The position numbers and the translations under genes were made by a program. From Bispira polyomma (lineage: Eukaryota), in assembly GCA_965649765.1 (NCBI GenBank), contig OZ287748.1:101370001-101434000 (forward strand): a DNA stretch of 64,000 nucleotides, written 5' to 3'. Under the pieces are notes generated by a model. It was given only the letters and a program-made list of their open reading frames with translations. It had not been told where the DNA came from and ran no database searches. Of the stretch, positions 1 through 64,000 are shown in pieces. Every line of letters begins with the position of its first letter. Within the stretch, counting starts at the first letter, position 1.

Positions 1-1882
1 CTATGATTATCCCTCAACATTTGCAACATGCGGTTTAAGTATACCCGAGAATATTTTATGCATTTCGACACATACAGAAGGGACCCCAGCAGTGATTGCA
101 ATTCTCTTGGTACAATTACTCTTACCCTCCCAGTGCTTACATATTGCTCTGATCTCGTCCAATTTCTCCGCTGGAATAGAAGTTGTAAAAGTCTCAGTGT
201 TTATCAAAATACCTAGGCAAATAACCTCAGTACTGGGGGGGAACAAGTTTTTTGAGACTGACCGTCGGGCCCAATTCTGTCAGCAGAGCCTGTAATCTGT
301 TATATATTTTCCCAATTTTACTGGGGAGAGCAGCGCAAAGATAATCGTCGATATAAGCGTGTATATGGAAGCCTTCATGTGCTATAATATATCTGACCGA
401 GTCAGAAATTCGCTGAAAGATTGTGGACCCATTCTGATATCCGAAGGGTAGGGATCTGTCCAAATAATAGGCCCCCCACTTTAAACCAAGCAAATCCACA
501 TCCCCCGGGTCTATAGGCATGTGCCTGAATGCGCAACTTATATCTACTTTAAAAATGTGACAACCTCTGCCCAGCTCTGCCACTTCCCTAGTTACATTAT
601 CCACCGAAGGATAGGACAACAAAAATTCTGTCCCCAGATACTTAGAAGTGGAAGCCCCTGCATTAACGGACCGACCAATAGGCCAGTTGAGGTCTACAAT
701 GACCCTTCTGTTGGCTGAGCTGGACTTATTGCGCATCATGATGGGTGAAAAGTGCATGTTATCTATAGGGGGGTTGGCAAACGGACCCAGTATGGCACCG
801 AACTTGCATTCCTCAGTAAAATAAGTGTCCACGTGTTGGGGATAGTCAATGGCAGATTTGTGGTTTTCTTCATGCGATTGATCAATGTTATCACGACTGA
901 CATCGAGGGGAAAGCCATACTTGATAAGTAACGGTAACTGCCAATCCCAGTAATTCTTAAGATACCGAACCCACTTTTCGGGTTTTAGCTGCGAAAGGAC
1001 CGGTATTTGCAAACCTTTGAAATTTTGTCTGCCATCCTCCCGCAGTAATATATGCATCTTTAAAATGTCAGAGCTGTAATTTACAGAGCCATGGTCCCAC
1101 ACCCTGCAGCCCAAGTCTGACAGTGGTGTGAAGCCATAGGCCACTTTATTTTAAGTTTTTGCTCTGTCCAACAGTTCCCTTTTATTTACCTTCTGCTTCA
1201 GCTCAAAAGCATACTTGTCAATTTCAACACTTTCTGTAATATTATCAGTGTCAGTGCTTCTACAATGAGCCGTTGTAGCTGTAAGAGCCTTAACGTTTCT
1301 CACAGAACCTGTTTCACAAGCCCTTTTTGCATAATTTCTTTGATTACACACAGTAGAACCCACAGTGGGATTCTCTGCGACATTAATGTCAATTTGGTCT
1401 ATATCTTGTAGCACTTCGAATCTATTGTACACAGGGACCCCAGTGAAGTCATTGCTTGCATTCACATGTGCCTTTGTGTCTTCACTAACAGCTTCCACAA
1501 GTTTGCCCTCAGTTTCCCCCTGTACAGTGTATTTCCCCCCAGCACTAGTTTTGCCTTTGTGCTGGGTGGTACTGTGTGAGGTGAACTAATGGGGGACAAT
1601 GGGTTTGCGACAATTACTTTTAACACCGGCCTTGAAATGTTTACCCCGCCTGGCATGCTGTGTACCATTGAGATTATCCCTAGGGGGGCACTTTGTACTT
1701 AAGAGACTTTTGTTTGCTATGTCAGGACCCCGTGTTCGATTCAATACCTCGCTGTAACTACATTTATTCGCCCTACTACTTTTATTTACATGCGAATTGA
1801 TACTAGCAGGTCTGCTGAACAAATGGAAGTCCTGAAAATCAGTCTTGTAACACTGCCCATTATGGACAAAATTCTCAACCAC
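1..1882 (-). pseudogene. Ngaro pol (N-terminal extension + RT + start of RNase H), frameshifted
   Basis: ORF pieces 1586-1882, 1151-1498, 227-1144 and 7-246 align in order to ORF2 of copy 2 (YWDWQLPLLIKYGFPLD, RRVIVDL, YPSVD, YIDD). Confidence 0.88.
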
Positions 1883-1912
1883 TGCATTTCTGCAGTGGCC
1901 CCTTAGTTTTTT
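1877..1912 (-). promoter_or_regulatory. Putative -1 programmed ribosomal frameshift signal (A_AAA_AAC + hairpin)
   Basis: gcA AAA AAC TAA, then ccactgca-GAAA-tgcagtgg. The -1 frame reads open into ORF 1586-1882. Confidence 0.7.
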
Positions 1913-2955
1913 GCTGATTTTCTATTACAGTTGGTGGTTTTGTGAGCTCCACTACAGGTTTCACACACATGCTTAAAAGAAGTGTTGCCTGTTTTATGAC
2001 TACTGGGGTACTTACAAGACCCATCTTGAAAAAATTTGCAATTAGCTGTGCCCGACTTAGTAAAGGTTTGATTTTTCCCGACGCCCTTTGCAAGTGAACC
2101 CTGAGAGCTACCACTGCCAGAGCCATGCCTCTGCACATGTACCCGCCTAAGCCGGTCAATTTTGTCGACGTCGCTCCATTTAAGTTTGTCCATTTCCATG
2201 GTTGTAAGTACAACCACATGGCAGGCTTTGGCGGCCTCCCAGGAAAAATCCTGGGAGTCCTCCATCAGTCCAGCCATGTAGTCAAGCATGATCTCTTTGG
2301 TTTCGGGGGATTTCTCATCTTGTATTATATGTGTGAATCCGCAGACCCACTGGTTCCAAGTTAAGGCATCATAACACGGTCTAGCTTTAAAATTTCCGGA
2401 GAGGACATGATTTTGAGGCCATTCAACCACGCGCTTCACTATTACATCAACACCCCCCCCCCCCCTTTGAGACTTGATCTTACCTTTAACCGGGTTCTCG
2501 TTGAGGTGTGCGAGCTCGGCTAGCCTTAACTCGACTTGGTTCTGAATGCTACTGCTCTGTTTTAAAAACTGTACACTCGGGACAACAGTGTTCTCAATAC
2601 TTGTTATTTCCTCACTCGAGCTGGCAGAATTGTTACTGGAAGCAGTAGCCGCAGCCACGTGTGTTTTAGCAACGTTTGATACTGGAGTGGTTTCCGTTAT
2701 TTCCTCACTCGAGCTGGCAGAATTGTTACTGGAAGCAGTAGCCGCAGCCACGTGTGTTTTAGCCACGTTTGATGCTAGAGTTGTTTCCGTAACTGACACT
2801 CGCTGGTCAAGTTTTTCCATCAACTGGCCCATAGCCTGAAGTTGTGCTAATATTTGTCCCGAAACCACGGCCACACTATCAACGCCAACCGGACTAGGCT
2901 CAACAGTTTCCTCATCGGATACAGTCTCTTCCTTGATTGAATCTTTGGACAACAC
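1903..2955 (-). CDS. Ngaro gag-like ORF1 (copy 1)
   Basis: GKIKSQRGG..WPQNHVL..YDALTWNQWVCGF..LMEDSQDFSWEAAKACH and a C-terminal Cys/His finger; homologous to 35611-36681. Carries a 93-bp internal tandem duplication. The N-terminal Cys motif is partly deleted. Confidence 0.85.
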   Translation of the reverse strand: MLSKDSIKEETVSDEETVEPSPVGVDSVAVVSGQILAQLQAMGQLMEKLDQRVSVTETTLASNVAKTHVAAATASSNNSASSSEEITETTPVSNVAKTHVAAATASSNNSASSSEEITSIENTVVPSVQFLKQSSSIQNQVELRLAELAHLNENPVKGKIKSQRGGGGVDVIVKRVVEWPQNHVLSGNFKARPCYDALTWNQWVCGFTHIIQDEKSPETKEIMLDYMAGLMEDSQDFSWEAAKACHVVVLTTMEMDKLKWSDVDKIDRLRRVHVQRHGSGSGSSQGSLAKGVGKNQTFTKSGTANCKFFQDGSCKYPSSHKTGNTSFKHVCETCSGAHKTTNCNRKSAKN

Positions 2956-3232
2956 AACCTGGCATTTACTGCCTGACTTTAGGCATGGTAATGTGTAATG
3001 TTACAGTAATACACTGCACAATACATATAGGAAAGACTACAAACAGTACACTAAAACATAGAGACAAAATGTAAACATCCGCGTCCTTGTGTGTTTTGTA
3101 ATGTTACAGTAATATAAATCAATGTTAATACTAGATCAATGCTAATACTATATGAACGACACAATCAATATTAAAGCCAGTGTACTCAAATTTTGTAAAG
3201 GAATGTAAACAAGAATCCTTTATGATTTCCTC

Positions 3233-3265
3233 GCAGGCGAGCATTCTACCACTGAACCACGATGC
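3233..3265 (-). other. 5' half of tRNA-Gly(GCC) embedded in the Ngaro leader (not a complete tRNA gene)
   Basis: Minus strand GCATCGTGGTTCAGTGGTAGAATGCTCGCCTGC matches the metazoan tRNA-Gly(GCC) 5' half as recalled, with one G missing. It stops in the anticodon loop. Confidence 0.8.
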
Positions 3266-4249
3266 ATCCTTTGTGATTTTGCCACCCTTTTATGGTGACC
3301 TCGCAGGCGAGAGCACTCTGTGATGAAGTTGTTCCTTCTGCTGCCGAGTTTGAAAAGGATCAATAATTGGACAGCCGAGGCTTATATAGTACTACGCAAT
3401 GCCCCGTGAACGGGAATTAGACTGGTCCCCTACAACTGATCACTCAACCACTGGGGTGGTGCCTTGCACTAAAACTTCATTAAATTATGTTTAGGATCAA
3501 AATTGATAACGCCAAACAGTACTTGCAGAACTGTAAAGTCTAATTTGCATGGAATACAATTTAACAGCCACAAACAGACTTGGTTCCAAAAGGATTTTGT
3601 ATCTCAAAAGTAATAGAAAAAGTGTTCTCAATTTTCAATTTGCATACAAATATTTCACTCAGGAGATTCTTTGATCTTCCATACAAATAATTTATGTTTA
3701 CATGTAAAAGTCTGTACAAAATTTTGTATTGAAGTTTGATTAAATATGTGTCTAAAACAAGCCTAAAAGGCAAGAGATAAATGTGTTTCAGTCCATAACC
3801 TCTGAAAAGGGATAATGTTCTGTCCACTTGTTTTGACTTGTTGGAACTGAATAATTTGTGACAATAAAAGATGTGCAAATTTGTGAAATTTTAATCTTAG
3901 TAATATCATTTAAACATTGATTGTATTTGTTTACAACATTTTAAAAGCATCTTAATCTTGCCAGATAGAGCACTAGTTATCTAATTATACTTCATATCAG
4001 AAATTACAACACTGTGTCTTCTAGTTCAGATTTTAAAATGAATGTTTTACAATCGTTTTTTTTTTAAATATCAGAGACTTTAATTATACCCTAACTTTTC
4101 ATTTGTTATACTTTTCACTTGTTGTTTTTCTGTCAATAAGGCATAAAGGATTTTTAGAAACATTTTTCGCCAAGAAAATCATGGCCACTTCTGACCTTAG
4201 TAACCAGAACGTCAAACTAAACAGCTTACTGGTTCAACATAAAGGAGGC

Positions 4250-4500
4250 CATATAAAGGGGGCCTGACTCAACAGAGTTATACTTAGGAGGGTTTACACA
4301 TAAAAGGTCCCTGACTCAACAAAGTTTTACTTAGGGGGGTCTCCACATAAAGGGGCCTGATTCAACAGTTTTATTTATGGGGGTTCCCACATATTTATAA
4401 TTGAGATTTGTCTCAACAGAGTTCTACTTAAGAGGGTTCCCACGCCTTTATAAAGAGAACTTGAGTTCTACTTATGGGGGTTTCCACATATTATAAAGGT
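4250..4500. repeat. Degenerate tandem repeat, ~45-50-bp unit
   Basis: ataaaggggcctgactcaacagagttatacttaggggg..ccacat recurs about 5 times. Confidence 0.7.
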
Positions 4501-4771
4501 GGAGTGAACTTGTCACATTTCTACTTTGGGGTGGTTACTAGTATTGCATTTTGTTTTTTTAATTTCTTGTTTGGGGCCCAGTATTTCCCTTTTGGGGTGT
4601 ATGTTGGGCAAATTTCTACTTGGGGGATTTATACGTTTAAAAGTAAATAATTTATTTCTTATTTATGTGTGTGTCGGGAGGGGGGGGGGGGTCATTTGTG
4701 TGTATGTGTGTTAACTTACTTGTGGGACATTATGCTTCTTGTCATAAGGCTTTTTATGGGTTTATTTAATA

Positions 4772-6238
4772 TCAGCTCAAACATTGTTGATGGATGCTTT
4801 GGGTGGCCCTGAAAAGGTTTGTTCTGGGCTCAGGCTCAGGTATAGACTCAAGACTGATGAAGGAGGAGGAGCAAAAGAGGCTGGCGTCTACACTTTGGTG
4901 GTTGTAGTGCTGCTGTTGCTGTGGCGTACTTGGGACGACCTTAGTTGGAGTGTTCAGGGTCAAATCCATTTGCTGTGCATCTGGAATAAGAGGTGTGAAC
5001 GGCTCAGGAGTGTCTATGTTCTGGTAGTTGAGACAGTCAGTCACTGACACAAAACCTCTGAGGAGAGATGAGGCCATAGTATGTCTGATACTCCTTACAC
5101 TGATGCTGGGTTTGTGTACTAGTGGCTGGTGCTAGCTACGGCGCTTCCAGATATTATAATAGATGGTGCGGTGTGTGGCACCTGGACTGTTTGGGCTAAA
5201 TAGTTTGTGGCACCCTTAGCTGGGGTTTCTGGGACATGTACTGCGATTGTTACTGTTGTTGAGGTACAAAGGTAGTTAGAGGGATCTGGTATTGCATCTG
5301 GGTTTGTGCTTGGTACAGTGGATGCAGCTAGAACTGTGGCACTGCTAGTGGTGTGGTCATCCGGTCCTGGATAGTGCTCACAAGGTTGAATGCCACCCTT
5401 CTAAAATGCCCTCCTGGGTCTCTCAGACTTGGGCTTTATGGCGTCCTTGAAGAAGCCTGACATGGTGTCCTGCATCATGGCCAGTGTGTTTCTCAACTAA
5501 GTAGACATTGCCGCCTCAGGGTTTGGGGTTGATCTGGCACAGACTGAAGACTGCTTAGAAGTATTCCCAGGGGATGCTATCAGCTTGGAAGACTCCACCT
5601 CTGTTTCTGTGCCCTGTTCTGTGTCTGACTGGGACCCCATCCCGATAGTTAGTGATTCTCCTGGAGCCACGGACAAAGAGGCAGATGCGACGGGTCTGAT
5701 ACCAGATGTTCTCGAGACATGTCGTATGATGTTAGGTTTCAAGAAGTCAAAGGCGTTCTTGACCCAGTGCTGCCTCTCTGTGTTGCCTGGCCAGACTTCC
5801 TGATCCTCAGTATTTAAAACTACTTCTTTTCTTCTTCTATGTCCAATCCCTTGCTCGAGCAGAACTCCAGTCACAACATGTGTTTAGTCTGGGTGTCTTT
5901 GTATCTTGGATCTCTGTTGTTGTATAGCCATGCATGGTCCCGCAAAAAGTCTACCAGTGCCTCCTCTGTGTCACTGAACATGACCGCTTCTTCCCCTTCT
6001 TCTGTTCCCTCAATATGGAAGCCACCTCTCCATCCCCAGCTGTGTCAGCCTCATTCTCCAAATAAGGCTCCTGGGTTCCCTCCTGCTAAATCACCGTGTT
6101 CTATAAATGCTATGAAAGCTGTGTCTCAGGGATGACAAGGGACATTCCCACATCAAATTGTTGGTTCTCCTAACTCTGTGCCTCTGCATGCTCCTCCATC
6201 CTCCTCTTCCTGGTCTTTCTCTTTGGTTTTGGTTCCAT
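4772..6238 (-). pseudogene. Decayed MADF/Myb-SANT ORF of a PIF/Harbinger-type transposon
   Basis: Minus frames give EEALVDFLRDHAWLYNNRDPRYKDTQTKH..KSGQA..TERQHWVKNAFDFLKPNIIRH followed by a low-complexity S/T/P/Q tail. Many stops; no TIRs defined. Confidence 0.6.
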
Positions 6239-7088
6239 AATGCTTACAATTTTTAAACTGTAACAATTTATTCTCAAAATAATAACAAAGTCCTATTCTC
6301 AATAATAATCTTGGCCTGTAGAATTGTTGACAATAAGATTTTGCGCCCACATTATCTTTTGACACCCTGATCTATTGTTTCATCCCCCTACCTTTCTTTT
6401 TTGCCACCGAGTTATCTTTTCAATCGGCTGGCGCCAACGACTTATCGTTTGTTTGGCCCGATCTATCTTTTCATGCGGGGCTTTCCTAAGGACTTATCCT
6501 ATGTTTCCTCCGAGTTATCTTTTCGATCGGGGGCAAACAATAGATCTATGTTTAACAAATGACATGATAACTCAGGGGTGAAAGGATAATTTGTAATGGC
6601 CCCTGACCTATCTTTGTGATGGAAAAATAAATTGGAACAATTTAGGGGTAGATTTTAACCTACATCTTTAGAAGGTAACGATAAGTCGTTGGTGGGTTAT
6701 GATTGGCCTCGATTAATCGGCCGTACCACCCATATTCGATCTTGCTCTCAGTTACTGACAGTAACTGACCAACTTCTTAGAATGTGGAAAAATAAACTTC
6801 GTTGGACATATGTTTAAATAATTGCTGACAATAATTAACCAAAATGATCTTGAAAATTATTAGTTTTACCACTTTAAATAAAAATAGAATTTTCTAAAAA
6901 TTGGTAAAAAAGAGCGAAAAAAAAATAGTCAGAAATCATGTTTTAGCAATTTTGTACATTTTGATAAAACTTAACAAATCTCTTATACAATTGCATGTCA
7001 ATGGGGGAATCACTAACAATCCAGTGTAATAAATACTATGACATAATTGACTCAGTTTCAATGGTCGCTTTACACAATATCTCCATGA

Positions 7089-7470
7089 CTACTTAAGTCC
7101 CATAAAACACATCCATATAATGGCATACAAACGATTTAAATAGCTGATACTTTGTGTCAAATTCAACATCTTTGAAGATAGAACTAATAATTTAGTAACT
7201 TTAGTCTTTTCAACATTAAAAGTTGCTTGGTATTTCTTGCTGAATTTATCAGCTATGTGATTCATCTTATTAATACCATGACATGTTGGACTTAACAATA
7301 TTTTGTCATCATCATAAGCAAAATAACCCATAAACTTACCACCAATGTGACAACCATAACCTGATTCCTTTACATTAACAAGTAACTCATCAATATACAT
7401 GCTAAACAACACAGGTGACAAAACCCCCCTTGCTTGACCCCTATTACTTACAGGAAAGTTATTGAAAATG
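7089..7470 (-). mobile_element. Non-LTR retrotransposon RT fragment (RTE-X/Proto2-like)
   Basis: VKQGGVLSPVLFSMYIDELL..GYGCHIGGKFMGYFAYDDDKILLSPT (decayed YADD region). Confidence 0.8.
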
Positions 7471-8323
7471 TATTGAAAGGTTCAAGGGTTTAATGCTGCC
7501 TTTGCCTTTTAACAGGGTCCCTCTTTAATGTGAAAAAAAAGTAAAACAAAAAAGTGCTTGTTTTTGATTTTTAAAGATATATTTAAAAAAATAAAGCAGT
7601 TAAATACAAACAATGATTGTCTTTGATTGATGGTTGTCCACACATCTGTCATTGTGTTGTACTGGTCTTGTATCAGTTTCGTGAATTAATAATGAAGCTA
7701 AATGGCTTTTTGATATAGTCTAATATTCGATATATATAATGCTGAATAATTAATTAACCGTGCCAATTCCAACTACTCATATCAAGAAGAAGCTCTCTGG
7801 TAACTAGATTAGATTTTAATGTGATGGTTTTATTTGTTTTATGTTGCAATTACCTTTTTCACATACGAGTTCATGTCACTGTTTTTCGTGAAATGGTGGT
7901 CGATGTATGCTTCCATGCAGCTGATAAAATAGGTCTCTGTATGTTACATTTCATGGGAATCATGTTTTAAAATATGCCACAAAAACACCCCCTATATCGT
8001 CCAGATTTTGCCTATTGTTTAACTCTCCTGACCGAACATAACTGCAGCTTAAACGGGAAAAAACGAAGTGAAAAAAAAAAACATGGGAAAATCGGGAAAC
8101 GTAGCTTGAAATCAATGTATGGGCCATTTTGTACACGTTCAGTACGAATCTGTACACGTTTGTACACACATTTAACACGTTTTAGTGGCCGTTTCAATTA
8201 TGTGTGACTCGTTTTCAATTATGTGTTCCACGTTTTGGAAATACATTAGCCACGTTTTAGAAATCTTGGAATAAATTCAAATACAATGCGGTAATACAAA
8301 TAATGTCCATTTTTACTTTTGCT

Positions 8324-8432
8324 GTCAATCCTGTTGCGTCCTCAGCCTGTGTAAATGGAGGTGTGTACACTGGGACGCCATTTGCCTTCTTCCAATGTCC
8401 TCAAACTCTGTTTGGTCTCACCTGCGATAAAT
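8324..8432 (+). pseudogene. Decayed EGF-like domain exon
   Basis: VNPVASSACVNGGVYTGTPFAFFQCPQTLFGLTCDK followed by a phase-1 GT donor. EGF spacing is retained but several Cys and the acceptor AG are lost. Confidence 0.6.
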
Positions 8433-8493
8433 GTATGTTGACAAACTAACATTAACATTATGTTGACAGGACAACATTAACCGTCAATTTGAA

Positions 8494-8700
8494 GGGGCCG
8501 TTGCTGCCTGGTGGTTGGTAGTGCCTGCTTCACGATCACTGGCCCATCACCAAGGTGGTTTCGAATCCTGTTCGTTCCTTATGCTGCATATGCAGTGTGC
8601 CAGGTACGTGTCTGTGGTTTACAGTATTTTACAAATGGTTTCTTCTACCTTTAAATTTGGTCACTTTTGTATCTGTATGAATAGTTAACCCAACACTGAA
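8494..8700 (+). mobile_element. Old tRNA-derived SINE (family 2)
   Basis: ggggcc head, A-box-like tggtggttgg, B-box ttcgaatcc. Related fragments lie near 10910-11068, 52540-52610, 54170-54310 (-) and 59640-59750. Confidence 0.6.
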
Positions 8701-8816
8701 AAGCTCTATATATGCACATTCTAAACTCTCCATACTTTCTGATAATAAGAGTTTGGATAATAGATATTCTACTGTATATTAAACCTAACACTTTAATTGT
8801 TTTTGTCTATTTTGAG

Positions 8817-9097
8817 GTTTGCTCTATGTCAATCACCTCACTATACGTTACAAGTACTCGTTCAGCGAGGTTAAGCTCGAGTGTGAGAGCCGTGGTATGA
8901 CCATGGCCACTTTGGCTCAGCTCACAGAGGCTTTTAACTTGAGGTATGAAAATTGTGCCTGCGGGAGGCTGGCAGATGGTAGGGCAAGATACCCCATGCA
9001 TAGTAGTGCTTTGGGCTGTGGTGCAGCACTAGCTATAAACCACTGTAAACCTTATTTCACGGCAGATATCTACTGTTATAGACATAAAAGACCATAA
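8817..9097 (+). pseudogene. Link (Xlink, hyaluronan-binding-type) module exon, probably pseudogenic
   Basis: RYKYSFSEVKLECESRGMTMATLAQLTEAFNLRYENCACGRLADGRARYPMH..GCG..ADIYCY follows the Link consensus; the conserved W of GWxxDG is R. Confidence 0.75.
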
Positions 9098-9835
9098 TCT
9101 CAAGCACTAAATTCATTTGTTTAAGTGATTGTATTAAATGTACTTGCATTGACTTAATTCAATAACTTTTATGATGCCTTCCACCCTCGCCATAGAGATG
9201 TTAAAAGTGAGATATTTCACTTTTTGGGGTATAAAATAAACGTCTATTGTGACATGAAGTTATTAAAGATAAAAAGGGTTTTCTCAGAAACGGGCCTCCA
9301 AGGCCTCAGGCCTATAATGCAATTGGTTTAACAATTGCAAATATATATCTTCCTCATGGGCTTTTGTACCAAAAATTCCACGATAGTAATACATAATATA
9401 TAATACATAATATATTTATCAACATATTGTTAACAAACACCTGTCTAAATCACAGAAGAGATTTTTCTGCACCTTTATAAACTTCTCGGTTCCACATCTC
9501 TTATTATTTCATAAATTCGTTAAATCAGGTGTAATGGTAAGTTTATTGTCTTATTTTGCACACATTGCATTATGCATTTTTAATGCATCTTCTTGATGCG
9601 AAGCATCTTCTAAAGTGCAATAACAGAATCAATTAATCAATCGAGAAGTCCAAAACCATAGCCATTGTTCTAATGAAGGATGTGGGGGTATATAGGTATA
9701 GGGGGTGGTGTGGCTGAGGGAGTGAGTTTAAAGTGGTTTTAAGTTTCTGGTGATCTAAACTCAATTGGGAGAATATTCAATAACGGAGGGGCAGTGATTG
9801 AGAAAGTTCTAGATCTAGCCCTCTTTGTGGGTTTA

Positions 9836-10085
9836 GGGGCCGCGTTCGCCTGGTGGTTAGCAAGCATTGCACTTCACAGTCACTGGTCTCTCACCTCTGA
9901 GCGGTGTGAGTTTGAATCCTGTCGATGTCTATGTGGGAAAGGTGGTAGTTCCTTACTGTGGGCCGCTGGTTTCAGTGCAGAACCTTGATCAACTGTATGC
10001 AGTGTTTCCTCCAGTGTTTCCAACTACCCGTCCCAATATAACCTAAACAGGTACTAGAGTGGACGTTAAATATCCCAATTCAAAT
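9836..10085 (+). mobile_element. tRNA-derived SINE (family 1), full length
   Basis: ggggccgcg head, A/B boxes, (caaatt)n tail; 14-bp TSD tctttgtgggttta at 9822-9835 and 10086-10099. Confidence 0.92.
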
Positions 10086-11272
10086 TCTTTGTGGGTTTAA
10101 CAGAGGTAACATAAAGTATTTTCCCCTCTTTAGGTTACTGAAAAAAAATGAGTAACATGTTCTGAAGGCTGTTGAGAGATAACAGTTTTGAAATTAGTGA
10201 CATGGATTTTAAACAAAAAATCTATAAGGAATAGGAATTTAATTTAATATTTTGAGGTATGGAAAGACGTCAATGTGGATCTCCAGATGAAAAATGACCC
10301 TACATAGATAGTTTTGCTGTAATTTCTTTATGTGGGACTTTTTTTTATCCCTCACTGACTTTATATGTACAGCTTTCCTACTGAAAACGATGAAAATGTA
10401 GCGGATTCGTCATGGTCAGTATTTTTAAAGCTATTTTATCACTCTATCAGTTTAAAGAAGGAAACAAGATTCCTCATAAACTTGTTACATAATATAAAAA
10501 AAACACACTTTTTATGATAAAAGTTTAATTATATTCTTATAATATATGGCAGCCATGGGCAATAATACAATAATATTGTTATATACATTGTGCATGTTTA
10601 AATGTGCACCACTTTTTAAAATTTTAAAATAGAGTACATGAATTAACTTCCCTTTTCAAGAAAATACATAAGTTTGTTTCTTAAAATATACAATATTTTC
10701 CAGTTATCTGAGAAACCAGGGTGCAGGGTAAATATCAGAAATGGATTAGAATTATTAAAAAAATACCTATTTGGGACAAATGTCAATAAATTGTTTTATA
10801 TGTGGTTTGTTTATTGCATCAAATCTGTTTTTTATAACGATCATCCTTCCTTATTCATTGTATTATTTAGTTGACACATAGATTAAAACTTCATATAAAG
10901 CTTAATACCAGTTCCTTGGTGATGGTCGCTGGTTTACAGTGTAGAATCTTGACCAACTAGTATCAACTGATCTAGTATAAACAGGTTTCCTTCAGCACTG
11001 AAACTGCCCGTCATGATATGACCTATACAATGTGTTGAAAGTGACTTTCAACCCAAATCAAATCAAAATACCAAAAACAACTATAAAAATTACCTGGTGG
11101 ATATTTTAACTTAACCTAGAAAGATGCTGAAATTACTATAGTGAATGCCTTTAGTGTGTGATAAACAAACACTCAAATTTCCCTAAATATAACAACTTAT
11201 GACAAATAAACTGGTAGATTTGTTTAACAGACACTGGAATCTCTTTGAATTTCTACAAGCCTATAGCTTATG

Positions 11273-11464
11273 CTACAAATGTGTTGATTGGACCCTGGTA
11301 GTGACGTCACCATTGGGGTGCCTGGATCCCTCACTTTCTGGAACAAAGGCTGTATTTGTGAACTGGTGCACATTTTCATTGATTTCCTTTTTATCCTCGA
11401 TGCCAGTAAACCAGTCTTCTATCTTGACATCAGCCACTTCTGTCTTTTTCATATTTTCTTTGGT
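11273..11464 (-). CDS. SLC5-like exon 15 (terminal coding exon)
   Basis: acag|TKENMKK..FTNTAFVPE..RVQSTHL*; ends in a class I PDZ-type motif like vertebrate relatives. Confidence 0.8.
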   Translation of the reverse strand, partial: TKENMKKTEVADVKIEDWFTGIEDKKEINENVHQFTNTAFVPESEGSRHPNGDVTTRVQSTHL

Positions 11465-14400
11465 CTGTTAAGTACATAGAAACAAAACAAAAACATAGAG
11501 GAACAAAACATGAAATTTTGTACATATTGAATACATTTTTGTGTTTTAATGGGTCAATGTATAGGTGCATGTCTTAGTTATTATAATTACAGACCTATTT
11601 TGCTAGTTTTGTTGCGTGTGTAGGGGGCAGGGGGAGCATTGATAAAACCTGTGCAGTATTAATCAAATGTGACTTTGTCTTTCAAGCTTAGTAGAAAATT
11701 ATAACCAATCCAATAATTTAGACATTCAAGTAGTATGTTAAAATCATAAGGGTAAAAATGACCACCCCATTTCGATCTAAGGCCATTTCGATATATCTGC
11801 TGATTTTTAGTAGTGCTGTATCAGTACAATGGAATTTTCTATAGACTGATGTGGGGTTTAAACATATGGTTGATGGACATATGTTCATTTATTTGGAATG
11901 CAAAAGCTTTCTCAATCAACTTCAAGGCAAAGCTAAGGTGAGATACTAGAAAGATTTTGGAAAGCAGCCTTCTTGATGGGAATAATTTCTTATGTTTGTT
12001 GTTGGAGTAAGTAGAACATTAAGAAAAAATCCCGAGAAGTAGTGCAATGTGATGAAGTTATAGTCTTTAGGACTTCATCTTTTCCGAGGATGTTAAAATT
12101 ATCCAAAGTAGAGGGTTGGTATGGTGGAGCAAGTATGTTCTGAAGATTGGATGGTGTAAAAGCCATGCCAATATTATCAATCTTTATTAGTGAAAACTGT
12201 TGCAATCAGGTAGCACTGGGTCAGTAACTTTATGAAGGATTCTATTTACAGTCTACTATAATTTCTGTATTCTATAAAGAAACTCAGGCACAAACAAGAC
12301 ACAATTTGCATTGGAAACAAACTACGATGTTAACAGCTTTATCAATGGTGTTGTGCTTCAGAAGATGCCTGGCATCAATTAGGCGTGTTAAAATCTATCA
12401 TACAAGATCATCAAGAGAAATAGTGTACCACCTTGCAGATAGAAATAACCTATGCTTGTGACCATTCATTTTAGTGTTGAAATATTGGTGAAGTGATTCT
12501 GTTCTTGTACGCTAGAGGATGATTTGCATCAAAAAGGCACATTAAAAATGCAAATACAATACAATCAAATATGCAGTAAAATTTCATTTTTTTTCAGTTA
12601 AGCAAGAGAATGGAAGACCTTAGAGTTTTATTCTTTTTTGCTAGCAATATGTCTCACTTAAATCTGTAATGTAGAATCATAGTCCATTGACATAACCACA
12701 GTCGTAAGGAAGGTAGCGCCATACCCAGCTCTACCCATAACTCAAGATTAACTCAAGATTTGAACTTAAACCTAAATAACACTTTATCTGGGCTTTCCCT
12801 ACCATACATCATAGAGGTATTAACATATCTTTGTGAGTGTATGTCCTGTTACTGCACACCTTATCCAGGTGTAAATATTCCCACTTTTTTAACCTGATGT
12901 TGAGCTTGAAATTATATTTTGACAATATGGTGGATCATAATTATAAAAATTACACCTGGGTTATGGGTGTGATAAGAGGGCATAAATTCACACAAATACA
13001 TTCATGCCTGCTGGGTGTATGGTGGGGAAGGCCCAGATTAAGTATAATTCCTGGCGTCTGCGCCTTTTAGTGGAATCTGGGTGATTATCCTTACCCATCC
13101 ATTGGAAAATGCTGAACTCCATGTGTTTTACAGAATGGTCCTTCTGTGTAAAGTGTCTTGAGACAGGAGTGGATTTGTTTGGTAAGAAGTTTTGAACACT
13201 TCTGCAGTGTTCATACATTCTTTGCCTGAATGGTCTTTTTGTTTCCCCAATATATTGGAGACCACATTTTGCACAATTAATAATGTATATAACATTATTC
13301 AATTCACATGTGATTTTGTGTCTAGGTGGGAGGTTAACACATTTGAAGACTTTATTACTATTAAAACTGGTAATGTTTTCCAGTTTGTTAATTCTTGGAC
13401 AATAGGTGCACTTACCCAGTCTTGTACAGACTGGGATATGTGTCTGTAATTGCACTGTGTCCTGCTTAGGTGGAAAAAGGATATTGCTTGAAGTGAGCTT
13501 ATCCTTTAAATTAGGTAGTTTTCTGTATCCAATCAGTGGTTTTGAATTGAAGATTTGAGTCAATTCTTGGGTATTCTGGATGGTATTCCAGTTACCATTT
13601 ATAAGTTGGTTGATTTGGGGGTTGAAGGGGTTGACCTGGGTGACCATGACTGGGGTGTCCACTGGTGTCTTAGTGAGCACTGTGTCTAACAAATCATTCT
13701 GTGAAAATTTGCTGCCCTTTTTGTAATGTTTTTTGAGGTAATTGAGTGGATATCCTCTTTTTAGGTAATACCCTGTTAACTTGTAGGCATTGTCCTTAAA
13801 GTCGCTGTCTAGTGTACAGATTCTCCTAAGGCGCAAATACTGACCATATGGTCCCTTTTCAAGGACACTTTTAGGGTGGGCTGAGGTAAACTCCAGATAC
13901 AAATGTGTATCAGTGGGTTTGTTATAGAGAGTTGTGATGAGTTCTCTATTAGCTCCAAATTTGACCGTTGTGTCTAAGAAGTTAATGTGGTCATGGCTAT
14001 ATTCTTGTGTGAATTTAATGGTTTGGTGTAGTGAATTGAGATACTCAAAGAATTGAATGAGCGTTTGTTCACCATGTGTCCAGATCATAAAGATATCATC
14101 AATAAATCTTTTCCATACTAAGGGTTTTAATGAGTAACCATTTAGTGTCTTTGTCTCAAATCTGTCCATAAACATGTTTGAATAGTTGGGTGCTAAAGCT
14201 GTGCCCATAGCTGTCCCTGCTATCTGTAGGAAGTGGTCACCATTGAACTCAAAATTCATACTATGTAAAACCAATTTGAGGAGATCCAGTATGAATTTGG
14301 CTATGGGTGTTTTGGTTGTGTCCTTCCTTAGTTGTTCTGCTACAGCTAGTATTCCTTCCTGATTAGGAATATTGGTATACAGTGATGATACATCAAGAGT

Positions 14401-17400
14401 ACATAGGATTGCTCCTTGTGGGATAGGGCCCAAGTCTTTTATCTTTTTGATAAAGTCCTGAGTGTCTCTGATGTATGATTTAGTGGCTGGTACATATTTT
14501 TTGATATGTTCATCAACCAATTTACTAATTCTACTAGTAGGGTGGTTAACAGAACTACAGATTGGTCTACCAGGAACTCCTTTTTTATGTATTTTTGGGA
14601 GTAAGTAGAATCTACTTTCTGTGCAATTATCTGGGCTCAAGTGTTCTAAATTTTTGGCTGATATGAGGCCTTTTTGTCTCATCTGAATCAGGGTGTCTTT
14701 GACCTTTTGGCTAATGTCATTCGTGGTGTCATGGTCAAGTTGGGTGTAGAAGTTAGTATCACCTAATTGTCTATAACCCTCTCTGAGATAGTCAGTTGTG
14801 TTCATTACTACAACTGCTGAGCCTTTGTCCGCCTTTTTAATAACATATTTGGGTTATTACTAAGTTCTCTAAGGCCAGTCATTTGACCTTTAGTTAGGTT
14901 GGGGTTCTTTCTGCCTTTGATTTTACTTTTCAGTAATCCCAATTTAAAAGCTCTGTGGAAAACCTCTAGTGACTGATGTGTTCTAGGTGGTTTCCAACTA
15001 CTTTTATCTATGAATTTTTTGTGAATTTCCTTGTAGGGGTTTTCAGCTTCATCAAGGTTATTAGCCAAGAAGTCCACTAAGTCCATTTCACTTTGGTCTA
15101 AGTTACTGAGGAGGTCGTTATCTTGATAGAAATGGTATTTGAGGCAAAGTCTTCTGTGGAAGTCTTTGAAATCCAACCAAATTTGTGACTTATTAGGTTG
15201 GCCTGGGGTTGGGCAGAAGGTTAAACCTTTTTGTAATGCAGAGACTTGGTCACCACTCAGGGTCACATCTGATAGGTTTATAACAGTGTGTCCAATGAGG
15301 GTGTCCATAGTTTTGTCTTTGGGAAGAATCCCTGGAGGAGCAATTTTGGCTTCCTCCTTAATTCTAGTAAGGATGTCTTGATAGTTATTCCTTTCCATCA
15401 TTGACAATGTGGATATGGAATTGGATACTGAGGTCCAAAAGGGGCTACCGGTTGGCTCCCCTTTGTTGTCAAGGTGAGTATAATAACAATATACAAATTT
15501 AAATAAATTGTATTTTATTTATATACAAATCTTACATTAGAGTTGTATGTGTGATAAGGCAAAATAAATTTATTTATTTTTAATTAGTTTGCTGAGTCCA
15601 TTCAATAGGGACTGAATTTGTCTATCATTATTTTGGACATTTTTGCCCCTTTTCTGGTAGGGTGCAGGTTGTCTCCTGGGTTTCTTTGTTGGTGGGCCAG
15701 GGCGCCTTTCTGGTTTTCTCTGCTTGAGTACTTTGGTGGAGGCAGCTGTTTTGTACCTCTCATTCAGGGTGTCCTTGACTTCTTTGAATTGGGTGGGGTC
15801 AAGGATTGTCTCTAGTTGTGCCAGGACTGTTTGGATCTCGGATTTGGTTTCACAATATTTTCTGTTTAAGTCCTCAGAAAGTTGGTGTGTCAATTCTCTT
15901 CTGCATCGATTGACACACTCAACCCACTTTGTTTTGAAGACTTCATCAGTTGACACAGGTGGTGTGCATCTGAAAGCTGTCTGTGCAGGAAACTTTCCAA
16001 TCTTAAGGTTGTCCTTGATGAAGTGTATGTTAGTGGCAATACTTAACTTCTTTCTGTAAAAGTTTTTCCCTTTCAGATACAGAGGTTTTGCTTCAGGTGG
16101 GTACTTCTCTCTACTGAGGCTGGTTCGCTCAGATGAGGGTGACTCCATTGTCTTCCTCTTTTTATTTTTTGGTTTCTGGTTAGGTTCATTAAGTTTTTTT
16201 GAAACTTCTTCCAGCAGAGATATGGTCTCACTGCTCAGTTTGGTGACTGGAATTGGGGTGTCAGTAGCTGGAGTATTGAAAGCTGTGTGACTGTCCACTT
16301 CTAGGTGGTTGATAGCAGTGCTAAGGGCAGTATCACTCTCACTCATTTTGACCCAGTAAAATTAAGAAAGATATGATGTGTGTGAGAGAGAGGTGTATTT
16401 GTCTTCTCAGGGATATTGTTGGAGAAGACAAATACACCTCTCTCTCACACACATCATAGCTTTCTTAATATGGTGGATCACTATGAAATATTACACTGAC
16501 CTGCTCTTTAGTGTCCTCTTTATCCAGGTCATCATAAGGCACACCACACCAGTACTTCTCCTGCTGGTCCTCACTACAACACCAGCCAAACCTCTCCGCA
16601 AGGTTGATCACAGTCATAGGGTCTAAATCTTTAGGGTCCTGTCTACCTGTTTGGATGCATTTGAATTTAAATTTGCTTGTTAGAGGTATGGCAGTTACTG
16701 GTGATGGTTATGTGTACAGGTACTGTGTACAGTCCATAAAAGGGTCTCTTCAGGATTTTGTCTACATAGTTGTAGGGAACACATAACATCAGGAGCTAGA
16801 TTCACAAAATGTGTTAAATCTAAGACTAACATTGTGCTTATACCAGGCTTTAACTTTTGTCTTAGCTAAGGTTTGTCATAATTTTACCCTTTATAAAAAG
16901 ATTACTGGGCCTGTCATGTTTGATGTGTTTAGTCTGACAAGGACAAATATATAACTGTTTGAGGTTTAATGAAATAAGAGGCAAAAAAAAAACAATAATA
17001 ATCTCACAAAAATATGGTTATCAGTTATGAACTATAGACAAAATATAAGAAAGACTATACTGATACAGATCAAGACAAGTGTAGTCCTAAAGTGGTGATA
17101 TGGATGTGGATCAGGATACTGATGTGTTAGTACATTAACATTAGCATCAGCATATATTTTCATTTAAAAAGTATACATGAGGCCATTCTGAAAAACCAGG
17201 AGACGTCTCTAGTATGTATTTTAGTGACTTCTCTAACAATTTATCCAGAATTTCCTTTACTTGACAGCAATACTTGCAAAAACTTGCATAAAAGTTGAGT
17301 TCAAAACCTATTTCAAGCATATTTAAGAATTATACTCAATCTGTTTTTAGAAATACACAAATGAAACAATACAATTAACATGTGCAATACAATTAAAATG

Positions 17401-20400
17401 TTAAATTTTGTACCAAAACATGTAAAAAGAAAAACCGTACTTCATGATAAAATATAATCATTTTACTGTAAATAAGTCAAATTAAGTTCACATAATATTT
17501 GTTCTAAGCAAGTATAGATATTTACTAAGATATTTACCAAGATGTTATGGAGCATTTTTGTAAATTCTGACATACCAAATACAATGCAACTGACATGCAA
17601 AGATACATAAATATATGCTAATTAAAAAACTTGTAAAAATGTAAAATAGCATCAGAGATGTCAAAATCCAACTGCCGTCGATTCTAGGACAATACTTGAA
17701 GGTCAACTGGCAAAATTATGTTAGACCATGACATTGCACACCTATACCCCCAATGAATATTTGTAACAAATGTGAACTTCCTAAGCTTTATGCTTTTTAT
17801 ATAGGATAAAATTAACAAATAAAGTGAAATTTATTTGTGAATCCGGTTTTATGTTCTTCTCAAATCTGAGATCTCAACATCTTTCTTGAAAAAGAGAAAA
17901 TATGTACATGTAAGTTTAGTGATGAAAGCTCCATTAAATAAATGGTTACAAGTACTGGTTATTTCCATTATATAATGACTTCGAAGTAAACCTTTTTTAA
18001 GTTCAACCTGAGTTTTGAGAATATAGAGCCTGGTCATTGTGGCTGTGTTGAGATCTTAGTACCTGTGATGAAGGACACAATCACAGCTGTAAAGATAGTG
18101 GTCGCCCATCCTATGAGACCTATGTAGATGAAGGAGACTCTATAGAGCCAGAAAACGTCAGTGCTGAAATTACACAACACATTCAGGGTAATCATAAGTC
18201 ACAGGCCTGTAAACATTAACTTGCAATATTAGGCATACTAGAATCCTAAATGTTTTGCTTTTGTCAAAATATAGCAGACCTGCTCATACACTTAGATGAC
18301 TTGGTCTGTGTGTATAATAAAGACCTGCTCATATACTTAGATGACTTGGTCTGTGTGTATTTTTTTTTTTTGAATTGGAATATTTAACATCCACTCTGTA
18401 TGCAATACCACTTGGCTTGAAACTTTTGACGTTCTTGACATAAACTCACATATAGGTTTGAATTAAGATATTTAACGTCCACTCTAGTACCTGTTTAGGT
18501 TATAGTGGGACGGGTAGTTGGAAATGCTGGAGGAAACACTGCATACAGTTGATCAAGGTTCTGCACTGAAACCAGCGGCCCACGGTAAGGAACTACCACC
18601 TTTCCCACATAGACATCGACAGGATTCAAACTCACGCCGCCCAGAGGTGAGAGACCAGTGATTGTAAAGCGCAATGCTTGCTAACCACTGGGCCACCTCG
18701 ACCCCTCTATGTGTATTTTAAATACCTACTCATATATTTGGTCTGGGTGTATGATAAAGACCTGCTTATATACTTAGATGACTTGGTCTGTGTGTATGAT
18801 AAAGACCTGCCTTTATACTTACATGCCTTGATCTGTGTGTCTGTCAAAGAACTGATCATATACTGAGATGACTTGATCTGTGTGCATGTTAATGACTTAC
18901 TTATATACTTCGATGACTTGATCTGTGTGCATGTTCAAGACCTTCACATATACTTAGATGCCTTGGTCTGTGTATAATAAAGACCTTCTTATATACTTAT
19001 ATAACTTGGTCTGTGTGTATATGTAAGACCGGCTCATAAATTAAGATCACCTGGTATGTGTATGTATAGACTTACCGATCATCCTCTATTTCCAGGGCTG
19101 TGTCATTGCCAGTAAAGGTACAGTTGTCCACATTAGTCTCTAGGTATGATGTGTGGGGGAAGTAGATGAACTGACCTATATTCATCCAGCTCATGATGGC
19201 AAGGCCAGCCAATACACCAGTCATAGCACCCTGTGTAAACAATGATTGTCTATTATCTTCCTCTCTACTGAACTCCCCCCTGTCTATGGGTATTGATTTT
19301 TTCTAGTCATTTTTTATAATATTACAGAATATTCAACTGTAGTTTTAATTATATTCCACTGTAGTTTTTAACTATATTTCCTGATCAAGTATGAAAAAAC
19401 TTTAAAGAAGGTGTTCAGTACAATGTTAATCGACTCTTCTAAATTTCTGTCTATGATATTGTTAATATAATCATACTTTTTTCATATAAGGCTGGTTGTA
19501 AAACTTTTCAATTAAAATATGTGGTTACACCAATAGTATACTAATTATAAACAACCTCCTTTAAAAGTTAAGAACAAAGAAAATGTTCAGTTCTGTTACA
19601 TGTGTAAGTCCAAATTTGAAGAGAATTTGAATTTGGATATTTAACGTCCACTGTAGTACCTTTTAGTAGGTTATATTGGGACGGGTAGTTGGAAACGCTG
19701 GAGGAAACACTGCATACAGTCGGTCAAGGTTCTGCACTGAAACCACCAGTCCACAGTAAGGAACTACCACCTTTCCCACATAGGCATCGACGGGGTTCGA
19801 ACTCACGCCACCCAGAGGTGAGAGACCAGTGATTGTGAAGCGCAATGCTTGCTAACCACTAGGCCACCGCGGCCCCTCCAAATTTGAAGTCCAACTGTAA
19901 GAGGCACACATAAATTGTCAAAATCACATATATTAGTATATTAACTTTGAGAATTTTGTTGCAACAGTAAAAGCCAAAGAAAGTGTTAAGGTTGTGTTAC
20001 ATGTCCAGATACCAAGTAAAAGTGTAAAAAGTCAACTTTAACTTAAACTGCTACAATGTCAAGATTAAGATGTGTGTGTAACCTCCTTAGGTCCTATTTT
20101 AACAAGAAAGGCCAAACGTGGTGAATTTGTGTTACAAGTGTTATAAGTCAATTAACATTGTACTGAATACCTTAAAAAGTCCTCAACTTTATTGTTCATA
20201 GACAGATAGATCAATATACAAAAGGATAATGCCTCTCCTTGAATAAATTCAGGCTTGTGGCTAAACAATAAGGGAATAAACAGATGTAAGGGCTGATACC
20301 TTCCATTGGACACAAGGAAACAAAGCACCCACCATGACCAACCCAGATAGTGGCCCAGATATTCCTCCCAGTAAGGATTGGCCAATCTGTAGATTGTGAC

Positions 20401-23400
20401 ACAACAAATATATGGTTTATATGTATAATTTTACAAATGAGAGGCAATATATAGATAAAGACACAACAAAGACATGGTTCTATATGTTTAAGTTTATAAT
20501 TCAGAGGCCCTACGTAGATAAAGGCACGGCAAAGATATGGTTCTATGTGTATAGGTTTACAAGTCAGAGGCAATATGCAGATAAAGACATATTCTACAAT
20601 AGGAGGCTGTGCAACATCTGTAAACATATCTTTTGCTTACTGTAATAACTGGGTATAAAAACATAAAGTATGGCTGTTCCATATTTGTGCCATAGACCCT
20701 GCCCATATTTATACCTTAATATTTCAGCCTTTTCAACGGATTATGATGCAACAAAAAGCACAAAATAATATAAAATAAATAATCTTTCTCACCGTACTTT
20801 TATGAAATCTTTACCTCCAGTAAATTCTAATCTTTTAATAAATAAACAGCATTTTTTTTTTGGAGGGGGGAGGTGGGGGGGGGGGGAGCTGCGTGTTTTT
20901 ATGGCTTTTGTTTTGCAAACTCAGTTATCATGTATGTATATAAAATGGAAGAGCCAACACATGAACCATCATCATAGTTGTAACACATCTTAAGTAATCA
21001 TTGTGTCATTTTAATGAAAATTAATGTTTTAGCAATTTTAAAATAGGAATAAAATACTTTACCTCATATTTTATACGATCGATGGTGTGGGATTAATGCA
21101 TGACGCCCAAAGTGCTTGTAAAACACTCATTTACATTTTTATTATGAAAGAAATGGATTATAAGTAAATATTTACAAGTGAGAGGTAATACATGGTTTTA
21201 AATTTATATGTTATACCTTAATCTGATTTGCATTTCAATAAAGCTAACACAAATTAGTAAAAAAGTATAAGTATTATTTACCTGCATGACATGTCCTTTA
21301 AAATTTTGCATCATGAACCCAATAGCGACTCCAAGAGCTCCATATACAAAAGCTACACACAGACAAAAAACATGTTTTAGACGACACTTTAACTGAAATA
21401 CTTCTGGAAAAAATACTTTGGAATCAAAGAATAGCGAAATTAGATATTTATTGCATAAATGTATGCTTTTTTAGACATATAAATGGTGTTAAGTGAAGAA
21501 ATACTGAAATATGAAGATTCAATTTACCAACAGGATTAACTATGCAAAATCTCACACTTTCCCAGTTTGAGTCACATATTTCCATATACAAACCCACCTA
21601 AAACCTTTGTAATTAGAGTCTTCTTCTTTTCATCTAAGCCCTTCACACGACTTTCAATAAAACTCTTCCAAGTTATGGCAGCCAGTGAGTTCATGGAAGA
21701 GGATATAGAGCTGTAAATGCACAAGTGATTGTATGGATAGACTATTGCAATGTTTGCAAAGACATTTGATAGTTTAGTTGAATGTTTAGTTTAGATTTAT
21801 TGTCATATTCTACTGTACAGTACATTATTACATACAGTTTATTGATGTATGACAGCAAAAGAGGGTAGTTTGTCAACGATTTGAAGTGTAAATCCCCTGT
21901 CTTGAGCAATTCTATTGTCAACTTTCCTACATATGTATATATACAAGAATTAACCTAAGTCTGCAGAAGTGGTGGGGTAATTAATAATTGTCTGATAAAT
22001 CATATTCTAATCAGGGAATTAGTGGTTACACATATAATTGCAGGCCATTAAACTTTAGGAACTAGTCAATCAAACAAGCCCATAAATGTAACTGCTAAAA
22101 ATTATTTGTACAAAACACTACTTTCACAAATGGTACGTCTTTATGAAAGCCTGTTTTGTAAATAATCTCTTGGCCGCAGTTTGCTTTACTTTCATCCTTT
22201 AATATTTAGTACAGAATACCATTGAATATTGAATTCTTTAGAAATCTTTGCAGGCACAAAATCTTCTTTACAAGAGGAATGCAGTAGACTAAAACAAAAA
22301 ATCATTTGACGAAAATTGAGGGATCCATTTCTCTACAATTATTTGCATGTTATCATTCCCAAATCCATCTCGTCCCTTAATGAGATGAAAGGTACTGATG
22401 CTGGGTGATTATACTTCATACTTTGAATGTCAGATATAGGTAAAATAATTTGCCAACATAGATTTCAAAACAACTTTCCAACAATATCTCACCTTAATAA
22501 GTTTGTATTTTATACAATTTATGTTAATAGATTCACATCTATATTCAATGTTAATATTCATCTGAATTAATTTTAATATACTTTGGCCCAACTGAATATG
22601 TTTTTACTTTTACTATAATATTCATAGCTGTATAATATTCATAGCTGGTATGCCAATGAGGTTACCTTAGAGCTCCACTGAACAAAACAGCTACAAATAT
22701 TCCTGGAAGGCCAGGGTAGTTAACAACATCAACAAGAAAGTAAGGAACGATCTGGTGAGTAGATAAACAGGAATATGTAAATATAGGTATCTCTCTAATG
22801 GCATCTTGTAACAAATACAGGACCCATGAAAACCAACATATAAACTACTGTTAATGATATTACACACAATAACTTTTATTTACTTATATAAAACTTCTTA
22901 CAATATTAATCTTTGCTAGGCTCAACATTTAGGACATATGAGTGTGTTTTGCTATTGTTTGTCACATGGCATAGTAATAGGGCCACAGCAGCCATTTTGG
23001 AGTCAATATCTTTGGTCAAGATGTGGACACACACAAATGCCTTTTGATGACAATTAATGCTATGTTTTAGGACTGTGATCTGTCCACTTATGAATAGACA
23101 TCATTGAGCACATTGATAAATTGTCATCCTCAAGGCCCAGCAGCTTAACTGTTTAACAATGTCCCAATTGTTTAAATTATTTTCATATTTTTGCATTTGC
23201 AAGTGATTTTAATGAATTATACAGATAGAAAAATTGTCTTCGTATTTCTCAAAAATGTGTTTACTACTATGCTGTCAAACCATATTCCTCATTGTAGAAC
23301 AATTTCCTACATAATGCATTGTTATTAATTTGGTTATTTATTGATATTTTAAATAATTATAATTGTTACCTGATTAGTGCTGGTGATCTGTCTACTTCTG

Positions 23401-26400
23401 TATGGATCGCAGGCTAAGAGTTCATAGTAAGCAAAAGCAGTTAAACCACACAAACAGATCAAGAGAAACACCAGTATCAACAATGGTCCCTGTAAGTAGA
23501 ATGCTCTGAAAGTAGATATTATGGAGGTTATTGATTATCTGCGCAGTTTAAAGCTAAAATCATCTAATCTTGTGTGATTCTCAGGTATGCTTTCTAGTTG
23601 TTATTTACAAATGTCACAAATCACCATATGAATTTTAATCACTCTGATTCCAATAATGGGAGACAAAAATCTTATCGACACAATATAACTGATAAATAAA
23701 TGAAAAACACGAAAGTCTTTATGATGTGATTTTTCACACGTCTAATTGATGCCAGGCATCTTCTAAAGCGTAACAACATTGTCAATATGGCTAAAATTAT
23801 AGACCTTCATAACTCAAAGTCATGATTGTAGAGGCAGCGTGTAGGAGGAAATTTTTTATTAAGGGTAAGCATGCTGAAAGAGATTGATTTTAGGACGGTT
23901 TCTAAAACCAGCAAGAGTACACTGAGATGTGATATTTGCTAGTAGATTGTTCCACTTCATAACAATTAATCAACAGAAAACTCAGTGCTTTATCTCTGTA
24001 CCAGGAGAATTTAAGGTGCATCATCAGAATCATATTCCAACATTCTAAACCAGAAACAAGGTCAACACCAAGAAGTCCTGCAGCCAACATCTTTTTGGTC
24101 TTTAAAACTTGTAAGGGTAAAATCTGTACGTAAATTGTAGAGAAAGTTATTTCTGGGTGCATCATATGAAAAACTACGGTCAAAATGACCCTTGGAATTA
24201 TGCATAGAAGGTACACAATATGGAACATCTGAATTTACCTCTGTAAAAACACACATAAGATCCGACAATCATCATACATTATATGAAATTAAGTGGATGA
24301 CCTGATGTCTTAGTAGAGCTCTTTTCAAAGTATTAGGCCAGGTTAGATCACATCATACCCTCACATATTATAATATCTGTGTTTTGAACATAGCAATATG
24401 CACTAGGCTCTTGATATGATTGGCATGATATCTTACTATCTGACCTCTTGTATCCTTGATATTATCCAACACTAAGCCCTATCCACATGCATGCTTGACA
24501 TTATACAATACTTCCATCATCTTGTGATGTACTAGACCATGCACTCACCAACTATCCTTATATTTTTGACATTACACCATACCATGTACTCGTAGCCTGA
24601 TGTCCTTGACAATATACCAGGCTATGCATTCATATCCATACTTCCTTTTAATCACACCATGCTATGCACTCATATTCTGATGTACTTGACATTACACCAG
24701 ACTATGCACTTGCACATTTTATCTGGATATGCACTCACCTCTTGGCATCCTTAATAGTTGGTAGCGAGCAGTATCTCTGGACATGGGACTGTTCGTAGCC
24801 ACTCTGGGTGATGGCCGTCAGCCCAGACCCAAACACTACACCCCAGAATGTCATTCGGATGGTGGGGTCTGGGTTCATACTATGTGAAAGACAAAGATAA
24901 AGTTTTACGTAAACCTTATTAGAGTGTGCAGCTTAATGATAGTCTTGCATTTTTAGAGTTGTTAAAGCACAAAGTTGTGTGCTACTTCCCAAAATATCAG
25001 TATACCTCTCATTTAAAAAAGTTCTCATTGGAGCTTTCAATAAGAAAATTTATTTAGAATACATAAAACATTATCTGTGTCAGATGTTATTTTTGTTGTT
25101 ATGTTAGTGATAACAGTAAATCATTTGAATACAGAATTTAGATGCATGATTTGTGTTTGACAATCAGACAGGAATGATAGGTTGAACCTACTTGAAGAAG
25201 TCAATTCTTCCTGCTTCATCACTGACTTCCCACACGGTAGAAAGCCCTCCAACCTCAATACAACCCTGTCACAATAAAAAACCATTAGGCCACAGGCCAG
25301 ATAGGCCCCAGGCGCACCCCCCCCCTCCCCCACAACGCTATAAAATTGGTATCATTGGAAAGCTTAGGCTGTGTAGACAACAAAAACAACTGGTAACAGA
25401 AAAAATACTGGGACTCACTATAATGAATGGACACTTCAATTGACCATCCCCTGCGGAGTAAAAATCTTGAAATCCAGTAATTTTTCTCACAACAAAAATC
25501 CTCACAAAATCATCATTTTTAAGCAAATGAGGCATATTATACACCAAATAAAATAGATTTGCATGTAGAATCAACAGCTTTTTAAAATATTTGTATAGCT
25601 GTTTTTATTGAAAAGATACATTTGATCAAACACGCTACCCTTAGAAAATTGCTTAAATAATAAGAAATGAAAAAGTTTGAAAACTTTAGATATATACATT
25701 AGCATAAAACTTTCTCTATAATAGGCACAAATGCTTTTTTTCTGAAAGTGTAATATCTCAGTATTTCTAAGTGCAAATTTTATTCAAATATAATACATAC
25801 TTTCAATGATATTGGTCAAGCTAGGAGTGACAGTCAGACAGATAAACAGGTGCTACCATTTCTAAGCAAGATTGTGATATCACAATACATATATGATCAC
25901 ATCACTGATGATGTCATTTGTTAGATATGATGTATTTTGTTCTCATTCTTATGCTGCTTTTGTTGTTCCTAAACATTTATAGTGTTCCTGAACATTTACT
26001 TAGTGTCGTGAACTTACATGATGTATTGACATATAGATTGGTAGGTAGAATTTTTTATATTTTCTCATGTAACTATTTAAACACTCATAATGATTATGTG
26101 GAAAGTTGTATTAATGAAAATATGCATTAATTACAATGCAAAGGTTGTTAATACATTTCTATATCATAGAGATAAGATATTATGAAAACCCTCTTGATTC
26201 CCGGTAGCCTGATTACACTTATATATTCAAATTCTGACCATTATTTTAGCTTGTCTAATATATTGTAAATGGAAACAAATTCATTCGAATGAAAATTGAT
26301 TAATCTTTAAATATTTCTCAAAAGATTTGTGTACTTACTTCAGTATTGGAGATAATTAGACCAAAATTTCATGTCCCTATGTTAAAATAGAATTTACAAA

Positions 26401-29400
26401 TTGATGTATAATCTACAAATTAATTATGAAATAAAATTCAATATTAAAGGTTTAAATCATAGAATCTTCCTTATTCGACTTTTAGTCCAGTCCATAATAA
26501 CATATTTTATCGGTTTTAGCATGGAATTATATCTTGCTTTAATACATCATGACCCATCTTCCAACCAAATGCAAACACAACAGTGATGGAGACATTTCAA
26601 ACCGACACTGCATTGTCCATGTTCCAGGTCTTCGGTACTCAGCTATGCAAAACTTCTCTGCTTGTAATGATTCTCAGAAAAGTTTGCAAAGTTGAAGGAA
26701 GTCAAAGCTCTTAGGTTAGGGCAACCTCTTACATCAAGCTACCACATGAAGGGTATTTGTGATCTGATTCCGGATAAAATTGATGAAACCCACGGCTTCC
26801 ACCGGGAATGCTACAAAAGATTCACTGGAAATATGGACAGACTAGAGACACTTGAAGGAACTTCACAAACAGAAGGAATAGTTGAAAGAGCAAAACGCAG
26901 TTCTAAAGAGAGCACTATCTTTAATCCAGACTGCATATTTTGTGGATCTAAGGAACCAAAAAAAGTAAAGGCCAGAGGAAGCTGGGCATGAGTGTCTTTG
27001 AATATGATGGATGGAAGTCGGTTCTTAAAATGGCTGAGAAAAAACAAGATGAAAAGCTTTTGACACGAATCCGAGGTCATGATCTTTTTGCCAGTGAAGC
27101 CAAGTTCCACAAGAATTGCCGAATGAGCAATATGCAGTGTTCTGAAAAATGGAGAAGTACTGATTCTAAAGCCCAACAAGAACAGCAGGAACTTAAGAAA
27201 GCACACCAGAAAGCATTTGATTTTGTCTGTCATCTTATTGAAAGTGAAGTTTTGGGTAAAGAAAAAATCCTAAAACTATCCGATTTAAGACAAAGTTATA
27301 TTTTATGCTTGGCAAAGACTGACTTTTCGAATCCCGATTATCGCAGCCACAAACTCAAACAAAGGCTTGAGCGTCATGTACCATTTCAAGGAAAACTGAT
27401 CACAGGAAAACCTTATCATTACCACACCATCAACGATTAATGCAATCTATTGGCCAAGATATTTACAGAGCTGCAACCAATGGATCCTGGAAACTTCCAA
27501 AACATAACATGATATGCATGTCATTCTGGCATTTGTTCCTAAGTGAAAAGACTGTAACACTCCTTAACCGACTGGGACACTGTGAGAGTTATTCTTTCTC
27601 TCTTGAACTTGAGACAGGAATAGCCTCCTCACTGCTGGAATCATCATCACATCTCTCGAAAAAGATAATCCCTTTCCCATCTAACCCATCAGTATTTCAT
27701 TCAGAATTTGACAATTTTGACTGCCTAATTAATGATCTGACTGAGAAAGGACCTGTTCACACTGCACATGGCATTATGTTGCAAGAACTCCAAGAAACCC
27801 AACCAGAGAAGAATACTCCAAATAATGTTGTTCTCAAAAGGACTAAACATAGGTCACTCAAACAGATAAAAAATTCCTCACTACCTGACTGCTATATCAC
27901 TAAAAGGAAAGGTCCAAAATTTGATATCCAGGTACTGTAGTATCCAGACAGCAAAGTTGCAAAGGAATTCTCCTTCAAGCATCAGTTACTCTGGATCATG
28001 GTGAGATTTCTCAATGAAAGTAACCAATGTATACCCACATGGTCAGGTTTCATATCTGAAACTGGAACACCACCAACCAGGCTTACAACATTGGATTACT
28101 ACCCTGTCACTAACCACCGACCCAGTTACTCAAGGTGAACTTAGCAAAACGGCACAGTTGCGGATCTCTTACATGGGACATGTTCGTCTCCTGCTGCAAC
28201 TTCTTGAAGCTGTTAAAACAAATAACTTTCTTCTCTACGCTGGAGTGATCTCTGACATGACACCACTGTTCTTTAGCTTTGATGGACAGAATTATGCCCG
28301 CTATTTGAGTTTCTTCTCAGTTTTCCTTGTCAACATTGACACTTCACACCCTGGAGCCATGGATCTAATCAAAAGTGGTGCAATCAGTGTTGCCAGATCA
28401 TTTGTGCCTGGAAGCCGCTGTGATGTTGACAAAACAATGGAAGAGACATTCATGAAACCTGCCAAGTCCCATGGCGGAGCTGGTACCTGTGGAACTGGAG
28501 CATCCGGTCTCCTCACCAACTATGAAGCTTACTAAAGATGGGTAATGACAACTCATGCACGTTCTCTTCTCCTGGAGTCTACTTTAAGTCTCGCAGGCAT
28601 GACAGTGTTGACAGAAAATCAAATGCATCGCTCCACCAGGCCATCTGAAAAAAGAAAAAGTAAAAACATGTTCAAAATGCCAAAGACGCTGTGTGCAATT
28701 TTCTTAATCCATTTGATGTTGATGCAAAAGATGAGCTTCTCATCTTGTCTTTAGGAGCTGCAGCATCTGCAGAAGTTGAAAGAGATGTCTTGAATGCTGA
28801 AACACTTGGTGAAAAAGCTAGGGATGTTTTCATTCAGTCCAGAATGAAAGGTGAAGAAGACTTCTTTAATCCTGTCAAACGGCTGAATCTAAAAACATTG
28901 GAACCATGAATAAAGTGGTAAAGTTACCTTTAAGGATAAACCATAAAGAAACAAGTTGTGCAGTTAAAGCAGCAAGGAAGTGTTGCATTCCAATTGTTGA
29001 TAAAATCTCATAACCTGGGACTTTATCTGGACTTGAAATAGTTAATGACCTATCAATTGACACCTGTCCCATGCAGCATTGCTACAGCAGATGGTTACCT
29101 TGTGAAGCGTGACAAAGCTAAAGGACTTCACCACATCACTAAGGATTTTAGCAACACCACATTGCCACCAATTGCTGAAACACTAACTGTGTTGGATGGA
29201 AATGCCTGCTTCTGTTTTTTGAAAGATCTGCATTCAAACTTCAGCCAAATCTGTTCAAAAGTGTTCGACCTACTGGGGAAGACAGGTGATGTAGTTTTTA
29301 GCACAGATCAGTATTTTCAAAATTCAATTAAATCTATGGAGCAACATGGCCGTGGCTGTGGTGAGAAACTGTTCTTGAAAGGTGAAGCAACAAAGAGGCC

Positions 29401-32400
29401 TGCTGACTGGAAATTATTTCTTGCAAATGAAGACAAGAAAGTTCAGTTTCATCCATTCGCTGCTGAAGTCCTGGAGCAGTGTCAAGTATGTATATTGTAT
29501 ACTAACATTCTTAAAACTCTTGGTGATGAATGGGACATTTCTGATGAATTGATTGCAGGACTTGAAGATTTCACCTGCAAACTGTATGGTAAAGCTTCAG
29601 CAGTCACAAATCTCAATGACCTTCGGCTGGTACGGATCAACCAGCTTTGTATGAAACACAATCGCATTATTCCCTCAAATAACATTGACATGGGGAAATT
29701 TCCACCCTGTAAGAGAGCACTGTTACAGCACATAAGAAGAGTGAACCATCAAGTGGGTGACTGGAAGAGAGCACACATTCCAATGCCCAGCATTCCCATG
29801 GCATCTCTTGATCACGGATGGAAGGTAGAAAATGGTATCCTCCAGCCTATCTGGTATGAAGGTGAAATTCTCCCATTAGAACTTGTGAATACATGTATCA
29901 CTCAGGATTGTCAAAAAAGTGAAGGTATTACGGCAGATTTGGAAGACTCTGATCCCTTTATTGATTCCGACAGTGAATTTGAAACAACACCAGAAGACTA
30001 TTCAAGTGATAGTGATTCAGACTGAGTTCCGGATAAGTGGGAAACTTTGTATGTGTCACTTAAATAAATGAATTTTTTTTTGTTCATTTCCACTTTCAAA
30101 TTATGTTGTTTTATTGTAGAATTGAAAATAGTAGACTTGAAAGATCTACATGTAATAACACTACATGGTTCACATTTTAACTTGTTTCGGTACCTGTTCT
30201 CATATCACCTGTGAAATGGTCAACAGTTTTATTAAAATATGTCCTACAGAAATAATTTTTGAATTAACATCAGATGAAAAATTGTATTTTCAGAAAATAA
30301 AAGCATTTGTGCCTATTTTAGAAAAGGTTTTATGCTAATGTATATATGAAGTTTTAAATTTTCTAAGGGTAGCGTGTTTAATCAAATATATCTTTTCAAT
30401 AAAAACAGCTATACGAATATTTTAAGAAGCTGTTGATTCTACATGCAAATATATTTTATTTGATGTATAATATACCTCATTTGCTTAAAAATGATGATTT
30501 TTTGAGGCTTTTTGTTGTGAGCAAAATTACTGGATATCAATATCGAAGGTTTTTACTCAGCAGGTATTGGTCAATTGAAGTGTCTATTCATCATAGTGAA
30601 TCCCAGTATTTTTTTCTGTTACTAGTTGTTTTGTTGTATTTGTTTTTTTCTACACAGCCTAAGCTTTTCAATGATACCAATTTTATAAAGTTGTGAGGGG
30701 GGGGGGGGGGGGGTGCGCCTAGGGCCTACATGTTTAAGGAGCAGATTTGTCTATGGGGAAATAAGATAATGACAGGCAACAAATTTTAAATGAACAGTAG
30801 GACTATGATATTTGACATTAGAGGTACACAAAAAGAAAACATTTCTTGCAGAACATATGTCAAAACACTGTTATTCAGATATTAGTAAATGAGAACTGGG
30901 AGTTCTTTATCTGGTATTTTTAGTTTAACATCACTTTACACAAGTGCATATTATATTGCAATGGGCTTTTTATTGGTGTTGGGAAAGTAGTATTGATCAG
31001 GTAGTTGATCACAGTTTTCCACAATGCAAATAACACAGATTTCTGACATACATGCTGTTGCGAAAAATTAAGCCGAGACGGTCACCCAAAACTACCGAGG
31101 TCCCAGGGATTAGGGACAGAAAAAATGCAGTGTATCCACACTTATTCCATGTACAAGTTATGCATGGCAGAAATTTGGTGTAAATTATAACAGCATTGAC
31201 TTACCACAATAAGTACCACTAGCAGACCTGCAAACATGATAAATCCTTGTAAAAAGTCAGTCCACACTACAGCTTTGATACCTCCCTGTGTGTCAGAAAA
31301 AAGGTCACAGAGTACACATAATGTGTGTGTATTTCTATATATACTCATCGCATTCACTTTCTCTTTACTCGGTATTTAAAAGAAATTTAAGGAAATGTAA
31401 ATTAACAATTAATAAGTAGCAAACACTACCATATAACACACAGCAGACACCCACACACAATACAAACCCCTTGTTTATATTACTTTATTACTTACCAGTG
31501 TGGTGTATATTACAGCCACTACTCCAGTACACACAATAGAAGCCCACACAGGGAAACCTGTCACTGCCTCTAACGCTGTGGATGGGGCGAACATGGCTAG
31601 ACCCATGTAGAGGCACTAGGTGAAGGAAATATGACATGAACACACACACAGAGCCATTTTGCTGACTCATTACATATATTATATGATTGATTTTCAATGT
31701 GCCTAATTTATGTCAGGCATCTTCTAAAACGCAACATGATTGACAAAGTCGTTAAAATCATAAAGTCTATTTTCAAAGGAAATTCGTGATCGGGTGTAAT
31801 AGAGGTGGGGAAGAAAGATTGGTCTTAAGGTAACTTCTAAAGCCAGAGAGGGTTTCCTGAGATTGTATATAGGTTGGTAAATTAGTCCATAGTGTGTGTG
31901 CCGCAACAGAGAAGGCATAGGATCCAATACATTTACTAGTCCTCATATCAGAGTCTGAAATTCTGTTTCCCCTGGTAAGCCTGCTGAAAGATAAAAATTA
32001 GACAAGATATGGGGTGAGATAGGTTTACAGCTTTGTATGTTCTATCACTGGTCTTGAAAATGATGCAGTACTGGACATTTGAGAAATATACCCTAAATGT
32101 AGGAGATAAAACTAAATATTTGAATAATTCACAAAATAGTAACGGTTGAATGATCATTATATAATTGTTTAATCTGTGTGTTTAAGGAGCACAAAACTTT
32201 CATATTGCAATTTATTTCTATATAAGAAAAAATTATGTTAACAATTTCATCTAGATAAGTATATACTGTTGATATGTGACTAGTAATTAAGTTGTAAACT
32301 TACAGAATTTAGAATTCCCATGATTACTGCCGTCATAGTGAGAACAGGTGACTTGTACCTCCTGTCGTGGTACTAGAAAAATATAGTTCAGATAATCAAA

Positions 32401-33710
32401 TGTAATTAGTTTAGAAAAAAAAAAAGTAACATTCAATTATTCACCAAAAAAGACAGAAAAATAGGTCAAAACCTTTTGCAACTTACACTCTATCAAATGG
32501 CCCATGCCATATTTTATCAATATATATATTTTCTTAAGTATAGGAAATATCAGGTATAAGCCAAGGTCACACATAGAAGGGGATGCTGCGAGTATGACAG
32601 GGAATGTTGGAGAATCATGGAGAATTTTGATTCTTCATCATTCTCCATAAAAAAGCGGTGGACATTATTTTTTTTTTATGTTGACTTTCCGCCAATAGAG
32701 TATGATACCAGAGCCGACTCCACTACAGGTGACTGGGGTCTTGGGAAAGTAAGTACATAAATAATGTGCAGCATATGCCACTCCTGTTAATGTCATATTT
32801 TTATCACTTGTAACTGACACTGCTATTACTGTGGTTAATTCCATTGTTAACAACTGCCTTAACTACCGCAATTTCCTTCTATTTTGGAATGAAAAAGTCT
32901 CACATTAATAACTTATTCAGTCTATTCAAAACCATTGATGTTGTCGAGTCATCCATCTGGGCATCCTTACTGATGTCTATTCATACTTCCAAAAAATACG
33001 TTGGCTTACAATTGATTGTCAAATTCTGGATCAAGAACCTCCTCTACCACTGTTCCTGTGCTATGAAATAAACTCCCAGTTGAGTTTAGATCACTGGAAA
33101 CCCTTTCTGGGCTTAGGGGAAAACTTATTTCTTGAAACTCACTTAACCACATCCCCATCTCCTCACCCCCACCCCCTTAATGCCCCCATGTACACCCTTA
33201 GATTCCATGTGATCTTGGTTATGTCTTTCTGATTTCAATTGGTTAATTGATTGTGTTGTTGCGCTTTCAATAATGCATATTAAAAATGCAAAATACAATA
33301 CCAAAAAAAAGAATCTAATCAAAACATACCTCAAAAACACTGGTCAGTTTCAGATTGTACATCATAGGCACAAATAAATGGGCTGATATGATGTAAAAAA
33401 GGGTCTTCCCTAAACAATCCAGCCACATCTGAGTTCCATAAAAGTACATTTCTGCCGAATTCCCAAGGATGAGGATACCAGAAATGCCGGACATAAACAT
33501 TGACATGGCCACCGGAAACATGTGGAGCTTATTACTTCCTGTCAAGTACTCGGCAGTGGTTTTCTGTCCCTTTATGCCACTATACAGTCCCACCCCCAAT
33601 GAAATGACCAGTGTTAAGGCAAAGACCAGGTAATCTGCCCAATGAAAACCTGATGATTCATTGTAACCTTCTGACGCAGATAATATTTCAATCCCAGACA
33701 TTTGATGCAT
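11273..33710 (-). CDS. Sodium:solute symporter, SLC5A8/SLC5A12/SMVT-like (sodium-coupled monocarboxylate transporter-like), 15 coding exons, 650 aa
   Basis: Exons sum to 1953 nt with consistent phases and GT-AG introns. Motifs: DYLVFALTLVISLGVGLY, ILILGNSAEMYFYG, GGIKAVVWTDFLQ, PDPTIRMTFW, VQRYCS, PGLPGIFVAVLFSGALSSISS, C-terminal STHL. Orthology within the subfamily is unresolved. Confidence 0.92.
11720..12290 (-). mobile_element. Decayed L2/CR1-type LINE RT fragment
   Basis: VSHLSFALKLIEKA..YRKFHCTDTALLKISRYIEMALD, with stops and frameshifts. Confidence 0.65.
12988..15407 (-). CDS. PLE RT + GIY-YIG endonuclease (one 1-nt frameshift near 14846)
   Basis: INLS..L.KGLTFCPTP, (V)IKKADKGSAVVVMN restored by one indel, FYLLPKIHK, LDVSSLYTNIP, GTAMGT, RFIDDIF, NVIYIINC..CGLQYIGETKR..RMYEH. 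Confidence 0.9.
15570..16346 (-). CDS. PLE ORF1, basic helical protein (Neptune N-terminal-like domain)
   Basis: Intact 258-aa ORF inside the TSD-bounded element; GKFP..F..KW....NRC..EL pattern and K/R-rich NLS-like stretches. Confidence 0.7.
   Translation of the reverse strand: MSESDTALSTAINHLEVDSHTAFNTPATDTPIPVTKLSSETISLLEEVSKKLNEPNQKPKNKKRKTMESPSSERTSLSREKYPPEAKPLYLKGKNFYRKKLSIATNIHFIKDNLKIGKFPAQTAFRCTPPVSTDEVFKTKWVECVNRCRRELTHQLSEDLNRKYCETKSEIQTVLAQLETILDPTQFKEVKDTLNERYKTAASTKVLKQRKPERRPGPPTKKPRRQPAPYQKRGKNVQNNDRQIQSLLNGLSKLIKNK
16361..16469. repeat. 48-bp inverted repeat (fold-back) at the PLE 5' end
   Basis: 16361-16408 pairs with 16422-16469 with one mismatch; 13-nt loop. Confidence 0.95.
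16501..16646 (-). CDS. SLC5-like exon 14
   Basis: acag|GRQDPKDLDPMTVINLAERFGWCCSEDQQEKYWCGVPYDDLDKEDTKEQ|gtcagt. Confidence 0.85.
18063..18163 (-). CDS. SLC5-like exon 13
   Basis: tcag|TDVFWLYRVSFIYIGLIGWATTIFTAVIVSFIT|gtacta. Confidence 0.88.
18276..19070. repeat. 45-bp minisatellite in intron 12, interrupted by a SINE
   Basis: agacctgctcatatacttagatgacttggtctgtgtgtataataa, about 10 degenerate copies. Confidence 0.85.
18459..18705 (-). mobile_element. SINE family 1
   Basis: Near-identical reverse complement of 9836-10085. Confidence 0.9.
19076..19230 (-). CDS. SLC5-like exon 12
   Basis: acag|GAMTGVLAGLAIMSWMNIGQFIYFP..NCTFTGNDTALEIEDD|gtaagt. Confidence 0.88.
19622..19876 (-). mobile_element. 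SINE family 1, full length
   Basis: 13-bp TSD tccaaatttgaag at 19609-19621 and 19877-19889. Confidence 0.92.
20300..20386 (-). CDS. SLC5-like exon 11
   Basis: acag|IGQSLLGGISGPLSGLVMVGALFPCVQWK|gtatca. Confidence 0.88.
20400..20630. repeat. 63-bp tandem repeat next to the exon 11 acceptor
   Basis: atggttctatatgt..agaggcaatat..agataaag recurs at ~20412, 20474 and 20537. Confidence 0.75.
21282..21352 (-). CDS. SLC5-like exon 10
   Basis: gtag|AFVYGALGVAIGFMMQNFKGHVMQ|gtaaat. Confidence 0.88.
21598..21710 (-). CDS. SLC5-like exon 9
   Basis: acag|SISSSMNSLAAITWKSFIESRVKGLDEKKKTLITKVL|gtgggt. Confidence 0.9.
22666..22751 (-). CDS. SLC5-like exon 8
   Basis: ccag|IVPYFLVDVVNYPGLPGIFVAVLFSGAL|gtaacc. 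Confidence 0.9.
23370..23505 (-). CDS. SLC5-like exon 7
   Basis: tcag|AFYLQGPLLILVFLLICLCGLTAFAYYELLACDPYRSRQITSTNQ|gtaaca. Confidence 0.9.
23725..24240 (-). mobile_element. L2-like LINE 3' remnant with gatgcctggcatc stem-loop tail
   Basis: RSFSYDAPR...LRT...LTSFK (L2 ORF2 C-terminus) upstream of the tail gctttagaagatgcctggcatcaattag. The same tail occurs near 9590, 12360, 31710, 58730 and 59965. Confidence 0.65.
24390..24738. repeat. ~41-bp degenerate tandem repeat abutting the exon 6 donor
   Basis: atgcactca...cttgacattacacca recurs about 8 times. Confidence 0.7.
24739..24879 (-). CDS. SLC5-like exon 6
   Basis: atag|MNPDPTIRMTFWGVVFGSGLTAITQSGYEQSHVQRYCSLPTIKDAK|gtgagt. Confidence 0.9.
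25192..25265 (-). CDS. SLC5-like exon 5
   Basis: acag|GCIEVGGLSTVWEVSDEAGRIDFF|gtaggt. Confidence 0.88.
25302..30728 (+). mobile_element. Academ-like DNA transposon (decayed) in SLC5 intron 4
   Basis: TAGGCCC...GGGCCTA termini; ~450-bp imperfect TIRs (25302-~25750 and ~30280-30728); fragmented transposase. No clear TSD. Confidence 0.8.
26586..30025 (+). pseudogene. Academ-type transposase, multiple stops, frameshifts and deletions
   Basis: CIFC, DLFASEAKFHKNC, LNRLGHCESY, DNFD..HTAHGI, NYARY, DKTMEETFMK, YQLTPVPCSIATADG, DGNA, PPC..AL.QHI.RVN.QV..WK, HGW. Confidence 0.78.
31205..31285 (-). CDS. SLC5-like exon 4
   Basis: acag|GGIKAVVWTDFLQGFIMFAGLLVVLIV|gtaagt. Confidence 0.92.
31496..31615 (-). 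CDS. SLC5-like exon 3
   Basis: ctag|CLYMGLAMFAPSTALEAVTGFPVWASIVCTGVVAVIYTTL|gtaagt. Confidence 0.9.
32304..32372 (-). CDS. SLC5-like exon 2
   Basis: ctag|YHDRRYKSPVLTMTAVIMGILNS|gtaagt. Confidence 0.85.
33330..33710 (-). CDS. SLC5-like exon 1
   Basis: MHQMSG...LKLTSVFE|gtatgt. Confidence 0.9.
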
Positions 33711-34664
33711 TTTTAATATTGTTTTAATCTAGTTCATTCGTTTCACAGTATATTGCCAAACTTATCACAAAACATATCACAAAAAAAATTATTTATCTAA
33801 GAAAAATTAAAGATTTTTTTTTGTGCCAAATTTAATGTTACAGGGCATTTGTTAAAAAAACATTGAATCCTGTTATGACCTAGACATTATTGCAACCACC
33901 ATACTATAAAATAATTAATTCGCTTCATTCTCAATTAGTCCTTCTGGTAATTGCTACCTGATTTGTTTTTAAATGTTAATAAAAGCTGCATTATTGTTAC
34001 ATTTACAGCACATTTGGCTCGTCCTGTTTAACTGTATCTCGTTGTGAGGAATTACTTCTAATTATGTACACAACATTATTAGCAAAAAACACCATTCTAT
34101 CTCACAGAAAATCACAGATATTACTAAGTGCAAACATTTTGTAACAATATTTTGATTACCTAACATTTGCGACATATTGAATAACACAGACCTTATCAAT
34201 GCTATCTTATATCTGGCACGTTGGTTGTTATGAACTGCAAAGTAAAAATATGTTTTATGTGATCAATTGAACCTTCATTGTCTGATTAGGAAATTGTAAT
34301 TTTAAAGTCACGTCAGAGTCTGTGTATGGTAGCCTCAAACTGACAAATCCTGTGTTGTTTGGTGTATTAATTAAAATCTTAACCAAAAATAAGTTCAATC
34401 CCAGTGGAAATGTTTTACAAATTTTAATTAACTTCGATTTTGATATTGGCAAATGGTAGCAATTAACTTGGCAGTGTGGGTTTTGGTTTTTGGGTTTAGT
34501 TCCGTTTGTTATGGACAATATTACTTTGGCAAATCAATAAGCTGAATTACCTCAACACTCTAGCCTCCTAACAGAAACCTTATTAGTCCATATTGATATT
34601 TGATGTGTTTCATGTATACTTCGATATTATTATAAGAGCGGCTACTCTAATTCATACCACCATA

Positions 34665-34902
34665 TGACACAAGAGAGTTCTTATTATTTTATTTCAACTT
34701 CTATTATATATTGCAGTACTGTTCACAATGACTACTTCTTTAGAACTGAGGAGCTTTCCCCTACATACTTTGTAACTGGTCTCAGGACCCTTTGACCCTG
34801 TACACTGTTATTATCTATTAACCTTCCAAGGTGTTGTCAGCTTTCCCTAAACAATCTGGTTACCTACTAGCCTTTAATTAGGCTCCTCCAAACCCTCTAA
34901 CA
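34665..34902 (-). repeat. Probable 3' LTR of the decayed Gypsy element
   Basis: On the minus strand a purine tract (aaagatgaga) precedes TGTTAG...aataaa...TGTCA. No partner LTR seen. Confidence 0.45.
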
Positions 34903-35009
34903 TCTCATCTTTTATAAAGAATAAGACTGAAGTGAAAGATAAAATTGTAAAAGAAAATGAATGTAAAATGTAAAAGAAAATTAAGTAAAATTGTTACAAT
35001 GAATGTACA

Positions 35010-35379
35010 ATTGCCAAGTTTAGCAATTTTGACAGCAGACTCAGCCTTTCCATTGCCTTGGCTGTGGTTAGGTGAGGATGTGTTGTGTTGAATGTCCCAT
35101 GAGTTTGTGAAATTTGCAAACATTATCTGTGATAATTGCTGCTGGTATACCAAACCTTGCAAAATGTGGCTTCAGTGCCCTAATGATCGCCTTAGAAGTT
35201 GCTGAATGTAGTCTGTCTATCTCAAAATAGTCACTGTAGTAGTCCACGGTTACTATATACTCAAGTCCATTAAAGCTAAACTGATCTATTGCTAGTTTAC
35301 TCCATGGCCGACTGGGAATACAAGGAATCTGGAGTGGTTCGTTCTGTTGTGCTCTTACAGTTTCTGCACACATTTAACA
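35010..35379 (-). mobile_element. Gypsy integrase fragment (distal half of the element split by Ngaro copy 2)
   Basis: RPWSKLAIDQF..VDYYSDYFE..FARFGIP..TDN..SSPNHSQGNGKAESAVKIAK. Confidence 0.85.
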
Positions 35380-35382
35380 CTG

Positions 35383-35535
35383 TGTAAGCGAACGCCCTCA
35401 GCGTTCGTGGCCTCAGTTCTGGGGTACCAGCCTGTTCTACTATTATGGGATGGTGTACGACTATATAAGGCTCTCCTTTTTCAAATTCTCCCGCCTTTAT
35501 CGTTTCGTCAGCAGAGCAACAACTAGTTTAAAATT
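35383..35535 (+). repeat. Ngaro repeat A1 (TATA-like ctatataag at 35461)
   Basis: Identical by eye to 40582-40734. Confidence 0.95.
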
Positions 35536-35610
35536 TGTTTGGGTGACATTTTGTTTATGGTGTTTACGGTTTTATAATTTATAATATTTTAGTTGAAACA
35601 CCATCTAGTC

Positions 35611-36681
35611 ATGCCTGTCTTTGATTGTAGCCAATGTTTAACCAAACATGAGCGTCCTGTCGGGCGAAATTGCGTTAATGAGAAAATTGTTGACTCTGTC
35701 TCTGGGGAGGAGATCGATGCTGCCTCAGACACTGAACCTGCAAACGGTGAGTCCGGCGATGCAGTTACCAATGCTATACTACTTCAACTGCACTCGATGA
35801 ACGAATTAATGGTGAAAATGGACCAGCGGGTTCAGAGGAATGAGGCAGCATTGGCGACGAACCTTACCAGTAGTCAGGCAAGTCATCAGGTCCCCGTTCA
35901 GGCAAGTAGTAGTTTGATTAGTTCTAGTGTTGTCAGGCCTGCTAGTTGCTCTGCTGACGTAGGTAAGAGCCCATCTATCGCTACGTCCGACAGTATAATT
36001 CCTGGCATAGATTTTTTAAACCAGAATGCCCTAATACAGCTCCAAGTGGAGCAGAGATTGAAAGATCTCAAAACGTTGAATGAGACCACCGCGCAAGGTA
36101 AACTGAAGTCCCAGCGTAGTGGGGCGAATGAGGTATTGGTAAAGAAGGTCACCGCCTGGCCTCAAAATTATGTGCTGACGGGTAGTTCTAAGTCTCGGCC
36201 AAGCTACGATGAGTTAACCGTGTTGCAATGGGTGTGTGGTTTCGCTCGGATCGCCCAAGAGGAGAAGTCGATCAAAGTGAAGAATGCCATGCTGGATTAC
36301 ATGGGGGGTCTTATGGAGGATGCCCAGGATTTTTCTTGGGAGTCAGCTAAGGCCTGCCATGCAGTCGTATTGACAAGTATGGAGATGGATAAGTTAGGTT
36401 GGCTAGAGGTAGATAAGATGGATTGAATCCGAAGAGCCCATGCTCAGCGCCATGTGTCGAACAGTAGAAATTCCTCTGGGGGGAATGGACGGCTAGGTAA
36501 CTCTAGTAGCAGTAAATCTGGCAGTCGTAAAGGTGCAATGTTTTGTCGCTTTTATCAGGAAGGAAATTGTAGATTTCCCAGCTCTCACAATACTGGAGGT
36601 CAGTTATATAAACATCGTTGTGAGACATGTGAGGGTAGCCACAAGACTAGTGAATGTCATAAGAAAGGGGCAAAAAACTAA
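35611..36681 (+). CDS. Ngaro gag-like ORF1 (premature TGA at 36424)
   Basis: MPVFDCSQCLTKHERPVGRNC N-terminal finger and C-terminal Cys/His finger. The stop replaces the Arg present in copy 1 (CGA>TGA). Confidence 0.88.
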
Positions 36682-36707
36682 GAGGCCACTGCGTTGATGC
36701 AGTGGCT
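36672..36707 (+). promoter_or_regulatory. Putative -1 programmed ribosomal frameshift signal
   Basis: gcA AAA AAC TAA, short spacer, gccactgc-gttgat-gcagtggc hairpin. The -1 frame is continuous with ORF 36702-38366. Confidence 0.72.
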
Positions 36708-39099
36708 AAAAGGGGTGAGCAAAAAAGTAGGTTTGTCTATAATATTAAATTTAAGGATATACAATTATTTGAGAGGTCTGTGTGTCAGAAAATGTGTAAA
36801 TATGTGAAGGGCACCAGACCAGGCTTGAGCTATAGCCAGGCGTTGCAAGAGACTGGCCCAGTTCAAAAGTATGGGTGTGTAAATAGAAGTGTTGATAATG
36901 TACAGGTAAAACAGGCAAGGTTTGACAAGAGTAAGGTGACGATAGTACATAACAAAAGTGACACCTTGGTGAGGCCCCTTGGTACCTCTGTGAGCCAATT
37001 GACACCCATTGTGAAGCCTGACACGTGTGCGAAACAAGACAAGGGGATAACAAAGGAGGTCAATTGTTCGAGATTGAATAGGGGCGAAGAGAGGCGGGTC
37101 AATGGGGGTGTGGCTGTCCTCCCTCTTGCTAACAGGTATACAGCTCTAATGTTGCTGCCGGTCGATGACAGTGAAAATGTTGACGAGCCCGTTCGATTCC
37201 TTTCTGTTACTAGTGACAAGCCCGTTAACCGAGGCAAGGCGAGGAGTAAAACTGCTTCCGAAGACCGCCCGGGAAGTTCCGAATGTTCCGATATATACGC
37301 TCGTGCTTTGAAACAGAAAGGAAATAAGAAAGGCATGTTAGCTAAGGCTGCCTCAAATCCTACTTACAGAAAATGGCAAGCTCAAAGTCAATATGCATAT
37401 GGATTCACTCCTCTCTCTGCTCTGGGCTGTGAGATTGCAGATCATGGTGGGGGAGGGCCCGAACTTTCCATATTGGAAATGCATGACTTAATTCGGGCTG
37501 ATGGGAGACACAATTATGAAGGGTTGCAAATCCCTGTTCCCTCTCAATTAAGACCAGAGAGTTGGAAAAAATACCTTAAAAATTACTGGGATTGGCAATT
37601 GCCTCTCCTCATAAAGTATGGATTCCCCCTAGACGTGGATCATTCAGTTCAACTGGAATCCAGTGAGATTAACCATAAATCGGCTGAGGAATATCCACAG
37701 CATGTAGAAGCTTATATGCAAGAAGAATGTGAGTTAGGAGCCATGTTGGGGCCATTTGACAAACCTCCCATTCCGGGCTTGCATTGTTCTCCCCTTATGA
37801 CGAGACACAAACCGAATTCAATTAACCGGAGAGTAATTGTAGACTTAAGTTGGCCTCAAGGGGGGTCGGTTAATGCGGGAGCATCTCCTTCCTCTTGCTT
37901 GGGTGTTGAATTTTTGCTGTCTTACCCATCTATTGATAATCTCACTAGTGAGGTGGTAAAATTGGGTAGAGGATGCGAGATATTCAAGGTCGACATAAGT
38001 AGGGCGTTCCGTCACGTACCCATTGACCCTGGCGACGTTGACCTCCTAGGTCTAAAGTGGAAGTCCTATTATGTGGACAGATCTCTGCCGTTCGGATATC
38101 GTAATGGTAGCACGATTTTTCAGAGAATTTCGGATGGCGTGCGTTTCATAATGCACTCTGAAAATCATAATGTCCACAACTATATCGACGATTTCTTGGA
38201 TTTCTGTTCCCAGCAAAATTCAAAAAACTTACCTGAGATTGCAAAAACTGCTACAAGAATTGGGGTTGACAGTAAGTCAGAAAAAATTGGTTCCTCCCAG
38301 CACACAGGTTGTCTGCTTGGGCATAGTGGTGGATACCATTCGTGGTACTACTTCCATCCCGGTTGAGAAGTTAAGTGAAATTAAATATAAGTGTCAGGAA
38401 TGGAAATCCAAAAAATTCTGCACTAAGAGGGAGCTCCAGTCTTTACTTGGCTTGTTATTGTATATTTCTAAATGTGTGAAGTATGCTCGTGTCTTTTTGA
38501 ATAGGATGCTGGAACTGTTAAGAGATAATTACACCAGAAAGTATATTACCATCAACCCTGAATTCAGGCGTGACTTAAATTGGTTTACTACTTTTGCAGA
38601 ACAGTTTAATGGAGTCTCTTTCTTTATGCCTAAGCCCATAACTGGTGAGATTGAATTAGATGCCTGCCTTACTGGAATGGGGGGTATTTTTGAGAAACAA
38701 GTGTACCAAATTAACATTCCTCCAGAAATGAGTGAGGTCAATATTGCTTCTTTGGAGATGCTTAACATCCTGGTAGCTTTAAAATTGTGGGTTCATAAAT
38801 GGAAAGGTCGTAGAATATTGGCCAGATGTGATAATCAGGCAGTTGTAAGTGTCTTACAGACAGGGCGCACCAGAGATCCGGACTTAGCCACGTATTCTAG
38901 GAATATATACATGTTAGCTAGCAAGTTTAATATTGATATTGTTGTCATACATATTTTGGGTAAAGAAAATAAAATTGCAGATCTGCTGTCAAGATGGACT
39001 GAAACTGAAGCCAACCATTTGTTGTTATTTAGGTTAGCTGGGCCTGTCCAGTGGCTGCCTGCTTGCCACAGTTTATTAAAAGTTAACTCACTTATATAG
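36702..39099 (+). CDS. Ngaro pol: RT + RNase H (frameshift near 38200)
   Basis: KVDISRAFRHVP, LPFGYRNG, YIDDFL, ELQSLLG.L, LDACLTGMGG, IASLEMLN, CDNQAVV, HILGKENKIADLLSR. Confidence 0.92.
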
Positions 39100-39133
39100 C
39101 ACGTGTTAGTCATGTTTTCCAGATATACAACCT

Positions 39134-40109
39134 GTGGCCATCTCCTTGATGCAGAAAGCTTGTGACAGACTTGAACTTGCCTTCACCCCTGCCACTAACA
39201 GAGCCTACAACAGAATGTTCAGGCTGTTCTTGGCGTTTGGAGCCTTTATGTCATGGCCTCTTAAAAAGGTGACTGTGTTATATCTCATAGCATATTTAGA
39301 GTTTTTAACGTTTAATGGTGTGTCGGCGAGTCAAGTTCTTAATCATCTTTCTGCCATTAAGGCAAAGTGTGTCCTCTTCCATATATCTGTAGACGCTTTT
39401 TCTGATAAAAGAATCACCTATTATAATAGAGCTTTGGCAATGCATAGACCATTGCAAGTAAAACTTAAGTCAATTTTCGACGTCCAGTTGTTGAGGTCTC
39501 TTATTATAAAGTGTGACAGCACTTACATGGGTCAAATTTTTAAAGCAGTTTATCTCACCAGTTTCTTTTCCTTTCTGAGGCTGTCTAACCTCTGTGCTCA
39601 TTCGGTTGCTGCTTACTCTCCTCTTAAGCAGCTTGCAAGGGCTGATGTCCTTTTCAAGCCAGGGTATGCTGTCCTCATTGTTAAATGGTCTAAAACCCTT
39701 CAGAACAATAATGCCGTTCGTTTGCTCACCATACCAGCTTTAACCAATTCCATTTTATGTCCGGTTCAAGCTTTAAAAAACATACTGTCTATTTCTCCCA
39801 AAGGGGAAAGATTTGCCCTTGTTTCGATTTAAGCAGAATGCCATTTCGACTCCCCTCACTGATACTAGGGTTCGCAGGCATCTTAAGAATGTCTTACTAA
39901 TGCTGGGCCCGCAGTACTCTGGCTTGACCTTTCACGCCTTCAGGCGTTCAGGTGCCACGTTTGCCTTTAACAATAATGTCACCATTCAGGACATCCAAAG
40001 GCAAGGCACCTGGACGTCCGATTGCGTCTGGCGTTACATTTCGGATTCTGCCAATGCTGGTACTCAAGTTGCCGATTCCTTCAAAACTATTCTACAAGAT
40101 ACGCACTAG
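39134..40109 (+). CDS. Tyrosine recombinase (frameshift near 39808)
   Basis: Catalytic R (FLRLSNL), K (KWSKT), CPV, HxxR (FHAFRRSGAT), GTW..D..WRY. Confidence 0.92.
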
Positions 40110-40120
40110 AATTTTTGGGT

Positions 40121-40734
40121 TTGGTGGCATGACTGTAACATCTAGTCAGTTTAACATTGCAAGTAGCATATTAATTACCTGTAAACTAAATGAATTAACT
40201 GTGGGCATAAGGTCCCCCGGTATTATTAAAGTACATATTGTACTCATGTAATTAAAGTTGCACTTAAACCCTAAGTCAAACTTTAATTTGTTAATCTTCA
40301 AAGTCATATTTAAGTTTCAACTTAAATCAAATTTTCTAAATTCAACTTCTTTATTAGTTAGGGTTACTTAAACTCATTCTGGTTTAACCTAAAGTCCTAA
40401 ACTCAGTTGAGTTAAGGGGACCTTATGCTCACACAAAGTGTATATCATGTCAAAGAACTGTACATAAATATCTTAGTAATAGTAGCTGTAAATATGAAAT
40501 AAAATATATTTAACCGCAGTATTGTCTTTCTATGACTGGTTCGGTTAATTGAGTTTCCTCAGGCACTACTCCGAGGAAGTGTGTAAGCGAACGCCCTCAG
40601 CGTTCGTGGCCTCAGTTCTGGGGTACCAGCCTGTTCTACTATTATGGGATGGTGTACGACTATATAAGGCTCTCCTTTTTCAAATTCTCCCGCCTTTATC
40701 GTTTCGTCAGCAGAGCAACAACTAGTTTAAAATT
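40121..40734 (+). repeat. Ngaro B1-A2 internal junction
   Basis: ...ccgaggaa-gtg-tgtaagcg... Confidence 0.95.
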
Positions 40735-41473
40735 CCCACCCTCCACTTACCCCTTTTAGTTGGAATGTTGCTACTATTGGTACGGATATATTAGTATGGA
40801 TGTCTTAACAAATGTTGCATATATTGTTGTTAAATGCTACTGTGGTTAGCTATGTATTTTCAGACAAATGGGAGTCAGAATAACTTTGTCAAATGCCTCA
40901 CTGCCTTGTTGGAGTCCACCACTGGGACCTGCCGTTTGTATGTGACATCAAGGGATTGTGTCATCAGAGTGTAGAACAGTCTGGCAGACTAGTGTCTGGG
41001 CCGGTGTAATATGTCAGTGGTGGACTCTGCGTAAAATATTATAATTTACATTATCTACATTTTACTTAAAAGTTTACCTTCTTTTATACAAGTTTACATT
41101 ACATGTGTCAATTCATTGGATAAGGGGTCGTATTATTCGATCACGTAAGGGCGTTGCGGTTTGAGCTAGATGTAATGTAGCATAAAATGGGCTAAACGTA
41201 TATATAAGTTTCTTTTAGTAATCATAATGTGGTACTTACCTGGGGCTTTATACATTATTGTTTATAAAGTTATTGGGCAGGATGAAGTTTACATTGGTTT
41301 TAAATTCCTCAATCATAGTGCATGAACTATTTTATAACATTTTACATCTTTTACAAATTATTGATTGTAACTTTTGTTATTAATATTTTAAATATCAGTC
41401 GCAACTGAGTTGCTACTGGGGTTCTGATGTACTATGGTTGCGGTTCTGTGATATGCATGATAGAGTATGCGGG

Positions 41474-41931
41474 TTGGTGGCATGACTGTAACATCTAGTC
41501 AGTTTAACATTGCAAGTAGCATATTAATTACCTGTAAACTAAATGAATTAACTGTGGGCATAAGGTCCCCCGGTATTATTAAAGTACATATTGTACTCAT
41601 GTAATTAAAGTTGCACTTAAACCCTAAGTCAAACTTTAATTTGTTAATCTTCAAAGTCATATTTAAGTTTCAACTTAAATCAAATTTTCTAAATTCAACT
41701 TCTTTATTAGTTAGGGTTACTTAAACTCATTCTGGTTTAACCTAAAGTCCTAAACTCAGTTGAGTTAAGGGGACCTTATGCTCACACAAAGTGTATATCA
41801 TGTCAAAGAACTGTACATAAATATCTTAATAATAGTAGCTGTAAATATGAAATAAAATATATTTAACCGCAGTATTGTCTTTCTATGACTGGTTCGGTTA
41901 ATTGAGTTTCCTCAGGCACTACTCCGAGGAA
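41474..41931 (+). repeat. Ngaro repeat B2
   Basis: Near-identical to 40121-40578. Confidence 0.95.
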
Positions 41932-44790
41932 CTGCTGTATAGTATTCTTAATGTCTATGTACATCCCTGGCCAAAAGATCCGATCCCTAGCTTTTCTGGT
42001 ACATGCCTCTAACCAGAGATGACTACTGTGTACTTTCTCATGTTGTGGGGAATTACGACCTTTTGCCCTTTGTGTAGAATAACATTTTGCACACCAATTT
42101 CCTCTCTAAACGTCCAGTATTCCTGAATGTTTTCTGGAAGCCGGGTCTTTCCTAAAGGCCATCCATCCAGCACTATTTCCTTTAGGGTCTGAATGGAGTC
42201 ATCTTGTTGTGTTTCTGTCTGGACTCTGTTTAAGGTTGCTTCTGTAAAGTAACTGTGTTCTGTTGGCCTCATTTCTTTAAGACTTGTATAAAATACAACA
42301 TAGTGCTGGTCCTTAGTTTCACCCTGATTGCTCAGCAGTTTAATTCGTGACAGAAGGTCTGCAATATACATTGAAGCTCCCGCCTTGTGACATACTTGTA
42401 ACTGGTATTTCGGCAACCTTAGTAGCATTCTTTGGAGTCGTTTTGGAGCACGAAGGATGTTTTTCTTTAAGACAATTTCTAATAGCTTGTGATCTGATTC
42501 CACCTTAACATTGTCTCGGCACAAGAGATACTGATGGATTTTGTCACAGGCGAAACATAAAGCAAGGCATTATTTTTCTATGACTGCATAGTTTTGTTCT
42601 GTTGGAGTTAGTGCCCTTGCTGTAAATGATATTGGCTGTCCCTGCTGCAATAATGTTGCACTGAGACCTTTGTCTGAGGTGTCACATTATATGGTCACTG
42701 GTAAACTTGCACCATAGTATCTGAGTATTGGTTGCATTGTGACAAGACGTTTGCATTCCTGGAAAGCCTTTTCCTGCTGATTTTTCCAATACCATCTCGC
42801 CTCCCTTTTTGTCAGACGTCTCAATGGTTCACACATATCTGATAGGTGAGGTAGGAACTTTGCTAGCTAGTTTATAAATCCAGTGAATCTCTGCACCTCT
42901 TTAACGCAAGTTGGTCTCGGCATGTCCACAATGGCCGTAACATTTTCCGGGTCTGCTTTCACGCCGTCTGAAGACAAAATGTGACCTACATACTTCACCT
43001 CATTCAGCCTAAGTTTTGCCTTTTTTCTGTTTAGTTTGAGATTTATTTTGCAACATTTTTCTCAAAGTTGCCTTAGGTTTTGGTCATGAGTTTCTGTTTC
43101 CCTTATTGTGTCCCCAGACCCACACACAAGGATGTCATCTGCAATAATTTTGATGCCTTCTAGACCTTCCAGAGCTTCCTATTGGCGCTTCATGTATTCT
43201 TGAGGTGCTACATTAATACCAAATGACATTCTCAGTCATCTATATCAGCCAAATGGCGTCCAAAAGGTAGTTAGGTAGCTACTCTCTTCATCCAATTCAA
43301 TTTGATGAAATCCATCTTTGGCATCTATTACTGAGAACACTTTGGCTTTTGCTAAGCTTGGCATGATTTCTTCAATTGTGGGCAAGGGATATTGGTTTCT
43401 TTTGAGAGCTTTATTTAAGTCTTTTGAACAAATACAGATTCGCAGTTTTCCTGGTTTCTGTACTGCCACCATTGAGGAAATCCATTCTGTGGGAGTGTTC
43501 ACTCGTTGAGGTATTCCAGATATTTCCATAGTCATAATCTTTGCCCTAAGTTCTTCTTTTGTTGCTATGGGCACCTTTTGTGGGGTGTGCTGTACAGGTT
43601 GAACGGTTTTGTCCACTTCCAAATGTAGTTTGTCAGGAAGGCTCCCCAGGCCTTCAAATACATCCTTATATTCATCCAGTAATTGTTCTATGTCAGCTGC
43701 TTCTTTGTTGAAGTTTACATTTGCTTGACTACTCTGTCCATATTTTGGCTTATCCTTAGCTTCGTTCTGCTTTGTATTGTGTATTGTTATTAGTCCTAGC
43801 TTCTGACATGTCTTTGCACTCAAAAGTGGCCGTCTGTGACTCTATTTGTCACTATCTCAAACCTTAATTTCTGTGTCTGTTTTCCATGACTTGCATACAT
43901 ACTAAATACTCCTAGGGGTTTCATGTATGATCCATCATAGAAGTTCAATTTGATATTGCTCTGTCGGAGCTGTGCATTGGGTACTAACTTGTTGAGATCC
44001 TCTATTGACATAATGTTACAAGTAGTTCCTGTATCCATCAAGCACACCACAGACTCTGGTTTACCACCTTTATTTTTAGTAAACATCAGTTCAATCATTG
44101 GCTGTTTACCCCCAGACTTTACATTTGCCAATGTGTGTTCAAAAGAAAAGCATGCGTTGTCAGTTGAGTATTCCTCTTTTACATACTGTGTCACATTTGG
44201 TGCACATTTTGGAAAACATTTTCTTTTCTTGCATTTTCTGCTTCCGGCCCAGTGGTTCATCTGGTGACAGGTTCTGCATTCTGTGCTGTATGCTGGACAA
44301 TTATCTGCCCAAAATCATGAACTTGTAGACAAAAGATAGTTTATTTTGTTGGTTTTGATCTACTTTTCTTCAGCTTTTCTTTCTTGGTAAACTGCACTGA
44401 TTCTTCTGTATGTTCTTGTTCTATTTGGTGTATCTAATGACCTGCGATCTCACGTTCTCGTAGTTGGTCAACAGCGCCATGAATGTCCACAGCCTTCTCC
44501 CTGAACATTCGGGCTCTGGCTGCTTTAACTCGTGCCCCTAACACAATCCTATCCCTCAATAGGCAGTCCTTTAGAGCACCAAAGTTGCATGAACTTGTGG
44601 GTTGTCTAAGTTTGGTGACCTACTGATCAACTGTTTCATATGGCCCTTGGCCGCAGTTGTAAAACATATACCTTTCATAAATTTCATTGTGCTTCGGCTT
44701 GAAATAGTTTTCTAATTCTTTCAAGCACTTTGTTGGATCTTTTTGGTCCTCATTAGATATTTCCAGATTTTGGAATGCTCTTAAGCATAA
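41932..44790 (-). mobile_element. Decayed Gypsy LTR retrotransposon gag-protease-RT-RNase H
   Basis: gag (YERYMFY..LRDRIVLG), protease (MDTGTTCNIM), RT (DAKDGFHQIELDEESSYLTTFWTPFG, IADDILV), RNase H (ESDHKLLE..APKRLQRMLLRL); many stops. Confidence 0.9.
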
Positions 44791-45276
44791 TAAAGTTTAA
44801 ACACTGCATTTGCACTGAATTTGCCTTGTCATCGATTGTGGCACTATATAATATAACCAAAAGTATCAAATAAAACAAGAGGTAATGGATTTTAAATATC
44901 AACAAGGATAACTGAAAATATATATAGTATAACCTTGATTATCTTTCGATGGATTAGGCAGAAATATAATTGGTCTGGAAAAGATAGTGTAGAAATGGAA
45001 TTATATAGAGATAGTATTGATGCCAATTACTGTTTACTTTAATATTAAAACTACCGGAGGGGTGAATATTAAAAAAAATATGATGAAAGAAGATATAATC
45101 AGTACAATACTAGCCTTGTAGGGCGAGTACTGTGCGTTTTATCTTCTGGAGTCATTGGATAACATTGGATAATGCTGATATTTTGTATATGTGAAATTTT
45201 TTGAACAGTTTATGGATTCCTTTCTTTACTATGGCAATATTAAAACAGCCCCAAACTCTTTATAGTGTTTGTTTAC

Positions 45277-46078
45277 TGTTACATATAAGGACATTGTTGT
45301 ATGTCAGTCGACAACTGGTCTAGCAAAAACTGATATTTCTTACACTCTGCTAGAGTGATCTATATAAATATTTAGGAAAACCCCTAAGCTTCTAGAAGCC
45401 GGTTCTATTTTGTTTCTGTTTTTATTGGAGTTGTGTTAATCTGTTTACATTTCATTCTGGAACATTCTAGCAATTGTTGTTTACATACTCTAGAACTTTC
45501 TCTCACTGTAGTATATATAAGGGTTGAAAGTCTGACCACAGACTAGAGTTTATTGAGTTGGTGTGCTATATGAACTGCTATACTGTGAAACACTTTATTT
45601 CTTTTCCTGTGGATATAAACTGATTATTATATACGTTTTGTGGTGAACTCATTGGAGTGAACTGGATATAAAGTTGTGGATCTACTAGAGATTGGATTTG
45701 CTGCATATTGGATATTGTTCTGGAATGGATAGCTTAGTTGTGCAGACTCTCTGGATATATACATTCGAACGGATAACAGGATACAGGCATTGTGTGTTAG
45801 TGGACACAGAGCAGATCTCAAGACAGATTGCTGGATACAGTGGAGAAACTTGTTTAATTGATATTTACGTGGATAGGACTGTGGTCAGGTCAGATTGCTT
45901 TCATTATTGTATTGTTGTATTATTGTATGAACTATTAACAGTATCTCAGTTGACTGTAATTGTGTAATTGTTAGTTTAATTGTTAAATAAATTTGTTGAG
46001 TGAAACTTTTTGTCTTTTCCTGTTACAACTTGAAAGCAACCGGTAATTGCTACGGAGCTTGTTCCTCTGACAGTAACA
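45277..46078 (+). mobile_element. Solo LTR (802 bp)
   Basis: TGTTAC...GTAACA inverted termini, 4-bp TSD TTAC on both sides, tatataag box near 45515. Confidence 0.8.
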
Positions 46079-46404
46079 TTACGTGTTAAACCCTCCATTA
46101 TGACGTCACAACACAAATCTGAAAGCCATGAAGTACAGACTTGGTACCATAAAGAATTATCTTTAAATTCATATTTATAAAGTACTAAAAATCGAGTTTA
46201 ATATACTATTATGTAGTTTAAGGTTTATATTATATTTTAACTACACTTCTAACAACTTTCTGTCTGAAATATTACGCAAAATTGACACTAAAACACTTAA
46301 TTCCTGTAACTACTACAGTTTTCATATACACATTTACAGGCGCCGGGTGATACGGTTCATTATATCACCCAGTCGTGTCGGATACATTGCACTAGTCCTC
46401 TATT

Positions 46405-48415
46405 TGTAAGCGAACACACCAAGCGTTCTCGGCCTCAGTTCTGGGGTACCACTCTGATCACTATTATGAGATGGATGGACGAGTAATATAACCCATCGCC
46501 TTTCAAGTGTCTCACCTTTTTTACCGTTTCGTCAACGCAAGAACCAGTATTCAAAAAACCCATCCTCTACTTCCCTGTTTATTTGTAGTTAACGCCTAGT
46601 CACACGTACACGTGATGATGTCCCCCAACGTAGCACAACAATATAAACTGAAAACTTGGTCGTTATATGTCAAAGTGACGTCATATTCAAAAAGGTGCAG
46701 TCGATTGTGACGTTTTGTGATGTTTCGTGACCATGTTGGTACTTATGCACACTAAGCGGGGGCAAAAATCTAACACTTTACTTGTAGGATATCACTACCT
46801 TCTACTATGTAGATCTACTATACTGCTAATTACTGGTGCGTTCAGTTGCCTTCTGCTACTTAGTGAAACGTTTTCGATTAAAGGAGATGAGTGGAGACAA
46901 TCTCACTACTTACTGGGACTTCCTCGCTACCTACTACTATGTAGAGCTACTTACTGATTCGTCTATGCTACTTTCAGAAACGTTCTGGGACAAACAGAGA
47001 AATGTGGAGAAATGGGAGGTGTGAGACGATTGTTTCAAACAGTTTGAAATAATCGTGGTAGCAGACCAAACGGAGACGTTTCCGGAACGATATCATCCGT
47101 TAGGCAACGTTAGGCAAGGTTGCTAAATAATTGAAAACATCACACACACGTAGCTCCTACACGTGTAGGTGTGACTGGGCTATTACAGATGTAATGGACA
47201 AGTGTGTGACTGTGCTGTATAAATATATATATGGACACCATTTGTGAGGCTGCGTTGCCTTCACCTTGACGAGACGTGTGTACGCTTTGGTGTTCTCCTA
47301 TTACACCACCACCAACCTGGCCGGTTTGTCCGTGCCCCTTCGTTACTTGTTTTCAGCTGATTGTTTATGAACAGTGATGGCAAACGATCGTGCCTGGGCT
47401 TGGTCCCTTTATGTATATTGCAAGTTGACGATTTGTGAAGTCTCAGTATTGCTTATAGTCCCAGTATTTCTGGACCTTGTATGATTTTTTCTTCTGGAAA
47501 AGACAAAGATCTCATTGTATTGAATTGACTTTATATTAAAAACACTGTGCTACCTACATTTCCCACCTGAGTTATATATCTAAGGTTAAGGGACCGTATT
47601 GCTCGACCATGTAATGTTTCTGGATGATTTTAGCTAGTAGGAAAATTTAAACTCTGGGCTTCGAGATGGCCGTCATAGTTAAATATGACTGAATAGTGCC
47701 TGGGCTGATGGCTGAACGAGGTAAAAAGGCTGTACATAGAAAAGTTTCTTTTGAATCATGGTGCATTATAGGCTTATATTTTAACAAGTAAATATGATAT
47801 TATACTGACTTCTTATATGTAGAGTGCATCATTCAGGAAGAATAAACAGTAATGACTGATTGTTACATTTTATACCATTTTATAATGCTTCTTTTAAAAA
47901 ACATTTTATTTATTTTACAAATCAAATACAATTATGACTTATTATGTATGTACCATAGTTATTGTATTAATCTTGTTGTGAATATATACATATACATATA
48001 TGGTGGTCTGACTAAAACATTTAGTCAGCTTAATATCTTAAACATGATAAATAATATATCTTTTTAATTGACAGTAAATAAAATAGTTTAACTTTTTGGG
48101 CATAAGGTCCCCCTTCACTACAACAGTACATAATGTACTCGTGCATTTAACGTTGGACTTAAACCCTTAACCTTAAATTATAAACTCTTTAATTTTGAAC
48201 GTAAACTCAAACATTTATCAAATCTTCAAATTTAAACTCTTAAACTCACTAAGGTTAAGGTGACCTTATGCTCAGAATATTTTACCTTGTGATAGAACTG
48301 TATATAAACATTGCTAGTATTGGATATCATATATAATAAAATATTTAACCAAATTCCTTGGCCTCTCTTCAATGTATTGGTTAAATGTATTCTGATCTGA
48401 CCACACACCGAGGAA
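46405..48415 (+). mobile_element. ORF-less Ngaro remnant (A - spacer - B)
   Basis: Starts tgtaagcgaac..ggcctcagttctggggtacc (A homolog) followed by cccatcctc; ends with a B homolog (tggtgg..gggcataaggtcccc..ccgaggaa). Confidence 0.85.
46594..47180. mobile_element. MITE (PIF/Harbinger-like TIRs) nested in the Ngaro remnant
   Basis: gcctagtcacacgtacacgtg ... cacgtgtaggtgtgactgggc (19/21 inverted match); TSD unclear. Confidence 0.6.
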
Positions 48416-49639
48416 CTCACGTTCATTGACCCCTTCCACACACTTTAGTTAGTGTTCTCTGATCCTAGGAATTAAAGGTGGTACTACTTGAACATATATA
48501 AAACATACACAATAACTGGGAGTTAATACAATACTACATTCGTTGATACTACCACTGGCATGTGTAGAATTTAGAATCAATCTCTCTCAATGAAAGCCAG
48601 TTCCATTTTATATATTTCTAGTATCCTGAATAGTGTTTTTCCTTCAAACATTGAGTAAATATGTAGAGTTTTACAAATTGAGATTGTGAAATAACCAATT
48701 TTCTTGATTCTAAAAGTATTAAAGTAAGCATTTTACAATGATATACTGCTTTGACTCAACATGTAAAAATTGTATAACTCATGCAGATTTTTGAAATTAA
48801 AACTGTATTATAGGAATAAAGGTATGTTATTATTCTTTAAACATTTGATACTGTGTGTCAGTTAATTACTGACAGTTATGTAAACCGGTCACCAGTTATT
48901 GTGTAGATATATTTTTTTCTGCTCTCATATTGTCAATGTACAAATAAAGTTGTTACAGCTAAGCGGGGTTTTTTTTCATAACTCTTTTTAGAAAATGAAA
49001 AATTAGAGGTTCACAGTGGTAATACTGGATACATTCCAGCCATCCACATCCCAGCAGGCTACCGACCCCACTACACGCCGGTCATCCACTCAAACAGCAT
49101 TATCTTGTTCACGAGGAGATGTAATTTTTACAAAATATTAGTAAATTTATTTTGTAATTGGTTTGGGTAATTGCAAAATGTTACTTGATACAATTTCGCA
49201 AAGTTAAAGGTTTCTCATTGGGATACCAGAATGTCAAAGTACAGTGAACAACGGAATTAGTAAGAGATGTATTATCATATATTGTCAGGTACATTTAAAA
49301 TGTGGTCATGTATTAAGTGGAAAGTCCTAAGAAACCCTGTTTTTTTTGTTTCCCTCAGGTGGCAGGACCTGTAAGGGAACTCGAAGACTCTCTGTCACCC
49401 AGTGCGATAGCGAGTAGTCTAGTAGGGTAACATCTCGTCGAATACCTGAATGTTGACCTGCATCTCATACAGGATGTGGACTGGTTCTATTTTAGCCTGG
49501 ACTCTCAAAGACTGGAATAATCCTCAATTCTTTCGCTTGAAGAACTGTCATTAGCACCAATGTCTTCATACGTAAACTTGTACCTCACATTTGCAAACAA
49601 AACAATGAAATGAAAGGAATGAAAGCTGTTGTAATTGTA

Positions 49640-50265
49640 GTACTGCAATTCACTTTTCAGGAGTCTCTCAAAGTTTAATTTACGCAAATTACAATGCATT
49701 CAAAATAGTGCAGCTAGAATTGTGTCAAACACCAGTCGATACACTAGTATAACTCTTGTTCTGAAGAAATTGCATTGGCTCCCTGTTGAACAGCGTTCAG
49801 TGTTTAAGACAGCTACACTTGTTTATAAGTTTCTCCACACTGGGTTTCCAAAGTATTTTGCCCCATATCTTTCCACTTACAGTAGTTCCTACAATACCCG
49901 ACGCAGTCAGAGTGGTAGTAATTTCCTTGTTGTTCCGAAGTTCCACCCATCTACTCAAAAGTCTGTTAAACAGTTTGGTCACAGCTTTGCTTTTGATGCT
50001 CCCATTGTTTGGAATGGTCTCCCTGATGTGATTCGTGCTTCCCCCTCACTAGCCAGTTTTAGAAAGAAGCTTAAAACCCACTTGTACACTAAAGCATATC
50101 CACCTTAGTTTCAATCATCCCCCGGCGCGCTCTACGTTGCTGACCCTTTTTTCTGTCCCTTGATTTTGGCAATTGGATGACTGTCTTTTGTGCTGGTGCG
50201 CCTTAGAGTCCCCTTTGTTAAGGGGAGATTAAGCGCAATAAAAGTCTAATTACAATTACAATTAC
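49640..50265 (+). mobile_element. L2 LINE, 5'-truncated 3' end
   Basis: YCNSLF..KLQCIQNSAARIV..LHWLPVEQR..AP..WNGLP..IR..FRKKLKTHLY; 3' stem-loop and (attaca)n tail. Confidence 0.9.
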
Positions 50266-52612
50266 GGGGATCCGTTCCCAGGTGGACATCTTATGATTTC
50301 CCATAGATTGCTCCCAGGTCGTGGTGGAGATTCCACAGACTTCCAAAAGTACTTGCTATGCCTTGGCATAGTTGGACATTTTACTACCTCTTTGATGTAT
50401 TTATGAGCTATAGCATCATGAGGTATCTTTGACAAACAATCTTTCTGATAGTGTTGCGAACTACCCTGAAATAATATTGCAGGCTGCCGTCACCAATATG
50501 TTCCTGCAGAAGTTCTGGCAATAGTTTCTCATACTGTCCATAATCAGCCAAATAACCAAAACCAAAGACCTAGTCAAAAAGGCCCTTCTTTTTCTTCTGT
50601 AGTGCATGTCTCCCTCGTTCCTTCACTGAAACTAAAATATCCATCAAAATACAGTTTGCCTTCTGTGCCTCTGAATATCCGTGTTGACAATGTGGAAATA
50701 CTATTGTCAACAAGCTTTTAATAGTGAATCTGTCATCAGTAAATTACTGTCTCAAATATGATGCCCCAATAATGCATGTGGCACTCCCCTTACTTGATAG
50801 TTGCAGGGTTGATACCACATTGTCGTAGAATGTTTGCCAGAAATTGTCAATTATCATCAGTCTGTCCTTGATAATTCACATTAATGTCTCATAGCCATGT
50901 TATTTCTGACATGCGACGACCGAAATTCACCGTGTCACCATTTATTGTATTGGTGCCCTATCCTTGTCTCAATGTGTCTCGTGAGTGTTGTCAGACTCCC
51001 TCAATGATGGCGTGGGTGAAGCCTCTTTTGGTAAATTTTTAGGCAAATAGGCACAAACAATGGAGACAACCGCAAACAAGTTAACGCAAAGCTCTCATGC
51101 ATTTTGTAGCCTATTTTGGATGATGGCTTTATAGTCAGACCAGGTAATTTTTACATTGGACTGTTTATTTTTTTATATCGATAAGCAATAACACACTCAA
51201 ACATAATATGCAGTGCCTCTCCCTGAATAACCTTATGATTGTTGATTCTATGACATTATATGATGTGGTTATGATACAATCGTAATAATTATATCTAATT
51301 TTACCACACACCAAGCTTTTGGATGTCTCGTACAGATTCATTTTTCCATAAAGTGCAACTGCAATGTATGTAAAACACAATGTACTCATGCACATATTGA
51401 AACAAAATGGCATGAAAGATATCATCAAAAATCAGTAGGAGTGCATTAGCATTTATATTGATTGTTTACAGATCATATTTAACGTAGAAACTCAAATGTA
51501 TTGCATGTTTTATACTATCTTACTTTTTACAAATGTTTTTGTGGATTTATTGACAAATATATTGCTTAACATTATGATTTCACTTTATGGATCACTAACT
51601 CTGTATAAGACATCTAAAAGCAAGGTATTTTTAAATGGAACATAACTCCTACATTTATACTATAACCACATTATATGATGCCACAGAATAGAATCACACC
51701 AGTTGAACGTTCGTTTGGGATTAACTAACGATCTAACCTAACCAATGCTTTCCATTTACCCACAGAGTTCTGTAGTTAAAGCCTCTTGGTTTATTGGTTT
51801 CATGATCATTAGTTGGCCTTTCAACGAGAAGTTAGATTTACAGTAACTGTTATTGTTTCTAAATCTGAAGATATAGGTTTCAGGATGAAAGCTAAGAAGA
51901 TGTGTTGACTTGTCTGAAATATCAAAGATTGACATGAGGGGATAATACATTAAAGTATGTTTGTAGTCATAATGACAAAATCATATTAATAAACTGACCT
52001 GTGTGGGTACATTATGGATAAAGCACTAGTCCAAGTGTAAAAGTGGGATTACTTGAAAACAGTTATAGGTACAAATATATTGATAACAGCCACCCAAACA
52101 CTCATGTAGACCAAGAATAACAAAGCTAAACTAGAATTGAAGGCAGAATCATGATTTATAATAGGTTGTGTTAGTTGTAAAAGGTAGGACCACACTTAAT
52201 CTAATATTCCGGTTTGATACGACTTTATGTGTTCCAGCAGCCCATATGGCATTGAAATTTTAGAAGATATGGAATGTGTAGATGGTAGGATTAAAATTTT
52301 AAATGTGATTACATAAAGAACAGTGGAGTCAGTCAGATGAATCTAACCAAAAATGTAACATGTTTGCCAGGTGATATAGCATCACCACTATTTAGGTTCT
52401 TTGGTCAAAAAGGTTTCACACATTTATGAATCAAGGGGAAAAACCCTAGTTGTCGAATGGACACTAAGCCTTTTTTTTTTGTTCAAATGTATGAAGATAT
52501 GGCTCAGTGAACGAGCTGTGAGGGGACCAAGGGGACCCAGTAGTTAGAAGCTTTAGCTTCATAAACACTGGCCTTGCACCAGTGTGGGTCGGAATCCTGT
52601 CTGTTCCTTTAA

Positions 52613-52920
52613 GTAGTGTTGTATTACAAGTGTAGTAGTGTTGTATTACAGGTGTACTATTGTTGTATTACAAGTGTAGTAGTGTTGCATTACAGGTGTA
52701 GTAGTGTTGTATTACAGGTGTAGTAGTGTTGTATTACAAGTGTAGTAGTGTTGTATTACAAGTATAGTAGTGTTGTATTACAGGTGTAGTAGTGTTGTAT
52801 TACAGGTGTAGTAGTGTTGTATTACAGGTGTAGTATTGTTGTATTACAAGTGTAGTAGTGTTGCATTACAGGTGCAGTAGTGTTGCATTACAGGTGTAGT
52901 TGTGTTGTATTACAGATGTA
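52613..52920. repeat. 22-bp minisatellite, ~14 copies
   Basis: (gtagtagtgttgtattacaRgt)n. Confidence 0.95.
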
Positions 52921-55612
52921 ATAAGGTTTCATTTCATGTACAGTTGTGTTTTACTACAGGTATAGTTTTTCAAGTACAGTAGTTTTTTATTACACGTCCT
53001 CTTATTCTTGTCTAGGGTATATTTTAGCATTGTCTTGTTTAGTAGTTGTTAATGTGTACTTGTTTAATAGTTTCAGAAACGGTGATGATATTGATGATGT
53101 GTATTATGTGAACGGCAATTCTTTCAATAAAAATTGTAATGTGGAGACATGATATTTTCAAACACCTAAGTTACTTGCACACAAGCCACTTCTGCTAATC
53201 ATGTAACTGAGAAATCTATAAAGTACATTAATAACACAATGGAAACTGCCACAGAAAAAAGAGCTTGTATTGGTTTCTTTGTAAAAGTGTGTACACGTCT
53301 TTCTGTGAATATAACTTTTTCCTACTTTTTTATCATTGCCCAAGTTACTCAAGTCACCACAGTATACAGTCATTTGTTGCATGACTGTATATTTTCTCAT
53401 GTAGTGCTTTTTCATTTTAATTTGTAGTAAGGTTTTTAGAAATAATTATTTGTGTTTCACACTTTTTTAAGGTTGCTCAAGTCACCACAGTATGAAATAA
53501 TTTTTCACAAGTCCCAGCAAATATCTTTTGTCGAATAATGCTTCTCCATTTTGATTTGTAGTTAGTTTTTAAAAACACAGATATATGTCGCCAGTTGGAA
53601 ATTGAGGACTAAATCTTTGCCATAAGTTTTCATTGGCTTACTGATGTTAAATATATATGTAATGGTAAAGTCGCCTTGCTTACCAAAACTGGTCTCACAT
53701 TTGAGTTTTAGTCTCAGCAATATATTTATTTGCGAATTTAGACTAATATGATTTACTTGAGTGGTTGATATGAAGCAAGAGTATGCTTGAGGCAAGAAAT
53801 TTGGTGTTTAGTTTTTGAAGAAAATATAATGCGAAGTATGGTAACAAATAATAAATGTTTCTTATAGGTAGGCATTGTAATTGTTTATAGAGATTATTGC
53901 TTGAGACTTTTGGCTAAATAATTGAGCCAGTCTTAATTTTGAGACCAAACCTGAGACTAAAGTTGGTCTCAACTGATTTGTGAATATTTCCCAATGTGAG
54001 ACTAAAACTTGATTTAGACAAAATTTAGTCACAGACTATATAATGAATGGTGCCTCCAAATATTGTGTGTTCAATTCTTATGTGTATACTAACACTAAGT
54101 GAGTATGAATTTTTGTATGGACAAAAATACCAAAGATGTTTGTAAAGCTTGCCAAGATTGTGGAAGAAACCCATGCTGAAGCACTGTAAACCACCGACCT
54201 ACAGCAGGTACCTGCCAAACTTCTCCAAATGAAGAAATGAATGGGATTCAAACCCACACTGATGAGAGGCCAGTGGTTTTGAAGCAGGCACTTCTAATCA
54301 CTAGGTCGCCACAGATCCAGATTTACATTGGCGGCCTGTAAGTTTTGCAAATAGTGGTTACTATTTCCTTCGTATATTGGTGTGCATTGATCTGGGTTTT
54401 TGTTTTTGTAGTTTAACTTAGTATTTTTGTACAAATGTAATGACTTTGTGTTCAGTTACATGTTTGAAACTGCATGTGAAGTGAATTAAATCTGGTCTCC
54501 AGTCAATACTACACTATTGGTATTGACAACACATTAATATCCAATGAGGTAATGTTTGCGACTTCTTTTTTTATAGTATTCGACTGACTGAAATGTTAAT
54601 TTCAAAGTGCAAGTTTAGAATTTAAAATCCCACCTATGGTTTCTTTAATGACAAAAGCAGAGTGGCTCTTTACATAGAAGTTATTGTCAAAGAGGCCTTG
54701 CTAGTTATGATTAGGAAATGACAACAAACGTTTACCTGGGCTTAATGATTACTTCAATGGGTCCTTGAAGGATGCCCAGTTTCAAAGGAAAACTGGTATT
54801 TTGGATTCTCAGTGAAAGTTCTACACCGTTAACTTTACTGTTGTTTATCTTAATCCTAATTACTTGTTCCCTAATGGCTCTACTCAAACAGCTAATTGCT
54901 ATTTGTTTGCTAGTTTTTGTTTCTGAATCTCTAATATCTACTTCAATGGAATCAGTCTTAGATGTATGTATCAATTTAATGTGGTTTCCCCTTTTTGTGT
55001 TACACCAATCGAAAACGTAAAAGCGTTATTTTAAATGCCCTGTGAAATGACCATTTGACCAATAAGATCAGAGGCAGTATTTATTAATCTTCAATTATAG
55101 AATACAAGGACAGTAAGACAAACAAACCCAGTGATTGTGATCCAAAACAGTCAAACATGTTGTTGAGTCCTTTGTTTGAAAACCTGGATTTAGAATATAA
55201 CATGTTTTATATAAAGTAATGCTATCTGAAAGCATCTTTTTCTTTGCTTTTGGTTCTGAATTTATAAAGCAGAGTTTAAAATAAACTCTGGGGGCTCATC
55301 TGTGAGATATACTGTATCATTGTAATGTTTTGGCTGATGCTATCAGATCTAGTCCGTTATTCTGTAGGCTTGTAAGATTAAATCATGTAAATAATAAAAT
55401 TGTTGGGCTTCACCTGGTACACTCAAGCTCAAAGCCATCAGAAATACTAGAGTATTTGTAAGTCTTAGAAGAATAATGTCTATGATATAGTAAATGAACA
55501 CTAGTTGGAATATAGAACAATTTATTGTTGCCAACTGAATTTAAAACCAAATCAACAGACCATTACTCCAATTGTTAAGTTGCAATAATATTCTAACACT
55601 CTTTGTTTCTAC

Positions 55613-55827
55613 AACCACTGGTCTCTCACCTCTGGGCAGCGTGAGTTCGAATCCCGTCGATGCCTATGTGGGAAAGGTGGTAGTTCCTTACTGTGGGCCG
55701 CTGGTTTCTCTGCAGAACCTTGACCGACTGTATGCAGTGTTTCCTCCAGCATTTCCAACTACCTGTCCCAATATAACCTACTAAAAGGTACTAGAGTTGA
55801 CGTTAAATATCCAAATTCCAAAATTTT
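55613..55827 (+). mobile_element. SINE family 1, 5'-truncated
   Basis: 12-bp TSD ctttgtttctac (55601-55612, 55828-55839); absent from the duplicated copy. Confidence 0.88.
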
Positions 55828-55866
55828 CTTTGTTTCTACCTTTTTAGCAGGGTCTTTCTCTTTGTC

Positions 55867-56700
55867 CTAGACACATTGGCAAATTCCGACACATTGTGGG
55901 GTCTTCTTATGTTTTTTACAGTAACGTGCGTTGTCAGGGAAACCACTACAGTTGCCACCCTCCTTGATCTTACAGTGGCACAGGCATTGGTGGCACAAAA
56001 GAAGGTCCTGGGGACTCAAGCAGTCGGCATCTTTGAAGAGTGGATCTTTGAGGGACGTTGAGCACAACATGTGTAGCCATCCCAGTTTCAACCGTCGCTG
56101 TTTTGTAAAGGGAAGGGATTCATGGGTAGACTTCCCAGGTGGTTAGCCCCTCCCATGTTGGCCAAGTTGGCAGCATGCACCCCCAGCACAGGGTAGGTGT
56201 TGATCTTTCCTGGTGGTTTGGACCACTCCTCCCAAATGTAGTCAAACATGGCATGGAGGAGGAAGAAAATCGGGTCATTGGGTGAACACAGGATACTGCC
56301 AAGATGGCCGCCCACATATCCATGATGTTGGCTATTGTAACCCTCCAGGGGTGAGAAGAGAGTCAGCTCTGTGAACGTGGCTGATGGCAACATGTCGTTA
56401 GAAATCTTTTCCCTTGTCAACAGAGTATTAGGGCTGCCAGACGTCAATCTGGTTAATTAGTACCTATGGACTGACAGACAGGGGTCACAACCCAGTTTCT
56501 AGCAAGCTTGCCATTGTTGACACATCCACTACTTCGACCCCAAAACTGGTGTGTCAAAACCACACAGTTCCTCGGATCAGGCAACATCTGTTCTATGCAA
56601 CTGTCCCAGAAGGGAACTGTGACACTGTTAAAACCAGGACCCAGAGCTCTCATGATCACGATGTGATTATGGATGAGGGAAGCGTTACTTATTATATTTA
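55867..56700 (-). pseudogene. Tyrosinase-like pseudogene A (CuB region + Cys-rich tail)
   Basis: VTVPFWDS, FWGR..G.VNNG, HHGYVGGHL..CSPNDPIFFLLHAMFDYIWEEW, C-terminal DADC.SPQ.LL.CHQCLCHCKIK.GGNC; in-frame stops and frameshift. Confidence 0.82.
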
Positions 56701-56991
56701 GAATTTTGAGCCACTTGGAAAACATTTGTGGAACTATTGAACAAATATATGGACAATTTGATAGACAACACCCAAAACCATTTTGCTGACCAAAATAAAA
56801 ACACGATTTTCAGAGTGGTAGAATTTTAGTTTGAAGCTAATTCTTTGAGGTAACAAGTCAATACTTTTTGTATATTTTCCTGTGAATTTTCAATATTTTA
56901 GACCTTTTCGGACTGTTTATGTTATATTTTGAACTATATAAATTAATAAAATTATATTTTATCAGTGGATAATAAAAGTAAAACAACCCTT

Positions 56992-57109
56992 GTGGTGTAT
57001 ATTAAAAAATTATATGACTTAAGAAGATAAAACACACCATTCTAGCCAAACCGGGGTTGTATTGTCCTGTTTATTTTCTTTCGTCATATAATTTTTTAAT
57101 ATACACCAC
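56992..57109. repeat. Hairpin or MITE-like inverted repeat between the duplicated units
   Basis: Perfect 27-bp arms gtggtgtatattaaaaaattatatgac / gtcatataattttttaatatacaccac. Confidence 0.8.
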
Positions 57110-57434
57110 TTGGGTAATTTTCCTATTATATTGCACTCAGTGTTGGTTTAACTTCATTTCGTGGAAAGTTACATCAATCAGATTTTGAAAAACAAGATTA
57201 TTTTGTATACTCAATAAGTATGTGGCAAAGTACTTCATGGTTGTAGCCTTCAGATCAAACTGAATGTATGACAAACAGGCAGTTGAAACTAGTCCGTACT
57301 CACTATTTTTAATATTTTTTTATATTTAAGAGGTTCTTAAATACAAATATTGGGTGTGAAGGCTAGCCATCTAAAAGGGGAGAAAGAAGATAAACATGAG
57401 GCCTTGAATTGTCTTCATTCATTTTACTACTATG

Positions 57435-60400
57435 GTAACATGTTGGCTTTGTGACATAGCATCACCACAAGTTAGGTTCATGCTGTGGTCAAAATGGTTT
57501 CACACATTTATTAATCAATAGGAGAAAACCCACATATTGACTGACTACAGGGGTAGTGTAGCAATGTAGTAGTGTTGTATTACAGGTATAGCAGTGTATT
57601 ATTAGAAGTATAGTAGTTTTTACAGGTCCTGTTATTCTTATCTCCGGTGTATTTTGGGGTACCCCTGTTTAGTAGTTGTTAGTGTGTAGTTGTTTAGTAG
57701 TTTCAGAAACAGTGATAATATTGATGATGAGTATTATGTGAACGGCAATTATTTTTATGAAAATTGTAGTGTCGAGACAAGATCTTTCAAACACCCAAGT
57801 TTCTTGCACGCAAAAGTCACTTCTGCTAATCATGTAACTGAGAAATCTATAACGTACATTAATAACACAATGGAAACTGCCACAGAAAAAGGAGCTTGTA
57901 TTGCTTTCTTTGCAAAAGTGTGTATATGTCTTTCTGTGATTATCACTTTTTTATCAATTTTATTTATCATTGCCCAAGTTGCTCAAGTCACCACAGCATG
58001 AAATCATTTGCCACAAATCCTAGCAAATATATTTTCTCATATAGTGCTTGATATTGAATGCCGAAAGTAGTTTGTGGTGTGTGTTCTAGTGACTCCAGCA
58101 ATACATAACTTATTAGTACCATAACTTTCCTTCAGTTCTCCACAATAGCTTTTGCTTGGGGTCGAAAGAATTAATGGTATGCCTTTTGATAAAGTAAAGA
58201 ATTTGGTTCTGTGGCCCTGAAGCTGGTCTTTGCAAAAATTAAAAGAGATATGAAAAATGTGACCTACTCCATGGCAAAGGGTCTTATATTTGGCAAACCT
58301 TAATAACATCAAATAAGATTAGTTTGGATTTAATATTGCTTTTGTGTCATATCATGATTCGTGGAGAAAATAAGAGCTGCATATTTGGTTAGGATTTTCT
58401 AGCTCTGCAAACCCACCAGCCTTCAGCTAGTCTACTGCCACCTCAGATTTGAAGTCATGGCAGCAGAGGTCAGAGGTGATCATGTTACTACTCCGCTTAA
58501 TGCATTGATGTCTTAATGAAACTCTATCACACTACAAAAGGTTAGATTTTTACAGTCAGATGAGACTGATGAAGTAGAAAAGCATGATTTGAATTGCGCT
58601 GTAAAACTAGTAGAAAACACTAGAAGGCAATTCAATAGTATACAAAGAAATCTGACATGATAATATACTCTTATTGTTCAGTAATAATAATAATAATGAT
58701 AATAATGCATTTTTAACGCGCTTTATTGATGCCAGGCATCTTCTAAAGCGCAACAGCAGAATCAGTACGGCATTTTACATGTAATTGTTCACCACATGCT
58801 ACCAAGGTGGCTCAATTTCACTGTATTATTGTTTTAATATATGTTGGAATAAATTTGCTACTTCGTTAAATGCAGTCCTTTCTTTTGTTTCTTGGAGATT
58901 TTACTATTCTGCTACACAAAGCTCTCTCCACTTTCAAGTAAACCCACTTGTATAAAAGGGAAGCTTCATAATTAATAACATTCAGTAAAATTCCACTTGT
59001 TAAATACCTTCTAGTTGGCGCCATTTTCACCCACTTCATTTGGTGCAATCAATAACCTTATACTTATAAGTATAGTAACAAATAATATAAGTTTCGTATA
59101 GGGAGGCATTGTCATCTATGTATACAGATTATTGCTTTATACTTTTGGCAAAATACTTGAGACATGTCCCAACCAGTCTTAACTTTGAGACCAAACGTGA
59201 GACTAAATTTGGTGTCAACTTTTTTGTGACTACCTACCCAGTATGAGACTGCTGTTGGTCTCGACGTTGAGACCAAAACTTGAGACTTAAGACAAAACTT
59301 AGTCTCAAAAGATTATGAATGTTGCCTTTCTAATATTGTGTGTTCAATTATTGTATGTGTAGACTAATAAGTGAGCATTAATTAGGTATGGAGAAAAGTA
59401 CCAAATATAGCTACATGTTTGTAAAGCTTGCCAAGAGTGAGATATTGACAAAACACCAAAGGCTGGGATCAAAGAGAGGCCAGACAGAGGCTTGAGTATG
59501 ACCATTTATTTATCTCTAAGAGTTTATCCCTGTCACTGGGGTAAATTATCTAATGACAGAGAGGTACCAGTTTAAGAGTGAATAACCAGTGAACCAAAAT
59601 TATGATACATACACATCTTTAAAGCAAAGTTAATTTCCCAATAACTGGCATCTCACTAATGTAGGTTCGAATGCCATTCATTCCTTCATGTGGAAAATTT
59701 TAGGATATAGCTGTAGCTGTTGAAAGCCATGTAAAACCCAACTAAATTAAATTGATGCAAAGTTTTGTTGTAACACCTACCCTATGAAATAATTTACTAA
59801 CTAATATACTATACCAGGAATTCCTCTCTGGCTTTAGAAGTAACCTTTAGACCCATCTGTTCACCCTGGCTTACCTCCATAAACATCTTTCTCTTCCACG
59901 TCACGAATTTACTTTGGAAACGGACTATGATTTTTACAACTTTGTCAATGATGTTGCGCTTTTAGAAGATGCCTGGCACCAATTACGCCCATTAAAAATC
60001 TATCATATCATTTTTTAAGCTGCATGTGAACTGAATTCAATTCTGTATCCTGTTAATGCTAGACTATTGGCATTAACAACAAATTAATATCACATTCTGT
60101 TTCTTTAATGTTAAAAATAGAAGTTATGCCAAATAAACCTGAAAGTTATGCTTAGGAAATGACAAACGTTTACCTGGACTAGATTATTACTTTAATGGGT
60201 ATTTAAAATATGCCTAGTTTCAAAGTTCTAGACCATTGACTTTAGTGTTGGTTATCTTAATCCTAATTACGTGTTGGCTTAACTGAAACAGTTAATTAAA
60301 TGCTCAGTGCCCCTCCAGCATACAGTTTACATGCAATTAGTTACTTATTCTATTGTAATAACAACAGCTATTTACAGAATATAATTTAGTAAGAGAAGGC

Positions 60401-62060
60401 CACCTTCAGTTAAAACGATTGAATTAACTTATTAGCCATAACCTTTGAGATGACCTTAGCCTGATTTTTAGGTTAAGGTAAACATATTAAGTTAAGAGGA
60501 TCTTAACTAGAGTTTAAATTACTGGTTATCTGTCATACTTTACCTTCAAGGTCACCATAGCCTGAGTTTAAGGTTAGGTGTATGTGATAATTCCTTGTTT
60601 CCTAACGGCTCTACTGAAACAGCCATTTGCTATTTGACTAAGTTTTTGCTAAGTTACTGAATCCCTAATACGTACTTCAATGGAACCAGCCTAAGGTATA
60701 TCTTCTAATTTAATGTGGTTTTGCTTTTTGTGTTGCACTAGTAAAAATGTTAAAGCTTTATCTTAAATGACCAGTAAAATGACCATTTGAACAATATGAG
60801 CAGAGACAGTATCAATTAATCCTGACCTTTAGAATGCAAGGACAGTAAGACAAATGAATTCAGTGATTGTGATCCCAAACAGTCAAGTCCAAAAACATGT
60901 TGTCGAGTCCGCTGTTTGAAAACTTGACTTTAGAATATAATCTTTCTATATAGAATAGTGCTATCTGAAAGCCTGTTATCATTTGTTTTTGGTTCTGAAT
61001 TTATAAAACAGAGTTTACAATAAACCCTGGGAGCTTAGCTGTGAGATATACTGTCTGACTGTAATGTTGTGGTTGATGTTTTAAGATCTAGTTCGTTATT
61101 CTGTAAACTTGTACGATTGATTCATGTCATCATAATATATCCTGAAACTCCAAAGCCTATCAAACAATCAAAAGAATTTATTGTTGTCAACTGAATTTAC
61201 AACCAAAACAAAGTTTCAAGAGGACATTACTTCAATTGTTTAGTTGTAATAACACTCTGACACTCTTGTTTGCTCCCTTATTTTTGTTGTTGGGGGATAA
61301 CTTTCTCTTAATCTTAGACATATTTCTTAGGGCTGCCGAGACATCTGGGAGCTCTCCTACAATATCATGCGTTGTCATCGAAACCACTACAGTTTCCACC
61401 CGGCTTGATCTTACAGTGGCACAGACATTGGTGGCAGAAAAGAAGGCCCTGGGGACTCTTGCAGTCAGCATCATTTCCACATTGGATTGCTGAGGGACGT
61501 TGTGCACAGCAGGTTAAACCGTTGCTGTTGTTTAAGGGAAAGTGATTCATGGTAGCATTTCCCAGGTGAATTCTCCCTCCGATGTTGTCCAAGGTGGCAC
61601 CATGCACCCCCGGCTCAGGGTAGGTGTTGATCTTTCCTGGACGTTTGGACCACTCCTCCTAAATGCAGTCAAACATGGCATGAAGGAGAAAGAAGATGTG
61701 GTCGTTTGGTAAACACCCAATATTGCGAAGATGACCACCCACATACACATGATTGCCACCATGGAAACCCTTCCAGGGGCGAAAAGTGAGTCAGCACTGT
61801 TAACGTGGCTGATGGCAACATGTCGTTAGAAAACTTATCCTTTTTCAGCAGACGGTTAGGGTTGTTAGCCGTTGATCTGGTTAATTTGGAGTTTATGGAC
61901 AGATAGACAGGTGTCAGGGTCACATCCCAGTTTCTGGAAAGCCTGCCATTGTTGACCAGTCCGTTACTTCGACCCAAAACTGGTTTGTCCAAACCACACA
62001 GTCCCTCGGGTCAGACAATGTCCCATCCATGCAACTGTTCCAGAAGGGAACTGTGACTCT
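57435..62060. repeat. Tandem segmental duplication, copy B
   Basis: Collinear with 52355-56625. Confidence 0.85.
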
Positions 62061-62062
62061 GC
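61300..62062 (-). pseudogene. Tyrosinase-like pseudogene B
   Basis: Paralog of 55867-56700 (H.NHVYVGGHL..NDHIFFLLHAMFD; CAQRPSAIQCGNDADCKSPQGLLFCHQCLCHCKIKPGGNC); frameshifted; 5' part cut by Ngaro copy 3. Confidence 0.82.
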
Positions 62063-62065
62063 AGT

Positions 62066-64000
62066 TCTTTAATAAGTTATACAATATGACTTAAACAATT
62101 ATAATCTATAACTTAAAGGTCACCTTAAACCAACTTTGAGTTTAAATTGTAACTTAACTTGAGTATGAAGAATTGGTTAAAGTTTACAGTTTAAGTTTAC
62201 TGGTGCTCTTAACTAAGATTTAAGAGCTCACCTTAACAGTACTTTAAGGTTGCCCTAACCTAAGGGCAGTAAGGTTACCTTAACCTTTTTGTTTTAGGTG
62301 ACCCTAATCTGAAGGGGCCTTTATGAATTTTGAAAAGAGTTTTAGTTAAGTTGACCTAAACTTGCAACGTATACAACGTATTGTCAATCTGAGTTAGTTC
62401 TATAGAAGTTGCTAACCAGACTGGATTTTCTACTAATGAATTCAATTCTTGGACATTATTTCATGAATTTTTCCATCGTGACAACAGGTCAGCGATTCTG
62501 TTGTCTTTACCCATTACGTGTATGTATTAGACATCAATATCTGCTGTGGCTGCCATATACCAAATGTTTCGAGCACACGCTGATAGATATGGGTCTCTTG
62601 CCCTACCAGATTTCAATACACTCACGACTGCTTGGTTATCACATTTGATGAGGACCTTAGTACCTTTCCAGTAATTTTTATATAACTTTAAGGCTACCAC
62701 TATGTTGATCATTTCAAGGTGAACAATTCCAAGACTTTCGAAATTTAGTGAAATAGGGAGGTGGTAAACCAGATGTCTCCATCTACCACCTAGACCATGC
62801 AGGCAAGCATCTAGCTCAAGTGTTTGATCAATGACCTTATGTCCATACATGGACACCCCATTGTACAAAGGTAGAAACCGGTCAAACCATCTGAGGTCGC
62901 GTTTGAAATCTTCTGTAATCATTAATCTATTTAGGTTTGCAATGCCCCTAAGCAGTTCCAACATTCGATTTAAGAAAAACCTTGCCGGCTTTACACACTT
63001 ATGGATATAAAGTAGCTGACCCAGTAATGATTGTAACTGTCTTTTGGTGCAATGGGTTTTGTTTTGCCACTGGCCTACTGTGGTTCTAATATGTTTTAAT
63101 TTTTCGTCCGGTATGGAAACCGTGCCCTGAACTGTGTCAATGAGTATACCCAGACACACCGCTTTTGTGGATGGAGCCACTAATTTTTTCTGACTTATAG
63201 TAAGTCCTAATTTCTCCATTGTGTCATACAAATATTCAAACAACCTTTTTTGCTGACGTGGGCATACCGTACCCTAAAAAATAGTCGATGTAGTTAATGA
63301 CGCTGTGTCCACGTTGACGCATGACGTAATGCACTGCTTCACTGACACGTTGAAAAAACTTGCTTCTGTGCCTACTGCCAAACGGGAGGCATGTATCTAT
63401 ATATGTACCTTTCCAATTTAATCTTAACAGGTCATAATCCATAGGATCTATTTTTAAGTGTCGAAATGCACGGCTCACGTCCAACTTGTAAATATGGGCA
63501 CCTTTACCTAACTTGGTTAATTCCTTTATTAAGTCGTCAATAGTAGAAAAGCTAAGATTGAAATCACCGCCTAAATAGCTGTCTTTCTCCACTTCTACAT
63601 TTACTGAATTACCTTTTGGCCAACTCAAGTCTATAATGACATGCCTATTGTCTGAATTTGGTTTGTTTCTGGTCATAAATGGGGAGTGGTGACCATTCTC
63701 AATAGGATTTTTTATGAATGGGCCTATTATGGCCCCGTGCCGCTTTTCTTCCTCTAAATAGACCTCCACATCTTTGGGGTATTCAATGGCAGATTTGTGA
63801 TTGTCAACATCACACCTGAGTTGACACTTTCTGTTAAAGCCTAAAGGGAGCCCGAACTCAATTAATTCAAGTAACTGTTGGTCCCAGTAATCACTTAACA
63901 TGGACTTCCATTGTTTTGTGTTTAATTGTGACACTACTGGAATACGAGACCCCATAAAATTAGGCTTACCCCTTTTCTTTACCTCGTGGTGTAATTGAAT
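62066..64000 (-). mobile_element. DIRS/Ngaro copy 3 (RT + RNase H, YR missing; runs off the window end)
   Basis: 63236-63955 RT (KLDVSRAFRHL, LPFG) and 62527-63243 RNase H (LDACLHGLGG, CDNQAVV) followed directly by an AT-rich B-like tract. Confidence 0.88.

What the first reader, a model, noticed from the sequence alone, without database searches (positions are those of the whole stretch)
3229..3316. tRNA-Gly(GCC) 5' half built into the Ngaro leader
Seen: 33 nt matching the tRNA-Gly(GCC) 5' half, in the same sense as the element and ending in the anticodon loop, lie between repeat A and gag. Its 3' portion (ctcgcctgcgagg) is repeated ~70 bp away. Established: 5' tRNA-Gly-GCC halves are abundant small RNAs; DIRS/Ngaro elements have no classical tRNA primer-binding site, and a PBS would be antisense to the tRNA 3' end. 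Inference: this could be a captured tRNA half that primed or joined second-strand cDNA, a Pol III A-box, or a small-RNA mimic. Copy 2 lacks it.
Basis: partly seen in the sequence, partly recalled or inferred. Interest (0 to 1): 0.7.

Follow-up and report, generated by a model that had tools for sequence, protein, structure and literature searches.

The report
Captured tRNA half in Ngaro leader
One small, young subfamily of a jumping gene carries an almost exact copy of the front half of the host's glycine tRNA in its leader, which its sister subfamilies lack, so it is likely a one-time capture during reverse transcription that now rides along, not a required primer site.

Summary
Window 3265-3233 (minus strand) equals nt 1-34 of the host tRNA-Gly(GCC) with one G missing. 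It lies in the element's sense, between repeat A and gag of an Ngaro-type tyrosine-recombinase retrotransposon.

It is not a one-copy accident or a SINE head. All 13 subfamily copies found with a leader carry it, and the other exact or near-exact genome hits that I checked are whole tRNA genes.

It is not a general Ngaro feature either. All 29 sister leaders examined lack it and keep an empty site, with one copy of the 14-nt repeat that flanks the half. Trees fit a single gain.

A second, worn piece (nt 20-34) touches the end of repeat A. Both pieces, and a later 140-nt duplication in 9 of 13 copies, join at the same element word GAGG.

Best reading: a mature 5' tRNA half was captured once, by RNA ligation or a template jump, in a recombination-prone leader, and is now a passenger. 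There is no B-box and no antisense primer site. A co-opted plus-strand primer site is not excluded (about 12%).

The parts
3320..3468 (-). Repeat A1 (149 nt), the 5' end of the element, with a TATA-like motif at 3382-3388
   Evidence: Homology among copies stops at 3468. A1 and A2 of full copies L063 and L068 define the 3' end. The TATA label is my reading.
3303..3319 (-). Worn partial tRNA-Gly piece (nt 20-34; one substitution, 2-nt insertion) directly touching the end of A1
   Evidence: Alignment. Absent from sister leaders. Deleted in one subfamily copy, L193.
3289..3302 (-). Leader word GAGGTCACCATAAA, close to the L133/L136 sister leaders and antisense to a motif repeated 8 times in repeat B
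3266..3279 (-). 5' copy of the 14-nt direct repeat flanking the half (AAATCACAAAGGAT)
   Evidence: A single copy in sister leaders, e.g. L136/L232-L235.
3233..3265 (-). tRNA-Gly(GCC) 5' half, nt 1-34 with one G deleted (33 nt), in the element's sense
3229..3232 (-). GAGG, 4 non-tRNA letters between the half and the 3' repeat; also the start of the 140-nt leader duplication in 9 of 13 copies
3215..3228 (-). 3' copy of the 14-nt direct repeat (AAATCATAAAGGAT; 13 of 14 identical to the 5' copy)
1903..2986 (-). gag-like ORF1 with an N-terminal Cys/His motif; broken in this copy by an out-of-frame deletion just after the start codon
   Evidence: No Pfam hit; 'gag' is assigned by position.
227..1150 (-). 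Part of the RT ORF. The element runs off the window's left edge; RNase H, recombinase and repeat B lie in L061
   Evidence: PF00078 E 1.3e-09

Best explanation
A mature tRNA-Gly(GCC) 5' half sits in the leader of one young Ngaro subfamily and is absent from its sisters; it was likely captured once during the element's own RNA-to-DNA cycle and likely rides along without a needed function. SHOWN: the identity to the host tRNA, the start at nt 1, the end in the anticodon loop, the sense orientation, the flanking 14-nt repeat, the empty site in sisters and the clustering on trees. INFERRED: a cut 5' half was joined to a leader RNA end beginning at GAGG, either by RtcB-type ligation or by an end-to-end jump of the element's RT. 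RT then copied it to nt 1 and re-entered a normal element RNA slightly downstream, which duplicated the flank. A second switch, using the 3-nt AGA overlap at the A1 end, left the worn nt 20-34 piece. The order of these two steps is unresolved. The founder then produced about 13 copies.
For: (1) RNA origin: the match starts at mature nt 1, and the 10 upstream bases match none of 6 host genes. (2) The end coincides with natural halves. Two runs from other organisms, guessed to be RNA and with loose ends I recognise from memory as small-RNA adapters, pile up only over the half (3 of 29 bins; X5 pieces 3233-3265). (3) One gain: carriers form one side of a branch in the A-repeat tree (12 rows, 94/90, not starred). 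In the RT tree they form a 100/100 clade with one extra row, L134, which has no leader at all. (4) Empty site in 29 of 29 sister leaders: 24 aligned, L124 and L136 read, and L233-L235. (5) The leader is a recombination hot spot: 14 of 24 sister leaders hold internal duplications of 20 nt or more. (6) The carrier leader looks mosaic: A1 and gag are closest to L199 (0.86, 0.81), while the blocks beside the half are closest to L133/L136/L195 (0.92-0.95 and 0.82-0.86). (7) There is no microhomology at the 3' junction. RtcB joins cyclic-phosphate small RNAs to L1 RNA in sense (PMC6789731, passages). (8) No excess conservation: non-CpG differences are 3/308 in the half against 8/530, 15/1067 and 33/1515 in neighbouring parts (11 copies). 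The family is small (13) beside others.
Against: A 14-nt flanking repeat is also the signature of LINE-mediated insertion into DNA. Three junctions share the exact boundary before GAGG, which a pure accident does not predict. The mosaic pattern could be retention of an ancestral leader, since carriers branch at the base of the L199 group. The tree is star-like with about 1-2% terminal branches, so the test for selection has little power. The half has only one difference from the tRNA although the stem branch is 0.057 changes per site. That fits late capture or constraint. No RNA or cDNA of this organism was seen.
Confidence: 0.6

Rival explanations
1. A LINE reverse transcriptase inserted the tRNA half into the DNA of a founder Ngaro copy (a tailless retropseudogene), making a 14-nt target-site duplication. 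The upstream partial copy arose later by conversion. Also a passenger.
For: The piece is 5'-complete, cut in a loop, has no poly(A) and is flanked by a 13-of-14 repeat. These meet the filter of PMC5322556 (TSD 8-35 nt, at least 70% alike, gap of up to 15 nt allowed; passages). The duplication may be 20 nt with three differences if GAGG derives from the G(T/A)GGCA seen in sisters.
Against: The tRNA 3' end has no complementarity to the target, which that paper describes as typical (2-18 nt). No free-standing tRNA-Gly half turned up among 75 genome hits at up to 2 mismatches: 13 are element copies; all 7 dispersed others and 19 of 55 array hits were checked and are whole genes. Halves ending before about nt 32 would be missed. 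It needs a separate event for the upstream piece.
Confidence: 0.22
2. The captured half was co-opted as a plus-strand primer site. Abundant tRNA-Gly 5' halves would anneal to the minus-strand cDNA over 33 nt and prime second-strand DNA from GAGG, just inside repeat A.
For: Sense orientation makes the minus cDNA complementary to the free half, and complementarity ends at nt 34. Both tRNA pieces, and a 140-nt duplication in 9 of 13 copies, join exactly before GAGG, as if a molecule end recurs there. The 9 share one duplication event, so this is one extra data point. The primer of DIRS-order elements is unknown (PMC7192593, passages).
Against: All 29 sister leaders examined lack it, yet those lineages spread. 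A profile of non-Gly halves recovered all 13 carrier halves (E 0.09-0.46) and, by my reading of hit positions, none in other leaders (weak test, 9 isotypes). No truncated copy starting at GAGG was found among 26 matches. The duplication boundary was noticed after the fact and has a 1-nt overlap. No excess conservation.
Confidence: 0.12
3. The half acts as a Pol III A-box promoter part, or as a small-RNA mimic or decoy in the transcript.
For: The half contains the tRNA's A-box region.
Against: No B-box motif within 200 nt downstream. T-runs follow within about 50 nt. Repeat A has its own TATA-like motif. Helenus, the known tRNA-bearing LTR element, keeps both A and B boxes (PMC10886601, passages). 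The leader folds no better than shuffles (z -0.85).
Confidence: 0.04
4. Head of a truncated tRNA-Gly SINE, a chance match, or an assembly artefact.
For: The genome has other repeats with tRNA-like heads in flanking DNA (my reading).
Against: No SINE family shares this head among 75 hits. The reversed-pattern control gives 0. It is present in 13 copies on 6 contigs. Read contigs span both junctions with 0 differences.
Confidence: 0.02

Closest known systems
Ngaro superfamily of tyrosine-recombinase retrotransposons (DIRS order)
   Same: Split direct repeats A1-[ORFs]-B1 A2 ... B2 in full copies; gag-like, RT-RNase H and YR ORFs; no methyltransferase (PMC8547959, PMC7192593, passages).
   Different: A tRNA half in the leader. 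An approximately 690-nt spacer between A2 and B2. 8 of 10 copies that reach B have only A-ORFs-B.
Tailless tRNA retropseudogenes (PMC5322556)
   Same: 5'-complete, 3'-truncated in a loop, no poly(A), flanking direct repeat.
   Different: Described for therian L1. Here there is no 3' complementarity to the target, and the piece sits inside an autonomous element and was amplified with it.
tRNA-half/LINE-1 and U6/LINE-1 chimeras (bioRxiv 10.1101/2025.02.02.635956; PMC6789731)
   Same: A cut small RNA (tRNA nt 1-37, or U6) fused to retrotransposon sequence. U6 is joined in sense by RtcB.
   Different: L1 tRNA chimeras are mostly antisense single insertions. Here the half is in sense, internal, in a YR element, and inherited by a subfamily.
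Helenus (tRNA-bearing non-autonomous LTR elements; PMC10886601)
   Same: tRNA-derived sequence built into a retrotransposon's non-coding end.
   Different: Helenus keeps boxes A and B inside its LTRs and is widespread. Here there is only the 5' half, outside the repeat, with no B-box, in one subfamily.
Primer-binding sites of LTR elements, including copia's tRNA-Met primer (PMC7773854, passage; the use of a cut half by copia is recalled)
   Same: Position just inside the first terminal repeat.
   Different: A PBS is antisense to the tRNA and primes the minus strand. This piece is sense and could only prime the plus strand.

Membership tests
Ngaro | Split direct repeats A1-ORFs-B1A2-B2 | tested here: met
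   L063 and L068 show all four repeats. The window's own copy has only A and B.
Ngaro | RT and RNase H in one ORF | tested here: met
   L066 745-aa ORF: PF00078 E 7e-10, PF13456 E 2e-05.
Ngaro | Tyrosine recombinase ORF after RT-RH | tested here: met
   Phage_integrase/SAM hits E 0.0014-0.04, all below the Pfam cut-off. HxxR and H..W..Y-type motifs read by eye.
Ngaro | No methyltransferase domain (present in DIRS and PAT) | tested here: met
   No MT hit at E up to 0.05. The RT-RH ORF ends about 33 aa after RNase H in L066 and L161.
Ngaro | RT groups with named Ngaro elements | not tested
   No named reference sequences were held; the trees use only this genome.
Tailless retropseudogene | 5' complete, 3' cut in a single-stranded loop, no poly(A) | tested here: met
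Tailless retropseudogene | TSD 8-35 nt with an empty site | tested here: met
   14 nt, 13 of 14 alike; single copy in sisters.
Tailless retropseudogene | RNA 3' end complementary to the target | tested here: not met
   After nt 34 the tRNA reads CAC; the element reads GAGG.
Tailless retropseudogene | Made by LINE RT/endonuclease | not testable with these tools
   The enzyme cannot be read from one fixed event.
Classical primer-binding site | 8-18 nt antisense to a tRNA 3' end next to the terminal repeat | tested here: not met
   The half is sense. The longest antisense match in 37 leaders was 6-9 nt and not tied to the tRNA 3' terminus (library of 117 genes, 10 anticodon types only).
Type-2 Pol III promoter / Helenus-like | Box A plus box B | tested here: not met
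   Box A region present; no box B within 200 nt.
tRNA-Gly SINE | Repeated tRNA head with a SINE body and tail, independent of the Ngaro element | tested here: not met
   75 hits: 13 element copies; all 26 of the other 62 that were checked are whole tRNA genes.

The most novel reading that the evidence does not exclude
This subfamily has evolved a sense-strand tRNA-half primer site. Host tRNA-Gly 5' halves would anneal to the minus cDNA just inside repeat A and prime plus-strand DNA from GAGG, replacing a purine-rich tract used by sisters. It would be the first named primer for any strand in a DIRS-order element, and a replication role for 5' tRNA halves.
Probability: 0.12. Interest if true: 0.8.

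Novelty: new variant of a known kind. Interest (0 to 1): 0.3.

Why it matters
As a passenger, it shows that a tyrosine-recombinase retrotransposon can capture a cut host tRNA at the RNA stage and spread it, an event so far described for LINE-1. It also marks the region just inside repeat A as a place where molecule ends and strand switches occur. The primers of DIRS-order elements are unknown (PMC7192593), so a natural carrier/non-carrier pair of sister subfamilies gives a clean test. If the half primes the plus strand it would answer part of that question for one lineage. As it stands it is one fixed event in one genome, with no sign of function.

Tried and rejected
ARAGORN and Rfam on the window miss the half, so they cannot be used as negatives.

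A D-arm regex scan failed its own positive control (0 of 30 Gly genes) and was discarded.

A metagenome scan with a gag alignment found no confirmed relative (225 pattern hits, 0 confirmed), so other species were not examined. No relatives of this genome are held.

Sequencing runs: no RNA holder listed. Runs X4 and X5 cover only the tRNA part and come from other organisms. The exact cut positions of halves on the whole tRNA were not mapped and stay open.

RNA fold of the leader: not better than shuffles (39 of 200 as good).

Fold-back origin of the junction letters: considered and dropped, since it explains only 3 nt at each side.

Integration into a tRNA gene, as bacterial integrases do: rejected, because the half is 200 nt inside the element and the flanks of copies differ.

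Rows left out: L193, L131 and L126 from the A tree (L193 and L131 have deletions in A; L126 matched A only in part); L070-L072 from the RT tree (no RT); L071 and L072 from the substitution count (near-duplicates of L070). L203 and L195 are long, unsure rows.

Literature: five searches (open-access PMC and bioRxiv only) listed no paper on a tRNA piece in an Ngaro/DIRS leader. Repbase entries and subscription papers were not seen, and no supplements were read. Earlier scan notes: nothing by sequence.

Full report
OBSERVATION. On the minus strand, window 3265-3233 aligns with nt 1-34 of a host tRNA-Gly(GCC) gene at 33 of 34 positions, with one G of the acceptor strand missing. The host genes were found by pattern and confirmed by ARAGORN. 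The match stops after two letters of the anticodon. The 28-nt core has 42 exact matches in the 1.03-Gb genome and the reversed control has none. The 13-mer repeat is real (3229-3241 and 3299-3311), but its last four letters, GAGG, are not tRNA. Contigs from two public runs cross both junctions without a difference; one may be the assembly's source.

THE ELEMENT. Homology among copies begins at window 3468. Two full copies, L063 and L068, show A1-ORFs-B1-A2-spacer-B2. That is the split-direct-repeat plan described for Ngaro (PMC8547959, passages). The long ORF has RT and RNase H and ends about 33 residues later, with no methyltransferase hit. The last ORF has weak phage-integrase hits below the Pfam cut-off. 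DIRS and PAT elements carry a methylase, and some Ngaro a hydrolase (PMC7192593, passages). I file it as Ngaro-type; placement against named Ngaro elements was not tested. The window's copy is A-ORFs-B, and its gag is broken.

DISTRIBUTION. At up to two mismatches there are 75 hits. Thirteen are element copies on six contigs, four of them segmental duplicates. Seven are dispersed tRNA genes, all checked. Fifty-five lie in a Gly/Asp array, of which 19 were checked and continue as tRNA. So there is no SINE with this head, and no free half ending at about nt 32 or later. Every subfamily copy with a leader carries the half (13 of 13). Nine copies compared pairwise are 94.6-97.0% identical.

EMPTY SITE. 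Searches with repeat A, RT and the downstream leader gave sister subfamilies. None of 29 sister leaders has the half or the upstream piece: 24 aligned, two read and three more. The closest ones run from GAGGTTACC through a single AAAATCATAAAGGAT into the AT-rich leader. In carriers that 14-mer stands on both sides of the half (13 of 14 alike), with GAGG before the second copy. More distant families (L158-L161, window copy 2) also lack it. Carriers are one side of a branch in the A tree (94/90). In the RT tree they form a 100/100 clade with one extra row, L134, which lacks A1, leader and gag altogether. One gain on a stem of about 0.057 changes per site, followed by a burst with 1-2% terminal branches, fits both trees.

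ANATOMY OF THE JUNCTIONS. The half starts at mature nt 1 and shares no upstream flank with six host genes, so it came from RNA (inference). A second piece, nt 20-34 with one substitution and a 2-nt insertion, touches the last base of A1. Its first three letters, AGA, are also present at that spot in several sisters. Both pieces are followed by GAGG. In 9 of 13 copies a 140-nt leader duplication starts at the G right after the half; that is one shared event, with a 1-nt overlap. Leader duplications are common: 14 of 24 sister leaders have one. The carrier's A1 and gag are closest to the L199 lineage (0.86, 0.81), while the blocks around the half are closest to L133/L136/L195 (0.82-0.95). This suggests strand switching between lineages, though retention of an ancestral leader is possible. 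Two runs from other organisms, guessed to be RNA and with adapter-like loose ends (adapter identity recalled), show very deep cover over the half and nowhere else, with pieces ending at or near 3233. This agrees with the captured end being a natural half end, but it says nothing about this organism's RNA.

MECHANISM. Most likely (0.6), a cut tRNA-Gly 5' half was joined to a leader end at GAGG, by RtcB-type ligation or an RT jump. It was copied to nt 1, and the cDNA then re-entered element RNA a little downstream, which doubled the flank. A further switch left the worn piece. RtcB joins cyclic-phosphate small RNAs to L1 RNA (PMC6789731 and PMC13247085, passages), and tRNA halves occur in L1 chimeras, mostly antisense (bioRxiv 10.1101/2025.02.02.635956, passages). 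The rival origin (0.22) is a LINE-made tailless retrocopy (PMC5322556, passages): the repeat fits, but the 3' complementarity is missing and no free half was found. Either way the piece is probably a passenger. Sisters spread without it, the family is small, and differences within the half (3/308 non-CpG, 6/55 CpG) are not clearly below those of its neighbours (low power).

FUNCTIONAL RIVALS. A classical PBS is excluded by orientation, and no clear antisense site was found in 37 leaders with a partial tRNA library. A Pol III promoter lacks box B, unlike Helenus (PMC10886601, passages). Plus-strand priming by free halves is geometrically possible. It would explain the recurring boundary at GAGG, and no DIRS primer is known (PMC7192593, passages). 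Against it, a profile search that recovered all 13 carrier halves found none in other leaders by my reading of hit positions (weak sensitivity), and no copy begins at GAGG. I put it at 0.12.

NOVELTY. Five literature searches of open-access PMC and bioRxiv (listings and abstract starts seen) showed no report of a tRNA piece in an Ngaro/DIRS leader. Repbase, subscription papers and supplements were not seen. All papers cited were seen as search passages, not whole texts. Other species could not be examined (one search found nothing).

VERDICT. A real, subfamily-specific capture and a new variant of known small-RNA/retrotransposon chimeras, with no shown function. Interest 0.3.

Noticed in passing
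L068:6180-6762 (repeat B) and window 3289-3302: Repeat B holds 8 copies of the motif TTATGGTN(A/T)CC; A, the ORFs and the spacer hold none; the leader holds one antisense copy. This could be 5'-3' RNA pairing or a protein site.
   Followed up: partly
L136, L133, L195, L194 leaders; window about 3280-3295: A purine-rich tract (AGAAAAGGG-like) lies just after repeat A in several sister lineages, resembling a polypurine tract (recalled likeness). It is a candidate ancestral plus-strand primer and is missing in window copy 2.
   Followed up: no
L061-L069, L193: 8 of 10 copies that reach repeat B end there (A-ORFs-B, no A2 or B2); only L063 and L068 are full. This may be B1/B2 recombination or direct integration of a one-A, one-B circle.
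   Followed up: partly
L068:6912-7600; also L063, L127, L138, L145: A spacer separates A2 from B2 in full copies of several families (about 690 nt in L068 and L063).
   Followed up: no
G000:C9:8.19-8.30 Mb (L012-L030): Tandem array of head-to-head tRNA-Gly(GCC)/tRNA-Asp(GTC) pairs, with 55 Gly hits at up to 2 mismatches. Similar arrays of Thr, Ala and Ser/Leu genes lie on C3 and C11.
   Followed up: partly
window 35383-40734: A second Ngaro-type element of another, larger family (many near-identical 812-aa RT ORFs), with A repeats at 35381 and 40580 and no tRNA piece.
   Followed up: partly
window 12988-14853 (-): RT plus GIY-YIG ORF, as in Penelope-like elements (family name recalled).
   Followed up: no
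window 9835-10084, 18457-18706, 19626-19878, 55611-55821: Dispersed 200-250-nt repeat, 91-93% alike, probably a SINE with a tRNA-like head unrelated to Gly(GCC) (my reading).
   Followed up: no
L070-L072, L193 (C2:18.11-18.34 Mb): Four neighbouring carrier copies share flanks and variants, so they are segmental duplicates. The 13 copies are about 10 independent insertions.
   Followed up: partly

Follow-up and report, generated by a model that had tools for sequence, protein, structure and literature searches.

A probable −1 ribosomal frameshift signal between gag and pol in a Ngaro-like tyrosine-recombinase retrotransposon, with readthrough-type junctions in sister families

Judged by its sequence features, the site described here joins gag to pol in a Ngaro-like tyrosine-recombinase retrotransposon, and we consider it very probable that a −1 ribosomal frameshift at this site makes the Gag-Pol protein. 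The window (the whole stretch of 64,000 nucleotides that was analyzed) holds the heptamer A_AAA_AAC in the gag register at 36672-36678 on the plus strand, the gag-frame reading at 36670-36681 being GCA AAA AAC TAA, exactly as the preliminary description of this DNA had it. Together with a hairpin 6 nt downstream, the in-register heptamer would cause a minority of ribosomes to slip by −1 just before the gag stop, and this slip would yield a Gag-RT-RNase H fusion. The slip, its rate and an output of Gag in excess of Pol are what we would expect from the features that the comparison of sequences documents directly, namely the heptamer, its spacing, the predicted stem, the −1 frame, the conservation of this arrangement and its absence from families with an in-frame pol.

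The element extends on the plus strand from about 35380 to 41932 and consists of A1, gag, RT/RNase H, the tyrosine recombinase (YR), B1, A2, a 740-nt spacer and B2:

35380-35535, plus strand: split direct repeat A1, 5′ end of the element; 1 mismatch to A2 over 157 nt
35611-36681, plus strand: gag-like ORF1, interrupted in this copy by a premature stop (36424-36426); most sister copies have an open frame of 362 aa
36544-36657, plus strand: C-terminal pair of Cys/His zinc-finger motifs in Gag; Cys/His columns invariant in 23 Gags, sub-threshold Pfam zf-CCCH match
36672-36678, plus strand: slippery heptamer A_AAA_AAC in the gag register
36679-36684, plus strand: gag stop TAA and spacer (TAAGAG), 6 nt to the stem; among families the stop is TAA, TGA or TAG and the length is kept
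36684-36707, plus strand: predicted stimulatory-type hairpin, 8-bp stem GCCACTGC/GCAGTGGC with G-U extension, from folding and family comparison
36678-39099, plus strand: pol with RT and RNase H, lying in −1; earliest in-frame ATG at 36792, frame broken near 38200
39123-40109, plus strand: YR ORF with His-x-x-Arg and distal Tyr; frame break near 39803
40121-40578, plus strand: split direct repeat B1, from repeat comparison
40579-40734, plus strand: split direct repeat A2, from repeat comparison
41474-41932, plus strand: split direct repeat B2, 3′ end, from repeat comparison

The Ngaro assignment was made by features, the RT tree used below holding only elements found in this study and no named reference Ngaro. 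The gag, RT/RNase H and YR genes lie in that order on one strand and are framed by split direct repeats (A1-ORFs-B1-A2-(740 nt)-B2) with 0 inverted repeats, a repeat order that we take to be that of Ngaro. No methyltransferase was detected at E≤0.1, pol ending 33 residues past the RNase H-type match, and the YR carries HAFR and a distal Tyr within 39804-40109. A sister YR has 359 relatives, several of which match PF00589. For the criteria we relied on the available text of PMC3266345 (methyltransferase), PMC8547959 (His-x-x-Arg and Tyr of the YR) and PMC9210276 (split direct repeats). In the accessible portions of PMC3783388, PMC8547959, PMC9210276, PMC7192593 and PMC3266345, Ngaro elements share with those studied here the gene order, the split direct repeats and the lack of a methyltransferase, and overlapping frames are noted for Xenopus Ngaro; the elements studied here differ in having no hydrolase ORF. 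The copy in the window is dead and cannot make the Gag-Pol fusion, being broken at 36424-36426, near 38200 and near 39803. Its A2-B2 spacer (40735-41473, 740 nt) has no frame longer than 51 codons. The start of the YR (39123-39320) gave 219 first-look candidates against 81 for the 5′ half of gag (35900-36097), an excess which suggests that many copies lack the 5′ part.

According to the available text of Firth and Brierley (2012, PMC3542737), a −1 frameshift signal comprises a heptamer X_XXY_YYZ, a spacer of 5-9 nt and a stem-loop or pseudoknot, GGA being tolerated as XXX. In the window, the arms GCCACTGC (36685-36692) and GCAGTGGC (36699-36706) enclose the loop GTTGAT, with an extra pair G36684-U36707. 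This agrees with the 8-bp GC-rich stem 5-6 nt downstream of the heptamer that was noticed at the outset. Also as proposed then, a −1 slip opens directly into pol: from 36663 onward the −1 frame runs for 567 codons without a stop and includes the RT. The predicted folding energies are −17.3 kcal/mol for the window hairpin and −16.2 kcal/mol for that of a second, divergent copy (copy 1), each with a z-score of −4.24 and with 0 of 200 shuffled sequences as stable. Both strands of the window together contain 664 heptamers of the X_XXY_YYZ type, and only the sites in these two copies are followed by such a stem (perfect 8 bp, at least 5 G/C, 4-9 nt after the heptamer). Genome-wide, a degenerate motif of heptamer, stop and 5′ arm had 599 exact matches, compared to 0 for the reversed control. 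The equivalent arrangement in copy 1, initially placed at 1877-1912, was recovered on the minus strand (1912-1877), where the pol frame is broken and open for 106 codons. A third, more distant element reaches the end of the window:

1876-1912, minus strand: copy 1 cassette with A_AAA_AAC, TAA and stem; another family, Gag identity about 56-59%
1903-3000, minus strand: copy 1 gag frame; donor AAG/GTAAGA with last exon base 2484
62527-64000, minus strand: pol of the third element; its junction, outside the window (L061), has A_AAA_AAC and then an unrelated 14-bp hairpin

Conservation of the stem was examined in 18 close junctions, in which 91.7% of the cells are paired and the loop varies freely. 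In the test by covariation that had been suggested, pairing is kept, but covariation is weak because only 3 of the 10 pairs are changed on both sides and 4 are invariant, and at least 3 doubly changed pairs also arose in 146 of 500 shuffles. The stem sequence in addition codes for conserved residues. A stronger argument than stem covariation comes from distant families, in which sequence-unrelated structures are predicted at equal distance, 4-8 nt past the heptamer. They include the 14-bp hairpin of L061, a 12-bp hairpin in L171 (z −4.9), a long stem behind the heptamer at the G_GAA_AAC loci L088, L095, L155 and L156, and, 8 nt past A_AAA_AAC in L087 and L100, two interleaved helices that may be modeled as an H-type pseudoknot. 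As a separate observation, the cassette is damaged in 15 of 52 copies (three families). In 8 of these the damage consists of deletions or a duplication that end in the hairpin (L020, L036, L041, L043, L045, L049, L052, L062), as if the stem interfered with copying.

The stretch between the slip site and the first ATG bears on whether the −1 frame is read from the slip site onward. Across this stretch 494 codons of the −1 frame contain 0 stops, the two other frames 11 and 63; identity at the three codon positions is 0.57/0.63/0.40, the third position being the least conserved, and invariant Tyr, Phe and Leu columns are encoded by synonymous codons. Because of the stop-free −1 frame, the poorly conserved third positions and the synonymous codons, these codons are by every sign translated and appear to be under constraint at the protein level. 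A motif related to the encoded peptide comes straight after the stop in the UGA-C families, whose labels were set partly from stop context. The initial claim that pol has no 5′ ATG holds for the first 38 codons, but an in-frame ATG follows at 36792, and 11 of 13 close sister families retain a Met between codons 36 and 42. Pol could be made separately from this ATG by reinitiation or internal initiation, the hairpin then serving packaging or another RNA role. The RT starts about 200 codons beyond 36792, so that such an enzyme would be whole. We nevertheless regard this explanation as very unlikely, since the codons ahead of the ATG are stop-free and conserved as protein, since the first ATG of other families lies anywhere from codon 10 to codon 256, and since the link between heptamer and frame would be left unexplained.

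A slip by the ribosome is also favored by the details of the heptamer. The wobble base ahead of AAA AAC is A in all 18 of the −1 families with an A-run heptamer (background frequency of A, 26%), while the residue is Ala, Ser, Thr or Leu. Polymerase slippage could add an A to the A6 run and so create an in-frame Gag-Pol mRNA; genomic copies with longer or shorter A runs (L019, L035, L038-L040) indicate that the run is slip-prone in some copying step. This scenario seems extremely unlikely to us. The G_GAA_AAC families have four A only, six A are a short run for polymerase slippage, and slippage of tRNAs would account for a Z base fixed as C/U and for a structure at the distance typical of ribosomal frameshifting. 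For Gag proteins in public databases the comparison is at the protein level only: Lys-Asn occurs in 73 of 126 usable tails (from 146 representatives) against 35.6 ± 4.3 by shuffling, with S, A, P or T just before it in 62 of the 73, and in 12 of 13 close compared to 3 of 27 distant Gags. A first search for Gag homologues found none, and viral contigs likewise yielded nothing.

To define how gag and pol are joined across families, loci were gathered through gag and recombinase searches in which the motif was not used. Of the 184 loci with a Gag match obtained in this way, 168 had the last zinc-finger Cys as an anchor and 16 lacked it. At 88% identity the 168 form 51 families, each represented by the copy with the longest open frame; two had no usable copy, and the other 49 were classed by the frame that continues past the gag stop. 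Pol is in −1 in 23 families, in frame 0 in 18 and in +1 in one, and 7 were too broken for classing. Of the 23 −1 families, 21 carry a heptamer in register, compared to 0 of the 18 in-frame families (Fisher p = 9e-10, the families not being independent); it is A_AAA_AAC in 16, A_AAA_AAT in 2 and G_GAA_AAC in 3 families. With this contrast, the Gag-RT-RNase H fusion by frameshifting that had been suggested beforehand is strongly favored. Five of the 49 families are metagenome contigs of other origin: three are in −1 and all have the heptamer (L168, L171, L173), and two are in frame. Heptamer and 3′ structure are thus kept across families and in the three metagenome contigs rather than being lost in relatives, and to this extent the idea of a conserved Ngaro cassette stands. 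It does not extend to all families, as −1 frameshifting is not the rule throughout the Ngaro-like families: in 18 of 49, a single stop separates gag from a pol in the same frame.

The in-frame families carry different signals. A leaky-type stop is found in 17 of the 18 (UAG-G in 10, UGA-C in 7) compared to 2 of the 23 −1 families, and 14 of the 18, compared to 0 of the 23, have CAR-YYA in frame no more than 5 codons away. After this single stop in a leaky context the frame stays open for up to 1095 codons. These sister lineages thus likely reach a Gag-Pol fusion by readthrough of the stop codon (UAG-G or UGA-CAG-CCA). The available text of PMC3542737 describes type I (tobamovirus UAG_CAR_YYA) and type III (gammaretrovirus UAG-G) readthrough. 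The in-frame families resemble these in carrying UGA-CAG-CCA or UAG-G; they differ in that CAR-YYA lies 9-12 nt off the stop in the UAG-G clade and in that no common structure was found. No RNA structure is shared within the readthrough class, and for the UAG-G type there were 0 consensus pairs over 100 nt in 12 families. UAG-G was also considered as a splice site and rejected, the pyrimidine tract being absent and no GT constant. In an RT tree of 47 rows (2 families omitted for short RT), with class labels set partly from stop context whereas the above tallies use frame-only classes, the frameshift label has to change 4 times, each change being required by well-supported branches, and the UAG-G families form one clade. 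The tree is midpoint-rooted, hence it gives no order of events, but it points to at least four switches between frameshift and readthrough. In the copies L004 and L062 gag and pol form a single frame, of 1105 and 1221 codons, respectively, as the result of a deletion.

Several loci deviate from the pattern. L081 (with L214-L219) has A_AAA_AAT and pol in −1 but no predicted stem (z +0.8), L068 has G_AAA_AAC, and L188 has no heptamer. In the L099 family (L099, L204-L213; G000:C8:64.05 Mb), pol is in +1 after GTT TAA in 8 of 9 anchored copies, with the first Met 62 codons in. Neither a heptamer nor another recognizable signal was found at this junction, and a phase-1 TAG 8 nt past the stop scores poorly as an acceptor (−4.7). 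L099 is a real +1 family and would represent a fourth route.

The recombinase appears to be expressed in another way, by means of two predicted splice sites:

36095-36103, plus strand: predicted 5′ splice donor AAG/GTAAAC, last exon base 36097, phase 1
39108-39123, plus strand: putative 3′ splice acceptor ...GTTTTCCAG/A, in phase 1 of the YR frame, the intron ending at 39122

In 37 of the 38 families scored (11 were left out), the best donor-like site falls on the same gag Gly codon, in phase 1. The first YAG past the pol stop is in phase 1 of the YR frame at 43 of 50 junctions (51 were examined, one being without YAG; the window acceptor is the second YAG, at 39122), and T occupies −5 and −6 in 29 of 29 selected acceptors. 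A GT donor and a T-rich YAG acceptor of matching phase are thus in place. In contrast, the frame of the YR relative to pol is 0, +1 or −1 at 13, 9 and 29 of the 51 junctions, respectively. Because the phases of donor and acceptor are fixed while the YR frame is free, the recombinase is likely made from spliced RNA as a Gag-YR fusion; a second frameshift into the YR was rejected since the YR frame relative to pol varies. Removal of the 3.0-kb intron (36098-39122) would join the first 162 gag codons to the YR in frame. No spliced DNA copies were found on comparing the best 40 of 81 gag-donor places with the best 40 of 219 YR-start places. Three sequencing runs of unspecified type, compared as contigs, showed neither 36097-39123 nor 36097-36703 among the 14 joints listed, a result that weighs neither for nor against splicing. 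Annotated Gag-YR fusion proteins were likewise absent among 120 listed of the 359 YR relatives; with lengths of 242-353, the listed proteins look like unspliced ORF calls.

The same gag donor, which already seems to be used for the YR, could also reach pol in frame, because the 3′ arm of the stem contains a CAG (G at 36702) in phase 1 of pol that is invariant at 18 of 18 junctions. With AAC-TRA as branch point, splicing to this CAG would give an in-frame Gag-N-Pol. We consider such a route to Pol unlikely. With a matrix built from 29 YR acceptors, the window CAG scores −2.9, which is background-like, whereas the YR acceptors have a median of 7.0 and a minimum of −2.0 (leave-one-out). The best pol candidates have a median of −5.7, only 6 of 42 reach −2.0, and 5 of 47 families have no candidate. 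Moreover, the CAG is buried in the predicted −17 kcal/mol stem, and the frame of a spliced pol should be free as for the YR, yet it tracks the heptamer or the leaky stop. No common phase-1 acceptor lies deeper in pol in 13 long-open copies; TTT-CAG-GA at pol codon ~28 was rejected as an acceptor, since it occurs in only 5 of 13 families and is in phase 0. A spliced pol mRNA, which would have spoken against frameshifting, thus has no conserved, well-scoring acceptor into pol, and the −1 slip is preferred.

Retroviruses make a recoded Gag-Pol from full-length RNA and express a third gene from spliced RNA. The elements studied here are alike in the predicted use of recoding for the enzyme and of one large intron for the third ORF; they differ in that this third ORF encodes the recombinase that carries out integration, for which a fusion with the N-terminal half of Gag is predicted. 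On balance we favor the view that Ngaro-like elements of animals run the full retrovirus-style plan, in which Gag-Pol recoding would have switched repeatedly among −1, UAG and UGA within one genome and a Gag-recombinase would arise from an RNA that has lost the zinc-finger and pol sequences by splicing. The recombinase would then be accompanied by the N-terminal half of Gag, which may determine packaging or the choice of target. As part of the same, moderately favored reading, this plan would be one not previously described for YR elements.

Compared to gag-pol frameshifting in retroviruses and LTR elements (available text of PMC3542737), the junction is alike in its in-register heptamer, 6-nt spacer, stem-loop or pseudoknot and start-less −1 pol, and G_GAA_AAC is a listed tolerated variant. 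It differs in that the signal, here a predicted one, sits in a YR retrotransposon without protease or DDE integrase and in that the gag stop lies inside the spacer. A known mechanism, −1 frameshifting, is thereby very probably extended to a class of elements for which it had been no more than a conjecture. The preliminary description regarded the mechanism as not characterized for DIRS/Ngaro elements; no description of the signal was found, but a frameshift had already been called probable. According to the available part of PMC13003380, which quotes Poulter and Butler 2015, the Ngaro YR is translated probably by a programmed (−1) frameshift at the ORF overlap. In the families studied here, in contrast, the YR may lie in any frame and it is the predicted splice signals that are fixed, which would correct the published guess for these families. 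Heptamer, stimulator, readthrough and splicing are unnamed in the accessible portions of the Ngaro accounts PMC3783388, PMC8547959, PMC9210276, PMC7192593 and PMC3266345, and the signal is undescribed in those of PMC3783388, PMC6681497, PMC9341512, PMC554778, PMC6238403 and bioRxiv 2022.06.16.496473. Our full-text literature search found no gag-pol heptamer, readthrough or gag-YR splice described in Ngaro/DIRS; Poulter and Butler 2015, Goodwin and Poulter 2004 and Gao et al. 2003 may cover the gag-pol overlap. What is added here is the family-wide contrast with readthrough relatives and the predicted spliced recombinase. Reviews had left the expression of the start-less pol and recombinase ORFs of YR retrotransposons as a guess, and exact, testable signals are now available for both. 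Dozens of naturally occurring cassettes for frameshifting or readthrough, with several switches between the two types, are at hand for work on the origin of recoding signals. For annotation, in-frame stops and −1 offsets at the gag-pol junction are not signs of decay.

Some other features of the window were noticed as well. In copy 1 gag, 2596-2765 on the minus strand is an in-frame tandem duplication of ~25 codons in the Ser/Ala-rich N-terminal half. At 12988-16361 (minus strand) an RT is followed by a GIY-YIG-like endonuclease, with a basic ORF upstream, which we take to be a Penelope-like element. Broken frames at 42009-44314 (minus strand) encode a zinc knuckle, a protease-like domain, an RT and an RNase H-like domain and are presumably Ty3/gypsy-like remains. 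A series of broken frames at 26952-30025 on the plus strand belongs to a gene that is probably transposon-derived.

Follow-up and report, generated by a model that had tools for sequence, protein, structure and literature searches.

Ngaro-like elements are tyrosine-recombinase (YR) retrotransposons that are defined, in excerpted text of PMC9210276, PMC4157794 and PMC8547959, by the order A1-ORFs-B1-A2-B2 of their split direct repeats, by gag followed by reverse transcriptase/RNase H (RT/RH) and then YR, and by having no methyltransferase; they belong to the order DIRS. How YR retrotransposons express their recombinase and deliver it to the cDNA is unsettled, and the sole published proposal met, by way of PMC13003380, is a frameshift: Poulter and Butler 2015, as quoted there, place the Ngaro YR in the -1 frame relative to the end of Pol, which it overlaps, and take frameshifting as the probable way to reach it. 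In addition, a passage of PMC8547959 on the Ngaros of Cafeteria suggests from deletions in ORF1 that ORF1 may steer integration.

The window analysed here is the whole stretch of 64,000 nucleotides of Bispira polyomma DNA, and its positions 35381-41939 hold a broken copy of a Ngaro-like YR retrotransposon. We consider it likely, with a probability of roughly 0.8, that the element splices a phase-1 donor in gag to a phase-1 acceptor before YR, which would give a fusion of Gag residues 1-162 with the recombinase. This route had been proposed in a sequence-only reading of the window and is supported by the comparison of families, in which the glycine codon at the donor is invariant, the acceptor and its phase are kept, and the ATG of YR is not conserved. 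The element type itself is already known; the proposed spliced route of Gag-YR expression would be the new part.

The element and its relatives

The layout of the element is as follows.

35381..35535, plus strand: split direct repeat A1 (5' end), 155 nt, identical to A2
35463-35467, plus strand: TATAA-like box inside A1, read from the sequence
35611..36681, plus strand: Gag-like ORF of 356 codons, with a premature stop in the window copy; an intact sister copy was modelled
36663..39099, plus strand: Pol, reverse transcriptase and RNase H, with a frame break and no methyltransferase tail
40118..40585, plus strand: split direct repeat B1
40580..40734, plus strand: split direct repeat A2, 155 nt, identical to A1
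41471..41939, plus strand: split direct repeat B2, 736 nt beyond A2

The Ngaro-like call rests on structural criteria, namely the repeats, the domain order, the YR and the absence of a methyltransferase. The split direct repeats at 35381-41939 stand in the order A1...B1 A2 B2, which was found again in five of eight longer stretches, the other three yielding no such repeats. In published Ngaro schemes B1, A2 and B2 are drawn adjacent, whereas A2 and B2 are 736 nt apart here; this spacer (40735-41470) is common to 4/4 sister copies and measures about 275 nt in one clade-II copy. Pol of a sister copy matches the RT family PF00078 (E 2.5e-11) and the RNase H family PF13456 (E 7.5e-5) and gives no Pfam match to a methyltransferase, the domain that separates DIRS-like and PAT-like elements from Ngaro-like ones; Pol stops about 35 residues past ADLLSRW. 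The tyrosine recombinase sits downstream of RT/RNase H and has the H-x-x-R motif, and its Pfam matches are weak (E 0.02-0.04). The N-terminal region of Pol ahead of the RT core (36663-37350, about 230 residues) varies widely between families in both length and sequence.

The window copy is broken three times, by a stop in Gag at 36424-36426, in Pol near 38200 and in YR near 39800. With these breaks this copy cannot itself make the full recombinase, and the argument for splicing concerns the family and not the insertion at 35381-41939.

Relatives were collected from the host genome (1.04 Gb), in which each query gave 2924-7967 candidates, 150 of which were scored each time. From the scored lists 120 stretches were picked to span the diversity, and they are not a random sample; they split into clades I and II, between which Gag identity is 25-39%, and at 80% single linkage they form 14 families in clade I and 10 in clade II. 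A first scan of metagenome contigs gave no matches and a later profile scan gave 28 loci, 18 of them with a readable YR start (YR identity 23-33%), which make about 11-12 lineages by our own grouping and, judging from their divergence, seem to come from other hosts. Splice sites were scored with generic weights, not ones trained on the host Bispira polyomma.

Elsewhere in the window, another retroelement lies on the minus strand at 12988-16361. Its three frames overlap, and the last one resembles an RT with a GIY-YIG-type endonuclease, Penelope-like by its motifs. At 62374-64000 on the minus strand, running into the neighbouring stretch L189, lies a third copy, which belongs to clade II and has RT/RH and, past the window end, a phase-1 donor; no YR match was found downstream of it. 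A 22-nt tandem array occupies 52546-53029, with related copies near 57550.

The putative donor in gag

On the donor side the following features matter, where a slash marks the cut.

35611..36097, plus strand: predicted coding part of exon 1, with C-x2-C-x3-H-x7-C, a long helix 49-87, a disordered linker and helices 133-161
36095..36103, plus strand: phase-1 splice donor AAG/GTAAAC, cut 36097/36098, marked by cross-family conservation
2478..2486, minus strand: homologous donor AAG/GTAAGA in copy 1, a different family
35744..35752, plus strand: family-specific phase-1 donor ACG/GTGAGT, cut 35746/7, a possible competitor that would keep 45 Gag residues
35960..35968, plus strand: family-specific phase-1 donor TAG/GTAAGA, cut 35962/3, a possible competitor that would keep 117 Gag residues

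The proposed donor is in phase 1 as had been claimed, the Gag ATG being at 35611 and 35611-36097 measuring 487 nt, that is 162 codons and one base, and copy 1 does carry its AAG/GTAAGA at the homologous codon, with 2484 as the last exon base on the minus strand. Moreover, the bias to GGT for which a check at the donor glycine had been proposed proves to be complete at the family level, for the codon does not vary: in clade I it is GGT in 14/14 families, preceded by A in 13 and followed by A in 13, against GGT in 156/450 cases over 39 control Gly columns of the same clade, none of them invariant. On a tree of 89 copies (88 GGT, 1 GAT) the third base of this codon undergoes 0 changes, and 37 control Gly columns on the same tree undergo 1-14, with a mean of 9.3. 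Two single copies, L060 and L130, are without the donor G as judged by eye. Exact matches over the whole genome amount to 304 + 11 with GGT vs 2 with GGA, GGC or GGG, counts which are not independent because the copies are related.

Clade II serves as a natural control, in which the donor appears to have shifted and the old glycine to have been released. Here an AG/GTA stands six codons ahead of KIKS, still in phase 1, in 17/18 copies with a Gag match (one copy is misaligned, and two copies have no Gag match), and the Gly beside KIKS varies freely, being GGT, GGC, GGA or GGG or replaced altogether. The tree of clade II alone is weaker, with 1 third-base change vs a control mean of 4.4. When the 45 codons before the WP motif were scanned blindly, the best GT was in phase 1 in 28/30 lineages, against a background of 67/187 Pol windows; in 6 of those 28 the GT chosen differs from the proposed donor site. 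In each of the six distinct metagenome Gags that were readable, the last N-terminal helix is followed by a GT in phase 1. The families were also searched for a conserved donor ahead of the Gag ATG, and none was found.

It could be that the acceptor is real and mainly takes another donor as its partner, such as 35746, 35962 or the phase-0 GC motif at 35877, while the GT at 36098 mainly binds U1, blocking early polyadenylation or tuning splicing. In fact the 36097 donor of the window family is weak (A at +5) and two upstream phase-1 sites score higher; a second U1-like motif is conserved upstream in 10/14 clade-I and 10/10 clade-II families, and a passage of PMC5580714 reports that anti-termination in EVD, a Copia element, depends on U1. 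However, 36097 is the only donor common to all 15 clade-I Gag families, which speaks against an alternative donor, and 35746 and 35962 are absent from other families; a site that only binds U1 would have no reason to hold phase 1 after a move of six codons, and the GC/TT motif is in phase 0, from which YR would be out of frame. We regard another main partner as unlikely and 36097 as probably the main donor in the window family, where 35746 and 35962 may yield shorter in-frame fusion forms.

The upstream U1-like motif is itself in phase 0 and is found at 35875-35883 and 35899-35907, at a distance of 170-220 nt from the donor; the linker around it is hypervariable. It reads AG/GCnRGT in the 10/14 clade-I families and is an invariant AAG/TTAAGT in 10/10 clade-II families, and it may serve as a GC donor, as a decoy for U1 or as a site bound by a protein.

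The putative acceptor and the start of the recombinase

The 3' side of the predicted intron comprises the following features.

36098..39122, plus strand: predicted intron of 3025 nt, with the rest of gag and all of pol, drawn from its conserved ends
36672..36707, plus strand: predicted -1 frameshift signal into Pol, made up of the slippery site A AAA AAC, the stop of Gag and a hairpin of 9 bp (z -3.3)
39107..39122, plus strand: non-coding spacer that holds a T-rich tract and the conserved acceptor in phase 1 (AG 39121-39122)
39123..40109, plus strand: predicted exon 2, a Cre-fold tyrosine recombinase, first helix from codon 3, frame break near 39800
39936..40024, plus strand: conserved RNA stem within the YR coding sequence, RRSGA codons pairing with GTWT codons (z -6.0)

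The acceptor tgttttccAG stands where the sequence-only reading had put it, its AG at 39121-39122 being followed by AT and then by ATA at 39125 in the YR frame (39110-39832), and the predicted 36097>39123 join is in frame as claimed, G+AT giving Asp. The caution that such a phase agreement has a one-in-three chance by luck is right for a single donor-acceptor pair but does not carry over to the families, across which the match goes far beyond chance. Both the acceptor and its phase are kept when families are compared: YAG in phase 1 is found in 11/11 readable clade-I families (3 are unreadable) and in 9/10 clade-II families, and the spacer varies between families in length and base sequence with the phase kept. 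The acceptor of copy 1, some 635 nt beyond the window, is likewise in phase 1 and is followed by no ATG in the first 20 codons. A blind acceptor scan gave a phase-1 AG in 8/11 clade-I and 9/10 clade-II families; it chose another AG in 5/11 clade-I families, 3 of these not in phase 1, and in the window family it favours an AG within RNase H with a stop behind it (TTTAG 39028-39032). Among the readable metagenome loci the best-scoring AG is in phase 1 in 16/18 (YR identity 23-33%), and the two exceptions share the site of their sisters and carry a shift downstream of it. The predicted intron thus has the ends of a U2-type spliceosomal intron, a GT donor and a YAG acceptor with a pyrimidine tract, kept in position and phase. 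As a possible branch point, clade II has a conserved GATACTAT-like motif some 15-22 nt ahead of the AG, and clade I has no fixed motif.

The arrangement of the frames also bears on the published assumption for Ngaro elements, quoted in PMC13003380, that YR is reached from the end of Pol by a frameshift, to which readthrough may be added. Such a route finds some likeness in the metagenome, where one locus has a 7-nt Pol-YR overlap and another an abutting in-frame stop. However, while YR overlaps the end of Pol in the described Ngaro elements, no such -1 overlap is found in the window element, whose Pol and YR frames do not overlap and whose Pol stop is followed, at 39107-39109, by a stop in the YR frame, and YR here is seemingly a spliced exon rather than a frameshift product. 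Moreover, in unbroken copies the Pol-YR spacer is 22-72 nt long with a frame relation of 0, +1 or +2 by family, and 12/14 metagenome loci have a YR frame that does not open until Pol has stopped. For this lineage a Pol-to-YR frameshift or readthrough thus appears already largely refuted by the frames, and we hold it to be extremely improbable. For Gag-Pol, by contrast with Pol-YR, the frameshift that had been proposed is supported by its predicted signal (A AAA AAC, stop and hairpin), kept in most of the clade-I families listed; a conserved acceptor for Pol was sought across families and none was found, positions and phases being scattered.

The start codon of YR is another matter on which the families speak. 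YR might be made as a free protein of some 320 aa that starts at an ATG of its own, be it through reinitiation, internal entry or a subgenomic promoter, with the splice motifs otherwise used or with this route running beside splicing. The ATG at 39149, which had been raised as a caveat to the fusion, is present at codon 9, and 8/10 clade-II families have an in-frame ATG shortly ahead of the acceptor, at 4-9 codons from the YR start, while several clade-I families have one close to the start; the YR frame alone is also modelled to fold as a complete Cre-like enzyme. The caveat is nevertheless weakened, since this ATG lacks conservation and falls within the first helix that is predicted. The first in-frame ATG wanders by family among codons -27, 1, 4, 7, 9, 11 and 16, and there is none before codon 31 in five lineages (L080, L082-84, L110/113, L111 and L119), in which a start from codon 31 on would cost helix 3-17 and half of helix 22-42, so that the absence of a YR start codon is directly shown in several lineages; 11/18 metagenome loci have none before codon 30. 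Codons 1-8 of YR, ahead of the window ATG, overlap the predicted helix 3-17 and are under coding constraint (Leu8 in 14/14, Pro3 in 11/14), and codons 1-30 are stop-free, with stops further upstream in 9/14. Because the clade-II ATG lies in or beside a motif conserved at the DNA level, with the register shifted in two families, it may belong to the splice signal. Translation from an own ATG would moreover leave the invariant YAG and the donor unexplained, and altogether it is very unlikely.

The model of YR has a pLDDT of 88, and its match to Cre spans the whole length (E 6e-9 in Foldseek, with a TM of about 0.64); a YR profile gave 0 matches among PDB sequences. The RNA stem is predicted in all 22 family representatives that were folded and is possibly a replication or packaging signal. 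It also constrains one control Gly column, which is nearly invariant, and synonymous constraint therefore need not mean splicing. As silent-site conservation has other causes, it is the matched phase at both intron ends that points to splicing.

The expression model and known systems

In the favoured reading, the unspliced RNA would give Gag and, through the predicted -1 frameshift, Gag-Pol, and the splice would provide the start codon that is missing from the YR of many families. The fusion product would have about 490 aa (162 + 1 + 327), with Gag 1-162 joined to the Cre-fold recombinase; the donor lies directly after the predicted Gag helix 140-161 and the acceptor directly before the predicted YR helix 3-17. 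It would keep the Zn-finger-like motif and helices 49-87 and 133-161, and be without the C-terminal helical domain of Gag and its C-terminal Cys/His cluster. A fold search with Gag returned generic helix matches only (best Z 5.2), every match against the Atlas is under 0.9, and Gag has no Pfam family. Our tentative suggestion, held at slightly less than even odds, is that the retained Gag part co-assembles with Gag and so delivers the recombinase to the cDNA; the sequence-only reading had given such a putative recruiting role to the Gag Zn finger/coiled coil.

Copying of the spliced RNA back into the genome probably does not occur. In clade I, an exact genome search with junction motif 1 gave one match, which is an unspliced decayed copy, beside 304 unspliced matches, and junction motif 2 gave zero; by-eye comparison of match lists with retrieval of unpaired matches revealed no processed copies either. 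The absence of retrocopies among at least 304 copies is a real but mild negative, which fits an intronic packaging signal and also fits no splicing. Three copies (L054, L063 and L066) form a non-autonomous family in which the C-terminal end of Gag and almost the whole of Pol are missing and the junction is common to the copies; the donor and acceptor region are kept, the AG being intact in 2/3. Their Gag-to-RH deletion, as well as L047, was considered as a processed copy and rejected, not being a GT-AG join.

In three read runs that resemble DNA assemblies and are silent on expression, no 36097>39123 joint was found among 15 of the 26 joints listed, and a narrower search of these runs gave 1 joint, unrelated. 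Gag-YR fusion proteins were found neither among the best 120 of 335 YR matches, nor among 150 of 5018 representatives, nor among 112 Gag matches, and a search for longer proteins gave 1 match, with RT plus YR; these fusion searches are weak, as the protein matches with a listed source are all ENA gene calls on contigs.

A broader statement, for which we see about equal odds of being right or wrong, is that a widespread Ngaro-like lineage makes its integrating enzyme only as a spliced Gag-YR protein, with Gag, Gag-Pol and GagN-YR sharing an N-terminal assembly module, which would overturn the frameshift model of YR, and that the cleavage-poor U1-like motif 170-220 nt upstream tunes the ratio of spliced to unspliced RNA. 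If the splice is true, what is annotated as the YR ORF in this lineage is a second exon, and the real protein is about 160 residues longer, which could alter attempts at expressing these eukaryotic Cre-like enzymes. The splice would also offer ORF1 a route to steer integration, and the element would have to balance spliced against full-length RNA in a retrovirus-like manner.

The predicted YR has the same whole-length Cre-like fold as Cre and lambda Int and would differ from both by a Gag-derived N-terminal part spliced onto it. Lambda Int has an extra arm-binding domain, to which the predicted Gag addition is loosely alike, with no homology shown. Spliceosomal introns are reportedly mentioned for some elements by Goodwin and Poulter in 2004. 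No report of a spliced Gag-YR fusion was found in the literature covered; Goodwin and Poulter 2004 and Poulter and Butler 2015 are outside this coverage, and a prior mention there is possible.

By its arrangement, the nearest analogue is P50 of murine leukemia virus (MLV). According to passages of PMC10496198, the MLV SD' RNA joins a donor in gag to a downstream acceptor and puts the Gag N-terminus in frame with integrase, and the same plan is proposed here. P50 holds only the last 116 residues of integrase and is an accessory protein, whereas here the whole recombinase would be included as the predicted sole integrating enzyme; moreover the P50 RNA is packaged and retro-copied, in contrast to the element here, for which no retrocopy was found. 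In the plant Ty1/Copia element EVD, as a part of PMC5580714 describes it, host splicing sets the ratio of proteins as is proposed here; in EVD, however, splicing makes Gag alone, whereas here it would make the integrating enzyme.
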